Source: Candidatus Omnitrophota bacterium (lineage in GTDB: Bacteria > Omnitrophota > Gorgyraeia > Gygaellales > Profunditerraquicolaceae). From it: 64,000 bases of DNA. Positions within the stretch are counted from its first letter, which is position 1. Every line of letters begins with the position of its first letter. Positions 1-64,000 of this stretch are shown here, one piece after another. The translations under genes and the position numbers were made by a program. The stretch spans positions 138,133 to 202,132 of the forward strand of contig QZKH01000002.1 in NCBI GenBank assembly GCA_003598025.1. The letters are read 5' to 3'. A model generated the notes under the pieces. It was given only the letters and a program-made list of their open reading frames with translations. It searched no databases and was not told the origin of the DNA.

Positions 1-8742: not shown

Positions 8743-9138
8743 ATGGCAAGAAAAAGCAAAACAAGGTTTAATGAGCTTAAAGAGTTATTTAAGACCCTTC
8801 ATGGGCCTAAAGGGTGCCTCTGGGATAAAAAACAGACTCATAAATCACTTATCCCTTATCTGAAAGAAGAAACGGCGGAGTTTATCGCAGCATTAAGGAG
8901 CAATAAGCCTCAGTGCATAAAAGAAGAACTGGGTGATATTTTATTACAAGTCATGTTTCATTCACAGATTGCTTCTAAAGAGGGATGGTTTGATATTGAA
9001 GACGTAGTCGCTTCATTGATAAGTAAGCTGAAAAGAAGGCACCCCCATGTGTTTTCAGGTGTTAAAGTCAAGTCAACGCACCAGATTATAAGAAACTGGA
9101 ATAAGATAAAGATACTGGAAAAGTCGGGCAGGTTTTAG
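8743..9138 (+). CDS. MazG-family nucleoside triphosphate pyrophosphohydrolase
   Basis: EETAEFIAAL and EELGDILLQV MazG EExx(E/D) motifs. Confidence 0.7.
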   Translation: MARKSKTRFNELKELFKTLHGPKGCLWDKKQTHKSLIPYLKEETAEFIAALRSNKPQCIKEELGDILLQVMFHSQIASKEGWFDIEDVVASLISKLKRRHPHVFSGVKVKSTHQIIRNWNKIKILEKSGRF

Positions 9139-9151
9139 TACGCGAGAATTA

Positions 9152-9180
9152 TTGACAACATATAAATAAGGTGCTTAAAT
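9152..9180 (+). promoter_or_regulatory. Sigma70-type promoter for the thi leader
   Basis: TTGACA (9152..9157), 17-nt spacer, TTAAAT (9175..9180). Confidence 0.4.
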
Positions 9181-9187
9181 AAAATAT

Positions 9188-9452
9188 GCGGGGAGGTCGT
9201 TAAACGGCCTGAGAGTTCTGTCAAATAAACAGATTACCCGATGAACCTGAATCGCCTGCAATAAACATATTAGGCGATTTCTCTGAAGCTCCGTTAAGAT
9301 CAGTTATATGTGAGCGAAGGGGAACTGGATAATGCCAGCGTTCCGAAGTTACGCTATGCGTAAGCCGGAACGTCCCGAATGTAACATCGGGACGTAGGGA
9401 TACTTGAGATATAATTCAGCCCCTAGGCGTTGGCATAGGGGTTTTTTATTTT
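9188..9452 (+). promoter_or_regulatory. TPP (THI-element) riboswitch-like leader, atypically long, ending in an intrinsic terminator
   Basis: TPP-aptamer segments appear in the right order: GGGGAGG...GGCCUGAGAG, ACCCGAUGAACCUGAAUC, CUGGAUAAUGCCAGCG, GUAGGGAUA. They are separated by GC-rich hairpin insertions. Terminator CCCCTAGGC-GTTGGC-ATAGGGG plus a T-tract at 9421..9450 abuts the thiS start. Downstream genes are thiSGHF. Confidence 0.6.
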
Positions 9453-9464
9453 ATGGGAGAGAGT

Positions 9465-9665
9465 ATGTTTATAAAGATTAACGGTGTGAAGTCAGAAAGC
9501 AACAGGTATCTGACAGTTGCAGATTTAGTCAGCGACAAAAAATTTAATCCTAAAACAATTGTTATAGAGCTTAACCGCGATATTATTGATCCCAAAGATT
9601 GGCCCAAGACTGTTTTAAAAGAGGGTGATTCGCTGGAAATAATATCATTTGTTGGTGGAGGGTAG
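9465..9665 (+). CDS. thiS: Sulfur carrier protein ThiS
   Basis: 66-aa product MFIKINGVK... ending in GGG; RBS GGGAGAGAG. The ORF track starts at ATG 9453 but that ATG sits inside the terminator U-tract, so 9465 is preferred. Confidence 0.75.
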
Positions 9666-9670
9666 CAGAG

Positions 9671-10438
9671 ATGGATGATTATTTGATGATAGGTGGCAGA
9701 AAAATAAAGAACAGGTTTTTCTTAGGCACAGGGAAATTCCCGTCCTATTCTTTAATGAAGGATGCGATTGTAAGCTCTGCAGCGGAAGTTATTACTGTTG
9801 CATTAAGAAGGGTGGATGATAGCTCAAGAGAGGATAATATCCTGGAATATATTCCCAAAGGGTCTATTCTTATGACAAATACTTCCGGGGCGAGAAATGC
9901 CGATGAGGCAGTGCGTATTGCACATCTGGCAAGAGCCGCGGGTTGCGGGGACTGGATAAAGATAGAGATAATAAATGATAATAAATTTCTTCTCCCGGAC
10001 AACGCCGAGACCATTAAGGCAGCACACATATTAGCAAAAGAGAATTTTATCGTTATGCCGTATATTAATCCGGATTTGATGGATGCAAAAAGATTGCTTG
10101 ATGCCGGAGCTTCTTCTATTATGCCCTTAGGCGCTCCCATCGGCACAAATAAAGGCCTACGCACTAAAGAGATTATAAAGATACTTATTGAAGAGATTGA
10201 TTTACCTGTAATTGTTGATGCCGGTATAGGCAGGCCTTCTGCCGCAGCCGAAGCTATGGAGATGGGTTGTTCAGCTGTTTTGGTCAATACTGCAATAGCA
10301 ACGGCAAATGATCCTGCCATGGCGGCAAGATCATTTTCTAAGGCTGTTGAGGCCGGAAGATTTGCATATCTCTGCGGGTTAGAAGGTGAAAAAGATTATC
10401 CTCAGGCATCATCGCCCCTCACAGGATTCTTAAGGTAG
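9671..10438 (+). CDS. thiG: Thiazole synthase
   Basis: [20 protein letters not shown]-terminus and overall ThiG TIM-barrel similarity. Confidence 0.9.
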
Positions 10439-10444
10439 CCGGGT

Positions 10445-11557
10445 ATGATAAAAAATTCATTTTACGATATTTATGAAAAATACAAGGCTTTTGATTTTGA
10501 GGGGTTTTTTGTTAACGTAAGAGATGACAGAATAACAAAAATTATAAATAAAGATTCTTTAAGAGAAGAGGATTTCCTATGCCTGCTTTCTGATGCTGCA
10601 ACTGGATTTCTTGAGCAAATAGCGGTTAAGGCAAGGAATATAACAATAAAAAACTTCGGCAGGGTCATCTGTCTTTATGCGCCGTTATATTTAAGCAATT
10701 ATTGTGAAAATGAATGTTTGTATTGTGGATTCAGCAATCGCAATAAAATAAAAAGGAAGAGGCTAAGCAAGGATGAGCTGGGAACCGAAGCCAAAGCAAT
10801 CCGGGATACCGGCATACGGCACATTCTTGTTCTGACCGGTGAATCAAGGAAAATGAGCGCGCTTCCTTATATAAGCGAATGTATAGAGACCTTAAGAGAA
10901 TATTTTACTTCCATATCAATAGAAATATATCCGCTTGAATCTGCAGAGTATAAGGAGCTTATTAATACAGGAGCGGATGGTCTGGCTATTTACCAGGAGA
11001 CATATGATAGAACAAGGTACCAGGAGTTACATTCAGGCGGGCCAAAAAGCGATTATCTTTACCGTTTGGATGCCCCGGAGAGAGCTTGTATGGCCGGGAT
11101 AAGAAGCGTAAGCATAGGCGCATTGCTGGGCTTGTCAGAATTTAGAAAGGATATTTTTTTTACAGGCCTGCACGCGAGCTATCTACAGAGAAAATTCCCT
11201 AGTGTTGAATTTAGCGTTTCTTTGCCGAGACTACAACCGCAAATAGGCGGTTTCAAGCCTTTTGTCCAGGTTAGCGATAAAGATCTTGTCCAGGCAATGC
11301 TTGCTTTAAGGTTGTTTATACCCAGGCTGGGTATAAATATATCTACCCGTGAAAATTCTCAGTTCAGGAGTAATATAATCGGCCTTGGGGTTACGCGTAT
11401 GTCAGCAGGCTCAAAGACTGAAGTGGGGGGTTATTCTCAGAAACAGAAGACCGAGGGCCAATTTGAGATCCTTGATAAAAGCAGTGTTAGTGAAGTAAAG
11501 AATATGATCCGTGAAAGAGGTTACCAGCCGGTGATGAAGGATTGGCAGGTATTATGA
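10445..11557 (+). CDS. thiH: 2-iminoacetate synthase (radical SAM)
   Basis: Radical-SAM CxxxCxxC (CENECLYCGF). Lies between thiG and thiF. Confidence 0.8.
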   Translation: MIKNSFYDIYEKYKAFDFEGFFVNVRDDRITKIINKDSLREEDFLCLLSDAATGFLEQIAVKARNITIKNFGRVICLYAPLYLSNYCENECLYCGFSNRNKIKRKRLSKDELGTEAKAIRDTGIRHILVLTGESRKMSALPYISECIETLREYFTSISIEIYPLESAEYKELINTGADGLAIYQETYDRTRYQELHSGGPKSDYLYRLDAPERACMAGIRSVSIGALLGLSEFRKDIFFTGLHASYLQRKFPSVEFSVSLPRLQPQIGGFKPFVQVSDKDLVQAMLALRLFIPRLGINISTRENSQFRSNIIGLGVTRMSAGSKTEVGGYSQKQKTEGQFEILDKSSVSEVKNMIRERGYQPVMKDWQVL

Positions 11558-12177
11558 ATTTATTCGAAAAAGAATTAGCAGGATATTTTGGGCCGCATAA
11601 ATTGAGGAAAATACAATCTGTCAGGGTCGGGATTGCCGGACTCGGAGGGCTTGGATCAAATTGTGCTTTTAATCTTGCGAGAAGCGGGTTTAAGAAGTTT
11701 GTGTTGTGTGATTTCGATGTCGTAGCTGTTAAAAACCTAAATAGGCAATTTTACTTTATGGAACAGGTCGGAATGCAGAAAACCAGGGCCTTGCAGTCAA
11801 ATCTGCTAAGAATAAACCCGCATTTGGAGATCATAGTTAAAAACAATAGAATAGATGAGAAGAATATAAAAACAATATTTTCGGGGTGCCAAATAGTAGT
11901 TGAGGCATTTGATAGCGCGGCTTGTAAGAAAATGGCGGCACAGGCATTTATGAATTCGTCAAAATTATTAGTCTCCGCTTCGGGACTTGCCGGATGGGGC
12001 AGGAGCGATGATGTTGTTACCAGAAAATTGAGAGATAATTTTTACCTGATCGGTGATTTAGAATCAGAAGCAAGTAAAATATTGCCGCCATGTTCTCCGA
12101 GGGTAAATGTGGCAGCTGCAAAACAGGCCGATGTTATATTAAATTGGGCAATACAAAAAAAATATAAAAAAACTTGA
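11542..12177 (+). CDS. thiF: ThiF/MoeB-type E1-like adenylyltransferase
   Basis: Nucleotide-binding VGIAGLGGLGSNCAFNLARSG. Confidence 0.8.
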   Translation: MAGIMNLFEKELAGYFGPHKLRKIQSVRVGIAGLGGLGSNCAFNLARSGFKKFVLCDFDVVAVKNLNRQFYFMEQVGMQKTRALQSNLLRINPHLEIIVKNNRIDEKNIKTIFSGCQIVVEAFDSAACKKMAAQAFMNSSKLLVSASGLAGWGRSDDVVTRKLRDNFYLIGDLESEASKILPPCSPRVNVAAAKQADVILNWAIQKKYKKT

Positions 12178-12201
12178 CAAATTTACAAAATGTTATATAC
12201 T
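12174..12201 (+). promoter_or_regulatory. Sigma70-type promoter of the rrf2 gene
   Basis: TTGACA (12174..12179), 16 nt, TATACT (12196..12201). Confidence 0.5.
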
Positions 12202-12240
12202 TTATCTACTTGATTATATAAGTAATGTTTCGGAGAATTT

Positions 12241-12672
12241 ATGAAGCTATCAGCAAAAGTTGAATATGCTTACAAGGCTGTGTTAGAACTGGCAATAAGG
12301 TATGGGGATAAATCGCCTATTCAACTGGCAACTATCTCTGAAGCCCAGGGGATACCAAAGAAATTTTTGACCCAGTTATTCATCAGGTTAAAGAATGCTA
12401 ACTTAGTTACCAGCGAAAGAGGGGTAGCCGGAGGTTATTATCTTACCAAACCTCCTTCACAGATAGCCTTAGCCGATGTAATAACAGCTATAGATGACAG
12501 CATTATGGCTTCTTCATCAAGGAAGAAACTTAACAAGATGAGAGAATCCGAAAAGATTATATTCCGAATATGGAGAGATATAAACGACCAGATAGCGACA
12601 AATTTTAAGCACATCACTTTTGATCAGATAGCCGCACAGGTCCGTAATGAGCAGTTAACTTACTATATTTAA
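12241..12672 (+). CDS. Rrf2-family transcriptional regulator (CymR-like, no Fe-S Cys triad)
   Basis: wHTH region LATISEAQGIPKKFLTQLFIRLKNANLVTSERGVAGGYYL. Followed by a short hairpin and T-tract at about 12690..12712. Confidence 0.8.
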   Translation: MKLSAKVEYAYKAVLELAIRYGDKSPIQLATISEAQGIPKKFLTQLFIRLKNANLVTSERGVAGGYYLTKPPSQIALADVITAIDDSIMASSSRKKLNKMRESEKIIFRIWRDINDQIATNFKHITFDQIAAQVRNEQLTYYI

Positions 12673-12772
12673 TTTACAAAATCAGACCCAATGTAGGGTA
12701 TTTTTTTATTGTTTTAATGATTACTAACTTAATTATAATAATAATGTATCAATAACAGAAAGGAGAAGTAAG

Positions 12773-13495
12773 GTGAGCTTGTTAAATAACAACGATGATT
12801 TGAAGGTTTTAGTGGAGAAGCTAAATTTTAAAGAAAAGGTTGAGCGGTCTAAGGAGCTTATAAGGCAGGCGTATGCGCGTTACGGCGATGCTTTAGTGGT
12901 TGCTAACAGTCTGGGCAAGGACTCGGTAGCAGTCTGGGATCTTGCTAAGAAAGTAAACCCTAAGATCCGTGGGTTTATCGTCACAACTAGATTCAAGCCT
13001 GCTGAAACCGTTAAATTCATGAATGATGAAGTTTCCCGTTACCCGGAGTTAAAGGTTTATAAAAATGACTCAGAAATACAGGAGCGATTGTACCAGACTG
13101 ATCCTGATAAATGCTGCGATATCCTGAAAGTTGAGCCTGTCAAACGGGCGATAGAGGAGATGGGGGTTAAGTGCTGGGTGACAGGTCTGCGCTGCACGGA
13201 AGGGCGCACCCGTACAGATTTTAAGGAAGTTGAGGAAAGAGATAAAGATTTAATTAAACTTAATCCGATATTAATCTGGAAAGAGCGGGAAGTCTGGCAG
13301 TATTTAGCGCTCTATCAAGTTCCGGTTAACCCGCTTTATGCAGAAGGGTATCGTTCTCTTGGTTGCGCTCCCTGCACCAGGATAACCAATGATGATAATG
13401 AACGTGCTGGTAGATGGATCGGTACCAGTAAATGCGGCGGTGAGTGCGGGATACATACACGGCCTTTAAAAAATATTGACGGAGGGGGAATTTGA
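12773..13495 (+). CDS. cysH: Phosphoadenosine/adenosine phosphosulfate reductase (thioredoxin-dependent)
   Basis: PP-loop SLGKDS, CC pair (DKCCD) and C-terminal SLGCAPCT...KCGGECGIH as in Fe-S APS reductases. GTG start with RBS AAAGGAGAAG. Confidence 0.8.
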   Translation: MSLLNNNDDLKVLVEKLNFKEKVERSKELIRQAYARYGDALVVANSLGKDSVAVWDLAKKVNPKIRGFIVTTRFKPAETVKFMNDEVSRYPELKVYKNDSEIQERLYQTDPDKCCDILKVEPVKRAIEEMGVKCWVTGLRCTEGRTRTDFKEVEERDKDLIKLNPILIWKEREVWQYLALYQVPVNPLYAEGYRSLGCAPCTRITNDDNERAGRWIGTSKCGGECGIHTRPLKNIDGGGI

Positions 13496-14466
13496 GTATT
13501 ATTGGTTTAGCGTTAATAATAATCTCAGTTTTTCTGGCTTTAAATATGGGGGTGAGCGGATTTTCTGTTTCTTTCGCGCCTTCATATGGCAGCCGCTTAT
13601 TGAATAAGAAAAGAGCAGCTTTTCTATACGGCATATTTGTTTTTTTGGGTGGGGTTTTAATCGGCCCGCGTGTAGTTTATACTTTGGTAAATAAAATCTC
13701 GCTACAACAGGTTAATCCTGTATCCGGGCTATTAATTTTATTTTCTGCCGGGGTGATGATGTTTTTGAGCAATTTATTGAAAGTTCCGCAATCTACATCG
13801 TTTGTTGCTGTAGCCAGCTTCTTAGGAGCTGGTTTATTTTACAAGAAAGTAAACTGGCAGACCATAATACTCATTTTGGCTGTTGCGGTTATATTTTCTG
13901 CGCTGTCATTCATCATTACTCTTTTCATTAAGAAACAAATATATCCTCCGAAACCGGGGAATCTGAAACTCTATGAGAATTTTTATATTCATAGGAATAA
14001 ATTCAAGAAATTTATAATTATTACAGACATATATTCAGCATTCGGGATAGGCACAAACAATGTCGCTAATGTTATAGCTCCTTTAGCTGCATCGATGCCC
14101 ATAAATCCTATTTTGGCACTTGCAATAGCCGGGCCGCTTTTTGGTGTGGGAGCATATATTTCCGGAGAGAAGGTTATTAATACTGTTTCCCGGGAGATTG
14201 TTCCGATAGGAGAGATTTCTGCCACGATAATTTCATTTATTACAGCAAGTTTTGTTATTATTGCTTCTCTTTTGGGTTTACCGACACCGTATGTTCAATT
14301 CACAACGTTTTCTTTGCTAGGAATCAGCTGTGTAAAAGACGGACTAAAAGCGACCCTTAATAAGTCAATCGTAAAAAAAATATTGTGGGTATGGATTTTA
14401 ATACCGATTGCCACGACATTATTAAGTTATATTTTACATTTTATTTTTTATAATCGTGTACGTTAA
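13492..14466 (+). CDS. PiT-family anion permease (CysP-like putative sulfate permease)
   Basis: Multi-TM protein with the PiT signature in the C-terminal repeat (FGIGTNNVANVIAPLA). Sits between cysH and cysK, as B. subtilis cysP does. Confidence 0.6.
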   Translation: MSIIGLALIIISVFLALNMGVSGFSVSFAPSYGSRLLNKKRAAFLYGIFVFLGGVLIGPRVVYTLVNKISLQQVNPVSGLLILFSAGVMMFLSNLLKVPQSTSFVAVASFLGAGLFYKKVNWQTIILILAVAVIFSALSFIITLFIKKQIYPPKPGNLKLYENFYIHRNKFKKFIIITDIYSAFGIGTNNVANVIAPLAASMPINPILALAIAGPLFGVGAYISGEKVINTVSREIVPIGEISATIISFITASFVIIASLLGLPTPYVQFTTFSLLGISCVKDGLKATLNKSIVKKILWVWILIPIATTLLSYILHFIFYNRVR

Positions 14467-14483
14467 AGTAGGGAGAATGAATT

Positions 14484-15422
14484 ATGCATAGCAAGGAAAA
14501 TGATATTTATACCAATATTTTAGGTGCAATCGGCAGCACACCTTTAGTCATGCTTAATCGTATCATTGAGCCCGGGATGGCACAGGTGTTGGCTAAGGTT
14601 GAATCATTTAACCCTGGCGGTAGCGTAAAAGACAGGATTGCTAAGGCAATGATTGAAGATGCTGAAGAAAAAGGCTTATTAAAGCCTGGTTCAGTTGTAA
14701 TCGAACCCACTAGCGGCAATACCGGGATTGGGTTGGCTATGGTCTGCGCGGTCAAGGGATACCGGTGCATCTTGACGATGCCCGATACAATGAGTCTGGA
14801 GAGGGTGTATATTTTAAAAGCGTATAATGCCGAAGTCGTTTTAACTCCGGGTAATGAAGGTATGGATGGGGCGATAAAGAAAGCTGAAGAATTGTATCGA
14901 AGACTTCCGAATGCCTATACGCCGCAGCAGTTTAAACATCTTGCTAATCCTAAGGTCCATCGCGAGACTACGGCCAAAGAAATACTTTCTCAAACTAAAG
15001 GTAAGTTGGATGCTTTTGTCGCCGGCGTTGGTACAGGAGGAACGATTACCGGAGTCGGAGAAGTGCTTAAAGACCATAATAATAAGATTAAGATTGTTGC
15101 CGTTGAGCCGGAGAATAGCGCAGTATTATCTGGGAGAAAACAGGGCCAGCATAAAATTCAGGGAATAGGCGCCGGTTTTGTGCCGGAAATATTAAATACG
15201 AAAATTATAGATAGAATTATCACTGTTACCGATCAGGAGGCTTACGATGCCACAAGGCAACTAGCCAAAAAAGAAGGAATATTCGGCGGCCCATCTTCTG
15301 GGGCCGCTCTGGTTGCGGCTTTAAAGATAGCGCAGGAGCTGGGCAAAGATAAAAGGGTAATCACGATATTTCCTGATACGGGAGAAAGGTATTTTTCTGT
15401 AACCCAGTATTTTGAATTTTAA
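14484..15422 (+). CDS. cysK: Cysteine synthase A (O-acetylserine sulfhydrylase)
   Basis: PLP-lysine motif SVKDRIA, TSGNTGIGLA, GIGAGF. Confidence 0.9.
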   Translation: MHSKENDIYTNILGAIGSTPLVMLNRIIEPGMAQVLAKVESFNPGGSVKDRIAKAMIEDAEEKGLLKPGSVVIEPTSGNTGIGLAMVCAVKGYRCILTMPDTMSLERVYILKAYNAEVVLTPGNEGMDGAIKKAEELYRRLPNAYTPQQFKHLANPKVHRETTAKEILSQTKGKLDAFVAGVGTGGTITGVGEVLKDHNNKIKIVAVEPENSAVLSGRKQGQHKIQGIGAGFVPEILNTKIIDRIITVTDQEAYDATRQLAKKEGIFGGPSSGAALVAALKIAQELGKDKRVITIFPDTGERYFSVTQYFEF

Positions 15423-15436
15423 CCGAGGCTAAGGCG

Positions 15437-15952
15437 ATGAATGAATTTTACTATCCCATAGCTCTAAAGATTAAGGGCAAGAGTGCGTTGGTCATAGGGG
15501 GGGGCAAGATTGCAGAACGCAAGATAACGACCTTGCTTAAGTTTAGGGTGCGTATTCGTGTAGTTGCACCAGATTTAACCCCAGTATTAAAAAAGCATTT
15601 TGAATCCGGATCTATCGTTTGGCGGCGCAGGGTAGTTAAGCCGCAGGATATTAAAAACGCTGATATTATTGTTGCGGCTACATCTGATCCAGTAGTTAAC
15701 AAAAAAGTAAGCAGATGGGCTAAAAAAGAAAACATTTTGGTAAATGTCGTAGATGAACCTGAATTAAGTAGCTTTATTTCGCCGGCAATATTATCTGCAT
15801 CAAGGGCTATTGTGGCCGTGTATACACATGGCAGGGATCCGGTATTGTCCCGGGATTTGAAGAATTTCTTGAAGGAGAATTGGAATGGATTTTTATCTTA
15901 TAGGAGTAGATTACAGAAGCGCATCATTAGAGAAACGGGAAGAAGTTTATAA
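15437..15952 (+). CDS. sirC: Precorrin-2 dehydrogenase / sirohydrochlorin ferrochelatase (SirC/CysG N-domain-like)
   Basis: Rossmann ALVIGGGKIAERK and the siroheme-synthase N-terminal fold. Confidence 0.7.
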   Translation: MNEFYYPIALKIKGKSALVIGGGKIAERKITTLLKFRVRIRVVAPDLTPVLKKHFESGSIVWRRRVVKPQDIKNADIIVAATSDPVVNKKVSRWAKKENILVNVVDEPELSSFISPAILSASRAIVAVYTHGRDPVLSRDLKNFLKENWNGFLSYRSRLQKRIIRETGRSL

Positions 15953-16859
15953 GAAGCGGCATCTTTTAGAGGCTTTCTTAAAGGACGGTTTTGGCGGCCG
16001 CGCTGCTGTCATTTTTACTTGCAATAGGATAGAAATTTATGGTGTTGCCGAAGGCCTTTCGCAGGCAGAGCAGGATGTTAAGAGGTTACATTTTTCTTAC
16101 GGGAACTTTTTCGAAAATGGGTACAATAAGCTGGGCGAAAAAGAAGTTTTCTTACACGCTTTGCGCCTTGCTTCCGGCTTAGAATCACAATTGAAGGGAG
16201 AGGCCCAAATTTTGGATCAGCTTGAATCTTGGTGCTTGCAAGGGCCTCTTCCTTATGCTTTGCGGCAGTTGTTGTCCGAGGCGCTTATTTTGTCCGGCCA
16301 AATAAGGTTAAAATCAGGATTATACGGCCATGCGGATAATATCGCTGGTTTGGTTATCAGGCAATTATCAGTGTTGCCCATGCGAAAAGATAAATTCAAG
16401 ATCGCTTTGTTAGGTACCGGTAAAGTAGCCGAACTTTTTTCCAGGTTACCTTTTGATAATATTTTCATCAGTTTTGTCGCGCATAAAAATTTATCCAAGG
16501 CAAGATATTTAGCAGGTGAATGCAGAGGTGGCGTCAGCTCTTTCGCAGATTTACCGTATCTGCTTTTAGATGTTGATGCGTTGGTAGCAGCAACTGCCAG
16601 CCCGCATTTCGTATTAAGAGAGGATCATTTTATCAGTAGCATAGAAAAACGCACCTCTCCTTTATATATATATGACCTGGCTTTACCAAGGGATATAGAC
16701 CCGAAAGTAAGTAAGCTAAAAAATGTTATCTTGCGTAACCAGGATGATTTAAAGGCCGAATTTGAGGAACACAATAGGCGCTTAAACAGAAAAATCAGTT
16801 TAGCTGAACGGCTGATTGATGAAGTAGCTTACAATTGGCAGGAGAAGACATATGCTTAA
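15885..16859 (+). CDS. hemA: Glutamyl-tRNA reductase
   Basis: Catalytic TCNRIEIYG motif and NADPH domain LLGTGKVAE. Overlaps the sirC end by 68 nt, so the true start may be further downstream. Confidence 0.8.
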   Translation: MDFYLIGVDYRSASLEKREEVYKKRHLLEAFLKDGFGGRAAVIFTCNRIEIYGVAEGLSQAEQDVKRLHFSYGNFFENGYNKLGEKEVFLHALRLASGLESQLKGEAQILDQLESWCLQGPLPYALRQLLSEALILSGQIRLKSGLYGHADNIAGLVIRQLSVLPMRKDKFKIALLGTGKVAELFSRLPFDNIFISFVAHKNLSKARYLAGECRGGVSSFADLPYLLLDVDALVAATASPHFVLREDHFISSIEKRTSPLYIYDLALPRDIDPKVSKLKNVILRNQDDLKAEFEEHNRRLNRKISLAERLIDEVAYNWQEKTYA

Positions 16860-17505
16860 GGTAATAAAAGCCGGTTCCCGGCCAAGCCGGCTGGCAATAG
16901 AGCAGGTCAAAGAAATACAGTCATTATTGCCTGAGGTTAGGCTCAAACAGGTATCAATAGATACAACAGGAGACCTTGATAAAAATACTCCGTTGTTTTT
17001 AAGGGAGGGTTCGGATTTTTTTACAAGGGAGATAGAAAATGCATTAATAATAGGCAAGATTGATGCAGCAATACACAGCGCCAAGGACTTAGAAGTTAAT
17101 CCTCCGAAAGAGTTGGTTACTGCTGCGATAACAAAATCGATTAGTATATACGACTGCCTGGTTTCGCGCGGTAATTTGCCTTTGGATAAATTGCCAGGAG
17201 GCTCCATAGTGGGCACAAGCAGTTTTTCGCGTAAACAGGCTATCATCGGATATCGAAGCGACCTTAAGCCGAAGGATATACGTGGCAACATCGACGAAAG
17301 GTTGAAACAGCTGGAAGAAGGAAATTATGATGCTGTTATCATAGCCCATGCAGCGCTGCTTCGCCTGGGTTATCAGGATAAAATAGCGCAGGTTATTCCA
17401 ACTAATATCATTAAACCCAATCCTTTACAGGGGTGCCTGGCTATACAGGTCTTAAGAACAAGAAGGGATTTACTGGAACTATTCGGGAGGCTGCATGCAA
17501 ATTAG
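16852..17505 (+). CDS. hemC: Hydroxymethylbilane synthase (porphobilinogen deaminase), domains 1-2 only; C-terminal domain 3 absent
   Basis: KAGSRPSRLAIEQ matches the HemC N-terminal motif. The ORF ends at 217 aa, overlapping the cobA start, before the position of the cofactor-binding Cys domain. Confidence 0.75.
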   Translation: MLKVIKAGSRPSRLAIEQVKEIQSLLPEVRLKQVSIDTTGDLDKNTPLFLREGSDFFTREIENALIIGKIDAAIHSAKDLEVNPPKELVTAAITKSISIYDCLVSRGNLPLDKLPGGSIVGTSSFSRKQAIIGYRSDLKPKDIRGNIDERLKQLEEGNYDAVIIAHAALLRLGYQDKIAQVIPTNIIKPNPLQGCLAIQVLRTRRDLLELFGRLHAN

Positions 17506-18235
17506 AAAAGGAAAGGTTTATATTGTCGGAGCAGGCCCCGGGGACTGGAAACTTATCAGCGTAAAGGGGCTGGAGGCGATAAAGAATGCCGAGGTTATCG
17601 TGTATGATTTTTTAAGCTCAAAGGCATTATTAAGATTCGCAAGGAGCAAGACTGAGATAATCTGCGCCGGTAAATCCGACGGATTGCATATTATGGAACA
17701 GGGCAGTATTAATAGGCTTATTTATAACAAAGCCAGGCATGGCAGGATTGTCGTAAGGTTAAAAGGCGGCGATCCTTTTCTTTTCAGTCGCGGGATAGAA
17801 GAGGCCTTATATCTAAAGAGGAAAGGAATAGATTTTGAGATTATACCCGGGGTCACTTCGGCTTTTGCCGCACCTGAAAGTTTTGGGATACCGCTATCAA
17901 GGAAAGGAAAGTATTCTTCAGTCGCTGTTCTGGCAGGCAGGAAAAGCAATAAGGCAGATCTCGATGCGCCTTTATGCGATACGCTTGTGTATTTAATGGG
18001 GGTGGCAAATATAAAAAATATCGTAAAGGCAGTTTTAAAGTCCGGCAGGGACAAGCTTACACCGTGCGCCTTCATTGAAAAAGCCACAACGAATGACGAA
18101 AGGATAATCACCGGTAATTTATCAAATATAATTGACAAGGCTTATGAATATTCTGTGAAACCTCCGGCAGTGCTGGTGATAGGACAGGTTGTAAAATATG
18201 GCAAGAGACTTATACCCAAAAAATATCGAAACTAA
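17495..18235 (+). CDS. cobA: Uroporphyrinogen-III C-methyltransferase (SUMT)
   Basis: VYIVGAGPGD, GGDPF, VPGVTSA tetrapyrrole methylase motifs. Confidence 0.85.
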   Translation: MQIRKGKVYIVGAGPGDWKLISVKGLEAIKNAEVIVYDFLSSKALLRFARSKTEIICAGKSDGLHIMEQGSINRLIYNKARHGRIVVRLKGGDPFLFSRGIEEALYLKRKGIDFEIIPGVTSAFAAPESFGIPLSRKGKYSSVAVLAGRKSNKADLDAPLCDTLVYLMGVANIKNIVKAVLKSGRDKLTPCAFIEKATTNDERIITGNLSNIIDKAYEYSVKPPAVLVIGQVVKYGKRLIPKKYRN

Positions 18236-19232
18236 AGACCTGATTTATCCTTATTTTGTTATTGAAGGCAGATCAAGGAAGCAGGCTATTGATTTATTCC
18301 CGGGCGTATATAGATTTTCCGTAGATAAACTTTTAAGTGAGCTGGATAGTACGGTCAAGCTGGGGATAAATAAGATTCTTCTCTTTGGGATTCCAGATAA
18401 AAAAGATATTTATGGAAGCCAGGGATATAAAGAAGATAATATTGTCTCTACAGCTGTCCGGGCTATTAAGAAAAAATTCAGGAATATTACAATATTTACT
18501 GATGTTTGCTTATGTGCATATACAGAGAATGGACATTGCGGAATAACAAGGGCATCCCTCGACTCGGTTCGATTACGCTCACCACAAGCCGCTCGGGACT
18601 CCCTCGGCCTGAATAAAGTCGGAGGCCTTCGGTCGCAAGTCAGTATAGATAATAAAAAGACTTTGGAGGCATTAAGCAGGATCGCTTTAGCACATGCTAA
18701 GTCCGGTGCAGATTGGGTTGCCCCATCAGCTATGGCAAAGGAACAGGTTCTAAGTATCCGTAACGCACTGGATAGGTCCGGGTTTACAAAGGTAAAAGTC
18801 ATGGGATATTCTGCAAAATTCGCTTCAAATTTCTACGGACCTTTTCGTGAAGCTGCAAATTCTGCTCCTCGTTTTGGAGATAGGCGCAGTTATCAACTGG
18901 ATTATCTTGATTATGAAAAAGCAGCAGAAGAGATACAGGATGATATTAATGAAGGCGCAGATATGGTTATGGTCAAGCCTGCATTGAGCTATTTGGATAT
19001 TATCAGGCAAGCGAAAGATAATCTTAATTGCTTCTCGAAAAACAGGATATCGCTGGCTGCCTATAATGTAAGTGGAGAATATGCCATGGTTAAATATGCT
19101 TCCAGGCGCAATATATGCGATGAAAGAAAAATAGTTACTGAAATACTTTCTTCCATAAAGCGTGCAGGAGCAGATTATATTATTACGTATCATGCCAAGG
19201 ACGCAGCAAAATGGTTAAAAGAAAGTTATTAA
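18198..19232 (+). CDS. hemB: Porphobilinogen synthase (ALA dehydratase) carrying a ~30-aa GC-rich in-frame insertion
   Basis: CLCAYTENGHCGI zinc site and the active-site region ADWVAPSAMAKEQV. An extra TRASLDSVRLRSPQAARDSLGLNKVGGLRSQVS segment sits between HCGI and IDNKKTL. Confidence 0.85.
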   Translation: MARDLYPKNIETKDLIYPYFVIEGRSRKQAIDLFPGVYRFSVDKLLSELDSTVKLGINKILLFGIPDKKDIYGSQGYKEDNIVSTAVRAIKKKFRNITIFTDVCLCAYTENGHCGITRASLDSVRLRSPQAARDSLGLNKVGGLRSQVSIDNKKTLEALSRIALAHAKSGADWVAPSAMAKEQVLSIRNALDRSGFTKVKVMGYSAKFASNFYGPFREAANSAPRFGDRRSYQLDYLDYEKAAEEIQDDINEGADMVMVKPALSYLDIIRQAKDNLNCFSKNRISLAAYNVSGEYAMVKYASRRNICDERKIVTEILSSIKRAGADYIITYHAKDAAKWLKESY

Positions 19233-19237
19233 GAGAG

Positions 19238-20494
19238 ATGAGATATCTGGCTAAAGCTGGTGAGTTTCTTGCCGGAGGAGTTAACAGCCCCGTGCGCAGC
19301 TTTAATAAGATTGGGATAAAGCCGGTATATATAAAGCGTGGCGCCGGTTCAAAGGTATATGATTATAAGGGCAAGCGTTATATAGATTATTTACTTTATT
19401 GGGGCTCGATAATCCTGGGGCACAAGTATAAGCCGGTTATACGAGATGTAAAAAATTCGCTTAATAAAGGTTTTGGATTCGGTACCACAAATGACAGAGA
19501 AATAGAATTGGCAAGAATCATAAAGAAGGCAATTCCTTTCGCAGAAAAGCTGAGGTTCGTTAATTCCGGGACCGAAGCGGTAATGTCGGCGGTAAGGCTG
19601 GCAAGAGGTTTTACGAAGAGGGATATCGTCGTAAAATTCACAAATTCTTATCATGGGCATGCTGATTATTTGCTTGCTAAAGGCGGCTCAGGTTTGGCTA
19701 CTCTTAGATTACCTTTTAGCAATGGCATACCCGATAATTATTTAAAAGATACTATTGTCATCAAGGCAGGCGATGAGGATGCCTTGAACAATATATTCAG
19801 GAAACACGGCGTGAAGATCGCTGCGGTTTTGGTGGAACCCGTGGGTGGAAATTATGGGGTTATTCCACCTGATATTAATTTTTTACAAAAATTAAGGCGT
19901 ATAACCGATGCTTATAGGTCTGTCTTGATTTTTGATGAAGTTATCACCGGTTTTCGTTTTAGTTTTAGTTCTGTTGCGCAATCTTTTGGGATAAAGCCGG
20001 ATTTGATCTGCCTTGGCAAGATAATTGGCGGAGGCCTTCCTATTGGAGCGTATGCAGGCCCAGCTAAAATCATGGATAATCTTGCTCCGGAGGGTAAGGT
20101 TTATCAGGCTTCCACATTTTCCGGCAATCCTATAGTGATGCAGGCAGGCATTAGCTCCCTAAGCGCGCTGGCTAAACTAAAAAGACTATATCCGATGCTG
20201 GATACGATGGCCCGTTTTTTATCCAGCCATATTGAGGATATAGCCAGTATCGAGGGAGTTGACTTAAGAATCCCTTATTTTGGCGGTATGTTTAGTTTCA
20301 ACTTCAGAAATAGCAGTACATTCAGGGAGTTTTATAAGCTTATGCTTAAAAAGGGAGTGCTTTTTGCCCCTTCTGAATTTGAGGCCAATTTTATTTCATT
20401 TGCCCATTCCAAGAAAGATATCGAAGATACCATTTCTGCTTCCAGATGGGCGCTAAAAGAGTTAAGAAAAAGGAGAATGCGTAGATGGACATAG
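19238..20494 (+). CDS. hemL: Glutamate-1-semialdehyde 2,1-aminomutase
   Basis: GGVNSPVRSF N-terminus and the PLP-aminotransferase class III fold. Start moved to ATG 19238 (MRYLAKAGEF), after the hemB stop. Confidence 0.9.
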   Translation: MRYLAKAGEFLAGGVNSPVRSFNKIGIKPVYIKRGAGSKVYDYKGKRYIDYLLYWGSIILGHKYKPVIRDVKNSLNKGFGFGTTNDREIELARIIKKAIPFAEKLRFVNSGTEAVMSAVRLARGFTKRDIVVKFTNSYHGHADYLLAKGGSGLATLRLPFSNGIPDNYLKDTIVIKAGDEDALNNIFRKHGVKIAAVLVEPVGGNYGVIPPDINFLQKLRRITDAYRSVLIFDEVITGFRFSFSSVAQSFGIKPDLICLGKIIGGGLPIGAYAGPAKIMDNLAPEGKVYQASTFSGNPIVMQAGISSLSALAKLKRLYPMLDTMARFLSSHIEDIASIEGVDLRIPYFGGMFSFNFRNSSTFREFYKLMLKKGVLFAPSEFEANFISFAHSKKDIEDTISASRWALKELRKRRMRRWT

Positions 20495-21222
20495 ATTACG
20501 ATGGATTAAAGAGGCGAGGTTTTCTTAGGCAGAGGCAGGATGGTTTCTTTGTCGTACGGACCCGTATGTCTAATGGCGTATATTCCAAAGACCAGATAGA
20601 TAAAATAAACGAGATAGCCGTTAAATTCGGCAAAGGTTTTGTACATGCCACGACAAGGCAGGGCTTAGAAATCCCCTTCATCAGGTTCGAGGATATTGAG
20701 AGTGTAGAGGCGGAATTAAAAAAAGCCAGTTTAGATACCGGGACATCCGGGCCGCGCTTGAGGACAACAACGACCTGCCCGGGGACAGAATGGTGCAAAT
20801 CCGCGCTTATTAATACTTTTTCGCTTTCAGGCAGGATTGAGAAAGAGCTTAACATAAGGTGTGCAATGGATTTGCCGCATAAATTTAAGATATCGATTTC
20901 CGGATGCCCTAATACATGCACCCGCCCGCAGGCCAGTGAAATAGGCATTCACGGAGAAGCGGATCTAAAATCATCCCAGCGGCGTATTGCTTATGCGGTT
21001 TATTTGGGAGGCTGCGGAGGCCGTACTCCCAGAACAGGCTTTAAGCTGGATAGATTGTTCAGCGAAGACGAAGTCCTGGTAATAGTTGAGAAAGTTGTAA
21101 GGTTCTTTAAAGATAATGCTAAACCGAGGCAAAGGTTAGCATTATTAATCGAAGAGTTGGGAAGAGAAGTGTTTTTAAAAACATCCGGGCTTAAAGAGCT
21201 GATTATACAACAAGGAGGGTAG
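20485..21222 (+). CDS. Small siroheme-[4Fe-4S] sulfite/nitrite reductase-family protein (low-molecular-weight assimilatory-type SiR)
   Basis: NIR_SIR ferredoxin-like half plus siroheme/FeS cysteines (CPGTEWC, CPNTC). Genomic context of cysH, cysK and siroheme genes. Confidence 0.65.
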   Translation: MDIDYDGLKRRGFLRQRQDGFFVVRTRMSNGVYSKDQIDKINEIAVKFGKGFVHATTRQGLEIPFIRFEDIESVEAELKKASLDTGTSGPRLRTTTTCPGTEWCKSALINTFSLSGRIEKELNIRCAMDLPHKFKISISGCPNTCTRPQASEIGIHGEADLKSSQRRIAYAVYLGGCGGRTPRTGFKLDRLFSEDEVLVIVEKVVRFFKDNAKPRQRLALLIEELGREVFLKTSGLKELIIQQGG

Positions 21223-21401
21223 ATAAAAAATATGCCTGTTACTTTTAGCGGTAATTTTAAATACTGCGTATTTTCTGTTCTTGCTTATAAGGATAAGGTT
21301 GATTCTTGGTTTTCCTTTCCAATGCAGGTTAAAAAAATATTGTTAATTACCACTGTTTGAGGGATAATAAAAAATAAGCATTTTAAAAATAGGAGGAAAT
21401 A

Positions 21402-22697
21402 ATGAGTAAAAATGACAAAACATTGAAAGCAGAATCAATCCTTTTACACGGCGGACAGGAGCCTGATCCCGCAACCGGTGCACGAGCCGTCCCCATATAT
21501 CAAACTACGTCTTACCAATTCAAGAGCACGGAACATGCTGCAAATCTGTTTGGCCTTAAGGAGTTCGGTAATATATATACGCGCCTAATGAACCCCACAA
21601 CGGATGTTTTAGAAAAGAGAATGGCTTTACTTGACGGGGGAGTTGGAGCCTTAGCTGTTTCAAGCGGGCAGTCTGCTATTACCCTGGCGCTCTTAAATAT
21701 CGCTCAGGCAGGCGATGAGATCGTTTCCGCAGATAATCTATACGGAGGGACATATACCTTATTCCATTATACTTTCCAGCGCCTTGGCGTGAAGGTGAGG
21801 TTTGTCAAATCAAACGATTTAGATGCTTTTCAGAAAGCGATTACTCCAAAAACCAAGGCCATTTATGCAGAATCTATCGGCAACCCAAAGCTGGATGTAG
21901 CTGACCTTGAAGGTATTTCAAAGGTAGCGCATAAGAATGGCGTACCTTTTGTCTTGGATAATACCGTATCGCCATATCTTTTAAAACCCATAGATTACGG
22001 GACAGATATAGTGGTATATTCCGCGACCAAATTCATAGGCGGGCACGGCACCTCGATAGGCGGCGTAATCGTTGATTCGGGGAAATTCGACTGGACTAAC
22101 GGCAAGTTCCCTCTGATTTCCGAGCCCGACCCCAGTTATCACGGAATAAATTTTGTAGAAGCCCTAAAGCCGCTCGGAAATATCGCATATATTATCAAGG
22201 CAAGGGTTACACTTTTAAGAGATATAGGTACAGCCATGTCGCCGTTTAATGCTTTTCTTTTCTTGCAGGGGCTTGAGACTTTACACCTCAGGATAATAAG
22301 GCATTCGGAGAACGCCTTGGCGGTAGCTAAATTCCTGGAGAAACACCCAAGGGTGGCCTGGGTTAATTATCCCGGATTAGATTCGAGCCCGGAAAAGGCA
22401 AGGGTTAAGAAATACCTCTCCAGGGGCGCCGGTGCCATAATAGGTTTTGGGATAAAGGGGGGAGCTAGCGCCGGAAAGAAATTTATTGATTCACTTGAAT
22501 TAGTTTCCCATCTTGCCAATATCGGCGATGCCAAGAGCCTGGCGATACACCCTGCGACTACCACACATCAGCAATTATCCGAGCAGGAGCAGTTAGATAC
22601 CGGAGTAACTCCTGATTTCGTGCGCTTATCAATTGGCATCGAGAATATAGACGATATTATCAAAGACATAGAGCAGGCTTTAAATAAAAGTAAATAG
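21402..22697 (+). CDS. metY: O-acetylhomoserine sulfhydrylase (Cys/Met PLP-dependent family)
   Basis: [20 protein letters not shown] (PLP lysine), 431 aa. Confidence 0.85.
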
Positions 22698-22722
22698 AGC
22701 ATATAGTTAGGAGGTTACAATA

Positions 22723-23658
22723 ATGGCTAAAATATTTAATGATATCACAGAAACCGTAGGTAATACTCCTTTGGTAAAAATAAATAATATCACAAAAAAT
22801 ACAGGAGCCACTGTTTTAGCAAAGCTCGAGTTTTTTAACCCTCTTTCCAGTGTCAAAGACAGAATCGGGGTAGCTATGATAGAGGCAGCTGAGAAAAAAG
22901 GCCTGCTTAAAAAAGGCTCTGTTATAGTTGAGCCCACAAGCGGCAATACGGGTATTGCGCTTGCTTTTGTTGCCGCAGCCAAAGGCTACAAGTTGATTTT
23001 GACTATGCCGGATACTATGAGCGTTGAAAGGCGCCAGTTGCTAAAGATACTTGGAGCAGAGTTAGTATTGACAGACGGCACAAAGGGGATGAAGGGGGCA
23101 GTGGATAAAGCCGAAGAGATCGCAAAAGGCATGCCGAACAGCTTTGTCCCGCAGCAGTTTAATAATCCGGCTAATCCCGACATACACAGAAAGACCACGG
23201 CTGAAGAAATATGGTCAGATACACAAGGGGCCCTGGATATATTTGTTGCAGGAATCGGGACCGGTGGTACAATAACTGGTGTTGGCGAGGTATTAAAAAG
23301 CAGGAAACCGTCGGTAAAAATCATCGGCGTTGAGCCTATTGATTCTCCGGTATTATCCGGGGGCAAGCCCGGACCGCATAAGATACAGGGTATTGGCGCC
23401 GGCTTCATCCCGGGGGTACTTAATGTCAAGCTGCTTGATGAGATTATTAAGGTAAGACATGAAGACGCGGCATTTGTGGCAAAGGAACTTGCCAGCAAAG
23501 AAGGGATTTTTGTCGGTATTTCAAGCGGAGCTGCTATGTGGGCAGCTTTAGAGGTTGCAAAAAGGCAGGAATCAAGAGGTAAAACTATCGTAGTCGTCCT
23601 TCCGGACACAGGAGAAAGGTACTTGTCTACCTGGTTATACCAGGAATTTCTGAATTAA
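22723..23658 (+). CDS. cysK: Cysteine synthase (second CysK/CysM paralog)
   Basis: [23 protein letters not shown]. Confidence 0.85.
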
Positions 23659-23659
23659 C

Positions 23660-24781
23660 ATGAAGAGCAAAGGGTTAGGAATAGTTAAAGAACAATATTT
23701 TGAATTCGCTGATAGTCCCCATGAACTTAAGCTTGAGTCGGGACAAAAATTGGGTCCGATCACTCTTGCATATGAAACTTATGGCCAGCTTAGCCAAAAT
23801 TCGGATAATGCCATATTAGTCGCACATGCCCTTTCGGGAGACGCGCATGCCGCTGGTTTTCATGAAGGCGATAAAGAACCCGGCTGGTGGGATGCGATGA
23901 TCGGACCAGGCAAAGCCCTTGATACTGATAAATACTTTGTAATTTGTTCTAATGTAATCGGAGGATGCAAGGGCAGCACAGGACCGTCCTCTATAAATCC
24001 TGAATCGGGGAAACCCTATGCTCTGGATTTTCCGGTAATAACTATTGCAGATATGGTAAAGGCCCAGAAGCACCTGATTGACCATCTGGGGATAAAAAAA
24101 TTATTATGTGTCATAGGCGGGTCTATGGGCGGGATGCAGGCCTTACAGTGGGTTGCTTCATACCCTGAGAATGTATGTTCGTCAATACCTATTGCTACAG
24201 CCTTGAAACATTCGCCACAACAAATAGCTTTTGATGAGGTTGGCCGGCAGTCTGTGATGGCTGATCCGAACTGGGATAACGGCAATTATTACGGTAAGGC
24301 AGAGCCCGACAGGGGCCTTGCTGTTGCCCGTATGATCGGCCATATAACATATATGAGCGATCAGTCAATGGAAGAGAAATTCTCCCGGCGCCTTAAGGAC
24401 AAGAATTATAGCTTTAAATTTACAGCTGATTTCGAGGTAGAGGGGTATTTAAAATACAGGGGAGAGAATTTTGTAAAAAGATTTGATGCAAATTCCTATC
24501 TGTATATAACCAAGGCTATGGATTATTTTGACCTTTCACAAGGGAAATTGTTCCCGCGGGATAAAAAAATTAACTTAAGATTTCTTGTCATAGCGTTTAA
24601 ATCCGACTGGCTTTATCCTTCTTACCAGTCCCAGGAGATAGTGCGCCAGTTAAAGACAAGGGGCCTGGATGCAACATATTGTGAGATAAAGTCGACTTAC
24701 GGCCATGATGCGTTTTTAGTGGAGATAGAAGAGCAAACGCGTTTGATCAAGCATTTCTTAAAAAAGACTTACAACGGTTAA
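23660..24781 (+). CDS. metX: Homoserine O-acetyltransferase
   Basis: Alpha/beta hydrolase with [12 protein letters not shown] nucleophile elbow. Confidence 0.9.
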
Positions 24782-24785
24782 TAAA

Positions 24786-25397
24786 ATGCAGGATAGTAAA
24801 CTGAAATCAGCTTCTTTGGATCATAGGGTTATTTTTGACATAGTCAAGGACTCTGCGAAGGTCTTGGATTTAGGCTGCGGGGACGGAGAGTTAATGTATC
24901 TTTTATCCAGGGATAAAGGAGCTTCAGTCCAGGGCATCGAGCTTGATTATGAGGCAATCCATAAGTGCGTAGAGAAAGGCTTAAGCGTTTTTCACGGCGA
25001 TATAGACAGCGGTCTTCATGAATATCCGAATAAATCATTTGATTATGTAATACTTGATCAAAGTTTACAGCAGGTTAAGAAAGCTGACTATGTCATCCAT
25101 GAAGCATTGCGTGTAGGCAGGCAGGTAATAGTGGGTTTCCCCAATTTTGCATTCATAAAATCTAGGTTTATGATGTTTTTCTGCGGCAAGGCGCCGATAA
25201 CCAAATCGCTTCCTTATCATTGGTATGATACCCCTAACCTTAAATTTTTGAGCATCTCAGATTTTAAAGGCTATTGCCGGGAAAAAAAGATAAAGATTGT
25301 TAAAGCGTATTATCTGGGTAAGAAAAGTTTAATCAGGTTATGGCCAAACCTTTTTGCGCTAAATGCAATTTTTGTCATTGAAAACGGCTCCGGATAA
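24786..25397 (+). CDS. metW: Methionine biosynthesis protein MetW
   Basis: Methyltransferase-like VLDLGCGDGELM. Immediately follows metX. Confidence 0.8.
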   Translation: MQDSKLKSASLDHRVIFDIVKDSAKVLDLGCGDGELMYLLSRDKGASVQGIELDYEAIHKCVEKGLSVFHGDIDSGLHEYPNKSFDYVILDQSLQQVKKADYVIHEALRVGRQVIVGFPNFAFIKSRFMMFFCGKAPITKSLPYHWYDTPNLKFLSISDFKGYCREKKIKIVKAYYLGKKSLIRLWPNLFALNAIFVIENGSG

Positions 25398-25410
25398 AAC
25401 AGGGGAATAA

Positions 25411-25704
25411 ATGTCTGTTACGGTAAAGAAGATAAGGGCCGGCAAAAAGTATATCGATGCCCTGGTAGTAAAACTCCAGAGCAAGAACTTGGTCCTGATA
25501 AGAGGTTCCCGTGGGTATATTATGTGCGGGTATCTTGACTTAGGTGCCGCCGAGAAATTTAAGGATACTGCAGTGGTTGTCAAAGGTGTTGAAGATATTG
25601 ATGACGTATTAAAATCTAAGGTATATTCTTGCACGAGCGAAGCTTCAAAATTAGGCATATATGCAGGGCAACCGATAAAGGATATATTAGAAATCATCTG
25701 CTAA
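25411..25704 (+). CDS. DUF1805 (YunC-like) domain protein
   Basis: RGSRGYIMCGYLDLGAAEKF resembles the DUF1805 core as recalled; not verified. Confidence 0.4.
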   Translation: MSVTVKKIRAGKKYIDALVVKLQSKNLVLIRGSRGYIMCGYLDLGAAEKFKDTAVVVKGVEDIDDVLKSKVYSCTSEASKLGIYAGQPIKDILEIIC

Positions 25705-25717
25705 AAAGGGGTAACCG

Positions 25718-25939
25718 ATGAAAGAAAAAGTTGAGAAAGCTCTAAATAAAGTGCGCCCGATGCTGGCTGCTGACGGAGGAGACGTAGCGCTTATCGATGT
25801 AACAAAGGACGGAGTGGTGAAGCTTAAATTGACCGGTAGCTGCGGGTGCTGCCCGATGAGCCAAATGACATTAAAGATGGGTATTGAGAGGATCTTGAGA
25901 GAAGAAGTCCCCGAAATAAAGGAAGTAATCGCAATATAA
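25718..25939 (+). CDS. NifU C-terminal-domain (Nfu-type) Fe-S cluster carrier
   Basis: GSCGCCPMS CxxC motif in a 73-aa Nfu fold. Confidence 0.8.
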
Positions 25940-25997
25940 GTTTTTCTCTTCTTTGGTTTGCTTAGCCGTTATAAAATAAAAAGGCCTCTATCTTTCC

Positions 25998-26813
25998 ATG
26001 CAAACAATAGCTGCAAAAATTAAAAAATTAGAAAAAATAATCAAAGACATGGATTCAGCGCTCCTTGCGTATTCAGGCGGACTCGATAGCACTTTTTTAC
26101 TCAAGGTTGCTTCGAAGGTATTAGGCACCAGCCTTATTGCGGTGACGGCAAAATCCGAAACTTATCCCGAATACGAACTTAGGTCTGCTAAAAAAAGCGC
26201 ACGTAAGCTGAAAGTCAGGCATATTATTATCAAGACCAATGAGCTGAAGGACCCCAGGTTCAGCGCAAACCCCAAGAACAGGTGTTATTTTTGTAAAAAA
26301 GAATTATTTTCGCTTCTCTTAAAACTAGCTAAGAAGAATAATACCAGATTTGTTATAGACGCAAGTAACCTGACTGATAAAAAAGATTACCGTCCCGGAA
26401 GCGTAGCTAAGAAAGAGCTGGGAATACGTTCTCCGCTGCAGGAAGCAGGCTTTACTAAAGACGATATCCGTTCTGCATCTAAGATGCTTGGCCTGGATGT
26501 ATGGGATAAGCCGGCTTTTGCTTGCCTGGCATCCAGGATCCCTTACGGCGATTACATAACTCCAAAATTACTTAAACGCATTGAGTATGCCGAAAGCCTG
26601 ATAAGAGGCCTTGGCTTTAGGCAGAACAGAGTCAGGGACTACGGCCGTCAGTGCAGGATTGAAGTGCCGCTTGAGGATTTGCAGAGATTATTAAAATCAA
26701 GGGATTTAGTGATAGGAAAATTTAAAAAGCTGGGTTATAATTACATAACGCTTGATTTAGAGGGTTATCGCAGCGGCAGCATGAATACAGTTTTAAAGAA
26801 GGATAAGTTATGA
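25998..26813 (+). CDS. PP-loop ATP pyrophosphatase of the LarE / TIGR00268 sulfur-transferase family
   Basis: SGGLDS PP-loop near the N-terminus, conserved Cys (FACLASR), about 270 aa. Adjacent to a cysteine desulfurase. Confidence 0.6.
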   Translation: MQTIAAKIKKLEKIIKDMDSALLAYSGGLDSTFLLKVASKVLGTSLIAVTAKSETYPEYELRSAKKSARKLKVRHIIIKTNELKDPRFSANPKNRCYFCKKELFSLLLKLAKKNNTRFVIDASNLTDKKDYRPGSVAKKELGIRSPLQEAGFTKDDIRSASKMLGLDVWDKPAFACLASRIPYGDYITPKLLKRIEYAESLIRGLGFRQNRVRDYGRQCRIEVPLEDLQRLLKSRDLVIGKFKKLGYNYITLDLEGYRSGSMNTVLKKDKL

Positions 26814-27973
26814 AAAGAACATATCTTGATTATGCAGCAACCACCCCGGCCGACAATGAAGTAGTAGAGGCGATGAAGCCGTATTTCTCTGAAAAGTTTG
26901 GCAATCCTTCCAGCATACATTCATTCGGGCAGGAAGCAAAGCAGGCTATAGAAAAAAGCCGCAGGGATTTGGCTGATTTCTTAGGCGCAAAACCGGAAGA
27001 GATAGTTTTTACTTCCGGAGGTACCGAGTCTGACAATTATGCGATTGAAGGCGTAGCCTACGCCTTGGAAAAAAAGGGCAACCATATTATAACCAGCGCA
27101 ATAGAACACCACGCAATTACTGAATGCTGCAGTTTTCTGGAGAAAAGAGGGTTCAAGGTTACTTATGTAAAAGTCGATAAATACGGCTTACTTGATCCGT
27201 CAGATATCAAGAAAGCAATTACTGATAAGACGATATTGATTTCAGTCATGCATGCAAATAATGAAATCGGCACTATCCAGCCTGTCGCTGAAATAGGCAG
27301 GATAGCTCAAGAGAACAATATATGTTTTCATACCGATGCTGTGCAGACTGTCGGCCACATCCCGGTTAATGTCAATGATCTGGGAGTAGATATGTTATCG
27401 TTGTCAGCCCATAAATTTTATGGCCCAAAAGGCGTGGGGGCGCTATATATTAGGAAAGGCACGCGCATAAACAGGTTCTTGCATGGCGGTGACCAGGAAA
27501 ATGGCAGGCGTGCTTCTACTCATAATACAACCGGCATAGTCGGTTTAGGCAAAGCCATAGAATTATGCAGCAGTAAAATGAATGCAGAAGCAAAATTTCA
27601 GGCCAAATTAAGGGATAAACTGATAAGAGAAATCCCCAAAAGGATACCCGAATCATATCTTAACGGGCATGATGTAAAACGGTTACCGAATAATGTCAAT
27701 TTCTCCATAAAATACATTGAAGGCGAATCAATGCTGCTTAACTTGGACATGCTTGGGATTGCCGCTTCTACCGGTTCAGCCTGTACCTCTACTTCACTTG
27801 AGCCGTCTCATGTACTATTGGCTATAGGGTTACCGCATGAAATAGCTCACGGTTCAATAAGGCTGACTCTGGGAAGATGGACCAAGGAAGAAGACATTGA
27901 TTATATTCTGGAGCACCTGCCGAAAATTGCTGCAAAATTGCGCGCAATGTCCCCTCTTTATGAGAAAAAATAA
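26810..27973 (+). CDS. Cysteine desulfurase (NifS/IscS family)
   Basis: PLP lysine region SLSAHKFYGPKGVGALY and catalytic Cys loop ASTGSACTS. Confidence 0.9.
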   Translation: MKRTYLDYAATTPADNEVVEAMKPYFSEKFGNPSSIHSFGQEAKQAIEKSRRDLADFLGAKPEEIVFTSGGTESDNYAIEGVAYALEKKGNHIITSAIEHHAITECCSFLEKRGFKVTYVKVDKYGLLDPSDIKKAITDKTILISVMHANNEIGTIQPVAEIGRIAQENNICFHTDAVQTVGHIPVNVNDLGVDMLSLSAHKFYGPKGVGALYIRKGTRINRFLHGGDQENGRRASTHNTTGIVGLGKAIELCSSKMNAEAKFQAKLRDKLIREIPKRIPESYLNGHDVKRLPNNVNFSIKYIEGESMLLNLDMLGIAASTGSACTSTSLEPSHVLLAIGLPHEIAHGSIRLTLGRWTKEEDIDYILEHLPKIAAKLRAMSPLYEKK

Positions 27974-27975
27974 TC

Positions 27976-28932
27976 ATGCAGGATAAAATAGTCAATTTGC
28001 TAAAAAGAAGGTCTGGATATGTCTCGGGTGAAGAGATAGCCCATCATCTAGGAATAAGCCGCCAGGGCCTATGGAAACATATCCAGGATTTAAGAAACTC
28101 CGGATATGATATAGTCGCTATACCGCATTTAGGGTATGAATTAGTTTCTTTGCCCGACAGGCTGTTTGCCTCTGAAATAACCTCGGGACTTAACACTAAA
28201 TTCATTGGCCGCAAGATATATTATTTTGATCATCTATCTTCCACTATGGAAGTAGCTCTCCAGCTTGGCCTGAAGAACGCTCCAGAGGGGACGCTTGTTT
28301 TGGCGGAAGGGCAGAGCAAGGGAAGAGGCAGGCTTGGCAGAAGCTGGATTTCTCCAAAATTCAAAGGCATATACCTCTCGGTTATTTTAAGGCCCAAGAT
28401 TTCCCCCAATGCAATACCGGTGATAACCCTATTATCCGCAGTGAGTATTTGCGAAGCCATACATAATATTACCGGATTATCCTGCCAGATAAAGTGGCCT
28501 AATGATGTATTAATCGCAAACAAAAAAGTTTCCGGTGTATTAACAGAATTGAATGCTGAAGCAGACCAGACTTCTTTTGTAATTATCGGCGCAGGTATAA
28601 ATGTAAACAATGATAAAAAAGACCTTATTGCTTCGGCTACTTCGTTAAAAGAGCATAAAAAAAGCCCGATTGACCGGGTCAAACTGCTTCAGGAGGTCCT
28701 CGCCAGGTTAGAGCATAATTACATAATTTTCCAGAAAGGCTCAAGCGCCCCGGTGCTGGAGCGCTGGCGTGAGTTCAGCTCTACATTGAACAGGAGGATA
28801 AGGATTAATTCTTACAGGCTGCATATAGAAGGCCAGGCAATTGATATTGACTCCGACGGCGCGCTTATGATAAGAGAGGATAGCGGTATCATAAGGAAAG
28901 TCACGGCAGGAGACATAACACATTGTAGATGA
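27976..28932 (+). CDS. birA: Bifunctional biotin-protein ligase / biotin operon repressor
   Basis: N-terminal HTH (VSGEEIAHHLGISRQGLWKHI) and the GRGRLGRSWISP biotin-binding motif. Confidence 0.85.
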   Translation: MQDKIVNLLKRRSGYVSGEEIAHHLGISRQGLWKHIQDLRNSGYDIVAIPHLGYELVSLPDRLFASEITSGLNTKFIGRKIYYFDHLSSTMEVALQLGLKNAPEGTLVLAEGQSKGRGRLGRSWISPKFKGIYLSVILRPKISPNAIPVITLLSAVSICEAIHNITGLSCQIKWPNDVLIANKKVSGVLTELNAEADQTSFVIIGAGINVNNDKKDLIASATSLKEHKKSPIDRVKLLQEVLARLEHNYIIFQKGSSAPVLERWREFSSTLNRRIRINSYRLHIEGQAIDIDSDGALMIREDSGIIRKVTAGDITHCR

Positions 28933-28957
28933 TTGTAAACCAAGTTTAAATAATAAG

Positions 28958-28986
28958 TTGACAATTAGGTTTCTCTAATTTATAAT
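28958..28986 (+). promoter_or_regulatory. Sigma70-type promoter of the TonB-dependent receptor gene
   Basis: TTGACA (28958..28963), 17 nt, TATAAT (28981..28986). Confidence 0.55.
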
Positions 28987-28993
28987 CGCTCTT

Positions 28994-30790
28994 ATGCTGA
29001 AATTAAAAGTAAGGGCGGTTTTTTTTAGTTTTATTTTGTTGTTTATCAGTTCATATGCCCGGGCTGATTTCAGCCAGGAACTTGAGCCCATTGTAATTAC
29101 TAAATCCAGGGTTCACCTTCTGCATCCTTTCACCCTGAGCCAGGATGCCCAAGAAACAGCATTATTCGGCTCTTTCATCCAAGAACTGCAAAAGCTGCCT
29201 TTAGACCTTCAAAGCCGTTCTCCTCTGGGAACGGTACAAACTGATTTTTCTTTGCGAGGCTCAACATTCCAGGGTGTTTTAATGCTCTTAAATGGACAGC
29301 GAATAAATGACCCCCAGACAGCGCACCATAATTCCGATATCCCGCTCACTAAAGAGGATATCCAGGGCATAGAAGTAATCCCGGGAGTCGGGTCTTCTAT
29401 TTACGGCCCCGATGCAATTGGCGGTGCAATAAATATAAACATAAAAGAGCCAGAGGCTAACCATACGGTTTTAGAGTCTGCCATAGGTAATTATCAATCC
29501 GGCTACGGCCTTTTTAGCCTTTCCCGCAAGAATGATACTTCAGGGATAAGGTTTTCATTACAACGCGATGAATCTACGGGATTTTATACTGATACGGATA
29601 GTAAAGCCTTTACTACGTCTTTATCCGCTAAACACGGTTTTGATAGAGGTAAGTTTAATTTTTTTATGGGATACCAGGAGAAAGAGTTTGGCGCCTATGA
29701 TTTTTATACGCCTTATAGCGGATATTTATCAAAAGAGTGGACAAAAACCTATTTATTAAATACAGGCTCGGACTTTGATATGGATGGATTAATAATAAGG
29801 CCTAATGTAATATGGCGCAGGCACTATGATAAATTTGAGCTTGATAAAACTCATACCCGGAGTAACTATCTCAACCATCACCGCACGGATATGTATACGC
29901 CTGGTATATATTTCCAGAAAGAAACCCGTAATTTAGGCAAGTTGGGAGCGGGATTTGAATACGGCCAGGAGATTATTAATTCAACAAATCTCGGTAAACA
30001 CGACCGTCAGCATAAAAGCGTATTTTTTGATGACAGTGTCAATTTGTTTGAAAATGTTTTATTCGGCTTATCGGCAAGAATAGACGATTATGATAGTTTT
30101 GATGAAGTTGCAACCGGTTCAATATCTATGCGTTATATCCTTGATAAAATTAATTCTTTTTCGCTTGGATTATCGAAAAGCACACGCATACCTTCATTTA
30201 CTGAACTTTATTATAGTGATCCTGTGACGCTTGGCAACCCTGGGCTTTCGGCTGAGGAATCACTTAATTATCAATTAGGATATGATTTTAACAACGGAGC
30301 TTACCAGGCCGGGATGCAGGTTTTTTTCAGGGAAGAAGAGGATTTTATAGACTGGGTTAAGCGTTCGCCTCTCCAAGCTAAGTGGCAGGTTGAAAATATC
30401 TCCAATGCGCAGGTTTCAGGATTAGAGAGTTATTTTAATTCCAGGTTAAATGATTTAGTCAAGATTGAGTCTAACTATGCTTATATCAATAAGCGCATAC
30501 AGGATGATGGTCTCTTGTATAAATACGGGCCTAATTATATGCGGCATTTGGTAAATATCTATTCTATCTTCGGCTTTGATTTCGGCCAGCAGGTAATCGG
30601 TTTCACCTACAAGAAAAAACCGGGAAGGCGCGGCTGGCTTATAATGAATACAGCCTTTAGCTATGATATTAACAGAAATTGCAAGCTCTTCTTTAAAGTA
30701 TCCAACTTACTCAATGTCGAATACCAGGAAATCGCAGGCATACCTCAACCCGGCAGGTCATTTGAGGCAGGGGTGAGATTTAAGTGGTAG
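28994..30790 (+). CDS. TonB-dependent outer-membrane receptor
   Basis: Signal peptide, plug domain (GVGSSIYGPDAIGGAININ), then a beta-barrel with a C-terminal aromatic residue. Confidence 0.8.
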   Translation: MLKLKVRAVFFSFILLFISSYARADFSQELEPIVITKSRVHLLHPFTLSQDAQETALFGSFIQELQKLPLDLQSRSPLGTVQTDFSLRGSTFQGVLMLLNGQRINDPQTAHHNSDIPLTKEDIQGIEVIPGVGSSIYGPDAIGGAININIKEPEANHTVLESAIGNYQSGYGLFSLSRKNDTSGIRFSLQRDESTGFYTDTDSKAFTTSLSAKHGFDRGKFNFFMGYQEKEFGAYDFYTPYSGYLSKEWTKTYLLNTGSDFDMDGLIIRPNVIWRRHYDKFELDKTHTRSNYLNHHRTDMYTPGIYFQKETRNLGKLGAGFEYGQEIINSTNLGKHDRQHKSVFFDDSVNLFENVLFGLSARIDDYDSFDEVATGSISMRYILDKINSFSLGLSKSTRIPSFTELYYSDPVTLGNPGLSAEESLNYQLGYDFNNGAYQAGMQVFFREEEDFIDWVKRSPLQAKWQVENISNAQVSGLESYFNSRLNDLVKIESNYAYINKRIQDDGLLYKYGPNYMRHLVNIYSIFGFDFGQQVIGFTYKKKPGRRGWLIMNTAFSYDINRNCKLFFKVSNLLNVEYQEIAGIPQPGRSFEAGVRFKW

Positions 30791-30804
30791 AAGTAGATTA
30801 GTCC

Positions 30805-30870
30805 ACTGTTCACAGATTACGGTTCATAGAATATTTATGTGAACTGCACACCATGAACTGTGAACTATAT
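30805..30870. repeat. GTTCAYAG octamer repeats in direct and inverted orientation
   Basis: tgttcacag, ggttcatag, gtgaactg, atgaactgtgaactat. Lies upstream of the ppiase promoter (TTGCAT-16-TATAAT at 30877..30898). Confidence 0.6.
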
Positions 30871-30910
30871 AAATAATTGCATTTCAATCTATCGCTGATA
30901 TAATATCCCT

Positions 30911-31447
30911 ATGAAAAAGCTGCTGTTTTTTTCTATTCTTTCTTTAGCTTTTTTTGCCACCCGCGGCTTTGCAGAAGGAGGAGATATCGTGGTATTAGAA
31001 ACCAACCAAGGCAGGATTGAAATAAAACTTATGCCTGATATAGCGCCTAAGGCATGCCAGAATTTTAGAACGCTTGTTGAAGAAGGATATTATAACGGCT
31101 TAATCTTTCATCGGGTCATCAAGGGTTTTATGATACAAGGAGGAGACCCTACAGGTACAGGTATGGGAGGGGTTTCTATCTGGGGTAAGCCTTTTGCGGA
31201 TGAAGTGAGTATTAATGTTGCATTTGATAAGCCGGGGTTGGTCGCTATGGCTAATTCCGGGCCGAATACAAATATGAGCCAGTTTTTTATTACCACAGCC
31301 ATGACCCCATGGCTTAATATGCGCCATACAATATTTGGCGAGGTAATTTCAGGTTATGATGTTGTCCAGAATATTGAGAATGTAGCTACAGACGCCTCTA
31401 ATAAGCCTATCACCAGGCAAGTGATAACAAAAGCTTATTTGAAATAA
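30911..31447 (+). CDS. Cyclophilin-type peptidyl-prolyl cis-trans isomerase, secreted
   Basis: Signal peptide and FHRVIKGFMIQGGDPTGTG. Confidence 0.9.
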   Translation: MKKLLFFSILSLAFFATRGFAEGGDIVVLETNQGRIEIKLMPDIAPKACQNFRTLVEEGYYNGLIFHRVIKGFMIQGGDPTGTGMGGVSIWGKPFADEVSINVAFDKPGLVAMANSGPNTNMSQFFITTAMTPWLNMRHTIFGEVISGYDVVQNIENVATDASNKPITRQVITKAYLK

Positions 31448-31496
31448 TGCCCGTCGTTTCTTAACCCTCTTCTAAGTTAAGCACCGGAAAATTTAA

Positions 31497-33521
31497 ATGG
31501 CTAAAGTCATAGATTATTCCAGCGAGTTAAATAAAGCCCAATTACAGGCTGTTGAGTCTACCCGGGGGCCGTATCTGGTTATAGCCGGAGCAGGCAGCGG
31601 CAAGACAAGGGTATTGGTATATAGGGTCGCCTATCTGGTTGAAAACGGGGTAAGCCCGGAAGAGATACTCTTGCTTACTTTTACGCGCAAGGCTGCTGAG
31701 GAGATGCTCAGGCGCGCAAGTTTATTATTGGATAACCGTTGCCAGAGGGTCTCAGGCGGGACTTTTCATTCTTTCGCCAACCTGATGCTCAGGAGGTATG
31801 CCAAATTCCTGAGTATGCCGTCTAACTTTACCATATTAGACCAATCTGATGCCGAAGACGCCATCAATCTTATGCGTGCGCAGCTGGGGCTCAATAAGAC
31901 AGAAAAGCGTTTCCCGCGCAAAAAAGCCGTTCATGAAATAATTTCAAAGAGCATTAATAAGGCACAACCGATTGAAGATGTGCTATATGAAGAATACCCT
32001 CATTTTATGGAATGGACGGAGGAGATAAAAAATATCAGGGACAGCTATAATAAATATAAGGCGTCTAAATTCCTTCTGGACTATGACGATCTGCTGATAT
32101 ATTTCAGGGACCTTCTTGTTAAGAATGAAGATATCCGTGTCAAACTTTCCAAAAGATTTAAATATATTATGGTGGATGAGTACCAGGATACAAATAAGCT
32201 GCAGGCTTTTATAGCCTGTTTATTAGCAAGCGAGCACCATAATATTATGGTCGTAGGTGATGATGCGCAGAGTATTTATTCTTTTAGAGGCGCCAATTTC
32301 AGGAATATACTCGATTTCCCGAAGATCTTCAAGGAAGCCAAAATCATTACCCTTGAAGAGAATTACCGTTCGACACAGAAGATACTCAATCTTACTAATG
32401 ATGTCATACGTTATTCTAAGGAAGGGTTTGAAAAGAACCTCTACACCAAGAGAAAAGGCGGCTCAAAGCCTGTTTATATTGAGACAAGAGATGAGAACGG
32501 CCAATCAAAGTTTATCGCCGATAAGATACTTGAGCTAAGGGAAGAAGGCGTAGAGCTTAAAGATATAGCTGTATTGTTCCGTTCAGGATGGCATTCTAAC
32601 GATTTAGAGATAGAACTTTCTTCAAGGGATATACCTTTTGCTAAATACGGAGGGCAGAAGTTTGTAGAGGCAGCGCATATAAAAGATATAGTTTCGTATC
32701 TGAGGATCATGCATAATGCAAGCGATGAAATAAGCTGGCACAGAATACTCCTTTTAATGAGAGGCGTCGGCTCAAAGACAGCTACTCAGATTATTAATGA
32801 GATATTGGTGCATAAACAGTATTCCGGGATAGATTCAAAGTTTACCAGGAAAATAGAAGACCTTAGGGCGCTCTTTGAGATATTTCACGGGTTAGATGAT
32901 TGCTCTTTGACCAAACCCGCGGAGCTTATACGTATTTTTATGAAGCATTATGAGCCGCTGCTTAAGGAGAAATACGATGATTTTAATAAGAGGTTAGGCG
33001 ATTTGGATTCTTTAATAAGGATAGCTTCCAGGTATGATTCGCTTGAGAATTTCCTTGTAGACTTAGCACTCGAGCCTCCGGAGAGAAACATAATAGAAGC
33101 AGGCTTAAGAGATAAAGATGATTCCGGAGTTACTTTGTCCACGATACATTCTGCTAAAGGCCTTGAATGGCATACTGTTTTCATAATCTACGTTGCTGAA
33201 GGGCACCTGCCTTCTTATTTAAGCCTTGAAGACGAAGAAGCTATAGAGGAAGAACGAAGATTGTTTTATGTCGCATCAACCCGGGCAAAAGAGAACCTGT
33301 TTTTGTTAAAACCGCATATTGACAGAGCCCCCAGGAATTATTTTGATAATGCAGGTTCTGTGATAACCGAGGTATCCCGTTTTTTGCGGGAGGCAGATAT
33401 CATGGATAAACACCTTGATATATTAGAGATGCAGCACTATGCGGAGCATAACTACGCGACCGGCAAAAACGGAATGCTGGAGATGATGAAAGACTATTTT
33501 CGTTATATCGATGATATTTAA
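31497..33521 (+). CDS. UvrD/PcrA/Rep-family ATP-dependent DNA helicase
   Basis: Walker A AGAGSGKTRVL, DEYQDTN, and motifs through to the C-terminal VASTRAKE. Confidence 0.9.
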   Translation: MAKVIDYSSELNKAQLQAVESTRGPYLVIAGAGSGKTRVLVYRVAYLVENGVSPEEILLLTFTRKAAEEMLRRASLLLDNRCQRVSGGTFHSFANLMLRRYAKFLSMPSNFTILDQSDAEDAINLMRAQLGLNKTEKRFPRKKAVHEIISKSINKAQPIEDVLYEEYPHFMEWTEEIKNIRDSYNKYKASKFLLDYDDLLIYFRDLLVKNEDIRVKLSKRFKYIMVDEYQDTNKLQAFIACLLASEHHNIMVVGDDAQSIYSFRGANFRNILDFPKIFKEAKIITLEENYRSTQKILNLTNDVIRYSKEGFEKNLYTKRKGGSKPVYIETRDENGQSKFIADKILELREEGVELKDIAVLFRSGWHSNDLEIELSSRDIPFAKYGGQKFVEAAHIKDIVSYLRIMHNASDEISWHRILLLMRGVGSKTATQIINEILVHKQYSGIDSKFTRKIEDLRALFEIFHGLDDCSLTKPAELIRIFMKHYEPLLKEKYDDFNKRLGDLDSLIRIASRYDSLENFLVDLALEPPERNIIEAGLRDKDDSGVTLSTIHSAKGLEWHTVFIIYVAEGHLPSYLSLEDEEAIEEERRLFYVASTRAKENLFLLKPHIDRAPRNYFDNAGSVITEVSRFLREADIMDKHLDILEMQHYAEHNYATGKNGMLEMMKDYFRYIDDI

Positions 33522-33534
33522 CTTATAATATAAG

Positions 33535-34632
33535 ATGAAGAAAAGAGTAGTGGTAGCCATGAGCGGGGGGGTTGATTCTTCAGTTGCTGCTGCCCTTCTT
33601 TGCGGCAAAGGCTATGAAGTTATCGGCCTTACAATGTGTTTCAATTTATCTGAAGAGGGTAAGAGGCGCAGGATCCCATGCTGCGGTATTGAAGGCATAG
33701 AGGATGCAAGAAGGGTCGCACACAAGCTTAAGATCAGGCATTACGTTGTTAATATGCAAAAGTATTTGAAAAGATACGTTATTGATGATTTTATCCAGGA
33801 ATATTCTGCAGGCAGGACTCCTAATCCTTGCGTCAGGTGTAATCAATTCCTTAAATTTGATATATTGTTGAAGAAGGCACTTTCTTTGGATGCAGAATAT
33901 CTTGCTACCGGGCATTATGCGCGCATCGAAAAAGTCACCAGCCGTCAGCCGTCAGCCGTCAGCTTTAAGCTAAGAAAAGGCAAAGATAAGAATAAAGATC
34001 AGTCTTATTTTCTCTATCGATTGAATCAGGCGCAATTAAAACACATATTATTCCCTTTGGGGGGCTATACAAAACAGGAAGTAAGAAGCTTGGCTAGAGA
34101 TTTTGGTTTAGCTGTTGCTGATAAGGCAGGGAGCCAGGAGATATGCTTTTTACCGGATGATGATTACAGAGTTTTTATAAAGGGGAAAATTAAAGGCGAT
34201 GCCACAGGGGATATTATAGATGGCAAAGGTAACATATTGGGCAGACATAGGGGTATAGCCTATTATACTATAGGCCAAAGGCAGGGTTTAGGGATTGCTT
34301 TAGGTTACCCTGCATATATAATTGGCATCGAAGCCAAAACTAACAGGATAATAATCGGGCCAAAAGCCCAGGCTTTAAGCAAGTCTTTTATGGTGAAAGA
34401 ATGCCATTTTATAGCCGATTTCCCGGAAAAGAAGATTGCTGCAAAAGTCAAGATAAGGTATAATCACAAAGAGGCTCCTGCGGATATCTATCCTATGGGT
34501 GAAAAAATAAGAGTAGCTTTTAAAAAAGCGCAGTTTGCCGTTACTTGCGGGCAGTCGGCTGTTTTTTATGACAAGGATACTGTTTTAGGCGGCGGGATTA
34601 TAGATTGCATTCAGGAGAGAAAGGAAAAATGA
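33535..34632 (+). CDS. mnmA: tRNA-specific 2-thiouridylase
   Basis: PP-loop AMSGGVDSS and catalytic Cys residues; 365 aa. Confidence 0.9.
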   Translation: MKKRVVVAMSGGVDSSVAAALLCGKGYEVIGLTMCFNLSEEGKRRRIPCCGIEGIEDARRVAHKLKIRHYVVNMQKYLKRYVIDDFIQEYSAGRTPNPCVRCNQFLKFDILLKKALSLDAEYLATGHYARIEKVTSRQPSAVSFKLRKGKDKNKDQSYFLYRLNQAQLKHILFPLGGYTKQEVRSLARDFGLAVADKAGSQEICFLPDDDYRVFIKGKIKGDATGDIIDGKGNILGRHRGIAYYTIGQRQGLGIALGYPAYIIGIEAKTNRIIIGPKAQALSKSFMVKECHFIADFPEKKIAAKVKIRYNHKEAPADIYPMGEKIRVAFKKAQFAVTCGQSAVFYDKDTVLGGGIIDCIQERKEK

Positions 34633-35552
34633 GCAAAATAAGTTTTAGAAATGACCTTCAGAAGAAAATAAAGGATTTAAAGAAGAAGCGTAATGCGGTT
34701 ATTCTGGCCCACAACTATCAGTTGCCCGAAGTCCAGGATGTCGCTGATATAAGAGGGGATTCCCTGGAATTAAGCAGGGCTGCGGCAAAGACTGATGCCG
34801 AAGTGATAATTTTTTGCGGGGTCCATTTCATGGCTGAAACAGCATCTATCCTTTGCCCGGATAAAAAAGTGATCGTGCCTGATATTAATGCGGGCTGCCC
34901 GATGGCAAATATGCTGACCGCGCAGGATTTAAGAAAGCTAAAAGAAAAGCATCCTGGCGCAGTAGTAATAGGCTATGTTAATACATCCGCAGAAGTTAAA
35001 GCCGAGCTTGATGTTTGCAGTACATCCACAAACGCTATTGCCGTTGTAAACGCCTTCAAGGATAAGAAAGATATTATTTTTGTGCCTGATAAATGCCTCA
35101 CCGATTATGTCTCAAGGAAAACAGGGAAAAAACTTATATCCTGGAATGGTTTCTGTCCCACTCATGTAAAGATCATGCCGGAAGATATCACAAGAGAAAA
35201 GAAATTCCATCCTAAAGCCAAGGTCATAGTTCATCCTGAATGCCTGCCTTCTGTGGTTGACCTGGCAGATGCTGTGTTATCAACGAGCCAGATGGCTAAA
35301 TTTGCAAAAGATAGCGATGCTAAAGAGTTTATTATAGGCACGGAAGTCGGTTTAATTTACCGTTTAAAACAGGATAACCCCAATAAGGAATTTTATCCTG
35401 CTTCAGAGCGGGCAGTCTGCCCTAATATGAAGAGGACCACTCAGGAGAAGATACTTTGGGCTTTGGAAGAGTTGCAGACAGAAGTAAAGGTGCCTGATGT
35501 TATAAGAATGCGCGCAAAGAAGGCAATTGATAAAATGCTCGAAATAATCTAG
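34629..35552 (+). CDS. nadA: Quinolinate synthase
   Basis: NadA family (ILAHNYQ, FCGVHFMAET). Start ATG 34629 overlaps the mnmA stop (ATGA). Confidence 0.9.
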   Translation: MSKISFRNDLQKKIKDLKKKRNAVILAHNYQLPEVQDVADIRGDSLELSRAAAKTDAEVIIFCGVHFMAETASILCPDKKVIVPDINAGCPMANMLTAQDLRKLKEKHPGAVVIGYVNTSAEVKAELDVCSTSTNAIAVVNAFKDKKDIIFVPDKCLTDYVSRKTGKKLISWNGFCPTHVKIMPEDITREKKFHPKAKVIVHPECLPSVVDLADAVLSTSQMAKFAKDSDAKEFIIGTEVGLIYRLKQDNPNKEFYPASERAVCPNMKRTTQEKILWALEELQTEVKVPDVIRMRAKKAIDKMLEII

Positions 35553-35554
35553 TA

Positions 35555-36196
35555 ATGCTTAAACTTTCTCCTTCCAGCCTTAACCTGTTCGTTGATTGTC
35601 CGAGATGTTTCTGGCTTTATGTAAATAAAAATATAAAAAGGCCGGGGCCTCCTGTGGCTTCTATTGCCAGCGGGTTAGACAGGGTCCTTAAGGCATACTT
35701 TGATACATTCAGGAAAAATGGAAACCTCCCGCCGTTTTTATCAGGCAAAATACCGGGGAAATTAATGCTGGATATGCCTAAGAAGGGCTGGTTGGATTTT
35801 TATGACCCTGAGCTTGAGGCAAAATTGGGCGGATATTTGGATGAATGCATACATCTGGACGATGGTAAATATGCGGTATTAGACCATAAGACAAGGGGCA
35901 GCGCGCCTCAAGAGGTCCACCGGTCTTATCAGCTTCAAATGGATGCCTATACTTTCCTCCTTGAACAAAATAATTTGCCGACAAACAGGACAGCCTATAT
36001 TGTTTATTATATACCAGAGAAGATAGGTTCTTTAAAAGAAGTGAGTTTTGATTTTATTCTAAAAGAACTTAAAACTGACCCCGAGAGGGCTGAAGATATT
36101 TTCCATAGCGCCGTAAATACGCTTGCTTCTGCCATCCCGGAAGTAAATAAAAACTGTGATTTTTGTAAATGGCTTGATACATCAGGTGTAAAATGA
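35555..36196 (+). CDS. PD-(D/E)XK (RecB/Cas4-like) nuclease-superfamily protein with a 2+2 Cys cluster
   Basis: N-terminal CPRC, nuclease motifs VLDHKTRG (D-x-K) and QLQMDAYTFLL (QxxxY), C-terminal CDFC. Confidence 0.5.
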   Translation: MLKLSPSSLNLFVDCPRCFWLYVNKNIKRPGPPVASIASGLDRVLKAYFDTFRKNGNLPPFLSGKIPGKLMLDMPKKGWLDFYDPELEAKLGGYLDECIHLDDGKYAVLDHKTRGSAPQEVHRSYQLQMDAYTFLLEQNNLPTNRTAYIVYYIPEKIGSLKEVSFDFILKELKTDPERAEDIFHSAVNTLASAIPEVNKNCDFCKWLDTSGVK

Positions 36197-36819
36197 ACAT
36201 AGAGGTTGTATACGAGGACGATTGGCTATTGATTATAAACAAGCCATCAGGGATGCTCACTATCCCTGCTCCCGGTAAAATAAATAATACCGCTACTGAT
36301 ATACTGAATAAAGATGCGCTAAACAAGAATAAGGCCTATCGCCTGCATCCATGCCACAGGCTTGATAAGGAGACCTCCGGCTTATTGATTTACGCAAAAG
36401 GAAAATCTACCCAGTCTAAAATAATGCGGATTTTTAAGGAAAGAAAGATAAAGAAGGCTTATCTTGCTTTGGTAAGCGGGAATTTATCCAGGCCTCAGGG
36501 CAGGATAAGTTTTCCCGTTGATAGCCAGAGTGCTGTTACCGATTACCGGGTTAAAGAGCACAGAAACGGTTATGATATAGTCCAGGTTTATCCTTTAACA
36601 GGCAGGAAGAACCAGATAAGGATACACTTTAAACGGATAAATCATCCGGTCCTTGGAGAAAGAAAATACGCTTTTGGAAAGGATTTTAAAATAAAGGCTA
36701 ACAGACTTTGCCTGCATGCATCATCTCTTGAATTCGTGCATCCGGTAACCGGCAGGCACATAAAAGCAACCGCCCCCGTGCCCAAAGCGATGGAGTCTTT
36801 TATTAACGCGCATAACTAA
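36193..36819 (+). CDS. RluA-family pseudouridine synthase
   Basis: Catalytic HRLDKETSGLLIYAK motif; no S4 domain. Confidence 0.85.
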   Translation: MNIEVVYEDDWLLIINKPSGMLTIPAPGKINNTATDILNKDALNKNKAYRLHPCHRLDKETSGLLIYAKGKSTQSKIMRIFKERKIKKAYLALVSGNLSRPQGRISFPVDSQSAVTDYRVKEHRNGYDIVQVYPLTGRKNQIRIHFKRINHPVLGERKYAFGKDFKIKANRLCLHASSLEFVHPVTGRHIKATAPVPKAMESFINAHN

Positions 36820-36823
36820 CATA

Positions 36824-38647
36824 ATGAAAATATCCATAAAGTCTTTTGTCGTATTTCTGGCGCTTGCGGTAGTTTTATTTTTTGCCTGGTATAAATTTTC
36901 TTATCCGCGGTTTGTCTTAGTCGACCTTTCCGTAGATAAAACACAGGCAGTATCAATCGCTGAATCCTACCTGCGTTCAGAGGGTGTCAATCCGGAACAT
37001 TATTCCACTTCGGTTGCCTTTAATTACGACAGGTGGGCCGACCGTTATCTGCAGAAAACCATCGGGTTCAATAATAGGAAAGATTTCATAGAGAAGGAAG
37101 GGTACGACCTTTTTTATTGGACAGTCAGATTCTTCAAAGAGTTCCAGAAAGAAGAATTTGATGTAAAACTAAGTTCTAAAACCGGGCAGATTATCGGATT
37201 CAGGCACCAGATCGAAGATATCGAGCCGAGAGCTGATTTAGGGAGCGATGATTCAAAGCGCATAGCTGAAAATTTTCTAAAAGAACATTACCAGATAGAT
37301 TTAGGTGCATACGATATACATAAAGCGGAGGTTAAGAAATATGACGCCCGCCATGATTATATCTATTCCTGGGAAAAGTCAGGAGTTTATATCCCCTGGT
37401 CCAATGACGAGGGTGGCGCAAAACTGATAACGGGAGTAACCATCTCTGGGAAAGAAGTCCGTGAGTTCTCCGTGAAAGGCCTGGAGATACCGGAGAAATT
37501 CCAGCGTTACATCCAGAGGCAGCTTTTATTCGGCCAGCATTTATCAAGTTTCTCCTTTATCCTTCTAGTTATATTCCTTATTTTTTCCGTATATACAGTT
37601 GTTAGGAAGAAACATACAGTTGTTGTGCGCTCAACAAAGAAGCTGTACATATATATCGCCCTTGTCCTGGCAGGATTGCATTTGATTAATACCGCCAATA
37701 ATTTCCAGGTCATATTGATGGATTACGATACAAGCGTAAGTATATTATCTTATCTTTGGCTTGCTATATCCAGATCGGTTATCTTTATTTTTATAATCAG
37801 CATATTGTTTATTTTCCCCGGCCTGGCAGGAGAAGCGCTAAAAAACGAAGATAACAGTTTAAATAAATCTACTTCCCTGTATTATTACCTAAAGACTACA
37901 TTTTTATCCAGGGATGTTTGTGCTTCGGTAATGTTCGGTTATTTGATTTTTCTGATAATACTCGGCGCCCAGGCTGTTTTGTTTTTTCTTGGGCAGAGGT
38001 ACATGGGGGTTTGGCAGGAGTGGAACAGCCTTACCCGGTTCTCAAATGCCTATATACCTTTTTTGAGCGCTTTTATAATCGGCATAAGCGCAGGCCTTAA
38101 TGAAGAGATAGCATTCCGTTTATTCGGCATAAATTGGGTTAACAGGTATGTCCGCAGCATCCCGTTGGCTATTTTGGTAACTTCAGTATTCTGGGGTTTT
38201 GGCCATGCAAGTTATCCGATATTCCCTGTTTGGTTTAGAGGCATAGAGGTGACTATTATCGGCTTGTTCTTAGGGTTTGTGTATGTCAGGTATGGGTTGC
38301 TGACTGTTATAATTGCGCATTACTTAATTGATGTCTTCTTTGGCGTCTCAGCATATATCTTAGGCAGGAGCTCTTTTCTGCTTGCGGCTAGTTCAGTATT
38401 TGTTTTAGCCATACCTTTCATTTTCGCCTTGGCAGCTTTCATCTTTAACAGAAACGCCGAAGAAAAAAATATTGAGTTAGCTTTAGATAAAATTCAGAGT
38501 TATAATTTAGGGATTCTTGTTACGTATATATCGCGAAAAAAGCATGATGGTGTATCTGAAGCCCGGATAAAAGATGAACTTTTGGAGAATAACTGGGATT
38601 CAGATATAGTTGAAGCCGGGCTAAGAAAAGTTTTCGGCGGTAAATGA
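36824..38647 (+). CDS. Membrane protein with a C-terminal CPBP (CAAX-protease/Abi-like) intramembrane metalloprotease domain
   Basis: CPBP motifs EEIAFRLF (EExxxR), FWGFGHASY (FxxxH), IAHYLIDVFF (HxxxD). Large N-terminal extracytoplasmic domain. Confidence 0.6.
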   Translation: MKISIKSFVVFLALAVVLFFAWYKFSYPRFVLVDLSVDKTQAVSIAESYLRSEGVNPEHYSTSVAFNYDRWADRYLQKTIGFNNRKDFIEKEGYDLFYWTVRFFKEFQKEEFDVKLSSKTGQIIGFRHQIEDIEPRADLGSDDSKRIAENFLKEHYQIDLGAYDIHKAEVKKYDARHDYIYSWEKSGVYIPWSNDEGGAKLITGVTISGKEVREFSVKGLEIPEKFQRYIQRQLLFGQHLSSFSFILLVIFLIFSVYTVVRKKHTVVVRSTKKLYIYIALVLAGLHLINTANNFQVILMDYDTSVSILSYLWLAISRSVIFIFIISILFIFPGLAGEALKNEDNSLNKSTSLYYYLKTTFLSRDVCASVMFGYLIFLIILGAQAVLFFLGQRYMGVWQEWNSLTRFSNAYIPFLSAFIIGISAGLNEEIAFRLFGINWVNRYVRSIPLAILVTSVFWGFGHASYPIFPVWFRGIEVTIIGLFLGFVYVRYGLLTVIIAHYLIDVFFGVSAYILGRSSFLLAASSVFVLAIPFIFALAAFIFNRNAEEKNIELALDKIQSYNLGILVTYISRKKHDGVSEARIKDELLENNWDSDIVEAGLRKVFGGK

Positions 38648-38674
38648 TTTTATAACTTCACGGAGGCAGTTTTT

Positions 38675-39421
38675 ATGTTAAAGTTTATAATCCTAGGGGT
38701 AATCCAGGGGGTGACAGAGTTTTTACCGGTAAGCAGTTCAGGGCATCTGGTGATATTACAGCATATATTCGGTGTTTCTGAGAAAGAGCTGGCAATAGCT
38801 TTAATCCTGCATCTTGGCACGCTGCTTTCTCTCGTTGTTTTCTTCTATAAGGAGATAATCGGGGCCTTAAGGGACAGGCAAAAGATCCTGCTGATTATAA
38901 TTGTAACTGCCGCGACAGGGATAATTGCTTTATCTGCAAAGGACTTTTTTGAAAGCCTGTTTAACGATATAAAACCGGTAGGAATAAGCCTTTTTGTAAC
39001 CGGGATTATGCTTGTGCTAACTAAATTTATTAACACAGGCATAAAAAGGGATTCGATATCCAAAAAAGATTCTTTACTGATGGGCATAGTGCAGGGGATA
39101 GCTATAATACCCGGTATTTCACGTTCGGGCTCAACAATCTCTGCTTTATTATTTAGAGGAATAGACAGGAAGGCCGCTTTCAGTTTTTCTTTTCTGGCTT
39201 CTATACCTGCTATTCTGGGAGCTTTTATATTGGAGTTTAAAGAAGTTGAATTTGGGATCAAAGGTGATGCCTTAAGTATGTGTGCCGGGCTCTTCTTCAG
39301 TTTTATTTGCGGGATAGCTTCGCTTTGGCTGCTCAAGAGGGTATTAATCAAGGATAAATTGCATTATTTCGGATATTATTGTATAATTCTTTCAATCGTC
39401 GTCTTAATGTATATAAAATGA
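38675..39421 (+). CDS. uppP: Undecaprenyl-diphosphate phosphatase
   Basis: GVTEFLPVSSSGHL N-terminal motif and the PGISRSG motif. Confidence 0.9.
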   Translation: MLKFIILGVIQGVTEFLPVSSSGHLVILQHIFGVSEKELAIALILHLGTLLSLVVFFYKEIIGALRDRQKILLIIIVTAATGIIALSAKDFFESLFNDIKPVGISLFVTGIMLVLTKFINTGIKRDSISKKDSLLMGIVQGIAIIPGISRSGSTISALLFRGIDRKAAFSFSFLASIPAILGAFILEFKEVEFGIKGDALSMCAGLFFSFICGIASLWLLKRVLIKDKLHYFGYYCIILSIVVLMYIK

Positions 39422-40317
39422 GCGTATTAGTATTAGGTACAGTAGCTTTGGATACAGTAAAGACTCCTGCGGGCCTGCGTAAGCATATGCTCGGAGGCTC
39501 AGCTGTCCATTTTTCTATGTCAGCGCGCCTGTTTACCCGCGTGAATATGGTCGCGGTAGTCGGAGACGACTTCCCGGACAAGTATATGAATTTCTTGAAC
39601 AGGAAAGGAATTGTTCTGACATCTTTGATTAAGAGCTACGGCCCGACGTTTAAATGGTCCGGAGAATATAAAGGAGATTTAAACTCTGCCTTAACCTTGA
39701 GCACCGAGTTGGGCGTGCTTTCAGCTTTTAAGCCCCGCGTTTCTTCCGAACAGAGAAAGATAAAAAATGTCTTTCTGGCAAACATCGACCCTGATTTACA
39801 GAGGCATTTATTGAGCCATATGCATTCTCCGAGGCTCACAGCCTTAGATAGCATGAATTACTGGATAAACAATAAAAAGCGTTCTTTGGTCAGGTTGTTA
39901 AAAAGCGTGGATATATTTGTAGCTAATGACCAGGAAGCGAGGGATCTGTCAGGCGATTATAATCTGGTTAAGGCTGCCAAGGGATTAAGGTCTATGGGCC
40001 CTAGAATGGTCTTGATAAAAAAGGGGGAACATGGCGTGTTGTTCTATTGTGATAAATTTATATTTTCGCTTCCGGCATATCCTACGAATAAAGTCATTGA
40101 TCCGACAGGCGCTGGAGATACCTTTGCCGGAGGGTTTATGGGTTATTTAGCCAAAGCAAAAAGAATAAACGAAAAAGCCGTAAAAAATGCCATTGTCTAC
40201 GGGACCATCGCTGCTTCGTTCAGTGTGGAAGGTTTCGGCGTAGATAAGACAGCCAATATCTCCAGGGCAGACCTTGATAAGAGGGCCCGGTTATTCCGCA
40301 AATACGTTTCTTTTTAG
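39418..40317 (+). CDS. PfkB-family carbohydrate/nucleoside kinase
   Basis: DPTGAGDTFAGGF ATP-binding motif. Start ATG 39418 overlaps the uppP stop. Confidence 0.8.
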   Translation: MSVLVLGTVALDTVKTPAGLRKHMLGGSAVHFSMSARLFTRVNMVAVVGDDFPDKYMNFLNRKGIVLTSLIKSYGPTFKWSGEYKGDLNSALTLSTELGVLSAFKPRVSSEQRKIKNVFLANIDPDLQRHLLSHMHSPRLTALDSMNYWINNKKRSLVRLLKSVDIFVANDQEARDLSGDYNLVKAAKGLRSMGPRMVLIKKGEHGVLFYCDKFIFSLPAYPTNKVIDPTGAGDTFAGGFMGYLAKAKRINEKAVKNAIVYGTIAASFSVEGFGVDKTANISRADLDKRARLFRKYVSF

Positions 40318-40352
40318 TAATTAACCGAGATAAAAAAATAGAGGAGAATACA

Positions 40353-40811
40353 ATGTTATTAGAAGAGAAGATACTCAACGATTATAAAGATGCTTTAAAG
40401 AAAAAGGATGCGCCCAGAAGCAGCGCTCTTAGTTATCTTCGTTCCCAGCTTAAGAATATAGCCATAGACAAGAAAAAAGATGTCCTTGATGATAATGAGG
40501 TGGTTATAGTCATAAAAAAACAGATAAAAAAGCTTGAGGATTCCATTGAGCAGTTTAAGAAAGGCATGCGCCAGGATTTAGTCGAAAAAGAAAGCGCAGA
40601 GCTTGACCTCCTAAAGTCCTATCTTCCTCAGGAACTGGCAGCAGAGGAGCTTAAAAAAATAGTCGATGAGACGGTCAGTGCGCTCGGTGCAGTTTCTTTA
40701 AAGGATATGGGTAGAGTGATGAAAGAAGTGATTGAGAAGTCCCAGGGCAGGGCCGACAATAAACTGGTAAGCGACCTTGTAAGGGCAAAGCTCAGCAATC
40801 CCGCCTCTTAA
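40353..40811 (+). CDS. GatB/YqeY-domain protein
   Basis: YqeY family similarity across 152 aa. Confidence 0.75.
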   Translation: MLLEEKILNDYKDALKKKDAPRSSALSYLRSQLKNIAIDKKKDVLDDNEVVIVIKKQIKKLEDSIEQFKKGMRQDLVEKESAELDLLKSYLPQELAAEELKKIVDETVSALGAVSLKDMGRVMKEVIEKSQGRADNKLVSDLVRAKLSNPAS

Positions 40812-40835
40812 GGCGCCTTTAAAACCGTCTTGACA

Positions 40836-40865
40836 TAAGTCATATATTAAGTACAATAATAATAT
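40836..40865 (+). promoter_or_regulatory. Candidate sigma70 promoter of the hydrogenase operon
   Basis: TTGACA, 16 nt, TACAAT upstream of the HypA-like gene. Confidence 0.35.
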
Positions 40866-40949
40866 CGAAGTTCTTAGGTTGGGCAGCTCTCCCGCATTTC
40901 TGCCGATCATACCGTATAAACTTCTGAAAAATAAGGAAAATAAATTTAT

Positions 40950-41192
40950 ATGCATGAATCGCACCTTTTGAAGAATATTTTTCAGTTTCTGGAGAAAGAA
41001 GAAGACACTTCTCATAAAAAGATTAAAAAAATATACCTATCGATCTCCCAGTTTTCCGGCTTAAGCAGAGAGCATTTTATGGAGCATTATAGAATTGCCT
41101 CTTCAGGGACAAAATGGGAAGATTTGGAGATTGATATCAAAAGAGTGCCGTTTGGCCCGGAATTAGAGATTAACAGGCTGGATTTTGTTTAA
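40950..41192 (+). CDS. HypA-like hydrogenase nickel-incorporation N-domain protein lacking the zinc-finger domain
   Basis: Begins MHESHLLKNI (MHE Ni-binding motif) and follows the HypA N-domain pattern, but has no Cys. Sits directly upstream of the hydrogenase genes. Confidence 0.4.
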   Translation: MHESHLLKNIFQFLEKEEDTSHKKIKKIYLSISQFSGLSREHFMEHYRIASSGTKWEDLEIDIKRVPFGPELEINRLDFV

Positions 41193-41224
41193 ATCATAAG
41201 AATTAATCAAATCGGAGGATAAAG

Positions 41225-42262
41225 GTGAAGTACGGTTCTATAAAAAAGGATGATTTAAATACCTGGATTACCCATCTTAAAAAGAAAGCTAAGTTATATG
41301 CGCCCAAGAAGAAAGAAAACCAGTTTGTTTTTAGGCCGGTTAAAGATATCAATGATATATCCCTTAAATACATCCCCACAATTTTACCTCCTAAGAAGTA
41401 CTATTTTCCTCAGAAAGAAAAATTATTTAAATTTGGAGTAAACCCTTTCAAAACATCTAAGGCAATATCTGAGTTTGAAGAGTTTATCCTCTTTGGCGTG
41501 CATACCTGTGATATCGCAGGTATCCAGTGTATGGATGTTGTCTTCAGGGAGTCTCCGGAGGATCCGAATTATCTTAATAGAAAAGATAAGATGATTATAA
41601 TAGGCATTGAATGTTTAGAATATTGCGATAAATACGCCAATTGCACATCAATGGGAACGCATGTTCCAAGAGGCGGTTATGATTTGATGATGGTTGACCT
41701 CGGTGATAATTTTATACTCCACGTCAATTCCGAGAAGGGTGAAAAGCTTGTTTCCGGGCTAGGCTATATCAAAGAAGCAGATGAGAAAGAGATGAGCCAG
41801 CTTGAGCGGGTAAGGGAAGCTAAAAAGAAAGTTTTTAAAGAAGAGTTTATCTCTTCCCTGCAGAAGGTGCATGAAGCATTCGGGAATAATTTTGCTTCAG
41901 GTGTATGGAAAGATGTAGGCAGGCGTTGTGTTGCCTGCGGTAATTGCACCGCAGTATGCCCTACCTGTTATTGTTTTGATGTCATGGATGATATGGAGCT
42001 TTCTCTTGCCAGCGGGACCCGCTATCGCGTATGGAATTCATGCCAGATGGATGATTTCGCCAAAGTAGCCGGCGGAGAAGATTTTCGCAAGGGCAGGGAT
42101 TCAAGGCAGAGGCACAGATATTACAGAAAATTTAAATATCCGGTTGATAAATTTAACCGGTATTTTTGTGTTGGATGCGGAAGGTGCACCAGGACATGCA
42201 TGGCGGATATAAACCTGGTAGAGACTGTAAATTCAATTCTAAGCGCTAAAGATATCGAATAA
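41225..42262 (+). CDS. Group-3b [NiFe]-hydrogenase beta subunit (Fe-S, sulfhydrogenase HydB-like)
   Basis: Multiple Fe-S Cys clusters (CVACGNCTAVCPTCYC, CVGCGRCTRTC). GTG start. First gene of a beta-gamma-delta-alpha set. Confidence 0.7.
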   Translation: MKYGSIKKDDLNTWITHLKKKAKLYAPKKKENQFVFRPVKDINDISLKYIPTILPPKKYYFPQKEKLFKFGVNPFKTSKAISEFEEFILFGVHTCDIAGIQCMDVVFRESPEDPNYLNRKDKMIIIGIECLEYCDKYANCTSMGTHVPRGGYDLMMVDLGDNFILHVNSEKGEKLVSGLGYIKEADEKEMSQLERVREAKKKVFKEEFISSLQKVHEAFGNNFASGVWKDVGRRCVACGNCTAVCPTCYCFDVMDDMELSLASGTRYRVWNSCQMDDFAKVAGGEDFRKGRDSRQRHRYYRKFKYPVDKFNRYFCVGCGRCTRTCMADINLVETVNSILSAKDIE

Positions 42263-42276
42263 AAGGAGCATATGCT

Positions 42277-43143
42277 ATGATTGATAAAGAAATTCTTCTG
42301 GAAAAGATGAAGACTTCTCCTTACAAGCCTATGAAGGGCCGGATTATCGAAGCAGAAATGCTTACGGATAAAGAGAAGTTCTTCCGTATTGAACTTGAAG
42401 GTAAGATTAACCTGGCACATGACCCGGGCCAATTTGTTATGGTTTCCATATTCGGGTATGGAGAGGCACCGATATCGGTATGCTCTTCTCCTACCGATAA
42501 AGGGTATTTTGACCTTACTGTCAGGAATGTAGGGGTTTTTACCGACAAACTGCATAAGCTTAATAAAGGTGACATGGTCGGCATAAGAGGCCCTTTTGGC
42601 AAAGGTTTCCCGGTAGATAACATGTTTGGATATGATTTAGTGGTTGTAGGCGGGGGTATAGGCATAGTGCCACTCAGGTCGTTAATAAGGTATATAATGC
42701 ATAATAGGAATGATTTTGGCAACGTGCAGATTTTGCTTGGATGCAAAACTCCCAAGGAAATGCTTTTTAAAGAAGAGGCCAAAGAGTGGATGAAGAGAGC
42801 AGAGATAAAATTTAATTGCACCGTTGATAAGGCTGATCCTGAATGGAAAGGCAACGTCGGTTTGATAACTACGCTGATACCGGGAGTAGATATAAATCCG
42901 TCTAAGACTTATGCTGTCGTAGTCGGTCCTCCGATTATGTACAAATTCGTAATCGTTAAGCTTTTAGAAAAAAATATACCTGATCATCAGATTGTAGTTT
43001 CTTTGGAGAGAAGGATGCGTTGCGGTTTGGGTAAATGCGGGCATTGTCAGATAGAGGGAGTTTATGTCTGCCAGTCCGGCCCGGTTTTTAATTATAATCA
43101 ATTAAGAGACTTTAAAGGAGAATGCCATGAAAAAGCAATCTAA
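42277..43143 (+). CDS. Group-3b hydrogenase gamma subunit (FAD/NAD(P)-binding, [2Fe-2S]; HydG/PyrK-like)
   Basis: Ferredoxin-NADP reductase-like fold (LVVVGGGIGIVP) and C-terminal CGLGKCGHCQ. Confidence 0.7.
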   Translation: MIDKEILLEKMKTSPYKPMKGRIIEAEMLTDKEKFFRIELEGKINLAHDPGQFVMVSIFGYGEAPISVCSSPTDKGYFDLTVRNVGVFTDKLHKLNKGDMVGIRGPFGKGFPVDNMFGYDLVVVGGGIGIVPLRSLIRYIMHNRNDFGNVQILLGCKTPKEMLFKEEAKEWMKRAEIKFNCTVDKADPEWKGNVGLITTLIPGVDINPSKTYAVVVGPPIMYKFVIVKLLEKNIPDHQIVVSLERRMRCGLGKCGHCQIEGVYVCQSGPVFNYNQLRDFKGECHEKAI

Positions 43144-43891
43144 GCCGAAAGTTGCTTTTTTTGATTTTACGGATTGTGAAGGTTGCCAGCTTCAGATAGC
43201 CAATACAGGACAAACCCTGCTGGATATCATGGAACTGGTTGATATCGTCAATTTCCGTGAAGTTATGTCTGAGGCAGGAGAGGATTATGATGTTGCTTTC
43301 GTTGAAGGCAGCATTTCTACTGACAACGACGTAAAAAGGATCAAAAAAATCAGAGAAAAAGCAAAAATCGTGGTAGCTTTTGGCGCCTGTGCTACTATCG
43401 GCGGAGTAAACGGTATCAAAAACAGATTTCCACTTGAAGTTGCCAAGGATAGGGTCTACGGAGATAAGGCTGATACTGTAAACACTATAAAAAATATGCC
43501 CTTACATGAGGTGATCAAAGTAGATTATTTTATTCACGGTTGCGTGCCGTATATACCTGAAATCGTGACTGTTTTAAAATGTATTCTTATGGGTAAACCG
43601 TATGTTTTACCCAATTATCCTGTCTGTGTGGAGTGCAAAATGAATGAAAACGTCTGCCGTTATGAAAAGGATCAGGAGTGTATGGGTCCGGTCACCAGGG
43701 CAGGGTGTAATTCATGGTGTATTAATAATGGGAACAGGTGTTATGGCTGCAGAGGGTTAGTAGACAGCCCGGCTGTTGACGCAGCAAAAGACATATTATC
43801 AAAATACGGCCTTAAGGTAGATGATATTTTGCAGAGTTTTACACTTTATAATGATTCAATGGGGGAGAAATATGACAAAGAGTTCAAATAA
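43127..43891 (+). CDS. [NiFe]-hydrogenase small (delta) subunit
   Basis: FDFTDCEGCQ proximal-cluster motif, AFGACATIGG, additional Cys ligands. Confidence 0.8.
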   Translation: MKKQSKPKVAFFDFTDCEGCQLQIANTGQTLLDIMELVDIVNFREVMSEAGEDYDVAFVEGSISTDNDVKRIKKIREKAKIVVAFGACATIGGVNGIKNRFPLEVAKDRVYGDKADTVNTIKNMPLHEVIKVDYFIHGCVPYIPEIVTVLKCILMGKPYVLPNYPVCVECKMNENVCRYEKDQECMGPVTRAGCNSWCINNGNRCYGCRGLVDSPAVDAAKDILSKYGLKVDDILQSFTLYNDSMGEKYDKEFK

Positions 43892-45224
43892 AATAGATTC
43901 CAAGAATGTAAAAGTAGATGTGCATTACCTGACAAGGGTAGAAGGGCATGGCAATATCGTAGTTGATGTAAAAGACGGTAAACTTACCAAATGCGAATTC
44001 CAGGTTATTGAATCCCCCAGGTTTTTTGAGTCCATGCTGGTCAAGAGGTCTATTTGGGAAGCACAGCATCTTACCAGCCGTATCTGCGGTATCTGCGCCT
44101 GCGGGCATAGCCTTGCAAGCGTAAAGGCAGGAGAGGACGCATTGGGCATTAAACCTTCGGAAGAAACAATCATGTTGCGCAAATTATTGCTCTATGCAGA
44201 GCAGATGGACAGCCATATCCTGCATATTTATATACTCGTCGCTCCTGACCTGCTTGGGGTTAAAAGTATAGTGCCGCTGGTTAAGACCCATCGGCCGGTT
44301 ATAGAAATGGCTTTACGTATGAAAAGGATGAGTGATTATGCCGGAGAAGTCTTAGCAGGCAGGCATATCCATCCGATAAGTTACGTTATAGGAGGCCTTA
44401 CACAACTGCCTTCCCAGGAAGGTCTTGAAAAACTATACAAAATGATGCTTGATGCGCGTAAGGATACCGAGCAGACTATAAAAATAATCAAAACCCTTAA
44501 GTTCCCTGAATTTCAGAGGCCCACGCAGTATATGTCTCTTTCTTCTAATGAAGAATATGCGATGTATGACGGTGACCTGGTAGTAAACAAAGGCTCTAAA
44601 ACAAAAGTCAGGGATTACCGGAAGTTATTCAGCGAGCAGGTGAAAGATTATTCCCGGGCCAAGGTTTCTACGATAAACGGAAAGTCTTATGCCGTAGGTG
44701 CGCTCTCCAGGTTCAATAATAATTCTGATAAGCTAAATAAAAAAGCCAAAGAAGCCGCCAGGGAGCTTGGGTTAAAAGCGCCTTGCCATAATCCTTACCT
44801 TAATACTGCAGCGCAGTTAGTAGAATGGGTGCACTGCCTGGAAGAATCCATAATAATAATGGAGAAGATATTAAAGGACGGCATAAACGAAAATAAAGTG
44901 GTTGTCCCTTCATGGCCGAAGAGGAGCGAGCTTGATAAGATAAAATACAAGCCTAATACCGGGGCTGCCTGTGTGGAAGTGCCGCGAGGGTCTTTATTCC
45001 ATGAATATACCATTGATGATACCGGACATATTACCGCGGCTAATTGCGTTATTCCGACAAATCAGAATATGGGTAATTTAGAAGATGATATGGCTAAATT
45101 AGTCCCTGAGCTTCTGGGTAAAAAAACGCAGGAAGAGATCACATTAGACCTTGAGATGCTTGCCAGGGCATATGACCCGTGTATATCCTGCGCAACACAT
45201 CTTTTAGATGTCAAATTTGTCTAA
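43872..45224 (+). CDS. [NiFe]-hydrogenase large (alpha) subunit
   Basis: N-terminal RICGICACGHS (L1) and C-terminal DPCISCATH (L2) Ni-Fe ligands. Start ATG 43872 with RBS GGGGGAG. Confidence 0.9.
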   Translation: MTKSSNKIDSKNVKVDVHYLTRVEGHGNIVVDVKDGKLTKCEFQVIESPRFFESMLVKRSIWEAQHLTSRICGICACGHSLASVKAGEDALGIKPSEETIMLRKLLLYAEQMDSHILHIYILVAPDLLGVKSIVPLVKTHRPVIEMALRMKRMSDYAGEVLAGRHIHPISYVIGGLTQLPSQEGLEKLYKMMLDARKDTEQTIKIIKTLKFPEFQRPTQYMSLSSNEEYAMYDGDLVVNKGSKTKVRDYRKLFSEQVKDYSRAKVSTINGKSYAVGALSRFNNNSDKLNKKAKEAARELGLKAPCHNPYLNTAAQLVEWVHCLEESIIIMEKILKDGINENKVVVPSWPKRSELDKIKYKPNTGAACVEVPRGSLFHEYTIDDTGHITAANCVIPTNQNMGNLEDDMAKLVPELLGKKTQEEITLDLEMLARAYDPCISCATHLLDVKFV

Positions 45225-45690
45225 AGTTTTTTCTGTAATAGGATTGGGTAATACTTTAAGGAGAGATGACGGAATCGGAATCGTGGTTCTAGAATCTCTC
45301 CTTCAGTTTTATAGAGAAGAGAATGTTGACTATCTTAATTTTGGTACGGCGAGCTTCAACCTGGTTAACAAGATAAAAGATTATAAGGCTGTTTTGCTTA
45401 TAGATGGCATTGATGCCGGCCTGCTGCCCGGAGAGTTGAAAATATTTGACCTGCAGGATATATGCTATAATACAGAAGATTGCAATTCATCTACGCACGA
45501 GCTTAATTTGACCAGTTTGTTTGAGCTCAGCAGGAAGCTGGGGTTAAAGACAAAGATCTATGTCGCAGGAATACAGGTGCAAGATACCGGCTGGGGAGAA
45601 GGCTTAAGCCCCGCGGTCAATAATAACAGGCAGGATATTATTGAAAATATAAGTTTTTTCATAAAAGAAAATTTTGTGAACCATAGTTAA
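45208..45690 (+). CDS. Hydrogenase maturation endopeptidase (HycI/HyaD family)
   Basis: VIGLGNTLRRDDGIGI N-terminal motif. Confidence 0.8.
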   Translation: MSNLSKVFSVIGLGNTLRRDDGIGIVVLESLLQFYREENVDYLNFGTASFNLVNKIKDYKAVLLIDGIDAGLLPGELKIFDLQDICYNTEDCNSSTHELNLTSLFELSRKLGLKTKIYVAGIQVQDTGWGEGLSPAVNNNRQDIIENISFFIKENFVNHS

Positions 45691-45714
45691 GGTTAAAGCA
45701 GCGCATAATATAAA

Positions 45715-46911
45715 ATGTTTTCATCGTTAAGGGTAAGAAATTTTCAATTATACTGGGTGGGCATGTTTATATCGCTTATAGGCAGCTGGATCCAGATAAC
45801 TGCGCAGAGCTGGCTTGTATTTGAATTGACTAAATCCGCGTTTCTGTTGGGCCTGGTGAGTTTCCTGAACCTTATACCGGTATTTTTCCTTTCTTTGTTC
45901 GGCGGCGTGTTGGCAGACAGAATAAATAAGCGCAACATCCTGATTATCACGCAGAATGCCTTTATGATATTAGCTTTTATATTAGGCTATATGACCCAGG
46001 CAGAGATAATCACGCCAAAACTTATAATGATAATTGCTCTGTTGAATGGTATTGTAATGGCTTTTGATGCCCCCAGCAGGCAGGCCATGGTGGTAGAGTT
46101 AGTCGGTAAAAGTCATCTTATGAATGCCGTGGCGCTCAATTCGCTTGCTTTTAATTCCAGCAGGATAATCGGGCCCGCACTGGCAGCAATCTTAGTGGCA
46201 GGCATAGGCATGTACGGGTGTTTCTATATTAATGGATTCAGTTTTATTGCTGTTATAGCAGCGCTTATGATGATAAAAAACGGCAAGCCGGATAAAATAA
46301 ATACGGGTAATTCATTGCTTAAGGATATAAAAGAGGCGCTATATTATATAAAAGACAACAGGATTATGCTGATTTTGGTGGCGATCGTAGGCGTGATCAG
46401 TTTATTCGGGGTATCTTATGTTATTCTTATGCCAGTTTTTGCGCGCAATGTTTTAGGCTCGGGTGTAAAAGAATTCGGTAAACTTATGTCTGCGATAGGA
46501 GCTGGGGCTATTTTATCTACGCTACTTTTAGCTAAACTCGGGGATTTTAAAAATAAAGGCAAATTCCTGCTGTTCTCTTTGGTTATGTTTTCAGTTTCAC
46601 TGATCTTGCTTTCGTTTACACGCCAGCATCTATTAGCTATAGCAGTGCTTGTTTTTCTGGGCTGGGGCGCGGTATCGGCTACAGCGATAATAAACACGCT
46701 GTTACAAGATATGGTTTCTGACAGATTAAGGGGCAGGGTAATGAGCATATTTATGTTTACTTTTGCGGGGATGATGCCATTTGGAAACTTAGTAACAGGG
46801 TATTTAGCTTCTGTCTGGGATGTCAGCAATGCGATTTTGTTCAGCGGTATCATTTGCCTGGTTTTTTCTGTTTATGCCGGTATTTTCTTCCCCAAGTTAA
46901 GAAGTTTGTGA
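45715..46911 (+). CDS. MFS transporter
   Basis: 12-TM topology. N-terminal FQLYWVGMFISLIGSWIQ, typical of MFS-3/EntS-like exporters. Confidence 0.7.
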   Translation: MFSSLRVRNFQLYWVGMFISLIGSWIQITAQSWLVFELTKSAFLLGLVSFLNLIPVFFLSLFGGVLADRINKRNILIITQNAFMILAFILGYMTQAEIITPKLIMIIALLNGIVMAFDAPSRQAMVVELVGKSHLMNAVALNSLAFNSSRIIGPALAAILVAGIGMYGCFYINGFSFIAVIAALMMIKNGKPDKINTGNSLLKDIKEALYYIKDNRIMLILVAIVGVISLFGVSYVILMPVFARNVLGSGVKEFGKLMSAIGAGAILSTLLLAKLGDFKNKGKFLLFSLVMFSVSLILLSFTRQHLLAIAVLVFLGWGAVSATAIINTLLQDMVSDRLRGRVMSIFMFTFAGMMPFGNLVTGYLASVWDVSNAILFSGIICLVFSVYAGIFFPKLRSL

Positions 46912-46971
46912 ATTATTAATTTGTAATTACGGCAAGAATATAGTAACATTATTTGAAAAAGGAGGAGGTAG

Positions 46972-47433
46972 ATGAGGAATATTTTTATCTTGGTTATGGT
47001 TTTGTTTCTTATTTTGCCTTTGGCCGGCTGCGGCAAGAAGAATCCGGCTGATGAGGCGCAGGAAGCGATCAGTATTGAAGAGCTCGGAGATATAGCTATG
47101 CAGGAAAATGCAACAAAGGTCAATCCTACAGTTGCAACTGCCGAGCCGGTTAAGGAGGCAGTTCCCCTAACCAGTACCACAGCCGTTAACCCCGGAATTA
47201 CTAAATTAGAGCCATTGCCGCCACCTGGCCCATATAGGCCGTCGATTCAGCAGATACAGACAGCCTTACAGGCAGCGGGTTTCTATAAGGGTGCTATAGA
47301 TGGTAAATCCGGCCCGATGACTAAAAAAGCTATCAAGGATTTCCAGGCTGCGAATAACCTGCAGGTAGACGGAAAAGTCGGCCCAAAAACCTGGGCAGTT
47401 TTAGCCAACTATTTGAAAAGCCCTCAGAGCTGA
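46972..47433 (+). CDS. Lipoprotein with a C-terminal peptidoglycan-binding domain
   Basis: Lipobox LAGCG. PG_binding_1-like QIQTALQAAGFYKGAIDGKSGPMTKKAIKDFQAANNLQVDGKVGPKTW. Confidence 0.7.
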   Translation: MRNIFILVMVLFLILPLAGCGKKNPADEAQEAISIEELGDIAMQENATKVNPTVATAEPVKEAVPLTSTTAVNPGITKLEPLPPPGPYRPSIQQIQTALQAAGFYKGAIDGKSGPMTKKAIKDFQAANNLQVDGKVGPKTWAVLANYLKSPQS

Positions 47434-47462
47434 TTATTGCTGTTACGGCTTTGATTTTAGCC

Positions 47463-47491
47463 TTGAATTGGGCTTTTCCAGGCTGTATACT
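47463..47491 (+). promoter_or_regulatory. Sigma70-type promoter driving the structured leader RNA
   Basis: TTGAAT (47463..47468), 17 nt, TATACT (47486..47491). Confidence 0.5.
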
Positions 47492-47497
47492 TTATAT

Positions 47498-47730
47498 AGA
47501 GGTAAGCCGATAAAGGCAAACTTCCGCTTTGTAAAAGCGGGCGCAGAGTTAGCGCTTGCGCATCGAAAGATAAGGACCTCGCACTTTGTGCGAGCTCGCC
47601 AGACTTAAGGTTATAGTTGGCGAGGCAAAGCCACAGACCTAAACCCGCTTTGGAGGAAATGGGTAGGGTAGCTGGGTTGCCGAAGGACGGTAGAGCCAGA
47701 GAGTACCTCTGGCCTTTATCGGCGGTTTTT
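47498..47730 (+). ncRNA. Structured leader RNA with GEMM (c-di-GMP-I riboswitch)-like conserved segments, possibly tandem or insertion-bearing
   Basis: Closing helix CCGATAAAGG (47507..47516) pairs with CCTTTATCGG (47713..47722). Internal GGCAAAC plus a GNRA (GUAA) hairpin. GCAAAGCCACAGACCUAAACC and GGGUAGGGUAGCUGGGUUGCCGAAGG closely match the Vc2 GEMM-I segments GCAAAGCCUCCGGCCUAAACC and GGUAGGUAGCGGGGUUACCGAUGG, recalled from memory. Confidence 0.5.
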
Positions 47731-47732
47731 AT

Positions 47733-47758
47733 CCCAACATTAGTTGGGATTTTTTATT
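47733..47758 (+). terminator. Intrinsic terminator after the leader RNA
   Basis: CCCAAC-ATTA-GTTGGG hairpin followed by ATTTTTTATT. Confidence 0.65.
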
Positions 47759-47792
47759 GGGTAGTCCTGCCTATTATGTTATAATATAGCCC

Positions 47793-49013
47793 ATGATTGA
47801 ATTTCCCGGAGGTTTCTTATGGGGTGCAGCAACTTCTGCTTACCAGGTCGAAGGAAATAATATACATAGTGACTGGTGGCAATGGGAGAAATCCGGAAAA
47901 CTGAAATTCCAATCTGGCAAGGCCTGCCTTCACTATGAACTTTATAAGGAAGATTTTAATTTAGCTAAATCACTTCACCATAACGCCCACCGCATTTCAA
48001 TAGAATGGTCGCGTATAGAACCAGCAATAGGCCAGTTTAATGAAAAAGAAATCGACCATTATAAACAGGTAATCCTGGAATTAAGGCGCAATAATATAGA
48101 GCCAATAGTCACTCTGCACCATTTTACCAATCCTGCCTGGTTTACAGAATCCGGAGGCTGGCTGGATAAAAAATGCACCTCCCATTTTATAAAATATGTT
48201 GAGAAACTACTTTACGCATTTGGGGACAAAGTCAAATACTGGATTACAATAAATGAACCATTTATTTACTCTTACTATTCATATATCGAGGGAACTTGGC
48301 CGCCGCAGGTAAAGTCGTTTAGCAAGGCAAAAAAGGTACTTAATAATCTGGCTTTAACCCATATAAAGACCTATAGGCTTATCCACGAGTATTATAAAGC
48401 AAACCGCCTTGGTTTGCCTCTGGTCAGCATAGCAAAGAATATGCAGGCATTTATGCCTTGTATCCCAAGCCTGAAAAATATATTAGCCGCCTATTTGAGA
48501 GATAGGATTTATAATCACAATATGCTTGCCTATTTTTGCCGGAAAAGAACCCTTGATTTTATAGGCGTAAATTATTACTCCAGGAGTCTGGTTGAGGTAG
48601 GCGGCTTGAGTTTGAAAAACATACTTCTGGATACCTGCCAGAATAGCCATAGTAAACTTTTGAAAAATTCCCTGGGCTGGGACATATACCCTGAGGGGCT
48701 CTTCAAAATTCTCTGCGGTCTGAAATGTTTCGGGTTACCGGTATTAATTACCGAAAACGGGATCTGCACAGAAGACGATAACCTGAGGTGGAGCTTTATC
48801 CACGACCACTTGTATAATATCAATCTGGCCGTTAGACAGGGTGTCAAAGTCATGGGTTATATTTACTGGTCGCTAATTGACAATTTTGAATGGGATAAGG
48901 GCTTTGGCCCGAGATTTGGGCTTGTAGAGGTAGATTATGCTACATTAAAGCGTAAAGTCAGAGAAAGCGCTTATAAGTATTCACAGGTGTGCAAAACCAA
49001 CAAGCTTGATTGA
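47793..49013 (+). CDS. Glycoside hydrolase family 1 (beta-glucosidase/beta-galactosidase-like)
   Basis: GH1 N-terminal FLWGAATSAYQVEG, acid/base TINEP, nucleophile ITENG. Confidence 0.9.
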   Translation: MIEFPGGFLWGAATSAYQVEGNNIHSDWWQWEKSGKLKFQSGKACLHYELYKEDFNLAKSLHHNAHRISIEWSRIEPAIGQFNEKEIDHYKQVILELRRNNIEPIVTLHHFTNPAWFTESGGWLDKKCTSHFIKYVEKLLYAFGDKVKYWITINEPFIYSYYSYIEGTWPPQVKSFSKAKKVLNNLALTHIKTYRLIHEYYKANRLGLPLVSIAKNMQAFMPCIPSLKNILAAYLRDRIYNHNMLAYFCRKRTLDFIGVNYYSRSLVEVGGLSLKNILLDTCQNSHSKLLKNSLGWDIYPEGLFKILCGLKCFGLPVLITENGICTEDDNLRWSFIHDHLYNINLAVRQGVKVMGYIYWSLIDNFEWDKGFGPRFGLVEVDYATLKRKVRESAYKYSQVCKTNKLD

Positions 49014-51031
49014 TGGAGATTGAAGACAGAAACTTAATATTTGAAGATATACCTTTATTTTCCGGATTAAATAAGGAAGAGCTGGAATTTGTCAAGGAGC
49101 ACTCCAGTTTCCTTGAGCTAACAAAAGGCCAGATAGTATATGAAGAAAATTCTCCTGCCGACGCTTTTTATTGTGTTGTCTTTGGCAGGGTGGTCATTTA
49201 TACTTTGGATAATGATAAAAATAGGACCGTGCTTGAATATCTTCACAGAGGAAAATATTTCGGCATCATATCTCTCTTGACAGGTGATAACCATTCTGTT
49301 ACAGCGCAGGCGCTTAATGATTGCCTGCTTTTAATGATAAAAAAGGATGACTTCGACCTCATTCTTAAAAATATCCCGCGCCTGGCTATAGATTTAAGCC
49401 TTTCTTTGTCGCGTAGGCTCAAAGATAAGGACTTGCATCAGAAGATTATATTTGAAACGACTGTTATATCGGTTTTTAGCTCGCATTCCCTTGCCGGCAA
49501 AACCGTATATTCGCTTAATCTGGCACTCAGCCTCAGTAAAGAAACAAAAAAGAAGGTAATGATCCTTGAGGTCTTTCCTGAAGACGGGATTCACAGCCTG
49601 CCGAATAAGTTTGAAATAACATCTGGCTATAAGCCATTTAATACAAGCAAGCTGATGTTGACCGATTCAAGCCAAATCGGGGGATATATACTGAAAAACA
49701 GATTTGGCATAGACCTGATGTGCGTTTATTATAAGCCGGAGGATAAGTATTTTCTGAAGCAGTTCGTTAAGATAATAAGCTTTCTGGTGAATGATTATAA
49801 TTATATTATAGTGGATCTGCCTACGGACATGGATATAGCTGTTTTTAATATACTTAACCAGTCCGACCTTATCCATATTCTGACCTGCGGGCAAGAGGTT
49901 GATTTAGAAAAGACACGCCATCTTATTGATAGGCTGAAGTCCGAATTCCATTTTCTTGAGAACAAGATAAAGATCATCATCAATGAATATAAGTCCAGCA
50001 AGCTGAGTTATGAACAGCAGAAAGAATTCATAGGCGGGGATATATTTGCGACCCTGCCTAAAATGGAGTTTGGCTCTACCGAGAGAATGATACTGGATAA
50101 TCCGTTTTCAGAATATTCAAAAGCAGTAAGGCGTATTTCGCGTAATCTCGGTGATTGCCAGGTTGGTTTGGCGCTGGGGGTAGGTTTTGCTTATGGCTTC
50201 TGCCATATAGGCGTATTAAAAGTAATAGAAGAAGAGGGTATCCCTATTGACGTCATTTCAGGCTCGAGCATCGGCGCCCTCATAGCCGCGTTATGGGCAA
50301 CGGGAAGGAGCGCCGAGGAGATAGCCGAGATTATTGCCAGAGAGTTTAAGGAACCGAAGTTTATATGGCAGATTATAGACTTGACATTCCCAAGGCTCGG
50401 GTTTATAAAAGGGAATAAACTTTACAGGTTTTTCAAAAAATACCTTGGTAACAAGACTTTTCATGATATAAGGCTGCCTTTGTGTATTATCGCCAGCGAC
50501 GTCAAGCGCAAAGAATCCAGGGTAATAAACAGCGGGTTGCTTATAGACGCAGTTATGGCTAGCTGTTCCATGCCGGGAGTTTTCACGCCATTCAGGCTCA
50601 AAGAGGAGCTATTGCTTGACGGTGGGGTGATAAACCCGTTACCAACAGAGATACTGTTTAAAATGGGCATGCGCAAGATTATCGCAGTAAATGTCACTCC
50701 TTCCAAGGAAGACGTCATAAAGCAATATAACAGCGTAAAGAACAATTTTGACGGTATGGCAGTAAAAAGTATCAAGAAAGCAGGTTTTAGTATAAGGAAT
50801 TATTTAAAAGAGAAATTCAAGAATAACATACTGGACCTTATTTTCAGCAGTATAGAGATGATGCAGTCCGAAATGGCAGGTAAGGAAGCCCAGCTCGCAG
50901 ATATCGTGCTTCATCCGGATACCAAGGGCCTTTATTGGCTGGAACTGCATAAGGTTGAAGATTTTGCAAAGAGGGGAGAACAGGAAGCCAGGGCAAATCT
51001 TGAAAAAATAAAACAGCTAGTAAATGAATAG
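49010..51031 (+). CDS. cNMP-binding domain / degenerate P-loop-like middle domain / patatin-like phospholipase (NTE-like) protein
   Basis: N-terminal CAP-family cNMP-binding domain (FGIISLLTGDNHSVTAQAL). C-terminal patatin domain with GxSxG (GSSIGA) and a DGG catalytic Asp (LLLDGGVINP). Confidence 0.7.
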   Translation: MMEIEDRNLIFEDIPLFSGLNKEELEFVKEHSSFLELTKGQIVYEENSPADAFYCVVFGRVVIYTLDNDKNRTVLEYLHRGKYFGIISLLTGDNHSVTAQALNDCLLLMIKKDDFDLILKNIPRLAIDLSLSLSRRLKDKDLHQKIIFETTVISVFSSHSLAGKTVYSLNLALSLSKETKKKVMILEVFPEDGIHSLPNKFEITSGYKPFNTSKLMLTDSSQIGGYILKNRFGIDLMCVYYKPEDKYFLKQFVKIISFLVNDYNYIIVDLPTDMDIAVFNILNQSDLIHILTCGQEVDLEKTRHLIDRLKSEFHFLENKIKIIINEYKSSKLSYEQQKEFIGGDIFATLPKMEFGSTERMILDNPFSEYSKAVRRISRNLGDCQVGLALGVGFAYGFCHIGVLKVIEEEGIPIDVISGSSIGALIAALWATGRSAEEIAEIIAREFKEPKFIWQIIDLTFPRLGFIKGNKLYRFFKKYLGNKTFHDIRLPLCIIASDVKRKESRVINSGLLIDAVMASCSMPGVFTPFRLKEELLLDGGVINPLPTEILFKMGMRKIIAVNVTPSKEDVIKQYNSVKNNFDGMAVKSIKKAGFSIRNYLKEKFKNNILDLIFSSIEMMQSEMAGKEAQLADIVLHPDTKGLYWLELHKVEDFAKRGEQEARANLEKIKQLVNE

Positions 51032-51049
51032 CAAAAATACGGAGGAAGT

Positions 51050-51508
51050 ATGAATAGGGGGAATTTAAAAAAGTTAAAGAGGCGTCTTTTAACGTTATTT
51101 GTTATATCGGTAGTTACTTCCTGCCTGGCAGGTTGCGCAGGGCTCAAGGAAGCAACCAGGGGCGTTATGGGCACATCGACAAAAATACTTGAAGAAGGTA
51201 AAGCAGAAGCAGTAAAGAAATCTTTTCAAATTGATTACAATTCCTGCGATGCCTCAATCAGGAAGACCTTAAAAAGAATAGGGGCTTATATTTACAGGGA
51301 TGATCCGGAAAAAAGAATGATCGCCGTTTATCTTTCTTACGAGGATACTACGCCTGTGGGCATATTCCTTACCGGGATAGATGCAGCTAACACTCAGATA
51401 GAGGTATCTTCTCCGAGCAAATATGCAAAAGAATTCATCGCCCAAAAAATATTTTTTGCCATTGAGAACCCCAAAGAAGCAGAAGGAGAAACAAATGAGA
51501 TCAAGTAA
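51050..51508 (+). CDS. Hypothetical lipoprotein
   Basis: Signal peptide with lipobox LAGCAG; no recognised domain. Confidence 0.4.
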   Translation: MNRGNLKKLKRRLLTLFVISVVTSCLAGCAGLKEATRGVMGTSTKILEEGKAEAVKKSFQIDYNSCDASIRKTLKRIGAYIYRDDPEKRMIAVYLSYEDTTPVGIFLTGIDAANTQIEVSSPSKYAKEFIAQKIFFAIENPKEAEGETNEIK

Positions 51509-51803
51509 ATGGAACATAGATAAATATATCACCGAATGCCATAGTATAGCCAGGCAGAAAGGCTGGTGGGATGCTCAGCGTAGTGACGGAGAACTCATTG
51601 CTTTAATGCATTCCGAGCTTTCGGAGGCCCTGGAAGCTATGCGCGGGCATGGCACCAAAGATAACATCGCCGAAGAGCTGGCTGATTGTTGTATAAGGAT
51701 ATTTGATTATTGCGGAGCAAAGAATATCGAGCTGGATAAAATGCTGAGAAAAAAGATAGAATACAATAAAACAAGGCCTTACAGGCATGGAAAGAAATTC
51801 TAG
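51495..51803 (+). CDS. Small MazG-like all-alpha NTP pyrophosphohydrolase
   Basis: HSELSEALEAMR and AEELADCCIRIFDY EExx(E/D) motifs; C-terminal NKTRPYRHGKKF. Start at ATG 51495. Confidence 0.55.
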   Translation: MRSSKWNIDKYITECHSIARQKGWWDAQRSDGELIALMHSELSEALEAMRGHGTKDNIAEELADCCIRIFDYCGAKNIELDKMLRKKIEYNKTRPYRHGKKF

Positions 51804-52455
51804 GGGTTTTTGGAGCGCTTACGAAGCCAAGCTATTTGATAAAAAAGTTAATGCCCGTATCGGCATTCCGGTTCTGCTGCTTATGGAAAATGCCGGCAGC
51901 GCAGTAGCTTATCATGCGCTGCGTATGCTTGGTAAAAGAAAAAAAGTTGTAATTTTCTGCGGGAAGGGGAATAATGGAGGGGACGGTCTGGTAGCTGGCC
52001 GTCATCTTGTTTCAATGGGTGTTAAGCCAGATATTTTTATGTTAGGAGGCTCGCATAATTTAAAGAGCGCTTCTTTGGTAAATTTTTTGATTTTAAAGAA
52101 ATTAGGGCAAAAAATATCAGAATTAAACAGCAATAGTATAAGTCGCTTAAAAAAGACGATTTCATCTTACGATTTGATTATTGACGCCATCTTTGGCGTA
52201 GGCCTCAGGAATGAGGTTGGCGGCCTTTATGCCGATGTGATTGGATTAATCAATTCTTCCGGTTGCAGTGTTTTGTCAGTTGATTTACCTTCAGGGATGA
52301 ATGCAGATACAGGCATGGCCATGGGGGATTGCGTAAAAGCCGACAGGACAGTAACTTTTATGATGAAAAAAGCCGGGATGTGTAATAAAATAGGGCTTAG
52401 TTATTGCGGTAAGATAATAGTAAGCAATTTAGGGGTACCGAAAACAACTGTTTAA
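51787..52455 (+). CDS. YjeF N-terminal-domain protein (NAD(P)H-hydrate epimerase-like), no YjeF_C domain
   Basis: VVIFCGKGNNGGDGLVAGRHL motif. Confidence 0.75.
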   Translation: MERNSRGFWSAYEAKLFDKKVNARIGIPVLLLMENAGSAVAYHALRMLGKRKKVVIFCGKGNNGGDGLVAGRHLVSMGVKPDIFMLGGSHNLKSASLVNFLILKKLGQKISELNSNSISRLKKTISSYDLIIDAIFGVGLRNEVGGLYADVIGLINSSGCSVLSVDLPSGMNADTGMAMGDCVKADRTVTFMMKKAGMCNKIGLSYCGKIIVSNLGVPKTTV

Positions 52456-52467
52456 CAAGGAGGCAAA

Positions 52468-52701
52468 ATGCCGTACGATACAAGTCTTGATGAGCAACTG
52501 TTCCAGAAGGAATGGGAATCGGAGAATACAAAGATTGTTATAAGCGTCCATTCCTATAATAAAGGCGCAAAGAAACTTCAGGTTACCAGGGAAGTCAAGG
52601 ATAAAGAGGGAAATTTTATTTATGCCAAACTTGGAAGGATGTCTAAAGAAGAAGTCGAAGGCATAATGCCCCTCATTGAAGAAGCTTTAAAAAAGATGTA
52701 A
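52468..52701 (+). CDS. Small PC4/YdbC-like protein (tentative)
   Basis: 77 aa. The pattern KIVISVHSYNKGAKKLQVTREVKDKEGNFIYAKLGRMSKEEVEGIMPLIEEALKK resembles the bacterial PC4-like ssDNA-binding fold. Confidence 0.35.
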   Translation: MPYDTSLDEQLFQKEWESENTKIVISVHSYNKGAKKLQVTREVKDKEGNFIYAKLGRMSKEEVEGIMPLIEEALKKM

Positions 52702-52739
52702 GTATCTGGATATTTAGTTGTATCTGTAAAGCAGACTGT

Positions 52740-54308
52740 ATGAAAAATAGATTAAAAAGGGATAGCTGGGGCTCAAGGCTCGGAGTTATTATGGCTGTTG
52801 CCGGTTCAGCCATTGGTTTGGGAAATTTTTTAAGGTTTCCTGCCAAGGCAGCTTCTAACGGCGGCGGCGCTTTCATGATCCCTTATTTTATTTCATTATT
52901 TTTATTAGGCATACCGCTTATGTGGGTAGAGTGGACCCTGGGGCGGTTCGGAGGGGGGTTTGAGCACGGCACAGCTCCGGGAATATTTCATAGCCTTTTA
53001 AAGAAAAACAGATTTATTAAATATTTCGGCGTCATAGGTATATTCGGCCCGCTGGTAATCTTTATTTATTATACCTACATAGAATCTTGGACCCTGGCTT
53101 ATAGTTTTTTCTCGATTGTTGGGAAATACAGCCGCATAGCAGATCAGGGCGTTATGCAGAGTTTCTTAAGGGGTTTTCAGGGGCTTGAATCAAACATCTT
53201 TTTTAATAGCCTTGGGCCCGCATATATCTTTTTTCTCATAACATTTATCGTCAATATAAGCGTCATATATTATGGCATAAGGTCAGGTATAGAAAGATTG
53301 TGCAAGATCGCCATGCCTTTTTTGTTCTTCTGCGGGCTTATACTTATGGTGCGTACATTAACCCTGGGAGCACCGGATGCGCTTAAGCCTGACTGGAATG
53401 TTTCTAACGGCTTCGGCTTCTTATGGAACCCGGATTTTACGGCATTAAAATCCGCCAAGGTTTGGCTTGAGGCTGCAGGCCAGATATTTTTTACTTTAAG
53501 CGTAGGTATAGGTGTCATTTTAACCTACGCAAGTTATCTTTCTAAAGGAGACGATGTAGTTTTGTCCGGCTTGAGCGCGGCCAGCACTAATGAGGTGGCA
53601 GAAGTAATATTGGGTGCCAGTATAATCATACCGGCAGCCTTCACATTCTTTGGCCCTTATCAGATACAAGAGATAGCTAATTCAGGAGTTTTTAATCTTG
53701 GATTTGTCACAATGCCTTTGATAGTTAACCATCTTCCCTTATCCGAGTTGTTTGGGTTCTTATGGTTCTTTCTTTTGTTTATAGCCGGCGTTACTTCCTC
53801 GGTTTCTTTAGCCCAGCCTGCTATCGCTTTTCTTGAAGATGAGTTTGATATCGGCAGAAAAAAAGCGGTAGCAATATTTGGGGTAGTATCATTTTTATTA
53901 TGCCAGCCGGCAATATTTTTCCTTAAAAACGGCGTTGTTGACGAATTGGATTTCTGGGGGGGGACATTCTTCCTGGTAGTTTTTGCCACTATAGAGGTTA
54001 TACTTTTTGCCTGGATTTTCGGGATGGAAAAAGCCTGGGATGAGATTCATAAAGGCGCAGATATGAGGGTGCCGCAGGTTTATAAATTTATTATTAAGTA
54101 CATTACCCCTTTATTTCTGTTTGCAATACTGGGGATGTGGTTTTGGCAGGAATGGCTGCCGATAATACTGCTTAAAGGTGTTTCTGCTTCTAATATGCCT
54201 TTTATAATCAGCACCAGGGCGGGGTTATTTATTATATTGCTTACTTTGATAATTTTAGTTAAGATAGCTTGGAGCAGGAAAATAACCGCGTCGGAGAATA
54301 TAAGATGA
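52740..54308 (+). CDS. Sodium-dependent transporter, neurotransmitter:sodium symporter (SNF/NSS) family
   Basis: N-terminal WGSRLGVIMAVAGSAIGLGNFLRFP, 12 TM. Confidence 0.9.
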   Translation: MKNRLKRDSWGSRLGVIMAVAGSAIGLGNFLRFPAKAASNGGGAFMIPYFISLFLLGIPLMWVEWTLGRFGGGFEHGTAPGIFHSLLKKNRFIKYFGVIGIFGPLVIFIYYTYIESWTLAYSFFSIVGKYSRIADQGVMQSFLRGFQGLESNIFFNSLGPAYIFFLITFIVNISVIYYGIRSGIERLCKIAMPFLFFCGLILMVRTLTLGAPDALKPDWNVSNGFGFLWNPDFTALKSAKVWLEAAGQIFFTLSVGIGVILTYASYLSKGDDVVLSGLSAASTNEVAEVILGASIIIPAAFTFFGPYQIQEIANSGVFNLGFVTMPLIVNHLPLSELFGFLWFFLLFIAGVTSSVSLAQPAIAFLEDEFDIGRKKAVAIFGVVSFLLCQPAIFFLKNGVVDELDFWGGTFFLVVFATIEVILFAWIFGMEKAWDEIHKGADMRVPQVYKFIIKYITPLFLFAILGMWFWQEWLPIILLKGVSASNMPFIISTRAGLFIILLTLIILVKIAWSRKITASENIR

Positions 54309-54405
54309 ATCTGGCCGGCTGGGTACTTTTAATTTTATCTTGGGGGACTATATTGTATCTGACAGTAGTCTGTTTTAAAAGAGTTTTGACAAAAAAGGTG
54401 CTTAA

Positions 54406-54792
54406 ATGAAAAGGATATTTTGTTGTTTTGTCTTGGTTATGTTTTTATGTTCTGTTATTTCCGGATGCGCACCGCTTATAGTCGGTGCCGCAGTCGGCGG
54501 AGTAGCTATGTATGCTGTCAGCAAAGATACGATCCAGGGAGAGACCGACCGGGACTATGATTCTTTATGGAATGCCGCGCTGCTGGTATCGCGCATACGC
54601 GGGAATATCAAGAAAGACGATTATATGAAAGGGTATATAGAGGCAGAGATTGATTCAAGCAGGGTCTATATCCGGCTTAGCAGGGTAACGAGCTCTACCA
54701 TTAAACTGCGGGTATCTGCGCGTAAATACCATTTTCCAAATTTAACATTAGCCCAGGATTTATTTGTCAGGATTGTCGAGGAAGCCAAGTGA
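54406..54792 (+). CDS. Hypothetical lipoprotein
   Basis: Lipobox ISGCAP. Size and topology similar to ORF 51050..51508. Confidence 0.4.
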   Translation: MKRIFCCFVLVMFLCSVISGCAPLIVGAAVGGVAMYAVSKDTIQGETDRDYDSLWNAALLVSRIRGNIKKDDYMKGYIEAEIDSSRVYIRLSRVTSSTIKLRVSARKYHFPNLTLAQDLFVRIVEEAK

Positions 54793-55487
54793 GCAATATA
54801 GCTAATTTTGTTACCTTCCTGAGCCTTTTTTGCGGTTTTTTCTCAATAGTCTTTTCGTTAGAAGGCCATTTTACTTTTGCCTGCTGGGCAATAATATGTT
54901 CAGTAGTATTTGACGGGCTGGACGGCAAAGTGGCAAGGTTCATATCTAAATCAAGCCCTTTGGGCAAAGAACTGGATTCTTTAGTTGATGTGATATGTTT
55001 TGGCCTGGCTCCGGCAATCCTGGGTTACATCTTTGTATATAGAAATTTTTTCATCTGGGCATTTGTTTCTTTATTCATATATCTTTCTTGCAGCGTTATG
55101 CGCCTGGCGATATACAACATCATTTCAGGCCAACGGCATAATAATTATTTCCTTGGCTTGCCTACTACTGCTTCAGGAGGCGTTTTAGCTTCGTTTATTT
55201 TGATATATAGAAGATATGCAGATGCGCCTGCGCCGGTAACATTTCTTTTTCTTGTGGTTATCCTTTCAGTGCTAATGGTCTCTAGGATAAAATACCCGAA
55301 TTTAAGCGCAATAAGAAAAATGACGGATAACTATGTGCGCCCTATTGCGGCAGTATTAATAGTTATTTTCTTGTTTTTAATATGGTTCTATCTGCGTTTT
55401 ACTGTATTCCCGGCTGAAGTAATCATATTTGTTATTTTCTCAGGCTATTTAATATTTTCTCCTTTTCTTTATAAGAAATTTGTGTAA
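54789..55487 (+). CDS. CDP-alcohol phosphatidyltransferase (phosphatidylserine synthase-like)
   Basis: DGxxAR...G...D...D motif in DGLDGKVARFISKSSPLGKELDSLVD. Confidence 0.75.
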   Translation: MSNIANFVTFLSLFCGFFSIVFSLEGHFTFACWAIICSVVFDGLDGKVARFISKSSPLGKELDSLVDVICFGLAPAILGYIFVYRNFFIWAFVSLFIYLSCSVMRLAIYNIISGQRHNNYFLGLPTTASGGVLASFILIYRRYADAPAPVTFLFLVVILSVLMVSRIKYPNLSAIRKMTDNYVRPIAAVLIVIFLFLIWFYLRFTVFPAEVIIFVIFSGYLIFSPFLYKKFV

Positions 55488-55495
55488 AATATATT

Positions 55496-55548
55496 AGTTC
55501 ATGGTTCATAGTTGATAGTTCATAGATCATAGACGATTATTCATAGAT
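55496..55548 (+). repeat. Direct GTTCATAG-type octamer repeat array immediately upstream of tRNA-Phe
   Basis: gttcatgg, gttcatag, ttgatag, gttcatag, atcatag ... ttcatag. Confidence 0.6.
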
Positions 55549-55549
55549 T

Positions 55550-55621
55550 GCCGAGGTAGCTCAGTGGTAGAGCGCAGCCCTGAAAAGGCTGGCGTGGGGA
55601 GTCCGATTCTCCCCCTCGGCA
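55550..55621 (+). tRNA. tRNA-Phe (anticodon GAA)
   Basis: Cloverleaf folded by hand: acceptor GCCGAGG/CCTCGGC, D arm GCTC-AGTGGTA-GAGC, anticodon stem CAGCC/GGCTG with loop CTGAAAA, T arm GGGAG-TCCGATT-CTCCC, discriminator A. CCA is not encoded. Confidence 0.85.
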
Positions 55622-55768
55622 CTTTTTTAAGATACAGGATTAATGTCTCCCCACGCCAAAAGGGGTGTGGGGAAAAAGTTTCCCCACGTTTGGGGGAGAA
55701 CAGTACGCCTGAGGCGGACGTTAGGAGGGGGCTTGCCCACTCCTAAGGAGTGAGTGTAAACGAACGAC

Positions 55769-55806
55769 GCGTGGGGGAGTCCGATTCTCCCCCTCGGCAC
55801 TTTTTT
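55769..55806 (+). other. Duplicated 3' half of tRNA-Phe (variable loop, T arm, acceptor 3' strand, T-tract)
   Basis: GCGTGGGGGAGTCCGATTCTCCCCCTCGGCACTTTTTT repeats tRNA-Phe 55592..55628 with one extra G. It lies 145 nt downstream of the intact tRNA, across a GC-rich hairpin-rich segment. Confidence 0.6.
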
Positions 55807-55859
55807 CTAAATACACACCTTTATCTTTAAATAAAATTAAAAATATTAAGGAGCTTAAC

Positions 55860-56609
55860 ATGTATAAAATAGTTTTATTGCGCCATGGTGAGAGCACTTG
55901 GAATAAGGAAAACAGATTCACCGGATGGACTGATGTGGACCTTTCGGATAAGGGCATTAAAGAAGCCGGAAAAGCCGGCCAGATCCTGAAGAAAGAAGGC
56001 TTTATTTTTGATATAGCTTTCACTTCTGTTTTAAAGAGGGCAATACGCACCTTGTGGATCGTCCTTGAGGAAATGGACCTTATGTGGATACCGGTTATAA
56101 ATTCCTGGAGATTGAATGAGCGGCATTACGGTTCATTGCAGGGTTTAAATAAATCAGAGATGGCTGCAAAATTCGGTGATAAGCAGGTTTTGATCTGGAG
56201 AAGAAGTTACGATGTCCCTCCGCCGCCTTTGGAAGAAAATGATGAACGTTCTCCTAAAAAAGACCCGCGTTACAAGGATATGGATCCCAAAGATATACCA
56301 TTGACAGAATGCCTTAAGGATACCGTTATCCGCTTTCTGCCATATTGGCATGAAACAATCGCCCCGTCAATTAAGTCAGGCAAGCGTGTTATAATAGCCG
56401 CTCACGGCAATAGCCTGCGCGCTTTAGTCAAATACCTTGATAAGGTTTCTGATGAAGAGATAGTGCATCTAAATATCCCCACTGGCATGCCTCTTGTTTA
56501 TGAATTAGATAAGGATTTAAAACCAATTAAGCATTATTATTTAGGAGACCCTGAAGAAGTAAAGAAAGCAATGGAGGCAGTAGCTGCCCAGGGTAAAGCT
56601 AAGAAATAG
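55860..56609 (+). CDS. gpmA: 2,3-bisphosphoglycerate-dependent phosphoglycerate mutase
   Basis: [10 protein letters not shown] catalytic-His motif and the dPGM fold. Confidence 0.9.
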
Positions 56610-56615
56610 AAGGCC

Positions 56616-57110
56616 ATGGCAAATTTCTCTTTTGATATTGTTTCTGAGGTAGACTTGCAGGAGATGGATAATGCAGTAAATCAGGCGCTTAAAGAACTAA
56701 GCCAGCGCTATGATTTTAAGGGGAGCAAGGCAACTATCGAATACGACAGGAAAGAGAAAAAAATAATTTTAATCGCAGAGGATGATTTTAAATTGCGTTC
56801 TCTTACCGATATACTGGCTACCAGGATGGCCAAAAGAGGTATTTCGCTTAAAGCGCTTAAGTTTAATGACCCTGAAAAGGCCTTTGGCGACCAGATAAGG
56901 CAGACTTTAGAGATACGCATGGGCATAGACAAAGAGAAAGCAAAAGAGCTTACCGGAATAATAAAGAACCTTGGGTTCAAAGTGCAGGCGCAAATCGAAG
57001 GGGAAAAAATAAAAGTCAGTTCTGCAAAAAAAGATGAACTTCAGGCAGTTATTGTGCATCTGAAGGGCTTGAATTTCTCAATTCCGCTTAATTTCTGCAA
57101 TTATCGTTGA
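56616..57110 (+). CDS. yajQ: YajQ-family (UPF0234) nucleotide/c-di-GMP-binding protein
   Basis: N-terminal FSFDIVSEVDLQEMDNAVNQA, typical of YajQ. Confidence 0.8.
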   Translation: MANFSFDIVSEVDLQEMDNAVNQALKELSQRYDFKGSKATIEYDRKEKKIILIAEDDFKLRSLTDILATRMAKRGISLKALKFNDPEKAFGDQIRQTLEIRMGIDKEKAKELTGIIKNLGFKVQAQIEGEKIKVSSAKKDELQAVIVHLKGLNFSIPLNFCNYR

Positions 57111-57140
57111 CCACACAAACCTTATTTAGGCAAATAAATA

Positions 57141-57170
57141 AAAAACCGCTTCAAAAGAAGCGGTTTTTTA
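57141..57170. terminator. Bidirectional intrinsic terminator between yajQ (+) and the cold-shock gene (-)
   Basis: AAAAAACCGCTTC-AAAA-GAAGCGGTTTTTT. Confidence 0.7.
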
Positions 57171-57194
57171 TGCTGCTATTTATACGCTAACTAA

Positions 57195-57395
57195 TTATAG
57201 CTTAGTCACGTTAGTAGCTTGTTCACCTTTTGGCCCCTGGGTGATATCAAATTCTACCTCTTGGCCTTCAGCTAAGGTTTTATATCCCTCGCCCTTTATG
57301 GCGCTGTGATGGACAAAGACATCTTTGCCGTTTTCGGTAGTTATAAAACCGTAACCCTTTTGGTTCGAGAACCACTTTACTTTACCCTTTGACAT
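57195..57395 (-). CDS. Cold-shock protein (CspA family)
   Basis: [16 protein letters not shown] with RNP1 and VFVHHSAI with RNP2. Confidence 0.9.
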
Positions 57396-57509
57396 GCTTA
57401 AATTTCACCCCCTTCGGCGCAATAAAAAAACCGCAAAGAATATATATGTGCTAGTTCTATTCTTTACGGTTTACATTTCTACTCATTTGCTTTTTTCGTT
57501 TACTAAAAA

Positions 57510-57538
57510 ATTATAGCATTTTATTGCAGTTTGTCAAT
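57510..57538 (-). promoter_or_regulatory. Sigma70-type promoter of the cold-shock gene, with a long 5' UTR
   Basis: On the - strand: TTGACA (57538..57533), 17 nt, TATAAT (57515..57510). The roughly 110-nt leader contains a hairpin at about 57423..57462. Confidence 0.5.
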
Positions 57539-57548
57539 GGAATTTATT

Positions 57549-57670
57549 AGTTCATAGTTCATAGTTGATAGTTCATAGCTCACTGAACGTATTGCGTATA
57601 GCGTAGTGCGTATGGTGCCCTTGTGACTAGCTGCTCCCCATTCTATGAACCATGAACCATGAACCATGGA
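57549..57670. repeat. Composite repeat region: direct GTTCATAG octamers, three GCGTAK units, then inverted CATGAAC repeats
   Basis: agttcatagttcatagttgatagttcatag ... gcgtatagcgtagtgcgtatg ... ctatgaaccatgaaccatgaaccatggacc. Confidence 0.6.
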
Positions 57671-57685
57671 CCAATCGACCAATTA

Positions 57686-57713
57686 TTGACTAATAGTCAA
57701 TTACTGATATAAT
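57686..57713 (+). promoter_or_regulatory. Sigma70-type promoter for the tRNA-like element, tRNA-Thr and possibly the downstream MFS gene
   Basis: TTGACT (57686..57691), 16 nt, TATAAT (57708..57713). Confidence 0.5.
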
Positions 57714-57774
57714 TTAATAGTCAAAATACATATAATTATCCGGTTTTGTGCGTTTTAGCTGATAATCGTTGTTT

Positions 57775-57863
57775 GCCGGCGTAGCTCAGCTCCGACGTGC
57801 TCTTTTCATTCGCAGTCGGAGTCCCGACCTCCGTAGCTTGTTTAATTTGATGGAGCGTCGGGA
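57775..57863 (+). other. Aberrant tRNA-like / GC-rich structured element (no acceptable cloverleaf found)
   Basis: Begins GCCGGCGTAGCTCAGC (tRNA 5'-like) and contains a T-arm-like CGGAG-TCCCGAC-CTCCG. No consistent D or anticodon arms. 3' CGTCGGG could pair 6/7 with the 5' end. Confidence 0.2.
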
Positions 57864-57886
57864 TTGGTAGAACAGCGTATATCTAT

Positions 57887-57959
57887 GCCGATGTAGCTCA
57901 GTTGGTAGAGCAGCGCTTTCGTAAAGCGCGGGTCGGAGGTTCAAATCCTCTCATCGGCT
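57887..57959 (+). tRNA. tRNA-Thr (anticodon CGT)
   Basis: Acceptor GCCGATG/CATCGGC, D arm GCTC-AGTTGGTA-GAGC, anticodon stem GCGCT/AGCGC with loop TTCGTAA, T arm GGAGG-TTCAAAT-CCTCT. Confidence 0.85.
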
Positions 57960-57969
57960 TTCTTAAAAT

Positions 57970-59223
57970 ATGTCAAAATTCAGGGAAATAATAAATAATC
58001 GCAATTTTTCTCTGCTTTGTTTGAGCCAGATCATTTCGCAGCTTGGGGACAGGCTCGGGCAAATGGCTTTGATAGGCTTCATATACCTCAGGGCCCCTGG
58101 TTCAAGCGTGGAAATAGCCAAGATCCTTTCGTTCACGATCATCCCTGTTTTTTTGATAGGCCCGATAGCCGGTGTCTATGTTGACAGGTGGGATAGGAGG
58201 CGCACTTTATATATTAGCGACCTGCTGAGGGGTTTGCTGGTTTTGGCCATACCGCTGTTTTTGTTTTACCTAAAGAGCCTCATACCGATTTATATTATGG
58301 TATTTTTAATTTTTTGTGTTGGCAGGTTTTTTGTCCCGGCCAAAATGTCTATAATCCCTGACCTGGTAGACAAGAAGGACTTTCTGATATCAAATTCTCT
58401 AGTAAACACTACCGGTATGATTGCAGCTGTGCTTGGCTTTGGCGTCAGCGGAATCCTGGTTGAATGGCTGGGGGCAAAAAGCGGATTTTATCTTGATGCC
58501 TTAGGTTTTTTTATTTCAGGCTCTTTAATATTTTTTATTACTAAGAAGTCTTCGCCTGGTATAGGTATAAAGAGCGTAAGCAAGGATATAGTGGAGGCTA
58601 TTCGCAAATCAGTTATCCAGGAGATAAAAGAGGGCCTGGTTTATTTTTTTAAGAGTAAGGAGATCCGGTTTACTGCATGGGTAAGTTTTGCTTTATGGGC
58701 TGCGCTTGGTTCTGTATATGTAGTGGTGATAGTTTTTGTCCAGAAAACACTCAATTCTGCTACCAAAGACCTGGGGCTTTTGATAATGTTCCTGGGGATA
58801 GGCCTATTTGCCGGGTCGCTTATTTACGGAAGATTCGGCCAGAAGATATCCCATTACAAAATTATTTTTATTTCTTTAATATTAAGTGGTATAATGCTGA
58901 TGATTTTTGCTACCACCTTAAACCATTTTCCGTCATTCTTTGTAGCGGCGATTTTGTCATCTGCGTTAGGTTTTTTAATCGCCCCTATTATTATCGCCTC
59001 CAACACAATAGTGCATAATGCCAGCGATAATGAAATGATGGGCAAAATATTCAGCTCTTTAGAGATAGTCATGCATTTAGGCTTCTTATTGTTTATGTTT
59101 TTAAGCAGTATGCTTGCCGAGCACATTCCGGAAGTATATATACTTACTGCTGTCGGAGTCACTTTAAGTATTTTAGGTACGGTTACCTTGAAATTTCACA
59201 GTAGGATAAAATGGTTAAATTAA
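57970..59223 (+). CDS. MFS transporter
   Basis: 12-TM MFS with FSLLCLSQIISQLGDRLGQMALIGFIY N-terminal region and a DRWDRRRT loop motif. Confidence 0.7.
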   Translation: MSKFREIINNRNFSLLCLSQIISQLGDRLGQMALIGFIYLRAPGSSVEIAKILSFTIIPVFLIGPIAGVYVDRWDRRRTLYISDLLRGLLVLAIPLFLFYLKSLIPIYIMVFLIFCVGRFFVPAKMSIIPDLVDKKDFLISNSLVNTTGMIAAVLGFGVSGILVEWLGAKSGFYLDALGFFISGSLIFFITKKSSPGIGIKSVSKDIVEAIRKSVIQEIKEGLVYFFKSKEIRFTAWVSFALWAALGSVYVVVIVFVQKTLNSATKDLGLLIMFLGIGLFAGSLIYGRFGQKISHYKIIFISLILSGIMLMIFATTLNHFPSFFVAAILSSALGFLIAPIIIASNTIVHNASDNEMMGKIFSSLEIVMHLGFLLFMFLSSMLAEHIPEVYILTAVGVTLSILGTVTLKFHSRIKWLN

Positions 59224-60488
59224 GAGAAAACAAAGAGCACACAGAACACTTAGGCATAGAAACAACCCCGCTTCCAAAGAAGGTTTATATACCATTGAGC
59301 CAGCATTTAGGCAAGCATTGCACTGCTATCGTTAAGCCTCAGGAGAGTGTATCTTTAGGGCAGGTTATCGGCAGGGCAGAGGCGCATGTCTGGGCGCCAA
59401 TACATGCTTCTGTCGCAGGCAAGGTCTTAGCTATTGATGATTGGATGCATCCGGTTTTAGGCGTGGCCAAGGCAATAGTCATAGAGACGGATATGGAGAA
59501 TAGCCGCCGGGATTATATATTACGTAGCGATAATGAGGTAAGCAGCTTAACCGAAGCGGACATAATAAAGGCGGTTTTTGATTCAGGCATTGTAGGTATG
59601 GGGGGAGCAAGCTTTCCTTCACATATAAAGCTCCATCCGGCAAAAGAAGTAGATACCCTCATTATTAACGGAGCCGAATGCGAGCCCTTCCTTAATTCGG
59701 ATAACCGCCTGATGATTGAAAAAGCCGCACAGATAATTTTAGGGATAGGCCTTGTTGCAAAATGCCTTAATGTTAAACAGGTTTATTTTGCGATAGAAAA
59801 TAATAAGCCCGAAGCTATAGAGGCTGTAGAAAAACGGTTGAATGGCACTTCTTACAAGCTAAAAGTGATAGAATCATTTTATCCCCAGGGAGGAGAAAAG
59901 CAGTTAATAAAGAATATCCTCAATAAAGAAGTACCCAGGGGAAAGCTCCCTTTTGATATCGGGGTCGTAGTGCATAATGTAGCTACGGTCTATGCAATAT
60001 ATGAGGCAGTTTATCTTAATAAGCCGCTCTACGAAAGAGTGGTGACTATTACCGGAGATTGCATTGCATCCCCTAAAAATTTGCTTGTAAGAATAGGCAC
60101 TCCTATAAGGGATTTGGTAGATTTCTGCGGTGGCTTCAAGAAAGAGCCGAGTAAAATAATTTTCGGCGGGCCGATGATGGGGATTGCACAGGCTAATCTG
60201 GATGTGCCGGTGGTTAAAAGCACTAACGGAGTAATCTTTATGTCAGAAGCAGACAGGGTATCAAGTCCTGCGTCTGATTGTATCCGTTGCAGCAGGTGTG
60301 TGCAGCAGTGCCCGGTAAGCCTTATGCCGTGCATGATTGCAGTTGCTTCAGAGAATGAGAAATGGGAACTAAGCAAGATTTACGGGGTGCTTGATTGTAT
60401 AGAATGCGGCGTATGCAATTATGTCTGTCCGCAGAAAATAAATATTGTGCAGTTAGTCAAATATGCAAAATTGAGGATGCCAAGATGA
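59211..60488 (+). CDS. rnfC: Rnf electron-transport complex subunit C
   Basis: NADH/FMN-binding region (GMGGASFPSHIKL) and two 4Fe-4S motifs (CIRCSRCVQQCP, CIECGVCNYVCP). Confidence 0.85.
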   Translation: MVKLRENKEHTEHLGIETTPLPKKVYIPLSQHLGKHCTAIVKPQESVSLGQVIGRAEAHVWAPIHASVAGKVLAIDDWMHPVLGVAKAIVIETDMENSRRDYILRSDNEVSSLTEADIIKAVFDSGIVGMGGASFPSHIKLHPAKEVDTLIINGAECEPFLNSDNRLMIEKAAQIILGIGLVAKCLNVKQVYFAIENNKPEAIEAVEKRLNGTSYKLKVIESFYPQGGEKQLIKNILNKEVPRGKLPFDIGVVVHNVATVYAIYEAVYLNKPLYERVVTITGDCIASPKNLLVRIGTPIRDLVDFCGGFKKEPSKIIFGGPMMGIAQANLDVPVVKSTNGVIFMSEADRVSSPASDCIRCSRCVQQCPVSLMPCMIAVASENEKWELSKIYGVLDCIECGVCNYVCPQKINIVQLVKYAKLRMPR

Positions 60489-61021
60489 AAGAAATGCTTA
60501 AATATGGTGTTATCCTGGGTATTGTGTGCCTGGTTTCAAGCAGCGTATTGGCTGTTGTTAATGCCGTAACTGAGCCTAACATAGAAAAACAGCGCCTGAA
60601 GCAGGAAACAGGGGCATTAAGCCTGATTATGCCGGAAGCCAGCGTATTCAAGCCTCATACCAAAGAAGACAAAACAAATTATTATATAGCATACGGCCAG
60701 GATAATAAAATAAAAGGTTTTATAATCAAGGCCGAAGGTAAAGGATACTCTTCGGTCATTGAGATATTGGCTGGTTTGAATGAAAAGCTGGAGATAACTG
60801 ATATTGTCATAATTTCTGCGAATGAGACGCCGGGTTTAGGGAGCAGGGTATCAGAACCTTCATTTATAGGCCAATTTAAAGGCAAGGACATCGCTTCCAT
60901 TGATAATGTACAGGCCATAACCGGCGCAACTATATCCTCAAGCGCTGTAATAAGGGCGGTAAAGAACTACCTGACGCAGCTTAAGCCCGAGCTGGAGAAA
61001 GAACTTATTAATGCAAAATAG
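60485..61021 (+). CDS. rnfG: Rnf complex subunit G (FMN-binding)
   Basis: Single N-terminal TM and FMN-attachment motif ITGATISSSAV. Start ATG 60485 overlaps the rnfC stop. Confidence 0.8.
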   Translation: MKEMLKYGVILGIVCLVSSSVLAVVNAVTEPNIEKQRLKQETGALSLIMPEASVFKPHTKEDKTNYYIAYGQDNKIKGFIIKAEGKGYSSVIEILAGLNEKLEITDIVIISANETPGLGSRVSEPSFIGQFKGKDIASIDNVQAITGATISSSAVIRAVKNYLTQLKPELEKELINAK

Positions 61022-61964
61022 GCTTATAGTTTCCACTTCTCCGCATCTTCGCGGAGATGACAACACTTCAAAGATAATGTGGGCAGTATGTTTTGCTTTA
61101 TTGCCTTCAGGTATAGCTTCAGTTGCTATATTCGGCATCTCTGCATTGAAAGTAATAGTAGCATCGGTTTTGAGCTGCGTGATCACTGAGGCCGCCGTTC
61201 AGAAGATGACGAAAAGAAAAGTAAGCGTAAGTGACGGCTCAGCGTTCCTTACAGGATTATTATTGGCATACAATCTTTCTTCTTCAGTGCCGCTATGGTT
61301 ACCGGTTGTAGGAGGGATGTTTGCTATAATTATCTGTAAGCAGTTCTTTGGAGGTTTAGGGAAGAACATTTTCAACCCGGCTTTGGCTGCCAGGGCGTTT
61401 TTGCTTGCCTCATGGCCTAAACATATGACCAGCTTTGTAAAGCCGTTTGACATTGATGCGGTGACTTCTGCTACGCCGCTTGCTATGTTAAAAGAAGCAA
61501 AAGTAGATTCATTTTCACAGTTAGGCCTTTCTTACCTGGATTTATTCATCGGCAATAGAGGCGGGTGCCTGGGTGAAGTATGCATAATAGCACTACTTAT
61601 AGGCGCAGCATACCTGTTATGGAAAGGTTATATATGGTGGCATACCCCGGCCAGCTTCATATCAACAGTGGCATTATTAAGTTTCTTATTCAGCCCTCAG
61701 GGTTTTATGAAAGGTGATATTTTATTCAGCATTATTTCAGGCGGCCTCATTTTGGGCGCATTTTTTATGGCCACTGACTATGTTACTACTCCTTTAACAT
61801 CCAAGGGGCAGTTAATATTCGGTTTTGGCTGCGGCGTAATAACATTTATTATACGCAGGTTTGGAGGTTATCCTGAAGGGGTTTCTTATTCAATCCTGAT
61901 TATGAATGCGGCAGTGCCTTTGATAGACAGGTATGTAAGGCCCAGGATTTACGGAGTAAAATGA
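61011..61964 (+). CDS. rnfD: Rnf complex subunit D
   Basis: NqrB/RnfD polytopic protein with SPHL N-terminus, LLTGLLLA, GGLGKNIFNPA, TSATPLA. Confidence 0.85.
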   Translation: MQNRLIVSTSPHLRGDDNTSKIMWAVCFALLPSGIASVAIFGISALKVIVASVLSCVITEAAVQKMTKRKVSVSDGSAFLTGLLLAYNLSSSVPLWLPVVGGMFAIIICKQFFGGLGKNIFNPALAARAFLLASWPKHMTSFVKPFDIDAVTSATPLAMLKEAKVDSFSQLGLSYLDLFIGNRGGCLGEVCIIALLIGAAYLLWKGYIWWHTPASFISTVALLSFLFSPQGFMKGDILFSIISGGLILGAFFMATDYVTTPLTSKGQLIFGFGCGVITFIIRRFGGYPEGVSYSILIMNAAVPLIDRYVRPRIYGVK

Positions 61965-62584
61965 AAAAGCTTATTAAGGAGTTAATGAAGGGTATAACAG
62001 TTGAGAATCCCACTTTTGGCTTGGTGTTAGGATTATGCCCAACGCTGGCAGTATCCACATCAGTCGTTAATGCAGTAGGTATGGGGGCTGCGGCTACATT
62101 TGTTTTGATCGGCTCCAATACGATTATTTCTTCTATCCGTAACTTTATACCCGATAAAATACGCCTTCCGGCATACATTGTCGTTATCGCTACTTTTGTT
62201 ACGATATGTGAATTGGTCATGAAGGCATATTTGCCGGCACTTGATGCGGCATTGGGGATATTTGTGCCATTGATTGTCGTAAACTGCATAATAATGGCAA
62301 GGGCAGAGGCATTTGCTTCAAAAAACAAAATCATGCCTTCGTTATTTGACGGTATAGGTATGGGGATAGGTTTTACAATAGGCCTTAGTACCATAGCCTT
62401 GATTCGTGAGATTATAGGTGCCGGGAGCATCTTTGGGATTAAGGTTATCCCTGGATACGAGCCGGCTATAACTTTAATACTTGCCCCCGGAGCGCTCCTT
62501 ACTCTCGGGATACTTATCGGGATAACTAATTTTATCAGGTTAAGAAAGGGAAGGCCTGCGATGAAGAAGGGAGGCTGTTGTTAA
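61961..62584 (+). CDS. rnfE: Rnf complex subunit E
   Basis: NqrD/RnfE family (FGLVLGLCPTLAVSTS). Confidence 0.85.
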   Translation: MKKLIKELMKGITVENPTFGLVLGLCPTLAVSTSVVNAVGMGAAATFVLIGSNTIISSIRNFIPDKIRLPAYIVVIATFVTICELVMKAYLPALDAALGIFVPLIVVNCIIMARAEAFASKNKIMPSLFDGIGMGIGFTIGLSTIALIREIIGAGSIFGIKVIPGYEPAITLILAPGALLTLGILIGITNFIRLRKGRPAMKKGGCC

Positions 62585-62585
62585 A

Positions 62586-63194
62586 ATGGATTTTGGCAGA
62601 ATTTTAACCATAGCGATCAGTATGGTTTTTATAAATAATTTTATTCTTTCGAAATTTCTAGGGTTATGCCCGTTTCTTGGCGTATCCAAAGAAACAAAGC
62701 CAGCCCTTTCAATGGGATTTGCCGTAATATTCGTTATGACATGTTCTGCAGCCATAACCTGGTTGTTATATAATTTTGTGCTGCTTAAATTTAATATTCC
62801 TTATCTTAGTACCGTTACATTTATATTGGTCATAGCTGCTTTTGTCCAGTTCATAGAGATGGTTATACGCAAGCATTCACCTCTTTTGTATAGGAGCTTG
62901 GGTATTTATCTGCCTTTAATCACAACTAACTGCGCTGTTTTAGGCGTTACTATACTTAATATCGATGATTTCTTTATAAAGGGGCAGGCTGTTGCCGGGA
63001 GCTTTGTTTATTCAGTAGCACAGGCATTTTTTGGAGGCATAGGGTTCCTTTTAGCATTAATCCTTATGTCCGGCATAAGAGAGAGGTTAGAACTGACTGA
63101 GAGCCCGAAATGTATGCAGGGGGTGCCGATTGCTTTTGTTATTGCTTCATTGATGAGCCTTGCTTTTATGGGTTTTGCGGGATTCTCCCGCTGA
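62586..63194 (+). CDS. rnfA: Rnf complex subunit A
   Basis: NqrE/RnfA family (FLGLCPFLGVSK). Confidence 0.85.
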   Translation: MDFGRILTIAISMVFINNFILSKFLGLCPFLGVSKETKPALSMGFAVIFVMTCSAAITWLLYNFVLLKFNIPYLSTVTFILVIAAFVQFIEMVIRKHSPLLYRSLGIYLPLITTNCAVLGVTILNIDDFFIKGQAVAGSFVYSVAQAFFGGIGFLLALILMSGIRERLELTESPKCMQGVPIAFVIASLMSLAFMGFAGFSR

Positions 63195-63250
63195 GTATTA
63201 TAGAATTTACGGGGTTTCTTGATATGAAATTCCCGAAGGGAAAATTTTAG

Positions 63251-64000
63251 AATGAATATTTTAATACCTGTCTTGATAGTTACTATTTTAGGCCTTGTTT
63301 TTGGGATATTACTGGCTTTGGCTTCCAGGAGATTCTGCGTTGAGGTTGACCCGCGCCTGGATAAGATTTATTCAAAACTTCCCGGTGCCAACTGTGGGGC
63401 CTGCGGCATGCCCGGATGCATGGGCTTTGCTGAGGCATTGATCCAGGGTACATGTACAATAGACCGTTGTGCGGTTACCGAGCAGGAAGTCAGGAAAGAA
63501 ATCGCTGAGATATTAGGCGTAGAGCATACTGTAAAAATAAAAAGAGCAGCGGTACTGCATTGTCATGGTGGTAACAAAAGGGTAAAGAATAAATTTGATT
63601 ACGTAGGCATTCAAGACTGCATCTCCGCAAATATCGTAATGTCCGGGCCAAAGGCCTGCGTATACGGCTGTATTGGTTATGGTACGTGCGCCAAGGTATG
63701 CCCTTTCGGCGCCATTGAAATGAGCACCGAGGATTTACCGGTAGTCAATGAAGACAAGTGCACTGCCTGCGGCAAGTGTGTTGCGGCCTGCCCCAAGGGG
63801 TTGTTTTCTCTTGTAAGCGTTAGCAAGAATTTTGCCGTGCGTTGTAAATCGCTTGATATGGGTAAGAAAGTTATGGATGTCTGTTCAGTCGGCTGTATTG
63901 CCTGCCGGAAATGCGAAAAGGCCTGCCCCGTAAAGGCGATTAGAATAGAGAACAACCTTTCTATTATAGACTATTCTCTCTGCGATAACCGCGGCCAATG
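63251..64000 (+). CDS. rnfB: Rnf complex subunit B (polyferredoxin), 3' end outside the window
   Basis: Not in the ORF track because no stop is reached. N-terminal TM, CGACGMPGCMGFAEAL, then repeated CxxCxxCxxxCP ferredoxin motifs. Open to the window end. Confidence 0.8.

What the first reader, a model, noticed from the sequence alone, without database searches (positions are those of the whole stretch)
18549..18644. In-frame GC-rich insertion of about 96 nt inside hemB (porphobilinogen synthase)
Between the conserved metal-site loop (GHCGI) and the IDNKKTL block, where homologues have about 5 residues, this gene has TRASLDSVRLRSPQAARDSLGLNKVGGLRSQVS. The DNA (ccctcgactcggttcgattacgctcaccacaagccgctcgggactccctcggcc...gtcggaggccttcggtcgc) is strongly GC-rich against an AT-rich gene. 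It contains the GGGACTCC and AGTCGGAGG motifs also seen at the tRNA-like element (57811..57832) and near tRNA-Phe. It looks like a small mobile or structured insertion that kept the reading frame.
Basis: seen in the sequence. Interest (0 to 1): 0.65.

Follow-up and report, generated by a model that had tools for sequence, protein, structure and literature searches.

The report
Tiny 24-nt repeats inside hemB
The GC-rich stretch inside this Omnitrophota haem-synthesis gene is three copies of a 24-base hairpin repeat that occurs across many bacteria and phages, and because each copy is exactly eight stop-free codons it sits in essential genes without breaking them.

Summary
hemB (18198..19232, +) has 33 residues between GHCGI and IDNKKTL. 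Related Omnitrophota HemBs usually have about 7. The segment is 59-67% GC in a 41% GC window.

It is not a conserved protein loop, an intron or an intein. It breaks down into three 24-nt units of one repeat family:
- an intact unit at 18565-18588 (covariance model 36.3 bits, E=5e-8);
- a second unit (18555-18564 + 18589-18602) that holds the first in its loop;
- a decayed inverted unit (18603-18626).

Together they account for 72 of the 78 extra bases.

The unit (T-SS-TTCGRCTNCGCTCA-SS-ACARG) has a stem with fully compensatory changes. It occurs in more than 170 viral and metagenome contigs and in plasmids of cultured Anabaena, Nostoc, Hymenobacter and Methylomonas. It tends to sit at the tips of palindromes, inside other units, inside 7-nt tandem arrays, and in frame in alaS, murD-like, sod and fmt genes.

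Three distantly related hemB genes carry it at this loop, each read in a different frame. Their nearest relatives lack it. In Omnitrophota this loop is a hotspot of 7-nt arrays.

The closest known kind is the cyanobacterial 'small dispersed repeats' (SDRs). How the unit moves is unknown. The motif links to the tRNA-like region are at chance level.

The parts
18198..19232 (+). hemB (porphobilinogen synthase / ALAD) ORF, 344 aa. It lies in a haem/sirohaem cluster between a TP_methylase-type gene (17495..18235) and hemL (19211..20494).
18531..18545 (+). GHCGI, the end of the Cys-rich metal-site motif (C104, C106, C114). It is the upstream anchor of the variable loop.
   Evidence: invariant columns G112 H113 C114 G115
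18546..18554 (+). Residual loop sequence ACAAGGGCA (T R A). It resembles the heptamer units (AAGGTCAT / AGGTCAC) that flank the unit in the hemB loops of L081 and L082.
   Evidence: inference from similarity
18555..18564 (+). 5' half of the outer CC-type 24-nt unit (TCCCTCGACT), split in its loop by the inner unit.
   Evidence: After the inner unit is excised, the rejoined outer unit matches 18 of 23 consensus positions with 3 of 3 stem pairs. The nesting score is 15, the same class as 13 metagenome cases.
18565..18588 (+). Intact inner GG-type 24-nt unit, CGGTTCGATTACGCTCACCACAAG, translated as (S)VRLRSPQ(A).
   Evidence: R1 covariance model 36.3 bits, E=5e-8, the only significant hit in the 64 kb; 22 of 23 consensus positions.
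18589..18602 (+). 3' half of the outer CC-type unit (CCGCTCGGGACTCC). It carries the C4-G17 compensatory variant also seen in the L082 hemB unit.
18603..18626 (-). Decayed third unit in inverted orientation (reverse complement GCCTCCGACTTTATTCAGGCCGAG). It abuts the outer unit exactly.
   Evidence: 17 of 23 consensus positions with 3 of 3 stem pairs. It is one of only three 24-mers scoring 17 or more among about 128,000 in the window, and the only one of them with a full stem; 26 of 32 identity to the reverse complement of the L014 unit region. It is not reported by R1 at E<=10, so this part is probable, not certain.
18627..18644 (+). Residual loop sequence CTTCGGTCGCAAGTCAGT (..LRSQVS). The ending xQV before IDN is shared with many Omnitrophota loops built from heptamers such as AAGTCAC.
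18645..18665 (+). IDNKKTL, the start of the conserved helix and the downstream anchor of the loop.

Best explanation
The segment is a pile-up of three copies of a very small (24-nt) hairpin-forming dispersed repeat, inserted into a surface loop of HemB. In Omnitrophota this loop is itself a fast-evolving tract of 7-nt tandem repeats. One unit sits in the loop of another, and a third, decayed and inverted, follows directly. Each unit is exactly 8 codons and is stop-free in 5 of 6 frames, so insertions never shift the frame. The ribosome reads through, and the result is a disordered extra loop of about 26 residues on an otherwise normal enzyme. The units most likely behave as selfish, non-autonomous DNA that is copied into single-stranded or hairpin-prone DNA, namely tips of palindromes, loops of earlier units and heptamer arrays. 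That preference would explain why this loop collects them. Shown here: the unit family, its paired stem, its nesting and hairpin-tip contexts, its in-frame presence in other essential genes, and its presence or absence among related hemB genes. Inferred: that the units are mobile in Omnitrophota, that they are neutral for HemB, and that hairpin or single-stranded DNA is the target. Unknown: the enzyme or copying process that moves them.
For: 1. Decomposition. R1 hits 18565-18588 at 36.3 bits, E=5e-8. The outer unit scores 18/23 and the inverted unit 17/23, both with full stems and in exact register, so 72 of the 78 extra nt are units.

2. A real family. 52 viral stretches match a pattern that leaves the stem free, and in 49 of 54 of those units the two flanking bases are complementary to the SS positions. 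The pair types are CC/GG 27, GG/CC 13, GC/GC 8 and CG/CG 1. On alignment A2 the two variable pairs are never unpaired, and 0 of 500 shuffles reach the covariation score. R1 hits are significant in plasmids of cultured Methylomonas, Anabaena, Hymenobacter and Nostoc.

3. Contexts. 20 of 124 units sit at the tip of a perfect inverted repeat of 6 bp or more, against 1.1% in the control. 13 of 124 are nested in another unit at the same junction as here, against 2.5% in the control. Some sit inside heptamer arrays.

4. Clean 24-nt in-frame insertions in other genes: an IS3 transposase, KKATAY[PSAALRTG]FARDAL; SPD[GSAPLTTS]GSKIAY; and MurD-like ligase, AlaRS, Fe/Mn SOD, Fmt and MBL genes. An FGE-family gene of Anabaena sp. 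90 also carries an in-frame, tail-truncated copy, of which only model positions 1-20 match.

5. The hemB loop is a hotspot. 3 of the 5 significant units in about 1.3 Mb of Omnitrophota DNA lie in it. 11 of 46 period-7 arrays in 1.29 Mb lie in it. About 40 of 111 homologues have loops of +6 aa or more, and +7 aa (three heptamers) is the commonest inserted state.

6. The conservation is in the DNA. The unit is read in phase 1 (window, inner unit), phase 0 (L081) and phase 2 (L082).

7. Turnover. The unit-bearing HemBs are 61-63% identical to each other, and each has nearer relatives without the unit. P0005 and P0007 are 88% identical, yet their loops are unrelated.

8. AF2 gives a confident barrel (pLDDT 82.6), with residues 122-128 and 130-146 below 50.
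Against: - Only one intact unit was found in the 64 kb, and only five in about 1.3 Mb of Omnitrophota DNA. In this lineage the family is not abundant, and activity in this genome is unproven.
- No relative closer than 67% identity outside the loop (61% over the whole protein) exists in the databases, so a recent gain cannot be shown for this gene.
- The third unit is decayed and falls below the covariance model's reporting threshold.
- L081 and L082 were picked because their loops were long, which inflates the hotspot count.
- No recurrent neighbouring gene, and so no candidate mobilising enzyme, appeared in 172 unit-bearing loci.
- No transcript or protein data exist, so retention in the mRNA and translation are inferred from the open frame.
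- A searched pattern fixes most unit positions, so the diversity of the family is under-sampled.
Confidence: 0.72

Rival explanations
1. The loop grew locally, by slippage and duplication within the lysine-rich, A-rich loop-coding tract and its heptamer repeats. No element from elsewhere was involved, and the resemblance to other sequences is convergence or chance.
For: In most Omnitrophota the loop is made of 7-nt tandem repeats that look like slippage products. The flanks of the window insert resemble such heptamers. No other copy exists in the 64 kb.
Against: The insert has no period-7 signal. Its core matches, at 22 of 23 positions and E=5e-8, a unit found in more than 170 unrelated contigs and in plasmids of four cultured genera. 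The nested architecture has the same junctions as 13 independent metagenome cases.
Confidence: 0.08
2. The insertion is adaptive. Either the extra loop next to the metal site tunes HemB activity or oligomer state, or the GC-rich hairpins in the mRNA regulate translation of the hem cluster.
For: The site directly follows the Zn-binding cysteines. About a third of Omnitrophota HemBs carry some insert here. Some homologues have long inverted heptamer arrays that could form strong hairpins (L054, L010).
Against: The inserts are unrelated in sequence, length and reading frame between lineages. The loop is predicted to be disordered. The whole insert folds no better than shuffles. The same unit is found in unrelated genes and in intergenic hairpins.
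Confidence: 0.1
3. The insertion is an assembly or binning artefact, that is, a chimeric join or a mis-assembled repeat.
For: The source is a metagenome-assembled genome. The look-up of encoding contigs has no record of the gene. The reads cannot be inspected here.
Against: The frame is preserved across 96 nt and the flanks are collinear with homologues. The exact protein is on record from NCBI and JGI on three contigs, the longest 409 kb. Equivalent units occur in finished plasmids of cultured organisms and in two other hemB loops.
Confidence: 0.03
4. The segment is removed or skipped, by a tiny intron-like excision or by translational bypassing as with the GC-rich 'byp' elements of yeast mitochondria. 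In that case it would not appear in the protein.
For: This is a GC-rich hairpin element inside an AT-rich gene, which recalls mitochondrial GC clusters and byps (own knowledge).
Against: Units are exactly 24 nt and stop-free in 5 of 6 frames. All observed genic copies are in frame and open. 12 of 13 genic GG-type copies use the frame that gives a Gly/Ser/Thr-rich peptide, as expected if the peptide is made and selected for tolerability. No known ribozyme or splice signal was found, and there is no Rfam match.
Confidence: 0.03

Closest known systems
Small dispersed repeats (SDR1-8) of Nostoc punctiforme and relatives (Elhai et al. [quoted passage not shown]
   Same: From my own knowledge of that abstract: families of 21-27 nt, a shared predicted hairpin supported by compensatory mutations, frequent embedding in tandem heptameric repeats, nesting within a copy of the same family, presence or absence between close relatives, and an unknown mechanism. 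All of these features were seen here. Citing papers describe SDRs as about 20 bp and possibly mobile (PMC2884548), and report the precise insertion of SDR5 into HIP1 (PMC4390886). The unit also occurs in Nostocales plasmids.
   Different: The paper is not held, so I could not compare the unit with the published SDR consensus sequences. SDRs were reported for heterocyst-forming cyanobacteria. Here the unit occurs in Omnitrophota, Bacteroidota, Gammaproteobacteria, viral contigs and metagenome contigs of 33-69% GC. In this genome it is rare rather than highly repeated. I do not know how fully in-frame residence in essential enzyme genes was documented for SDRs.
Rickettsia palindromic elements (RPEs)
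   Same: Selfish repeats that insert in frame into unrelated protein-coding genes and are tolerated at surface positions (PMC10969869).
   Different: RPEs are about 100-150 bp, palindromic over their whole length, and found in Rickettsia. Here the unit is 24 nt, the 96-nt composite has no significant overall fold, and the family spans phyla.
REP / REPIN elements mobilised by RAYT transposases
   Same: Short hairpin repeats thought to be moved in trans (PMC3116915). Several units here sit at the tip of REP-like hairpins that end in CCCCTAC (GTAGGGG on the other strand).
   Different: REPs are extragenic, have a GTAG/CTAC head and pair up as doublets. The unit here has no such head, is often genic, and appears as an insert within REP-like hairpins rather than as the hairpin itself. 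No RAYT association was found.
STRR heptanucleotide tandem repeats of cyanobacteria
   Same: The Omnitrophota hemB loop and several sites in the window consist of 7-nt tandem arrays. Units are embedded in such arrays.
   Different: The window insert itself has no period-7 signal. The heptamer sequences differ between lineages, and here the arrays lie inside a coding region in multiples that keep the frame.
GC clusters and 'byp' elements of yeast mitochondrial genomes (own knowledge)
   Same: Short GC-rich hairpin elements scattered in AT-rich genomes, sometimes inside protein genes.
   Different: They belong to a different domain of life and have different sequences. Byps are skipped by the ribosome, whereas everything here points to read-through.

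Membership tests
Small dispersed repeats (SDR, Elhai 2008) | Unit length of 21-27 nt | tested here: met
   The unit is 24 nt. This follows from clean insertions in an IS3 transposase and in an SPDG-motif protein and from the model length.
Small dispersed repeats (SDR, Elhai 2008) | Predicted hairpin supported by compensatory changes | tested here: met
   49 of 54 unfiltered units have complementary stem bases, in four pair types. 0 of 500 shuffles reach the covariation score. An additional T-A to C-G change occurs at pair 4-17 in L082 and in the window's outer unit.
Small dispersed repeats (SDR, Elhai 2008) | Embedded in tandem heptameric repeats | tested here: met
   hemB loops of L081 and L082; viral L106, L118, L122 and L127; metagenome L144, L158, L175, L226, L227 and L238. 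For the window copy only heptamer-like remnants flank the units.
Small dispersed repeats (SDR, Elhai 2008) | Nesting within a copy of its own family | tested here: met
   13 of 124 metagenome units are nested at score 13 or more, against 2.5% in the control. The window scores 15 with the same junction.
Small dispersed repeats (SDR, Elhai 2008) | Present at a site in one genome and absent at the same site in close relatives | tested here: inconclusive
   P0005 has the unit and P0007 (88% identical) does not, but the whole loop differs between them. No close relative of the window genome exists in the databases.
Small dispersed repeats (SDR, Elhai 2008) | Many dispersed copies within one genome | tested here: not met
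   Only one significant hit in the 64 kb and four in 1.25 Mb of other Omnitrophota-rich loci. The rest of this genome was not available.
Small dispersed repeats (SDR, Elhai 2008) | Sequence identity to one of the published SDR1-8 consensus sequences | not testable with these tools
   The paper is not held, and the scan of reference genomes had already been used.
Rickettsia palindromic elements | Element of about 100-150 bp, palindromic over its length, inserted in frame | tested here: not met
   In-frame insertion is met. The basic unit is 24 nt, and the 96-nt composite folds no better than shuffles (z +1.57 and -0.33).
REP/REPIN | GTAG/CTAC head, extragenic location, RAYT gene in the genome | tested here: not met
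   The unit consensus has no GTAG head. Many copies are genic. No recurrent transposase lies next to the units. RAYT presence genome-wide was not tested.
MITE | Terminal inverted repeats, target-site duplication, 50-500 bp | tested here: not met
   The unit is 24 nt. Clean insertions leave only 1-3 nt of junction ambiguity.
Intein, group I/II intron | Size and catalytic motifs (inteins at least about 130 aa; introns hundreds of nt with a conserved structure) | tested here: not met
   The insert is 26-33 aa, or 78-96 nt. There is no Rfam match at the gathering threshold in the window, and none at E<=1 on ten unit-bearing loci.

The most novel reading that the evidence does not exclude
The 24-nt unit may represent a pan-bacterial (and phage-borne) class of ultra-small mobile DNA that inserts at hairpin tips and into heptamer arrays. 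Its 8-codon, stop-free design would let it live inside essential genes, and it would be moved by a still unidentified trans-acting enzyme or replication-linked copying process. If so, the cyanobacterial SDRs would be one local case of a much wider phenomenon, and the hundreds of insertion sites now retrievable would allow the mobilising factor to be found by phylogenetic profiling.
Probability: 0.4. Interest if true: 0.8.

Novelty: new member of a known kind. Interest (0 to 1): 0.6.

Why it matters
The finding shows how a conserved, essential enzyme gene can pick up tens of codons of foreign, GC-rich sequence without harm, because the inserted units are codon-multiple and stop-free. It also extends a little-studied class of 'very small mobile repeats', whose mode of movement has been unknown since 2008, from cyanobacteria to Omnitrophota, other phyla and phage contigs. 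In doing so it supplies many independent insertion sites: hairpin tips, nested units, heptamer arrays and essential genes. These make the target rule and the search for the responsible enzyme directly testable. On the practical side, such units create odd low-complexity peptides (GSTSLTTG, VRLRSPQ, FGYAQDG, PSTSLRTG) in predicted proteins, split domain hits, and can mislead annotation and alignment.

Tried and rejected
- Whole-insert RNA structure. Both strands fold no better than shuffles.
- Shared 8-9-mers with the tRNA-like region and tRNA-Phe. These are at chance level.
- A second copy in the window. blastn with word size 7 and the covariance model with filters off both find none.
- Heptamer periodicity within the insert. 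None is present, and only lag 25 stands out, at z=3.65 among 42 lags.
- Rfam. No family matches the unit.
- Six-frame peptide query of the insert against 5.8 billion proteins. No hit at E<=10, but the search did not return P0001 either, so it is uninformative. An earlier attempt failed on a parameter limit.
- The look-up of encoding contigs for P0001. The gene is not on record.
- Literature search for unit strings and peptides. Zero papers.
- Elhai 2008. Not held, either by DOI or by PMC id.
- A recurrent neighbouring gene, as a candidate mobilising enzyme, in 172 unit-bearing loci. Only common families appear: an ABC ATPase in 9 loci, phage capsid and portal proteins, and a XerC-like recombinase in 5.
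- Intein, intron or MITE. Rejected on size and the lack of defining features.
- A single ancient insertion shared by the three hemB carriers. Judged unlikely, because they are not each other's nearest relatives and they use different frames and unit types.
Full report
**1. The observation**

The ORF at 18198..19232 (+) encodes a 344-aa porphobilinogen synthase. Pfam ALAD matches at E=1.8e-119, split into two stretches. It lies in a haem/sirohaem cluster. With 5lzl, the query runs to residue 121 and resumes at 146, while the chain goes from 142 to 143. Between GHCGI and IDNKKTL there are 33 residues (18546-18644). GC is 0.59 at 18550-18649 against 0.30-0.40 in the neighbouring parts of the gene. 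The island at 18547-18641 is one of the two longest GC islands in the window and peaks at 0.67, against a window mean of 0.413.

GGGACTCC occurs twice against 0.71 expected, and 13 of 100 shuffles do as well. AGTCGGAGG occurs at 3295 and 18617 only.

**2. Origin and relatives**

The exact protein is on record as a 'MAG: Candidatus Omnitrophota bacterium' protein, on three contigs, the longest 409 kb. The next best of 5.8 billion proteins is only 61% identical. No close relative exists to show an empty site.

An alignment of 20 homologues (A1) gave the first surprise. Many Omnitrophota HemBs have inserts at exactly this position, of different length and unrelated sequence, while others have none.

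I fetched 80 hemB loci from reference genomes. In all of them the gene is intact and in frame across the loop. From the metal-site Cys to the AGADxVAPS motif, the usual length is 28 aa and outgroups have 26-27. About 19 species have +6 to +20 aa. The window, at +26, is the longest of that set. Among the 120 best protein hits, about 40 of 111 have +6 aa or more, and +7 is the commonest inserted state.

**3. The loop is a hotspot of 7-nt tandem repeats**

The DNA of most inserts is a tandem heptamer array: (AAGGGAC)x4 in L030, (AGTCCGG)x4 in L036, (AGAAGAC)x4 in L061, and AAGTCAC, AAGACAC, AAAACAG and AAAAGTC in others. L054 and L010 have inverted arrays. Three heptamers make 21 nt, or 7 codons, which explains the +7 mode.

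In 1.29 Mb, period-7 arrays number 46, against 5, 1, 0, 2 and 0 for periods 8 to 12. Eleven of the 46 lie in the hemB loop.

The window has further arrays. One lies in frame in mnmA (33939-33963). Others lie upstream of tRNA-Phe and around 57548-57673.

The window's hemB insert, however, has no period-7 signal.

**4. What the window insert is made of**

blastn of the insert against the fetched loci gave two borderline hits. One is GGTTCGACTGCGCTCACCACAAG in L027, translated VRLRSPQ as in the window. The other is an intergenic stretch in L014.

The hemB loops of P0005 (L081) and P0100 (L082) share DNA with the window insert. The 5' side reads AAGG[GT]CATCC[CT]TCG..CGCTC[AG]GGAC and the 3' side reads GCAAGTCA. 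Each has a 24-nt core flanked by heptamers.

A degenerate pattern that left the stem positions free found 52 stretches in viral contigs. In these, the two bases before TTCG are complementary to the two S positions after CGCTCA in 49 of 54 units. The pair types are CC/GG 27, GG/CC 13, GC/GC 8 and CG/CG 1. On an alignment of 43 distinct units, the two variable pairs are never unpaired, and no shuffle reaches the covariation score.

The unit is therefore a small hairpin: T-SS-T, 12 nt, A-SS-A, then a tail CARG.

Its length is fixed by clean insertions. An IS3 transposase reads KKATAY[PSAALRTG]FARDAL, which is exactly 24 nt. A propeller-type protein reads SPD[GSAPLTTS]GSKIAY. By inspection, the unit has no stop codon in 5 of its 6 frames.

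**5. Anatomy in the window**

A covariance model of the unit (R1), run with filters off, gives one significant hit in the 64 kb: 18565-18588 (+), 36.3 bits, E=5e-8. The next best has E=0.34.

This copy sits inside a second unit. Joining 18555-18564 to 18589-18602 gives TCCCTCGACTCCGCTCGGGACTCC, which matches 18 of 23 consensus positions with all stem pairs intact. It carries the same C-G replacement of the T-A pair as the L082 unit.

Immediately after it, on the other strand, 18603-18626 matches 17 of 23 positions with a full stem. It is one of only three 24-mers scoring 17 or more among about 128,000 in the window, and the only one of them with an intact stem. It also resembles the reverse complement of the L014 unit. 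R1 does not report it at E<=10, so I call it probable.

Three units make 72 of the 78 extra nucleotides. The remaining flanks (18546-18554 and 18627-18644) resemble the heptamer-derived loops of relatives.

**6. The family elsewhere**

The contigs range from 33% to 69% GC.

Contexts recur:
- 20 of 124 units lie at the tip of a perfect inverted repeat of 6 bp or more, against 1.1% when flanks are re-paired between loci. Many of these are REP-like hairpins with covarying stems.
- 13 of 124 are nested in another unit at the same junction as in the window, against 2.5% in the control. The window scores 15 on the same scale.
- Several lie inside heptamer arrays, and some are tandem (L184).
- About a fifth lie in long open frames.

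Pfam confirms in-frame residence in a MurD-like ligase (within Mur_ligase_M), AlaRS (within tRNA_SAD, two units), Fe/Mn superoxide dismutase, Met-tRNA formyltransferase and a metallo-beta-lactamase-fold protein. Twelve of 13 such GG-type copies use the frame that gives GS(T/A)xLTT, a bland Gly/Ser/Thr peptide. That bias fits selection on a translated product.

R1 also scores significantly on finished plasmids of cultured Methylomonas sp. DH-1 (39 bits), Anabaena sp. 90 (inside an FGE-family gene), Hymenobacter volaticus (two inverted copies) and Nostoc sp. C052. The family is therefore not an assembly artefact.

**7. hemB as a repeated landing site**

In 1.25 Mb of hemB-centred loci, R1 finds four units, and two of them are in the hemB loop. 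With the window, that is three of five. L081 and L082 were chosen for their long loops, so the count is biased upward.

The three carriers are only 61-63% identical to each other outside the loop, and each has nearer relatives without the unit. P0005's nearest relative, P0007, is 88% identical, and its loop is (CGAGAAC)x4 with no unit.

The unit is read in three different phases: phase 1 for the window's inner unit, phase 0 for L081 and the window's outer unit, and phase 2 for L082. These follow from the coordinates. This rules out a conserved protein loop. It favours repeated gain into a tract that both tolerates inserts and attracts them.

**8. Consequence for the protein**

AlphaFold2 on A1 gives a confident barrel (mean pLDDT 82.6, pTM 0.85), with residues 122-128 and 130-146 below 50. 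The insert is most simply a disordered surface loop just after the metal-binding cysteines. Whether it affects activity was not tested.

**9. Comparison with what is known**

The closest kind is the 'small dispersed repeats' of Nostoc punctiforme (Elhai et al. 2008). From my own knowledge of that abstract, SDRs are families of 21-27 nt with a shared hairpin supported by compensatory changes. They are often embedded in tandem heptameric repeats, are sometimes nested in their own family, differ in presence between close relatives, and move by an unknown mechanism. The paper is not held. Citing papers confirm its existence and describe the repeats as about 20 bp and possibly mobile, and report the precise insertion of SDR5 into HIP1.

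Five of the defining features were met here. High copy number in this genome was not met. Sequence identity to SDR1-8 could not be tested.

Rickettsia palindromic elements share the in-frame lifestyle but are five times longer. REP/REPIN elements are hairpins that the unit inserts into, rather than relatives of the unit. No Rfam family matches. No paper contains the unit strings.

**10. Mechanism and limits**

The positions of the units (hairpin tips, the loop of an earlier unit, heptamer arrays) suggest that the target is DNA that can fold when single-stranded. The conserved loop and paired stem suggest recognition by a factor acting in trans. This is inference.

A search for a recurrent neighbouring gene in 172 unit-bearing loci found only common families.

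Several things remain open. Mobility in this genome, translation of the insert, and neutrality for HemB are not shown. The third unit is decayed. The patterns used for retrieval fix most positions, so the family's true diversity is wider than what was sampled.

**11. Verdict**

The segment is a nested and inverted trio of 24-nt SDR-like hairpin units in a heptamer-repeat loop of an essential gene. I rate it a new member of a known but obscure kind. The wider implication is that such ultra-small elements are spread across phyla and live in essential genes, and that implication is worth following up.

Noticed in passing
window 55593-55628 and 55760-55805: The 3' end of tRNA-Phe, including its T-run (ggcgtggggagtccgattctccccctcggcactttttt), is repeated almost exactly about 170 nt downstream. 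The two copies flank a GC-rich segment (55629-55759). This looks like the att-type direct repeat left by an element integrated into the tRNA, but the enclosed piece is tiny.
   Followed up: no
window 55497-55540; 57548-57582 and 57643-57673: Heptamer tandem arrays (TAGTTCA-type) lie directly upstream of tRNA-Phe. A pair of inverted arrays encloses a third array (GTATNGC) upstream of tRNA-Thr. A tRNA-like fragment follows at 57776-57835.
   Followed up: partly
window 33939-33963 (mnmA, 33535..34632): An in-frame (CAGCCGT)x3.5 heptamer array encodes SRQPSAVS in a hairpin turn of MnmA, which is about 5 residues longer there than the solved homologue 9hln. This is a second conserved gene in the window with a heptamer-built loop.
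   Followed up: partly
window 47505-47684: A c-di-GMP-I riboswitch aptamer scores above Rfam's gathering threshold (43.5 bits).
   Followed up: no
window ~19020-19040 (HemB residues ~274-281): This HemB has a second, AT-rich extra segment of 6 residues (NLNCFS in AKDNLNCFSKNRIS) where all 19 aligned homologues have none.
   Followed up: no
A1 columns 349-361; L024 10838-10862: There is a second variable site in Omnitrophota HemB, after EYAMVK. P0047, P0059, P0060 and P0112 carry 6-13 extra residues there, and L024 has a heptamer-like array inside hemB at that region.
   Followed up: no
L184 844-920: Three tandem GG-type units with a 27-nt period are translated as (RSGSTTLTT)x3, immediately before a type IV pilin-like leader and cleavage motif (G|FTLVEIM).
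   Followed up: no
L081 1543-1648 versus L256 (P0005 versus P0007): Two HemBs that are 88% identical have loops built from unrelated heptamers (AGGTCAC/AAGTCAT versus CGAGAAC). The arrays are therefore replaced wholesale rather than drifting by point mutation.
   Followed up: partly
L257 19937-19956 (-) and 20004-20023 (+): On a Hymenobacter volaticus plasmid, two GC-type units lie in inverted orientation 48 nt apart in an intergenic region. Several other Hymenobacter plasmids give the same BLAST match.
   Followed up: partly
L027 53-76: An intact GG-type unit (41 bits) lies at the predicted N-terminus of a PstA-like permease ORF (MKGSKPVDKRKMVRLRSPQVEE...). It may be in the 5' leader rather than in the protein.
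   Followed up: no

What the first reader, a model, noticed from the sequence alone, without database searches (positions are those of the whole stretch)
30805..30870. GTTCATAG octamer arrays, in direct and inverted sets, recur upstream of three promoter regions (30805..30870, 55496..55548, 57549..57670)
The same 8-bp unit is tandemly repeated 3-6 times with an 8-bp period. At two loci it is mirrored by inverted copies (CTATGAAC/CATGAAC x3) 50-60 bp away. The loci are directly upstream of the ppiase promoter, tRNA-Phe, and the tRNA-Thr/cold-shock divergent promoter pair. The third locus also carries a GCGTAK x3 mini-array between the arms. This looks like a dedicated transcription-factor or nucleoid-protein binding array (UP/FIS-like) marking highly expressed promoters, or a dispersed short-repeat family.
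Basis: seen in the sequence. Interest (0 to 1): 0.6.

Follow-up and report, generated by a model that had tools for sequence, protein, structure and literature searches.

The report
Intergenic heptamer-repeat foldback arrays
Three gene-free gaps of this Omnitrophota genome hold runs of a 7-base repeat (GTTCATA), twice as two mirror-image runs; they belong to the long-known, unexplained class of bacterial heptanucleotide repeats and are recent lineage-specific additions, not conserved parts of the neighbouring promoters.

Summary
The repeats are real and far above chance, but the unit is a heptad (GTTCATR, period 7), not an octamer. Loci 2 and 3 are true tandem arrays. Locus 1 is a decayed array with copies 14/14/7 bp apart, in register. 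Loci 1 and 3 are convergent foldbacks, (GTTCATR)n-spacer-(YATGAAC)n. The "GCGTAK" mini-array is also period 7.

The window comes from a Candidatus Omnitrophota MAG (GCA_020060685.1). The same heptad array occurs in at least 120 places in genomes of many phyla:
- 118 of 120 are intergenic.
- They track the background mix of intergenic gap types.
- Gene 3' and 5' ends face them equally (105 vs 107).
- None lies within 1 kb of a tRNA.
- 40 have a convergent inverted partner and only 2 a divergent one.

Relatives keep the pssA-tRNA-Phe-csp-tRNA-Thr synteny and the promoters but lack the arrays. None of 120 metagenomic csp upstream regions has one, including 20 with the divergent tRNA-Thr.

Best reading: these are lineage-specific copies of a dispersed heptanucleotide-repeat foldback family (STRR/LSSR kind) sitting in permissive intergenic slots. 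A dedicated "strong-promoter marker" is not supported. A heptad-reading protein or a mobile foldback element is not excluded.

The parts
30808..30835 (+). Locus 1 forward arm: GTTCACA, GATTACG (degenerate), GTTCATA, GAATATT (degenerate). It starts 18 bp after the stop codon of the TonB-dependent receptor gene.
   Evidence: Sequence read. Hexamer cluster. Alignment with the other arms.
30838..30865 (-). Locus 1 reverse arm: TGTGAAC, TGCACAC (degenerate), CATGAAC, TGTGAAC. It is convergent with the forward arm.
   Evidence: As single-stranded DNA the region folds at -9.6 kcal/mol, z = -3.1.
30877..30904 (+). Candidate cyclophilin promoter: TTGCAT, 16 bp, TGaTATAAT. The -10 ends 6 nt before the ATG at 30911, so either the mRNA is leaderless or the call is wrong.
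   Evidence: Read by eye. The consensus scan did not call it. Cyclophilin identity.
55497..55549 (+). Locus 2: forward heptads only. GTTCATG GTTCATA GTTGATA GTTCATA GATCATA GACGATT ATTCATA GATT. It lies between the pssA stop codon (55487) and tRNA-Phe, with no inverted partner.
55512..55540 (+). Weak promoter-like site inside the locus 2 array: TTGATA (from the variant heptad GTTGATA), 17 bp, GATTAT. It matches 9 of 12 positions.
55550..55622 (+). tRNA-Phe(GAA), directly abutted by the locus 2 array.
57510..57537 (-). csp promoter: TTGACA, 16 bp, TATAAT (12/12, with TG). Its -35 lies 12 bp from the forward arm of locus 3.
   Evidence: The csp gene at 57194-57395 (-) carries PF00313.
57550..57584 (+). 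Locus 3 forward arm: GTTCATA GTTCATA GTTGATA GTTCATA GCTCACT.
57588..57615 (+). Second heptad family inside the locus 3 spacer: CGTATTG CGTATAG CGTAGTG CGTATGG.
   Evidence: TRF gives period 7 and 3.7 copies. Sequence.
57644..57685 (-). Locus 3 reverse arm: TATGAAC CATGAAC CATGAAC CATGGAC. It then decays (CAATCGAC CAATTA) into the tRNA-Thr -35 box.
57686..57713 (+). tRNA-Thr promoter: TTGACT, 16 bp, TATAAT (11/12, with TG). It is conserved in relatives that lack the arrays.
57887..57959 (+). tRNA-Thr(CGT).

Best explanation
The three loci are lineage-specific copies of a dispersed family of heptanucleotide tandem repeats with unit GTTCATR. This is the STRR/LSSR kind of bacterial simple-sequence repeat. 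The typical form is a foldback: a forward array and a convergent inverted array around a short, variable spacer.

Shown here:
- The unit and period.
- The convergent arrangement.
- Restriction to intergenic DNA.
- Near-identity between two arms in the window.
- Absence from orthologous sites in relatives.
- Occurrence of the same arrays in many phyla, with no preference for promoter-bearing or terminator-bearing gaps.

Inferred:
- Arrays grow and shrink by strand slippage in 7-bp steps.
- Whole arms or doublets are copied to new sites, by template switching, gene conversion or an enzyme acting in trans.
- They survive only where they break nothing. Seven is not a multiple of three, and the unit carries TAG on one strand and TGA on the other, so coding DNA excludes them.
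- The slot between the csp and tRNA-Thr -35 boxes is one such permissive site.

Effects on the neighbouring promoters are probably side effects rather than a dedicated regulatory role. Possible side effects are extra spacing or insulation between divergent promoters, cruciform or RNA-hairpin potential, and an accidental -35-like TTGATA.
For: Unit, period and excess over chance.

Dispersed copies:
- The forward arms of loci 2 and 3 share ATTAGTTCATRGTTCATAGTTGATAGTTCATAG (33/34 bp).
- Four of five arms share the outer variant heptad ATTAG/ATTGG.

Context in those loci:
- 118 of 120 are intergenic, against a crude coding fraction of 82%.
- Gap classes match the background.
- 105 gene 3' ends and 107 gene 5' ends face the arrays.
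- No tRNA lies within 1 kb.
- No two loci are orthologous.

Foldback architecture:
- 40 convergent against 2 divergent partners among 147 arrays in genomes, and 6 against 0 in viral contigs.
- Spacers run 4-148 bp and vary in sequence.
- Other natural heptad families in the same genomes also have inverted partners (37 of 168).
- Copying as a unit: two Symploca loci share the spacer hairpin with its loop inverted, and several loci of one Nostocaceae MAG share the junction GTTCATGGCTATTAAC.

Not a conserved promoter part:
- L123/L124 keep pssA-tRNA-Phe-csp-tRNA-Thr and the TTGACT...TGnTATAAT promoter without GTTCATR arrays.
- L122, L327 and L328 also lack them.
- 0 of 120 metagenomic csp upstream regions has any period-7 array. 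In the 20 with tRNA-Thr, the distance from the csp start codon to tRNA-Thr ranges from 191 to 518 bp (491 bp in the window), and the longer ones carry unrelated hairpins and repeats between the two -35 boxes.

Other points:
- Other promoters in the window carry no array.
- No Rfam family matches.
- No transposase, ribbon-helix-helix or other candidate binding protein was found among the about 50 window proteins scanned or in the precomputed Pfam table covering 44.8-64 kb; about 20 genes between 9.7 and 21.2 kb and 42.3-45.2 kb were not scanned.

Literature: heptanucleotide repeats are the most abundant class of long simple-sequence repeats in most bacterial genomes. They occur intergenically in Cyanobacteria, Bacteroidetes and Beggiatoaceae and have no established function (PMC4679880).
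Against: - In the window, the arm next to each of three promoters (csp, tRNA-Thr, candidate cyclophilin) reads (YRTGAAC)n towards the -35 box and ends 11-21 bp from it. A regulator could use that regularity.
- The 40:2 convergent bias shows the two arms are not independent. Neutral slippage alone does not explain it, so some constraint of mechanism or function exists that I could not identify.
- No direct evidence of mobility was found: no target-site duplication, and no filled-versus-empty comparison between close strains.
- Only 64 kb of a genome assembly whose contig is 305 kb could be examined.
- A preprint on Nostoc reports that deleting a different heptamer array changes reporter output (10.1101/2022.06.06.494920).
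Confidence: 0.55

Rival explanations
1. The arrays are operator arrays for a heptad-reading DNA-binding protein. Dimers would polymerise along contiguous 7-bp sites in direct and convergent orientation, as the omega ribbon-helix-helix repressor of plasmid pSM19035 does on WATCACW heptads. They would activate or repress the adjacent csp, tRNA-Thr, tRNA-Phe and cyclophilin promoters.
For: - Contiguous 7-bp units occur in direct and convergent sets immediately upstream of, or overlapping, -35 boxes.
- The proximal arm has the same orientation at three promoters.
- The strong preference for convergent over divergent pairs (40:2) would fit an orientation-dependent protein contact.
- Locus 1 heptads GTTCACA/TGTGAAC share TCACA with the omega heptad (own knowledge of the omega system; not tested here).
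- A Nostoc preprint speculates that a protein partner binds heptamer repeats.
Against: - No candidate protein was found in the window.
- The arrays are absent from all relatives that keep the same promoters.
- In other genomes the arrays are as frequent between convergent gene ends as background gaps are.
- Arm-to-arm spacers vary from 4 to 148 bp.
- Many different heptad units coexist and abut one another in the same genomes. That is hard to reconcile with one sequence-specific reader.
Confidence: 0.2
2. The foldbacks act through secondary structure. As RNA hairpins they would stabilise, process or terminate transcripts that read into them. As DNA cruciforms they would absorb the negative supercoiling generated between divergent strong promoters and insulate them from each other.
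For: - Both paired loci fold better than shuffles: locus 1 z = -3.1, locus 3 z = -2.2.
- Locus 1 starts 18 nt after a stop codon, and no canonical terminator is present there.
- In L100 the spacer holds a terminator-like hairpin.
- Arrays in other genomes lie a median of 31 bp from gene 3' ends.
- Locus 3 sits between two near-consensus divergent promoters.
Against: - Locus 2 and about 70% of arrays elsewhere have no inverted partner.
- No U-tract follows the hairpins.
- Hairpin stability cannot explain why convergent pairs outnumber divergent ones 40:2, because both arrangements form the same helix.
- Locus 3 is not downstream of any gene.
- The fold energies are modest, and the minimum-free-energy structure of locus 3 has a frequency of only 0.0006 in the ensemble.
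Confidence: 0.13
3. The arrays are contingency (phase-variable) simple-sequence repeats. Gain or loss of 7-bp units would change the spacing or phasing of upstream elements and tune expression of the adjacent genes, as the 7-bp repeats in Haemophilus influenzae hmw promoters and the TTTTGAT heptads of the Vibrio cholerae ctxAB promoter do.
For: - These are tandem 7-bp units next to promoters.
- The literature reports heptad copy number correlating with ctxAB promoter activity (10.1101/2021.05.14.444153, abstract).
- Indels in 7-nt steps occur between Cyanothece strains (PMC4679880).
Against: - The arrays lie upstream of the -35 box, not between promoter elements.
- The target genes (tRNAs, csp, cyclophilin) are housekeeping genes, not surface or virulence genes.
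- No strain-level variants could be found to test polymorphism: the metagenome scan gave 0 hits, and the only same-species pair available, L123/L124, is identical.
Confidence: 0.05
4. The arrays are arm-type binding sites or att-site remnants of an integrative element that targeted the two tRNA genes.
For: - Two of the three loci adjoin tRNA genes that carry partial tRNA duplications nearby: the tRNA-Phe 3' end is repeated at 55771-55800, and a tRNA-Thr 5' fragment lies at 57777-57791.
- Relative to L123, His_Phos_1 and YajQ genes are inserted between tRNA-Phe and csp.
Against: - 0 of 120 arrays in other genomes lie within 1 kb of a tRNA.
- Locus 1 has no tRNA.
- No integrase is present in the window.
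- Relatives have the tRNA-fragment duplications without heptad arrays.
Confidence: 0.03

Closest known systems
Heptanucleotide tandem repeats of bacteria: cyanobacterial STRR sequences (Mazel et al. 1990, own knowledge), long simple-sequence repeats (Mrazek et al. 2007, as summarised in PMC4679880), and TAACTGA repeats of Beggiatoaceae, Cyanobacteria and Bacteroidetes (MacGregor 2015, PMC4679880)
   Same: - A 7-nt unit in tandem runs of 2-40 copies.
- Almost exclusively intergenic.
- Several heptad families mixed side by side.
- Patchy distribution across Cyanobacteria, Bacteroidota and others.
- Strain-specific positions.
- No established function.
   Different: - The unit GTTCATR was not found in the paper library searched.
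- The host is an Omnitrophota MAG.
- The marked convergent-doublet architecture (40:2) is not a described feature of STRR or TAACTGA repeats, as far as I could find.
- BOGUAY TAACTGA repeats sit just upstream of start codons. These do not.
Omega (ribbon-helix-helix) repressor operators of inc18 plasmid pSM19035 (own knowledge)
   Same: Contiguous 7-bp heptads in direct and convergent orientation, upstream of or overlapping promoters. Convergent pairs are preferred over divergent ones.
   Different: - The heptad sequence differs (WATCACW against GTTCATR).
- The omega system is plasmid-borne, with the repressor encoded next to its sites. Here the arrays are chromosomal and dispersed, no RHH gene was found, the arms are separated by 9-59 bp, and the arrays are not conserved with the promoters.
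REPINs / BIMEs (REP doublets forming hairpins, mobilised by RAYT transposases; PMC3116915)
   Same: - Extragenic and dispersed.
- Two inverted arms are better conserved than the spacer.
- The doublet, not the single arm, seems to be the unit.
- Found in all kinds of intergenic gaps.
   Different: - The arms are tandem heptads, not a ~20-35-nt imperfect palindrome.
- Spacer length is highly variable.
- No RAYT or IS200-like gene was seen in the window.
- Mobility is not shown.
Promoter-proximal heptad repeats with known effect: TTTTGAT repeats of the Vibrio cholerae ctxAB promoter (ToxT/H-NS; 10.1101/2021.05.14.444153) and 7-bp repeats in Haemophilus influenzae hmw promoters (own knowledge; SSR survey PMC2651432)
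   Same: 7-bp tandem units close to a promoter. Copy number could in principle tune expression.
   Different: Those are single-locus direct arrays tied to virulence genes and known regulators. Here there are convergent doublets at housekeeping genes, and no polymorphism data.
UP elements and FIS sites of rRNA/tRNA promoters
   Same: Position from about -40 upstream of strong stable-RNA promoters. Moderately A+T-rich.
   Different: No A/T-tract UP consensus and no 15-bp FIS-like degenerate palindrome (checked by eye only). The same arrays occur next to gene 3' ends elsewhere. They are absent from the orthologous tRNA-Thr promoter in 20 relatives.

Membership tests
Heptanucleotide simple-sequence repeats (STRR/LSSR kind) | Tandem head-to-tail copies of a 7-nt unit, at least 3 copies | tested here: met
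   TRF gives period 7 with 5.4, 5.0 and 4.1 copies. Locus 1 meets this only as a decayed array in 7-bp register.
Heptanucleotide simple-sequence repeats (STRR/LSSR kind) | Located in non-coding DNA | tested here: met
   All three window loci are intergenic. 118 of 120 arrays in other genomes are intergenic.
Heptanucleotide simple-sequence repeats (STRR/LSSR kind) | Dispersed at many sites of a genome, often mixed with other heptad units | tested here: met
   There are three loci in 64 kb, and a CGTATNG array is nested in locus 3. Multiple loci per genome and adjoining heptad families are seen in other genomes. The whole source genome could not be scanned.
Heptanucleotide simple-sequence repeats (STRR/LSSR kind) | Copy-number variation in 7-bp steps between strains | not testable with these tools
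   No close relative of the source genome was found.
Omega-type ribbon-helix-helix heptad operator | Contiguous 7-bp sites in direct and/or convergent orientation at a promoter | tested here: met
Omega-type ribbon-helix-helix heptad operator | Heptad consensus WATCACW | tested here: not met
   The unit is GTTCATR. Only the locus 1 variants GTTCACA share TCACA. The consensus is recalled from memory.
Omega-type ribbon-helix-helix heptad operator | Cognate small RHH repressor encoded with the sites | tested here: not met
   No RHH or other small DNA-binding protein was found among the window ORFs scanned; about 20 genes between 9.7 and 21.2 kb and 42.3-45.2 kb were not scanned. A gene elsewhere in the genome is not excluded.
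REPIN / MITE-like foldback element | Two inverted arms able to form a hairpin; arms better conserved than the spacer | tested here: met
REPIN / MITE-like foldback element | Arms are a REP-type imperfect palindrome at a fixed spacing | tested here: not met
   The arms are heptad arrays, and spacers run from 4 to 148 bp.
REPIN / MITE-like foldback element | Associated RAYT or other transposase; target-site duplication; filled and empty sites | tested here: inconclusive
   No transposase is present in the window. No target-site duplication is evident in the flanks. Distant relatives show empty sites, but they are too divergent to define insertion boundaries.
UP element / FIS-site promoter enhancer | Conserved with the strong promoter it serves | tested here: not met
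   The tRNA-Thr and csp promoters are conserved in L123 and in 20 metagenomic relatives, all without arrays.
UP element / FIS-site promoter enhancer | Enrichment upstream of promoters relative to other intergenic DNA | tested here: not met
   The gap-class distribution equals the background. 105 gene 3' ends and 107 gene 5' ends face the arrays. This was tested in other genomes, not genome-wide in the source.

The most novel reading that the evidence does not exclude
(GTTCATR)n-spacer-(YATGAAC)n doublets are a cross-phylum family of miniature foldback elements whose arms are heptad arrays. They would be propagated as a unit by an unidentified trans-acting enzyme, or read by an unidentified heptad-binding protein. 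That would explain the 40:2 convergent bias, the shared arm termini within genomes and the variable loops. It would also give the 35-year-old puzzle of bacterial heptanucleotide repeats a concrete, testable agent.
Probability: 0.2. Interest if true: 0.65.

Novelty: new member of a known kind. Interest (0 to 1): 0.3.

Why it matters
Heptanucleotide repeats are the commonest long simple-sequence repeats in bacteria and have been known in cyanobacteria since 1990, yet neither their origin nor their function is settled.

This case adds three things:
- A new host phylum (Omnitrophota) and a heptad unit absent from the papers searched.
- Evidence that the arrays are lineage-specific occupants of permissive intergenic slots, not conserved promoter parts.
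- A quantitative regularity: convergent inverted doublets outnumber divergent ones about 20 to 1. This points to a directional generating mechanism or reader that could be sought by phylogenetic profiling.

For annotation, the practical lesson is that such arrays next to strong promoters should not be read as regulatory sites without comparative support.

Tried and rejected
1. Octamer, 8-bp period. Rejected: TRF and the spacing analysis give 7.
2. tRNA association. Rejected: 0 of 120 arrays in other genomes lie within 1 kb of a tRNA.
3. GTTCATR as an unusually abundant heptad. Rejected: three composition-matched permuted heptads give 43, 90 and 16 stretches in viral contigs, against 53 for the real unit. 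Heptad arrays of many units are common.
4. Inverted partners as unique to GTTCATR. This seemed true against the permuted controls (0 convergent partners). Other natural heptad families in the same genomes have them too (37 of 168).
5. A universal 'G-rich 5' arm' polarity, like head-to-head telomere fusions or healed breaks. It held 23:0 in a cyanobacteria-dominated sample. It failed in viral contigs (6:6), where the AGAATCC family is opposite. Polarity is family-specific, so I dropped the idea.
6. Orthologous conservation among the 120 loci. None found.
7. Extending the source contig beyond the window. Look-ups with window proteins failed. Only P0001 worked.
8. Strain variants in metagenomes. 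0 hits. L123 and L124 are identical.
9. Rfam. No family matches at the arrays, even at E <= 1.
10. LexA, CRP or FNR-like operators. Considered by eye from remembered consensus sequences. The arrangement and spacing do not fit. Not formally tested.
11. A binding protein encoded nearby. None found among the window ORFs scanned.
Full report
**What is in the sequence.**

The three loci were read directly. The repeated unit is a heptad, GTTCATR. Tandem Repeats Finder reports period 7 at three places:
- 55495-55532, 5.4 copies.
- 57548-57582, 5.0 copies.
- 57645-57673, 4.1 copies on the opposite strand.

Locus 2 reads GTTCATG GTTCATA GTTGATA GTTCATA GATCATA GACGATT ATTCATA GATT. It runs straight into tRNA-Phe at 55550 and has no inverted partner.

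Locus 3 has a forward arm (57550-57584) and a reverse arm (57644-57671) that decays into the next promoter. The 59-bp spacer holds a second heptad array, CGTATTG CGTATAG CGTAGTG CGTATGG.

Locus 1 is not tandem. It has GTTCACA and GTTCATA 14 bp apart, then TGTGAAC, CATGAAC and TGTGAAC at 14- and 7-bp spacing. All are in 7-bp register, with degenerate heptads between them, so it looks like a decayed convergent doublet.

Clusters of the core hexamer occur only at these three loci in 64 kb. The two-heptad pattern with up to 2 mismatches gives 13 matches against 1.5 expected.

**Where the window comes from and what surrounds the loci.**

A PssA protein of the window is identical to one on contig JAGUZT010000009.1 of assembly GCA_020060685.1. 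The next-best homologues, at 58-61% identity, are annotated Candidatus Omnitrophica/Omnitrophota.

The window is core chromosome. Nearly all genes are on one strand and are housekeeping genes: oxidative-stress proteins, Met/Cys metabolism, NadA, MnmA, UvrD, Rnf and hydrogenase maturation. No transposase, integrase, ribbon-helix-helix protein or RAYT was found among the roughly 50 window proteins scanned or in the precomputed Pfam table for 44.8-64 kb; about 20 genes between 9.7 and 21.2 kb and 42.3-45.2 kb were not scanned.

Locus 3 lies exactly between the -35 boxes of two divergent, near-consensus promoters:
- csp: TTGACA-16-TATAAT, 12/12.
- tRNA-Thr: TTGACT-16-TATAAT, 11/12.
- Both have a TG extension.

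Locus 2 contains a weak site, TTGATA-17-GATTAT, whose -35 is supplied by the variant heptad GTTGATA.

Locus 1 starts 18 bp after the stop codon of a TonB-dependent receptor gene. It ends 11 bp before a TTGCAT-16-TGaTATAAT site that I read by eye. The scan did not call this site.

Other good promoter-like regions in the window have no heptads, for example those at about 28960, 40830 and 9150.

**The same arrays elsewhere.**

Hits came from Cyanobacteria, Bacteroidota (Mucilaginibacter, Prevotella, Chitinophagaceae, Saprospiraceae), Planctomycetota, Methylomirabilota, Acidobacteriota, Omnitrophota, Verrucomicrobiota and others. Several hits often came from one genome. In these loci:
- 118 of 120 arrays are intergenic, although about 82% of the DNA is coding by a crude ORF call.
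- Gaps holding an array are co-directional, divergent or convergent in 58/22/20% of cases. Array-free gaps of the same loci give 61/20/19%.
- The gene ends facing an array are 105 3' ends and 107 5' ends.
- No array is within 1 kb of a tRNA.
- No two loci are orthologous.

The family therefore lives in intergenic DNA of any kind. It shows no preference for promoters, terminators or tRNA genes.

**The doublet architecture.**

Of 147 arrays with at least three units, 40 have an inverted array within 150 bp downstream (convergent) and only 2 have one upstream (divergent). Viral contigs give 6 against 0. Both paired loci of the window are convergent.

Spacers range from 4 to 148 bp and differ in sequence even within one genome. 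There are nevertheless signs that a doublet is copied as a unit:
- Two Symploca loci share the central hairpin with its loop inverted.
- Several loci of one Nostocaceae MAG share the junction GTTCATGGCTATTAAC.
- In the window, the forward arms of loci 2 and 3 share 33 of 34 bases, including the third-position variant GTTGATA and the outer flank ATTA.
- Four of the five arms begin with the same variant heptad.

The arms can pair (z = -3.1 and -2.2 for single-stranded DNA). Hairpin stability cannot explain the orientation bias, however, because both arrangements form the same helix.

**Controls.**

Three composition-matched permuted heptads gave 43, 90 and 16 stretches in viral contigs, against 53 for GTTCATR. 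The unit is therefore not exceptionally abundant, and heptad arrays in general far exceed chance.

Those artificial controls had no convergent partners. Other natural heptad families in the array-rich genomes do have them: TAGTCAT, GGAGTTA, GGGCATT, GGTTAAT and GCGGAAT have partners in 37 of 168 arrays. Each family has its own consistent polarity.

An apparent rule that the 5' arm is G-rich held 23:0 in that sample. It failed in viral contigs, where the AGAATCC family is opposite and the split is 6:6. I therefore dropped a telomere-like or break-healing reading.

**Comparative test at the window's own loci.**

Relatives with the same gene order were fetched.
- L123/L124 keep pssA-tRNA-Phe-csp(-)-tRNA-Thr-MFS and the tRNA-Thr promoter (TTGACT...TGATATAAT). 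They have no GTTCATR heptads. Upstream of tRNA-Phe, L123 has only a weak array of another unit, AACGTWW x4, with two inverted copies.
- L122, L327 and L328 have none.

A metagenome scan with the conserved csp 5' end returned 120 loci.
- 20 carry tRNA-Thr divergently upstream, with recognisable csp (TTGTCAA) and tRNA-Thr (TTGACT...TGGTATAAT) promoter boxes.
- None of the 120 has any period-7 array within 700 bp.
- In those 20, the distance from the csp start codon to tRNA-Thr ranges from 191 to 518 bp, against 491 bp in the window.
- In the shortest ones the two -35 boxes are almost adjacent. In the longer ones the space between them holds unrelated hairpins and longer tandem repeats.

The gap between the divergent promoters is thus a permissive, frequently invaded slot. 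The heptad doublet is what occupies it in this lineage. The promoters evidently work without it.

**Interpretation.**

The best-supported reading (confidence about 0.55) is that these are lineage-specific copies of a dispersed heptanucleotide-repeat foldback family. This kind has been described as STRR in cyanobacteria and as long simple-sequence repeats in many bacteria. Its closest published analogue is the intergenic TAACTGA repeat family of Beggiatoaceae, Cyanobacteria and Bacteroidetes (PMC4679880).

The following steps are inferred, not shown:
- Growth by slippage in 7-bp steps.
- Copying of arms or doublets to new sites.
- Exclusion from coding DNA, because seven is not a multiple of three and the unit carries TAG on one strand and TGA on the other.

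Any effect on the neighbouring promoters is probably incidental. Candidates are added spacing or insulation, cruciform or hairpin potential, and a fortuitous -35-like TTGATA.

The main rival (about 0.2) is an omega-like heptad-reading protein. In its favour:
- The promoter-proximal arm reads (YRTGAAC)n towards the -35 box at three promoters.
- The convergent bias would fit an orientation-dependent contact.

Against it:
- Lack of conservation with the promoters.
- The background-like genomic distribution.
- The variable arm spacing.
- The coexistence of many heptad units.
- The absence of a candidate protein.

Structure-based function (about 0.13), phase variation (about 0.05) and integrase arm sites (about 0.03) are less likely, for the reasons given under each rival.

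**Novelty and score.**

The kind is known and its function is unknown. The unit GTTCATR did not turn up in the paper library. An Omnitrophota host and the roughly 20:1 convergent-doublet bias are modest additions.

The 'strong-promoter marker' reading is not supported.

Interest is about 0.3. The most novel reading still open is a cross-phylum miniature foldback element, or a heptad-reading protein. I give it probability about 0.2; it would deserve about 0.65 if true.

Noticed in passing
window 57777-57886; also L351, L392, L397, L367, L421 (upstream of tRNA-Thr): A 5' fragment of tRNA-Thr (GCCGGCGTAGCTCAG, identical to the 5' end of the intact tRNA-Thr of relative L123) is followed by a 73-nt insert with two hairpins (CTCCGAC..GTCGGAG and TCCCGAC..GTCGGGA). 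Then come the D-arm continuation ATTGGTAGAACAGCG and the intact tRNA-Thr. Metagenomic relatives carry homologous fragment-plus-hairpin units, sometimes in two or three tandem copies. This looks like a recurrent element or duplication process targeting the D-loop region of this tRNA gene.
   Followed up: partly
L122 5734-5750; L327 4730-4746; L328 4723-4739: Three Omnitrophota relatives carry a 13-17-nt copy of the tRNA-Phe 5' end (GCYGAGGTAGCTC) followed by TCC and a short hairpin. It lies 45-60 bp upstream of the real tRNA-Phe. The junction is the same each time: GTAGCTC|TCC.
   Followed up: no
window 55623-55800: The last 30 nt of tRNA-Phe (55593-55622) are repeated at 55771-55800. The 148 bp between the copies are G+C-rich and hairpin-prone and match no Rfam family. 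Relative to L123, the His_Phos_1 and YajQ genes (55860-57110) are extra between tRNA-Phe and csp. This may be the remnant of an att-like duplication.
   Followed up: partly
window 57691-57737: A 23-bp direct repeat (TAATAGTCAA..ATATAATT, 2 copies) duplicates the -10 region of the tRNA-Thr promoter. It may create tandem P1/P2 promoters.
   Followed up: no
window 33939-33963: A perfect heptad repeat, CAGCCGT x3.6 (100% matches), lies inside the mnmA-like ORF (33535-34629). This is unusual for a 7-bp unit in coding DNA.
   Followed up: no
window 47505-47684: A c-di-GMP-I riboswitch (43.5 bits, gathering score 35) lies upstream of a glycosyl hydrolase family 1 gene (47793-49013).
   Followed up: no
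window 30899-30913: The candidate -10 box of the cyclophilin gene ends 6 nt before its ATG, and no Shine-Dalgarno sequence lies between them. The mRNA may be leaderless, or the promoter call may be wrong.
   Followed up: no
L003 2157-2294: In an unrelated MAG, a GTTCAT-family convergent doublet sits immediately upstream of a UvrD-like gene that is 44-59% identical to the window's UvrD at 31497-33521. A TATAAT lies 11 nt after the reverse arm. In the window the doublet precedes cyclophilin-UvrD. This is possibly a coincidence.
   Followed up: partly
L382 (upstream of tRNA-Thr): The slot between the csp and tRNA-Thr -35 boxes holds about three tandem copies of a ~64-bp repeat (ggatttcgctggacaaaagatttaaggtgct...). 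Other relatives have unrelated G+C-rich hairpins in the same slot. The slot appears to be a hot spot for insertions.
   Followed up: partly

What the first reader, a model, noticed from the sequence alone, without database searches (positions are those of the whole stretch)
47463..47758. Promoter- and terminator-bounded 230-nt structured RNA with GEMM/c-di-GMP-I riboswitch-like blocks upstream of GH1 and a cNMP-patatin gene
A sigma70 promoter (TTGAAT-17-TATACT) is followed by an RNA closed by a 10-bp helix (CCGATAAAGG/CCTTTATCGG) and then an intrinsic terminator. Inside are GGCAAAC plus a GNRA-loop hairpin, GCAAAGCCACAGACCUAAACC, and GGGUAGGGUAGCUGGGUUGCCGAAGG. These closely parallel the conserved 5' and 3' blocks of the Vibrio Vc2 c-di-GMP-I aptamer as I recall it, but with about 85 nt of extra hairpins between the first hairpin and the GCAAAGCC block, so it may be tandem or insertion-bearing. 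Downstream are a GH1 glycosidase and a cyclic-nucleotide-binding patatin-like phospholipase. A YajQ-family c-di-GMP-binding protein is encoded 8 kb away.
Basis: partly seen in the sequence, partly recalled or inferred. Interest (0 to 1): 0.65.

Follow-up and report, generated by a model that had tools for sequence, protein, structure and literature searches.

The report
Expanded c-di-GMP riboswitch in Omnitrophota
This is a real c-di-GMP-sensing riboswitch of a known class carrying about 100 nt of extra hairpins, but it sits behind a terminator and a separate promoter that GH1 has in all relatives, so what it controls is still open.

Summary
Window 47505-47684 (+) matches Rfam RF01051 (c-di-GMP-I) at 43.5 bits, above the gathering score of 35, with a 103-nt insertion where the model expects an 18-nt hairpin. 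The genome is an Omnitrophota. About 30 relatives carry the same element at the same site, between a PG-binding gene and GH1. Relatives with the usual spacing score 77-82 bits. The core pairs are 98% paired, and 20 of 31 pairs show compensatory changes.

The insert is not a second aptamer. It consists of two lineage-specific add-ons: the P2 hairpin rebuilt as a four-way junction, and two further hairpins between C44 and G45.

There it ends the upstream gene and abuts a conserved TGnTATAAT box 7-12 nt before the GH1 ATG, which suggests a leaderless mRNA.

The riboswitch's own output element is more likely an invariant 11-nt sequence (47713-47723) followed by a U-run. It can pair with either strand of the ligand pocket. 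I infer that c-di-GMP blocks this first terminator (an ON switch). Whether read-through reaches GH1 is unresolved. The class is known; the architecture and context are unusual.

The parts
47463..47491 (+). Riboswitch promoter: -35 TTGAAT (47463-68), 17-nt spacer, -10 TATACT (47486-91)
   Evidence: Consensus scan. CTTGAAAA-17-TATACT is conserved in nearly all of 27 relatives, ending 6-8 nt before GCCG (14 nt in the window).
47505..47684 (+). c-di-GMP-I aptamer. In Vc2 numbering: G14=47509, G20=47515, G21=47516, C22=47517, G45=47625, C46=47626, A47=47627, G83=47671, C92=47680, C93=47681
   Evidence: RF01051 at 43.5 bits vs gathering score 35, model positions 1-87. Own model R1 gives 85.6 bits. 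Core pairs 98% paired, 20 of 31 with compensatory change.
47506..47516 (+). 5' block GCCGAUAAAGG. It carries pocket residues G14 and G20 and is the 5' strand of the 11-bp long-range helix
   Evidence: Invariant in relatives. Duplex with the switch sequence is -17.4 kcal/mol.
47521..47577 (+). Module A, an expanded P2: base CUU/AAG (47521-23 with 47572-74), hairpin A1 47524-40, A2 47541-61, A3 47562-71 with GAAA tetraloop 47565-68, then GAC ending at the C44 equivalent, 47577
   Evidence: RNAalifold on 7 loci predicts a four-way junction; 10 of 20 pairs have compensatory changes. The window is the most divergent row of that alignment.
47578..47624 (+). Module B: two adjacent hairpins (B1 47578-94, B2 47595-47624) inserted between C44 and G45
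   Evidence: The same site holds two abutting hairpins of largely unrelated sequence in 5 loci, z = -2.3 to -4.6; sequences.
47629..47678 (+). P3 helix with tetraloop-receptor bulge (CCUAAAC ... GUAGG) and a variable tip
   Evidence: Rfam alignment. Helices 4 and 5 are 98-100% paired, and 10 of their 14 pairs show compensatory change.
47679..47686 (+). 3' block GCCGAAGG (G91 to G98, including C92, C93 and G94). It is also the base of the local T1 hairpin
   Evidence: Rfam alignment. The local minimum-energy fold pairs GCCG with CGGU.
47688..47730 (+). T1: 14-bp hairpin 47688-701 with 47707-721, containing the invariant switch sequence CCUUUAUCGGC (47713-23), followed by U-run 47726-30
   Evidence: Folds. 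The switch is followed by a clear U-run in about 15 of 27 relatives and a weak one in 5 more.
47731..47756 (+).
   Evidence: -11.2 kcal/mol. Present upstream of GH1 in loci with and without the riboswitch; the arms covary and the loop ranges from 4 nt to more than 100 nt. Occurs once in the 64-kb window.
47757..47785 (+). GH1's own promoter: -35-like TTGGGT 47757-62, 17-nt spacer whose last three bases are TGT (47777-79), TATAAT 47780-85; ATG 7 nt further on
   Evidence: TGnTATAAT lies 7-12 nt before the GH1 ATG in most of 78 loci. The same TATAAT-6/7-ATG layout without a Shine-Dalgarno sequence occurs at four other window genes.
47793..49013 (+). GH1 glycosidase, 406 aa, with catalytic motifs TINEP and ITENG
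   Evidence: Pfam PF00232, E = 5e-85; motifs found; 80 Omnitrophota homologues.
49010..51031 (+). cNMP-binding, P-loop (ParA/MinD-like), patatin protein; its start overlaps the GH1 stop
   Evidence: Pfam. Conserved directly after GH1 in the syntenic clade; in L191 it follows the riboswitch directly.

Best explanation
The element is a genuine class I (GEMM-I) c-di-GMP riboswitch of an Omnitrophota bacterium, transcribed from its own promoter. In most relatives the RNA probably begins at or next to the first conserved base.

Shown:
- The ligand-pocket residues (G14, G20, A47, C92) and the pairs G21-C46 and C22-G45 are intact.
- Two structured add-ons have been grafted onto the first hairpin domain. 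P2 is rebuilt as a four-way junction whose third arm carries the GAAA tetraloop. Two further hairpins sit between C44 and G45.
- Downstream lies an invariant 11-nt switch sequence, CCUUUAUCGGC, followed by a U-run. It is complementary both to the 5' pocket strand (G11-G21) and, with the 5' strand of the adjoining hairpin, to the 3' pocket strand (G91-G94, up to A95 in most relatives).

Inferred:
- Without ligand, the switch pairs with one of these strands and forms a stem abutting the U-run, so transcription stops at about 47730 (T1).
- With c-di-GMP bound, both strands are held in the pocket. The base of that stem cannot form and the polymerase reads on, making this an ON switch.
- Read-through then meets a second, unregulated terminator (T2). 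T2 overlaps GH1's own promoter, which probably produces a leaderless mRNA. The riboswitch can therefore only add to or modulate expression of the GH1/cNMP-patatin operon; it cannot be the operon's sole control.
For: - Class identity: RF01051 at 43.5 bits (gathering score 35) in the window. Relatives with canonical spacing score 77-82 bits. On 37 sequences, 98% of cells are paired, 20 of 31 pairs show compensatory change, and 0 of 500 shuffles reach this.
- The distal GGCAAAC block belongs to the aptamer: U22-A45 covariation in L031 and L070.
- G at position 20 in all members.
- Add-ons: four-way junction with 10 of 20 compensatory pairs. Two-hairpin insert at one site in 5 loci.
- Conserved promoter.
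- Switch sequence: invariant, and followed by a U-run in about 15 of 27 relatives, plus 5 weak cases.
- In 22 of 27 members the local minimum-energy hairpin (-9 to -28 kcal/mol) pairs UCGGC with G91-A95. The duplex with the 5' block is about -17.5 kcal/mol.
- With the canonical core forced in the window, the 4 bp abutting the U-run are lost.
- T2 plus the TGnTATAAT box occurs in riboswitch-free loci, and other genes in the window have the leaderless layout.
- G14 stacks under the C92-ligand pair in Vc2 (PMC11705072).
Against: - No ligand binding or transcription assay has been done.
- In the window, a 14-bp hairpin ending 4 nt before the U-run survives the ligand-bound constraint, so the predicted effect of ligand is modest.
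- The long-range helix also abuts the U-run, so a ligand-bound form that keeps its lower 6-9 bp could itself terminate, giving the opposite sign.
- Seven of 27 relatives have no U-run after the switch.
- I found no pairing by which the aptamer could suppress T2.
- GH1 has no Shine-Dalgarno sequence, so read-through transcripts may be poorly translated.
- The canonical P1a has only 2 Watson-Crick pairs here.
- The riboswitch was lost repeatedly while T2 and the GH1 promoter stayed.
Confidence: 0.55

Rival explanations
1. The element is an autonomous c-di-GMP-binding small RNA. It is always released at T1 or T2 as a roughly 230-260-nt RNA and does not feed into GH1. Its paired 5' and 3' ends and U-tail make it stable. 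Ligand binding would expose the invariant 11-nt switch or 5' block for pairing in trans, change which 3' end is made, or buffer c-di-GMP.
For: It has its own near-consensus promoter, with the RNA predicted to start at the 5' block in most relatives. Two terminators lie in series before GH1's separate promoter. The 11-nt sequences are invariant in the manner of a seed. The riboswitch is dispensable: it has been lost repeatedly while T2, the promoter and GH1 remain.
Against: No target was found. Matches to the 11-mer elsewhere in the window lie inside coding regions. The element always sits at one genomic site, immediately 5' of the same operon, and still does so when GH1 is missing (L191). The invariance is also explained by pairing to pocket residues.
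Confidence: 0.25
2. It is an OFF switch. c-di-GMP stabilises the long-range helix between the 5' block and the switch, acting as an extended P1 with the intervening hairpin as a fourth arm. That helix together with the U-run terminates transcription. Without ligand, the switch is held in a hairpin that ends short of the U-run.
For: Ligand-stabilised P1 is the usual logic in Vc2 (PMC11705072). The 5' block:switch helix is the most stable pairing and appears in the whole-RNA minimum-energy fold. An unrelated metagenomic c-di-GMP-I element (L178) has a 9-bp 5'/3' helix directly followed by U7.
Against: The full 11-bp helix buries G20 and G21, which must be free or paired to C46 for binding. The local hairpin also reaches the U-run in most members, so no clearly non-terminating apo state exists. 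A four-way junction at C92/C93 has no precedent that I know of.
Confidence: 0.12
3. The riboswitch controls promoter occlusion. It sets how many polymerases from the strong upstream promoter reach T2. The T2 release site lies inside GH1's core promoter, so the riboswitch would tune GH1 negatively without producing a joint transcript.
For: The T2 U-run (47751-56) lies immediately upstream of the -35-like box and within about 25 nt of the -10 box. In most loci the 3' arm of T2, TTGGGA, sits 17-18 nt from TATAAT.
Against: This is purely geometric inference. The same T2/promoter overlap exists where only the upstream protein gene feeds into it. In some loci T2 and the -10 box are more than 100 nt apart (L164).
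Confidence: 0.06
4. The window's copy is a decayed relic whose aptamer was broken by insertions.
For: The Rfam score is only 43.5, against 77-82 bits for canonical relatives. P2 base and arm A3 are only 3 bp each, and the window is the most divergent row in the module A alignment.
Against: Every pocket residue, the receptor, the switch and the promoter are intact. The inserts are well-folded hairpins (z = -4.1). They recur at the same two sites in other species with compensatory changes.
Confidence: 0.02

Closest known systems
c-di-GMP-I (GEMM-I) riboswitch, Rfam RF01051; type example Vibrio cholerae Vc2
   Same: The hit is above the gathering score. It has the same pocket residues (G20, A47, C92, G14-C93), the same G21-C46 and C22-G45 pairs, the same P3 helix with tetraloop receptor, and a GAAA tetraloop on the first hairpin domain.
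   Different: The 6-bp P2 hairpin is replaced by a four-way junction. Two extra hairpins sit between C44 and G45, about 100 nt more in total. P1a has only two Watson-Crick pairs. An invariant 11-nt downstream sequence is complementary to both pocket strands. A terminator and a separate promoter lie between it and the nearest gene.
pbuE (ydhL) adenine riboswitch, a transcriptional ON switch (own knowledge)
   Same: The proposed logic is the same: the 5' half of the terminator stem is made of the aptamer's 3' residues, so ligand binding and terminator formation exclude each other.
   Different: The aptamer class is different. Here the terminator's 3' strand can also pair with the aptamer's 5' strand, and a second unregulated terminator follows.
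Riboswitch-containing non-coding RNAs: Listeria SreA/SreB (SAM) and Enterococcus/Listeria EutX/Rli55 (B12) (own knowledge)
   Same: A riboswitch with its own promoter whose terminated or extended product is a discrete RNA rather than simply an mRNA leader. This is the model for the main rival explanation.
   Different: No trans target or protein partner is known here, and no c-di-GMP example of this kind is known to me.
GEMM-Ib 3',3'-cGAMP riboswitch and Rfam RF03167 c-di-GMP-I-GGC (same clan, CL00126)
   Same: Same fold. Two relatives (L020, L070) score best against RF03167.
   Different: cGAMP selectivity goes with A at position 20 (own knowledge). Every member here has G20, and the window's best match is RF01051.

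Membership tests
c-di-GMP-I riboswitch (RF01051) | Covariance-model score at or above Rfam's gathering score | tested here: met
   43.5 bits vs 35, full model 1-87. 41.0 bits in a sub-search that used an alternative alignment. Relatives score 40-82 bits.
c-di-GMP-I riboswitch (RF01051) | Ligand-contacting residues G20, A47 and C92 in register (structures of Vc2; G20 and C92 also in PMC11705072) | tested here: met
   G47515, A47627 and C47680 align to these positions. They do not vary in the family alignments.
c-di-GMP-I riboswitch (RF01051) | G21-C46 and C22-G45 pairs joining the 5' block to the GCAAAGCC block | tested here: met
   Pair columns 17-143 are GC in 35 of 35. Columns 18-142 are CG 19, UG 15, UA 1. 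UA is also seen in L070. The pairs span the 103-nt insert in the window.
c-di-GMP-I riboswitch (RF01051) | P3 helix with internal tetraloop receptor, supported by covariation | tested here: met
   Helices 4 and 5 are 98-100% paired, and 10 of 14 pairs show compensatory change. The CCUAAAC/GUAGG bulge is present. Caveat: the alignment was fitted to the model.
c-di-GMP-I riboswitch (RF01051) | First hairpin (P2/P1b) of fixed length capped by a GNRA tetraloop that docks into P3 | tested here: inconclusive
   A GAAA loop exists (47565-68), but on the third arm of a four-way junction. The hairpin directly after GGCAAAC has a GUA/UGUAA loop. Whether the geometry still allows docking cannot be judged from sequence.
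c-di-GMP-I riboswitch (RF01051) | Closing helix P1a formed next to C92 (G14-C93 and onward) | tested here: inconclusive
   G47509-C47681 and C47508-G47682 can pair, but the next positions are C/A and G/A. A long-range 11-bp alternative exists.
c-di-GMP-I riboswitch (RF01051) | Binds c-di-GMP | not testable with these tools
   Needs in-line probing, ITC or a gel shift.
c-di-GMP-I riboswitch (RF01051) | Acts in cis on the downstream gene through an expression platform | tested here: inconclusive
   A plausible regulated terminator (T1) exists. However, an unregulated terminator and a separate conserved promoter lie before GH1.
3',3'-cGAMP riboswitch (GEMM-Ib) | A at position 20 (own knowledge) | tested here: not met
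   G at 47515 and in all relatives (AAAGGYAAAC).
c-di-GMP-II riboswitch (RF01786) | Covariance-model match | tested here: not met
   No hit at the gathering score or at E <= 10 over 47300-47900.
Tandem riboswitch | Two complete aptamers in series | tested here: not met
   There is one hit and one set of core blocks. The insert contains only hairpins, and relatives have a single 6-bp hairpin in its place.

The most novel reading that the evidence does not exclude
The riboswitch is not an mRNA leader but a free-standing c-di-GMP-gated RNA. It is made from its own promoter and released at one of two terminators directly in front of a leaderless gene's promoter. Ligand binding would free an invariant 11-nt sequence, or shift the 3' end from T1 to T2, and so act in trans, as a c-di-GMP buffer, or by occluding the GH1 promoter. 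The grafted hairpin modules could be docking sites for a partner.
Probability: 0.25. Interest if true: 0.75.

Novelty: new variant of a known kind. Interest (0 to 1): 0.42.

Why it matters
As far as my literature searches reached, c-di-GMP riboswitches have not been described in Omnitrophota, a phylum of very small cells.

If the add-ons are functional, the c-di-GMP-I junction tolerates a roughly 50-nt two-hairpin domain between C44 and G45, and tolerates replacement of P2 by a four-way junction. This bears on aptamer engineering and on database models. Rfam scores the window only just above threshold and misses two relatives that carry the two-hairpin insert.

The context is the more interesting part. 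A riboswitch with its own promoter, two terminators in series, and then a conserved promoter with a leaderless layout is not the textbook leader arrangement. It could be a natural case of a riboswitch-bearing small RNA or of riboswitch-tuned promoter interference.

It also links c-di-GMP to an operon encoding a GH1 glycosidase and a cyclic-nucleotide-binding patatin lipase, a pairing of unknown function that is conserved across the phylum.

Tried and rejected
- **Tandem or second aptamer in the insert.** Rejected. There is one Rfam hit, nothing else at E <= 10, and the insert contains only hairpins.
- **Rfam's alternative alignment (47609-47684, no P2).** Rejected in favour of the long one. 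The distal 5' block is invariant in relatives and covaries with G45.
- **T2 palindrome as a transcription-factor operator.** Rejected. The distance between the arms varies from 4 nt to more than 100 nt, with nested hairpins, and the arms covary (AAC/GTT, GGC/GCT, AAT/ATT, CGC/GCG). This fits an RNA hairpin, not a fixed-spacing DNA site.
- **T2 as a generic genome repeat.** Rejected. It occurs once in 64 kb.
- **An antiterminator linking the aptamer to T2.** Inspecting the sequences by eye, I found at most 4-5 bp, and these are not conserved.
- **Trans targets of the 11-mer.** The window has 36 matches with up to 2 mismatches, against 21 expected. The best ones lie inside coding sequence. No support.
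- **An 11-nt tetraloop-receptor motif in the loop of hairpin B2 (CUUAAG/UAUAG).** Rejected. It would leave a 2-nt loop.
- **Exact-protein look-up of GH1.** It found nothing.
- **Literature searches** for Omnitrophota c-di-GMP riboswitches, leaderless contexts, or c-di-GMP riboswitch small RNAs returned nothing relevant.

Full report
**Observation**

- TTGAAT-17-TATACT at 47463-91.
- A long-range helix, actually 11 bp: GCCGAUAAAGG 47506-16 with CCUUUAUCGGC 47713-23.
- The three GEMM-like sequence blocks.
- A hairpin plus T-run at 47731-56.

The 271-nt stretch folds much better than shuffled versions (z = -5.2). A single promoter-like or terminator-like match in 1.2 kb is no more than chance in the scan itself. 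Their significance comes from conservation, described below.

**Identity**

A scan of the whole window against Rfam gives RF01051 (c-di-GMP-I) at 47505-47684: 43.5 bits against a gathering score of 35, covering the full model. It places 103 nt where the model has an 18-nt hairpin. c-di-GMP-II does not match. A sub-search gave an alternative alignment (47609-47684, 41 bits) that drops the first hairpin. Comparative data decide for the long alignment.

**Relatives**

The downstream GH1 protein has 55-63% identical homologues in 80 Omnitrophota genomes. About 17 of these loci carry a homologous RNA at the same place. A metagenome scan with the 5' block added 13 more, plus 3 from unrelated organisms.

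Many relatives have the ordinary layout: a 6-bp hairpin with a GAAA loop, and 31 nt from GAUAAAGG to GCAAAGCC. These score 77-82 bits against RF01051.

I built a model from six canonical members and aligned 37 sequences. The core structure is 98% paired, 20 of 31 pairs have changes on both sides, and no shuffle or slid register comes near. The alignment is fitted to the model, which favours it, but the margin is large.

C22-G45 becomes U-A in L031 and L070. This ties the distant 5' block to the GCAAAGCC block. Position 20 is always G, which points to c-di-GMP rather than cGAMP (own knowledge of GEMM-Ib).

**What the insert is**

Comparison shows two separate add-ons.

*Module A* (window 47521-77) is also in L010, L013, L016, L031, L129 and L132. 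It turns P2 into a four-way junction: a short base helix, two new hairpins, and a third short hairpin carrying GAAA (window 47565-68). RNAalifold recovers this, with compensatory changes in 10 of 20 pairs. The window is the most divergent member.

*Module B* (window 47578-47624) is also in L027, L031, L120 and L198. It is a pair of abutting hairpins inserted between the C44 equivalent (47577) and G45 (47625). The five versions are largely unrelated in sequence, but all fold into two hairpins (z = -2.3 to -4.6).

Other relatives instead carry 50-130-nt expansions of the P3 tip. The window is therefore an insertion-bearing single aptamer, not a tandem.

Rfam only just detects such forms. The window scores 43.5 bits, L027 41 and L031 40. 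L120 and L198 get no hit at the gathering score.

**The 'terminator' and GH1's own promoter**

The hairpin at 47731-50 (T2) was the surprise. The 70 nt upstream of GH1 in nearly all 78 loci, with or without the riboswitch, read aTCCCrrC-loop-GyTGGGAT, then a T-run, then TGnTATAAT, then 7-12 nt, then ATG.

In riboswitch-free loci this hairpin follows the stop codon of the upstream PG-binding gene by 50-70 nt. Its arms covary, and its loop ranges from 4 nt to more than 100 nt. That fits an RNA hairpin rather than a protein-binding palindrome. It occurs once in the window. T2 is therefore the resident terminator for whatever is transcribed upstream. In most loci its 3' arm lies 17-18 nt from a conserved extended -10 box.

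In the window, TGT-TATAAT is at 47777-85 and the ATG at 47793, with no Shine-Dalgarno sequence. Four other window genes (28994, 30911, 33535, 45715) show the same TATAAT-6/7-ATG layout, while most genes have GGAGG. I infer that GH1 is made as a leaderless mRNA from its own promoter.

The gene order MFS, PG-binding, [riboswitch], GH1, cNMP-patatin, orf152, YjeF_N is the same with or without the riboswitch. On a rough GH1 neighbour-joining tree the riboswitch is patchy. L004 retains the riboswitch promoter's -35 box fused to T2. Together these suggest an old element lost several times.

**The riboswitch's own output element**

The switch sequence CCUUUAUCGGC is essentially invariant. It is followed within 0-3 nt by a run of U in about 15 of 27 relatives, and by a weaker run in 5 more. 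It has two possible partners:
- The 5' block (G11-G21 in Vc2 numbering, including G14 and G20), giving 11 bp at about -17.5 kcal/mol.
- The 3' block G91-A95 (including C92, C93 and G94), together with the 5' strand of the intervening hairpin, which imitates the 5' block (for example GCCGAAGAUAAAGG in L020).

In 22 of 27 members the local minimum-energy hairpin pairs UCGGC with G91-A95. In the window this local hairpin is -21.8 kcal/mol and runs up to the U-run.

In Vc2, G14 stacks under the C92-ligand pair and G20 contacts the other guanine (PMC11705072). Both partners of the switch are therefore pocket strands. Ligand binding and a stem that abuts the U-run should exclude each other.

Forcing the canonical core in the window removes the 4 bp next to the U-run but leaves a 14-bp hairpin ending 4 nt short of it.

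My reading is an ON switch at T1. The steps 'ligand blocks T1' and 'T1 terminates' are inference.

The invariance of the switch is best explained by its pairing to the 5' block, which is itself fixed by ligand binding, because the local partner varies between species.

**What remains open**

After T1 comes T2, and I found no way for the aptamer to suppress it. GH1 also has its own promoter and no Shine-Dalgarno sequence. Three outcomes are possible:
- (a) T2 is leaky, and the riboswitch adds c-di-GMP-dependent transcripts to the operon.
- (b) The RNA is an autonomous c-di-GMP-binding small RNA with two alternative 3' ends.
- (c) It tunes occupancy of GH1's promoter.

I favour (a) weakly. The element is always at this one site. 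In L191, where GH1 is missing, the riboswitch, T2 and the promoter directly precede the cNMP-patatin gene. General synteny conservation weakens that argument.

**Comparison and verdict**

This is a member of the c-di-GMP-I class. The score, pocket residues, bridging pairs and P3 all pass. The tetraloop-bearing hairpin and P1a are modified. Ligand binding is untested.

It differs from described examples in two ways. It has two structured add-ons at the junction. It also sits in a promoter, aptamer, terminator, terminator/promoter, leaderless-gene arrangement.

I rate it a new variant of a known kind. Interest is moderate, and higher if the autonomous-RNA or interference reading proves true.

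Noticed in passing
window 47731-47792; L001-L080, the 70 nt before each GH1 start: A hairpin (UCCCRRC...GYYGGGA), T-run, TGnTATAAT and ATG module is conserved upstream of GH1 across most of about 78 Omnitrophota species, whether or not the riboswitch is present.
   Followed up: yes
window 28950-28996, 30880-30913, 33500-33537, 45690-45717: Other genes have TATAAT 6-7 nt before the ATG and no Shine-Dalgarno sequence (for example TTGACA-17-TATAAT-7-ATG at 28994). This genome seems to mix leaderless and Shine-Dalgarno-led genes.
   Followed up: partly
L101 ~2545-2640; L129, L191, L199, L001, L054, L132 (just after the GH1-promoter -10 box): An inverted-repeat element (GCACATAACTTATGG...CGACATAAGTTATCTGTGC and variants) is inserted right after the -10 box in several species. 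It turns the leaderless gene into one with a structured leader. It could be a small mobile element or a regulatory hairpin.
   Followed up: no
L016 2711-2845: This relative has two successive 5' halves (GGTAAAC plus a GAAA hairpin, then GGGGTAAAC plus module A). It looks like a partial internal duplication of the aptamer.
   Followed up: no
L004 ~405-470: The riboswitch promoter's -35 region (CCTTGAAAAATAGG) is joined almost directly to the T2 hairpin. This looks like a deletion scar where the riboswitch was lost.
   Followed up: partly
L191 337-1000: The riboswitch, T2 and the TGnTATAAT box directly precede the cNMP-binding patatin gene. GH1 is absent from this locus.
   Followed up: partly
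window 49010-51031: A three-part protein (cyclic-nucleotide-binding domain, ParA/MinD-like P-loop, patatin lipase) starts on the GH1 stop codon. It is conserved next to GH1 across the phylum. Its function is unknown.
   Followed up: partly
L020 2795-2892, L070 2801-2890; L120, L198: Two relatives score best against the Rfam variant model RF03167 (c-di-GMP-I-GGC). Two relatives carrying the two-hairpin insert get no Rfam hit at the gathering score.
   Followed up: no
L197 9521-9641, 10562-10683, 11606-11714; L093: A high-GC contig from an unrelated organism carries three c-di-GMP-I-like elements about 1 kb apart, each upstream of a similar small secreted-looking protein.
   Followed up: no
window 41225-45690: A [NiFe]-hydrogenase large subunit, its maturation protease, and Fe-S/FAD oxidoreductase genes lie just upstream. 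An MFS transporter and a PG-binding protein sit between them and the riboswitch.
   Followed up: no

Follow-up and report, generated by a model that had tools for sequence, protein, structure and literature searches.

How does the 3' half of a tRNA gene come to lie by itself a short distance beyond the intact gene, separated from it by a small block of gene-less, hairpin-rich DNA? This question is posed by the tRNA-Phe locus of an Omnitrophota genome, studied here in a window that comprises the whole stretch of DNA analysed (64 kb) and that consists of ordinary, densely coding chromosome. The local gene order is pssA, tRNA-Phe, the spacer with the tRNA fragment, gpmA, yajQ, cspA (on the minus strand), tRNA-Thr and an MFS gene, and the elements at and around tRNA-Phe are as follows.

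54789..55487, + strand: pssA (CDP-diacylglycerol-serine O-phosphatidyltransferase), identified as an ORF with PF01066 and homologs; upstream neighbour of tRNA-Phe
55495..55532, + strand: GTTCATA-type heptad repeats directly upstream of tRNA-Phe, a possible promoter-region element
55550..55622, + strand: intact tRNA-Phe(GAA), called by ARAGORN and by Rfam RF00005 (64.3 bits), with the end at 55622/55621 in the two calls
55592..55628, + strand: proximal repeat copy (X1), with its exact part at 55596-55628, ending in C plus T6
55629..55768, + strand: gene-less, hairpin-rich spacer of about 60% GC between the lengthened repeat copies (reaching to 55773, for 145 nt, between the exact copies)
55769..55806, + strand: distal repeat copy (X2), with its exact part at 55774-55806, a tRNA 3' fragment without a matching 5' half
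55860..56609, + strand: gpmA, identified as an ORF with homologs, beginning 54 nt past X2

A repeat search returns an exact 33-nt direct repeat (55596-55628 and 55774-55806, sequence GGGGAGTCCGATTCTCCCCCTCGGCACTTTTTT), which reading of the sequence lengthens by GCGT on its 5' side, an additional G in the distal copy being the only difference between 55592-55628 and 55769-55806 (37/38 nt). The 38-nt repeat that the preliminary description had placed at 55769..55806 is thus correct, as is the GC-rich separation of 145 nt that it had reported between the copies (55629-55773, about 60% GC). An exact repeat of 33 nt at a distance of 178 nt cannot be chance. Included in it are the last bases of the variable loop, the complete T-arm, the 3' strand of the acceptor stem and A73; its 5' edge is sharp and falls at the variable loop/T-stem boundary, and on the other side it extends 7 nt past the tRNA into a CTTTTTTT run (CTTTTTT). 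The T-loop of the tRNA is TCCGATT, with a C at position 55, and CCA is encoded in neither copy. ARAGORN makes no tRNA or tmRNA call on X2, and the Rfam tRNA model has no match in it even at E <= 10; with both silent, X2 was rejected as a second tRNA, a tRNA-like RNA or a tmRNA. A candidate acceptor partner for it, GCCTGAGG, requires a bulge and is no better than chance expectation.

The window belongs to a contig from a short-read metagenome assembly, a circumstance that might suggest an artefact of MAG assembly. Assembly k-mers, however, usually exceed a repeat of 33 nt in length, the contig spans 305 kb and keeps a normal gene order to either side, and analogous structures are present in many independent assemblies, so that we regard the chance of an artefact as next to negligible. 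Upstream of the tRNA there is a sigma-70-like match at 55512-55540; GTTCATA-type heptads are also seen upstream of the window's tRNA-Thr. From tRNA-Phe to gpmA, neither a promoter-like nor a canonical terminator-like site was found on the + strand, and it is therefore possible that the two genes are co-transcribed.

The spacer between the two copies is far from featureless, and four elements can be distinguished in it.

55646..55699, + strand: double-hairpin block with four alternating TCCCCAC / GTGGGGA-type arms, from folding and heptamer counts
55647..55658, + strand: perfect 12-nt inverted copy CTCCCCACGCCA, the complement of TGGCGTGGGGAG in the tRNA (55590-55601), where it spans the start of the repeat
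55722..55745, + strand: hairpin TAGGAGGGGG-CTTG-CCCACTCCTA, from folding
55748..55767, + strand: tandem-G·A hairpin with a GNRA tetraloop, GA-GU-GA-GU-GUAA-AC-GA-AC-GA, stopping one base short of X2

At about 60% GC, against 41% for the window, the spacer folds into structures more stable than those of its shuffles (z = -3.9 for 55623-55773 and z = -4.2 for 55640-55705), and the two hairpins quoted in the preliminary description are recovered both by reading the sequence and by folding. Within the double-hairpin block, the pairings of arms 1:2, 2:3 and 3:4 are mutually exclusive, and four of the six TCCCCAC/GTGGGGA heptamers in the 64 kb fall within 55594-55687. RNAfold predicts GU/AC pairs around the GUAA of the tandem-G·A hairpin; a long-range stem of the inverted copy with the distal copy is disfavoured as RNA (-61 vs -75.6 kcal/mol for the local hairpins). 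The core of the CTTG hairpin, GGGGCTTGCCC, is also found in the spacer of a tRNA-Gly locus (L108).

With the reverse-complemented tRNA 3' half, the spacer has 18 6-mers in common where 3.5 are expected, a figure that none of 2000 shuffles reaches. Direct tRNA k-mers are not enriched (P ~0.2), and the same applies to direct copies of the tRNA 5' half. Since it is the inverted and not the direct copies of the tRNA 3' half that are enriched, the spacer is not leftover DNA of random composition, and the idea of a decayed tandem tRNA-Phe was rejected on this ground. Taken together with the double hairpin, the enrichment in inverted copies argues against arbitrary leftover phage DNA.

Inverted copies could also result from a local replication error, if template switching or fold-back at the GC-rich T-arm palindrome had produced the order X, rc(X), X with no mobile element taking part. 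This would be in line with a left half of the spacer composed of inverted and direct partial copies of variable-loop/T-stem sequence, with repeats that are 100% identical, and with the absence of any foreign gene. For the right half (55700-55768, about 70 nt), however, neither the tRNA nor the rest of the window offers a source, and the tandem-G·A hairpin beside the distal copy recurs at unrelated tRNAs and in unrelated hosts, a recurrence that independent errors would not give. We thus deem an origin by replication error improbable.

No further copy of the spacer exists in the window or in 134 related loci, and neither the spacer nor an attP-like or integrase-linked copy of it was found in viral contigs or in phage and plasmid collections; the integrase-associated copies of the 145-nt segment that had been anticipated in the preliminary description did not appear in any of these. 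A metagenome scan for the tRNA 3' half (the repeat core) returned 40 loci, all of them ordinary tRNAs with a single copy in each. The sole ORF reaching into the spacer is a spurious 60-aa frame that starts inside the tRNA, and a protein-database search with it returned only itself. Several specific readings of the spacer were dropped: as a hammerhead or a K-turn, for which the core features are missing (CUGANGA and the 3-nt bulge); as a PBS-like element, given the missing complementarity to the tRNA 3' end; and as a guide RNA (TnpB/CAST), given the missing adjacent effector gene.

The stability of the folds raises the prospect that the spacer is a functional structured RNA, either a tRNA 3' trailer or a gpmA leader with a T-arm/acceptor-like 3' end, involved in processing, termination or regulation. 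A GC-rich segment in an AT-rich genome, folding better than its shuffles and lying in an interval with no canonical terminator or promoter, lends itself to such a role; furthermore, tandem G·A pairs with a GNRA loop are a typical RNA motif, and the hairpins, chained and excluding one another, recall an attenuator. Against this, Rfam 15 contains no family for the spacer, with best matches of about 20 bits that fall short even of a weak match against cut-offs of 58-71 (the analogous spacers elsewhere likewise have none); no homolog was found from which covariation could be assessed; the relatives do with a plain terminator; and the tRNA-like 3' part taken alone reaches a fold z of just -1.4. A dedicated RNA function therefore strikes us as highly doubtful.

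Comparison with other genomes was anchored on the synteny of pssA, and the relatives found through PssA and GpmA are Omnitrophota MAGs. With PssA identities of 50-61% (50-59% in a second comparison), these relatives are distant, so the polymorphism that they display is one between lineages and not between strains. The use of gpmA as an anchor was uninformative, for none of the 80 loci from a genome-collection scan has tRNA-Phe beside gpmA. The pssA-tRNA-Phe order is kept in eight loci (L082, L087, L094, L102, L109, L129, L131 and L134). In L094 and L109, the tRNA-Phe gene is base-for-base identical to that of the window, but the spacer and the second copy are absent and a hairpin terminator follows directly. 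The spacer and the second copy are hence an insertion specific to the lineage of the window, and the outcome that the preliminary description had named as refuting it, one duplicated arrangement in all relatives with no insertion polymorphism, did not materialise, since L094 and L109 provide empty sites.

The DNA on the 3' side of tRNA-Phe is different in every Omnitrophota lineage sampled. L109 and L131 read pssA-tRNA-Phe-cspA, with nothing inserted; L129 continues with PLD/AbiEii/HsdM/PIN genes, L134 with 4 kb of unknown ORFs, and L082 and L087 with other genes. In L085/L128, a 23-nt 5' fragment of tRNA-Phe is followed by a prophage, of which a tyrosine integrase, CI/Cro-like genes and a DGR are seen within the 10-kb flank. 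On account of this variability, the tRNA-Phe locus is a recombination hot spot. A larger island, extending from X1 to a far copy past gpmA-yajQ, was also considered and set aside, as there is no significant further tRNA-Phe fragment downstream in the window, in L129 or in L134.

The classical interpretation of a duplicated tRNA 3' end, and the one put forward in the preliminary description, is an attL/attR scar. In this scenario, a tyrosine-integrase phage or island would have entered at the T-loop region of tRNA-Phe through an attP that copied the tRNA 3' half, and an internal deletion would have left about 145 bp of its P' and P arms, much as in a CIME. The stretch from the variable loop/T-arm to the 3' end of the tRNA is the usual identity block of tRNA-targeting integrases, and the repeat observed here covers it and a few bases past. 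The intact tRNA, the empty sites in relatives, and the tyrosine-integrase prophage of L085/L128 at the same tRNA-Phe locus all accord with a scar of this type, and recombinases might bind at the extra core-like GTGGGGA/TCCCCAC copies. The insertion-type layout, the empty sites and the hot spot have stood up, but the integrase and any integrase-linked copy have not: no tyrosine integrase is present between the two copies or elsewhere in the 64 kb, either in the ORF list or by tblastn with the L128 integrase, and the viral, phage and plasmid collections hold no attP-like or integrase-linked counterpart. Moreover, the L128 element breaks tRNA-Phe at position 23, that is, in its 5' part and not its 3' half, and its junction lacks the hairpin module. 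At no fewer than five further loci the spacers are just as short (45-150 nt) and end in the same motif, a regularity that deleting large elements at random would not create, and in L122 the distal copy ends inside the acceptor stem and cannot thus be the native 3' end in a displaced position. We count a classical integrase scar among the serious rivals, if in our judgement as an unlikely one.

The comparison with characterised integrase systems leads to a similar balance. The locus resembles tyrosine-integrase att sites at tRNAs in its direct repeat of the tRNA 3' end, its intact tRNA, its empty sites and its hot-spot character; it differs from the corresponding elements in that the window has no integrase, the 'element' measures 145 bp, inverted repeats derived from the target and hairpins make up its interior, and an attP form was not found. 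CIMEs, described in Streptococcus, are cis-mobilizable, att-flanked remnants of integrative elements that have no recombination genes; they are kilobases long and derive from known ICEs. The att-like flanking repeats and the lack of a mobility gene are traits that the window locus has in common with them, but its spacer is far smaller and a parent element was not found.

The layout of the locus is not confined to the window. Around 20 of the 131 tRNAs in the loci examined have a partial copy of themselves (at least 12 nt) within 400 nt. With the layout defined as a tRNA, a short T-rich/AT-rich stretch, GC hairpins and the 3' part of the tRNA repeated in direct orientation, the following loci display it.

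L090, tRNA-Pro: 64-nt spacer and 40-nt copy
L116, tRNA-Pro
L003, tRNA-Pro: spacer with an inverted copy, GTGGGACTTGAA, of the duplicated piece
L122, tRNA-Pro: distal copy ending within the acceptor stem
L108, tRNA-Gly
L102, L118 and L129, tRNA-Phe: inserts of 45-53 nt

In L003, L108, L102, L118 and L129, the distal copy is preceded at 2-10 nt by a short hairpin, stem-GA-(2 bp)-loop-(2 bp)-GA-stem, whose versions compare with that of the window as listed here.

L003: GTC GA GC GAAT GC GA GAC
L108: CTC GA GC GTTA GC GA GAG
L118, L129 and L102: outer stems that covary, TCCT/AGGA vs CTCC/GGAG
Window, 55748-55767: a doubled version of the hairpin

The covariation of the outer stems was read straight from the sequences, as a MAFFT alignment of the three mini-insert hairpins misplaced the loop. 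Only the strict form GA-GC-loop-GC-GA is informative; a loose structural definition proved unspecific (142 matches vs about 97 in shuffles) and was abandoned. In about 0.78 Mb, the proxy pattern [GA]AGCG-N(2-4)-GCGA[GA] is matched 27 times, and four of these matches fall inside the few hundred bases that spacers of this kind make up. Pairwise similarity between the spacer of the window and the others is weak (P ~0.01-0.04 per pair), and the right end of the window spacer has a weak similarity, concordant in position, to L003 and L102. The family likeness of these spacers is a weak one, and lies in the type and position of their motifs and not in a robust alignment.

This recurrence invites the suggestion that the spacer and its tRNA copy form a complete and still mobile miniature element, a non-autonomous one whose hairpins would act as a folded, target-mimicking site for an enzyme supplied in trans. 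The X, rc(X), X organisation is found in the window, L003, L118 and L129, the inserts of L118 and L129 both carrying GTGCCGA as the inverted copy of the duplicated piece; inserts of 45-53 nt are scattered among tRNA-Phe lineages, with a clean 53-nt indel between the otherwise alignable sequences of L129 and L087; and the outer stem of the insert hairpin covaries. Were the element still mobile, the empty-site junction would read tRNA-Phe joined to CTAAATACAC, and the circular junction would be GAACGAC, the repeat and AAGATACAGG. Nevertheless, the 64 kb hold one copy and the collections none, vertical inheritance with loss by repeat slippage accounts for the patchiness equally well, and no enzyme to move it was found. 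We consider present-day mobility distinctly improbable.

The idea of a folded site brings to mind integron attC and the attP of CTX phage, which have a direct core copy at both ends and an inverted copy (X, rc(X), X) in an imperfect hairpin of 40-150 nt, as the spacer does. The window differs from these systems by the apparent lack of an integron integrase (inspection of its ORF list revealed no IntI-type gene), the lack of an Xer-type context and a cassette array, and by local hairpins that outcompete the long-range stem. The parallel with folded-hairpin recombination sites should be taken as a resemblance only.

Several loci with this layout contain small GIY-YIG genes. ORFs of L093, L116 and L090 match PF01541 (Pfam E values of 1e-13 to 1e-15), and ORFs of L125 and of L027, an Omnitrophota locus, are similar to them by tblastn. 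In L116, L093/L120 and L125/L126, an ORF of 82-86 aa sits between the tRNA and its partial copy, beside hairpins; in L090, the GIY-YIG ORF is directly upstream of the duplicated tRNA-Pro; and in L027, a GIY-YIG-like ORF beside tRNA-Asn is preceded by an 8-nt fragment of the tRNA 5' end and two hairpins. The layout thus recurs both with and without GIY-YIG genes. The clearest cases with such genes come from other phyla (CPR-like), L027 being the only one in the Omnitrophota, with a fragment of just 8 nt.

A second tRNA gene of the window bears the mirror image of the tRNA-Phe arrangement, and this too speaks for a cassette origin.

57775-57877: pseudo 5' half of tRNA-Thr, a mirror-image scar split by a 75-nt double hairpin

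Inverted tRNA-Thr k-mers are enriched in this double hairpin. The pseudo copy has the acceptor sequence (GCCGGCG) of the genuine tRNA-Thr of L131, and the functional copy of the window matches L134; this pattern is the signature of replacement by an incoming copy.

A precedent for a nuclease acting on tRNA genes is provided by SegB, a GIY-YIG enzyme of phage T6 that cleaves inside tRNA genes, with RAWTSGAAC as its reported motif, and drives recombination-dependent segmental duplication (PMC13096335). Publications on such cleavage of a tRNA gene and on homing concern phage SegB only. By our reading, this motif would correspond to the T-arm. Free-standing GIY-YIG homing genes of the SegB type in the tRNA clusters of phages T4 and T6 (PMC2330249, PMC13096335) share with the present loci the association with tRNAs and the duplication of tRNA segments, and in L116, L093/L125 and L027 small GIY-YIG ORFs are bracketed by a tRNA and a partial copy of it; the ORF of L090 neighbours the duplicated tRNA. 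The differences are that the window has no GIY-YIG gene and that the loci compared here are from bacterial chromosomes and not from phages. The partial tRNA duplication with GC hairpins at the fragment boundary is what the window shares with the loci of L116, L090 and L027. As for hairpin modules and partial duplications of single tRNAs, we know of no description of either for SegB.

With a probability of roughly 0.38, the explanation that we favour is that a mobile cassette, preferably a hairpin-capped one of the GIY-YIG type, recombined with tRNA-Phe and that the 178-bp unit formed by X1 and the spacer is its gene-less remnant. The preference for the GIY-YIG route follows from the layout, since hairpins at the fragment boundary fit the GIY-YIG loci and not the one integrase junction seen. 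The cassette would have brought its own tRNA 3' part, followed by a T-run, and the crossover point would have been the variable-loop/T-stem boundary of the chromosomal tRNA-Phe. A nuclease cut in the tRNA gene may have stimulated homologous recombination with the tRNA copy of the cassette. We infer that a single, Campbell-type crossover in the shared sequence then yielded an intact tRNA in which a 3' part is joined to the 5' part of the resident gene, and that the same event moved the second 3' copy 178 bp downstream. At the window locus, the nuclease gene would have been lost or would never have been there, leaving behind the hairpin module with its inverted partial target copies, its GC hairpins and its tandem-G·A tetraloop hairpin. 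This module is now probably inert and transcribed as a tRNA trailer or a gpmA leader.

Several observations weigh against this explanation. The 64-kb window has no GIY-YIG homolog by tblastn, a full-length cassette with the spacer of the window was not found, its spacer is but weakly similar to the others, the clearest GIY-YIG cases come from other phyla, and the boundaries of the repeat, from the variable loop to past the 3' end, suit an integrase of the T-loop type equally well. What we favour as a common denominator is that a cassette with a partial copy of a tRNA recombines with the chromosomal gene and duplicates part of it, the tRNA itself staying intact.

A broader proposal, which we advance as a long shot, is that the element of the window is one of an as yet undescribed family of hairpin cassettes, 50-180 bp long and free of genes, that insert at tRNA genes in the Omnitrophota, in CPR-like bacteria and in other uncultivated lineages. 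Each would carry a replacement tRNA end, an inverted copy and the conserved tandem-G·A tetraloop hairpin, making up a folded, target-mimicking site; small GIY-YIG nucleases or some other recombinase might move them in trans, and their specificity could be rewritten by changing the tRNA-derived arms.

Taken alone, the locus is a small tRNA-gene scar of a familiar kind. What takes it beyond routine is that the DNA left behind is organised, that the layout recurs in unrelated uncultivated bacteria, and that several of the cases enclose a minimal GIY-YIG gene. If these observations hold, tRNA genes in these lineages would be targeted by a class of tiny homing cassettes through which part of the gene is duplicated, and a route to insertion at tRNA sites through a nuclease and homologous recombination would exist alongside that of the integrases. 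Many of the 'tRNA fragment' annotations in MAGs would then be explained, and the arrangement would provide a simple sequence signature with which to search for them.

A second tRNA gene of the window is preceded by a partial copy of itself, and short heptad repeats lie upstream of this gene and of tRNA-Phe:

57775-57886: pseudo tRNA-Thr 5' half, upstream of tRNA-Thr (57887-57959)
55495-55532, plus strand: GTTCATA/GTTGATA heptad repeats
57548-57578, plus strand: GTTCATA/GTTGATA heptad repeats
57643-57664, minus strand: GTTCATA/GTTGATA heptad repeats

The pseudo tRNA-Thr half reads GCCGGCGTAGCTCAG ... TTGGTAGAACAGCG and is interrupted in its D-loop by a 75-nt double hairpin, with stems CTCCGAC..GTCGGAG and TCCCGAC..GTCGGGA, in which inverted tRNA-Thr k-mers are enriched. 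Its acceptor sequence is that of the real tRNA-Thr at L131, a locus of an Omnitrophota relative, and the functional copy in the window matches that of L134, another such locus. The arrangement looks like a mirror image of the tRNA-Phe scar, in which a hairpin spacer and a 3' copy follow the intact gene. The heptads were matched 10 times in 64 kb, against 0.17 expected, and they lie upstream of both tRNA genes and are almost absent elsewhere; they may constitute a common promoter or regulator site of the tRNA genes, or the ends of an element.

Copies of the 5' end also occur before tRNA-Phe in some of the compared loci:

L082 3734-3791, L087 3733-3783, L085 3729-3782, L097 78-162, L110/L127, L112 4242-4321 (one Omnitrophota clade): 5'-end copy and hairpin

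In this clade, a 13-nt copy of the tRNA-Phe 5' end (GCCGAGGTAGCTC) is followed by a hairpin of variable sequence (e.g. TCCGCCA..TGGCGGA), the stems of which differ from locus to locus, and then by GGATTCGCC...AAAGATTTA. The arrangement is a leader that has been conserved or, alternatively, an old scar of the 5' type. L087 has a further fragment at the tRNA-Phe hot spot: a 26-nt copy of the D-arm/anticodon-stem region, exact over 18 nt, at 4027-4052, which is 170 nt downstream of the gene. At the same locus in another Omnitrophota relative (L128, 10862-20708) resides a prophage with an integrase, CI/Cro-like and SLT genes, and a diversity-generating retroelement (bAvd and reverse transcriptase).

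Short repeats of other kinds were also found:

L093/L120, L125/L126 (CPR-like tRNA loci with small GIY-YIG ORFs), L112 4203-4224, L089 3280-3300: palindrome CCTGCCTGCCGGCAGGCAGG and close variants

This 20-nt palindrome recurs across different organisms, mostly within or adjoining pseudo-tRNA-Phe copies, and in L112 it is cleanly inserted in a repeated unit; it is possibly a tiny mobile palindrome. In L090 (4347-4460, minus strand), the two 19-nt arms of a perfect inverted repeat (TAAAATTCTCTTAAAATAT / ATATTTTAAGAGAATTTTA) flank a tRNA-Pro and would lengthen the acceptor stem of its precursor; this locus adjoins a GIY-YIG ORF in a 16S-linked tRNA cluster.

Elsewhere in the window, a c-di-GMP-I riboswitch match (47505-47684; 43.5 bits, exceeding the gathering score) spans 180 nt versus 87 model positions, and therefore contains a large insertion.

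Position 55 is U (pseudouridine 55) in nearly all tRNAs. The T-loop of the window tRNA-Phe (55604-55610) is TCCGATT, with C at this position. The same T-loop is present in all 40 metagenome loci, a count that says nothing on the frequency of C55 tRNAs, given that the search pattern already included TCCGATT, and that shows that such tRNAs exist across many uncultivated lineages.
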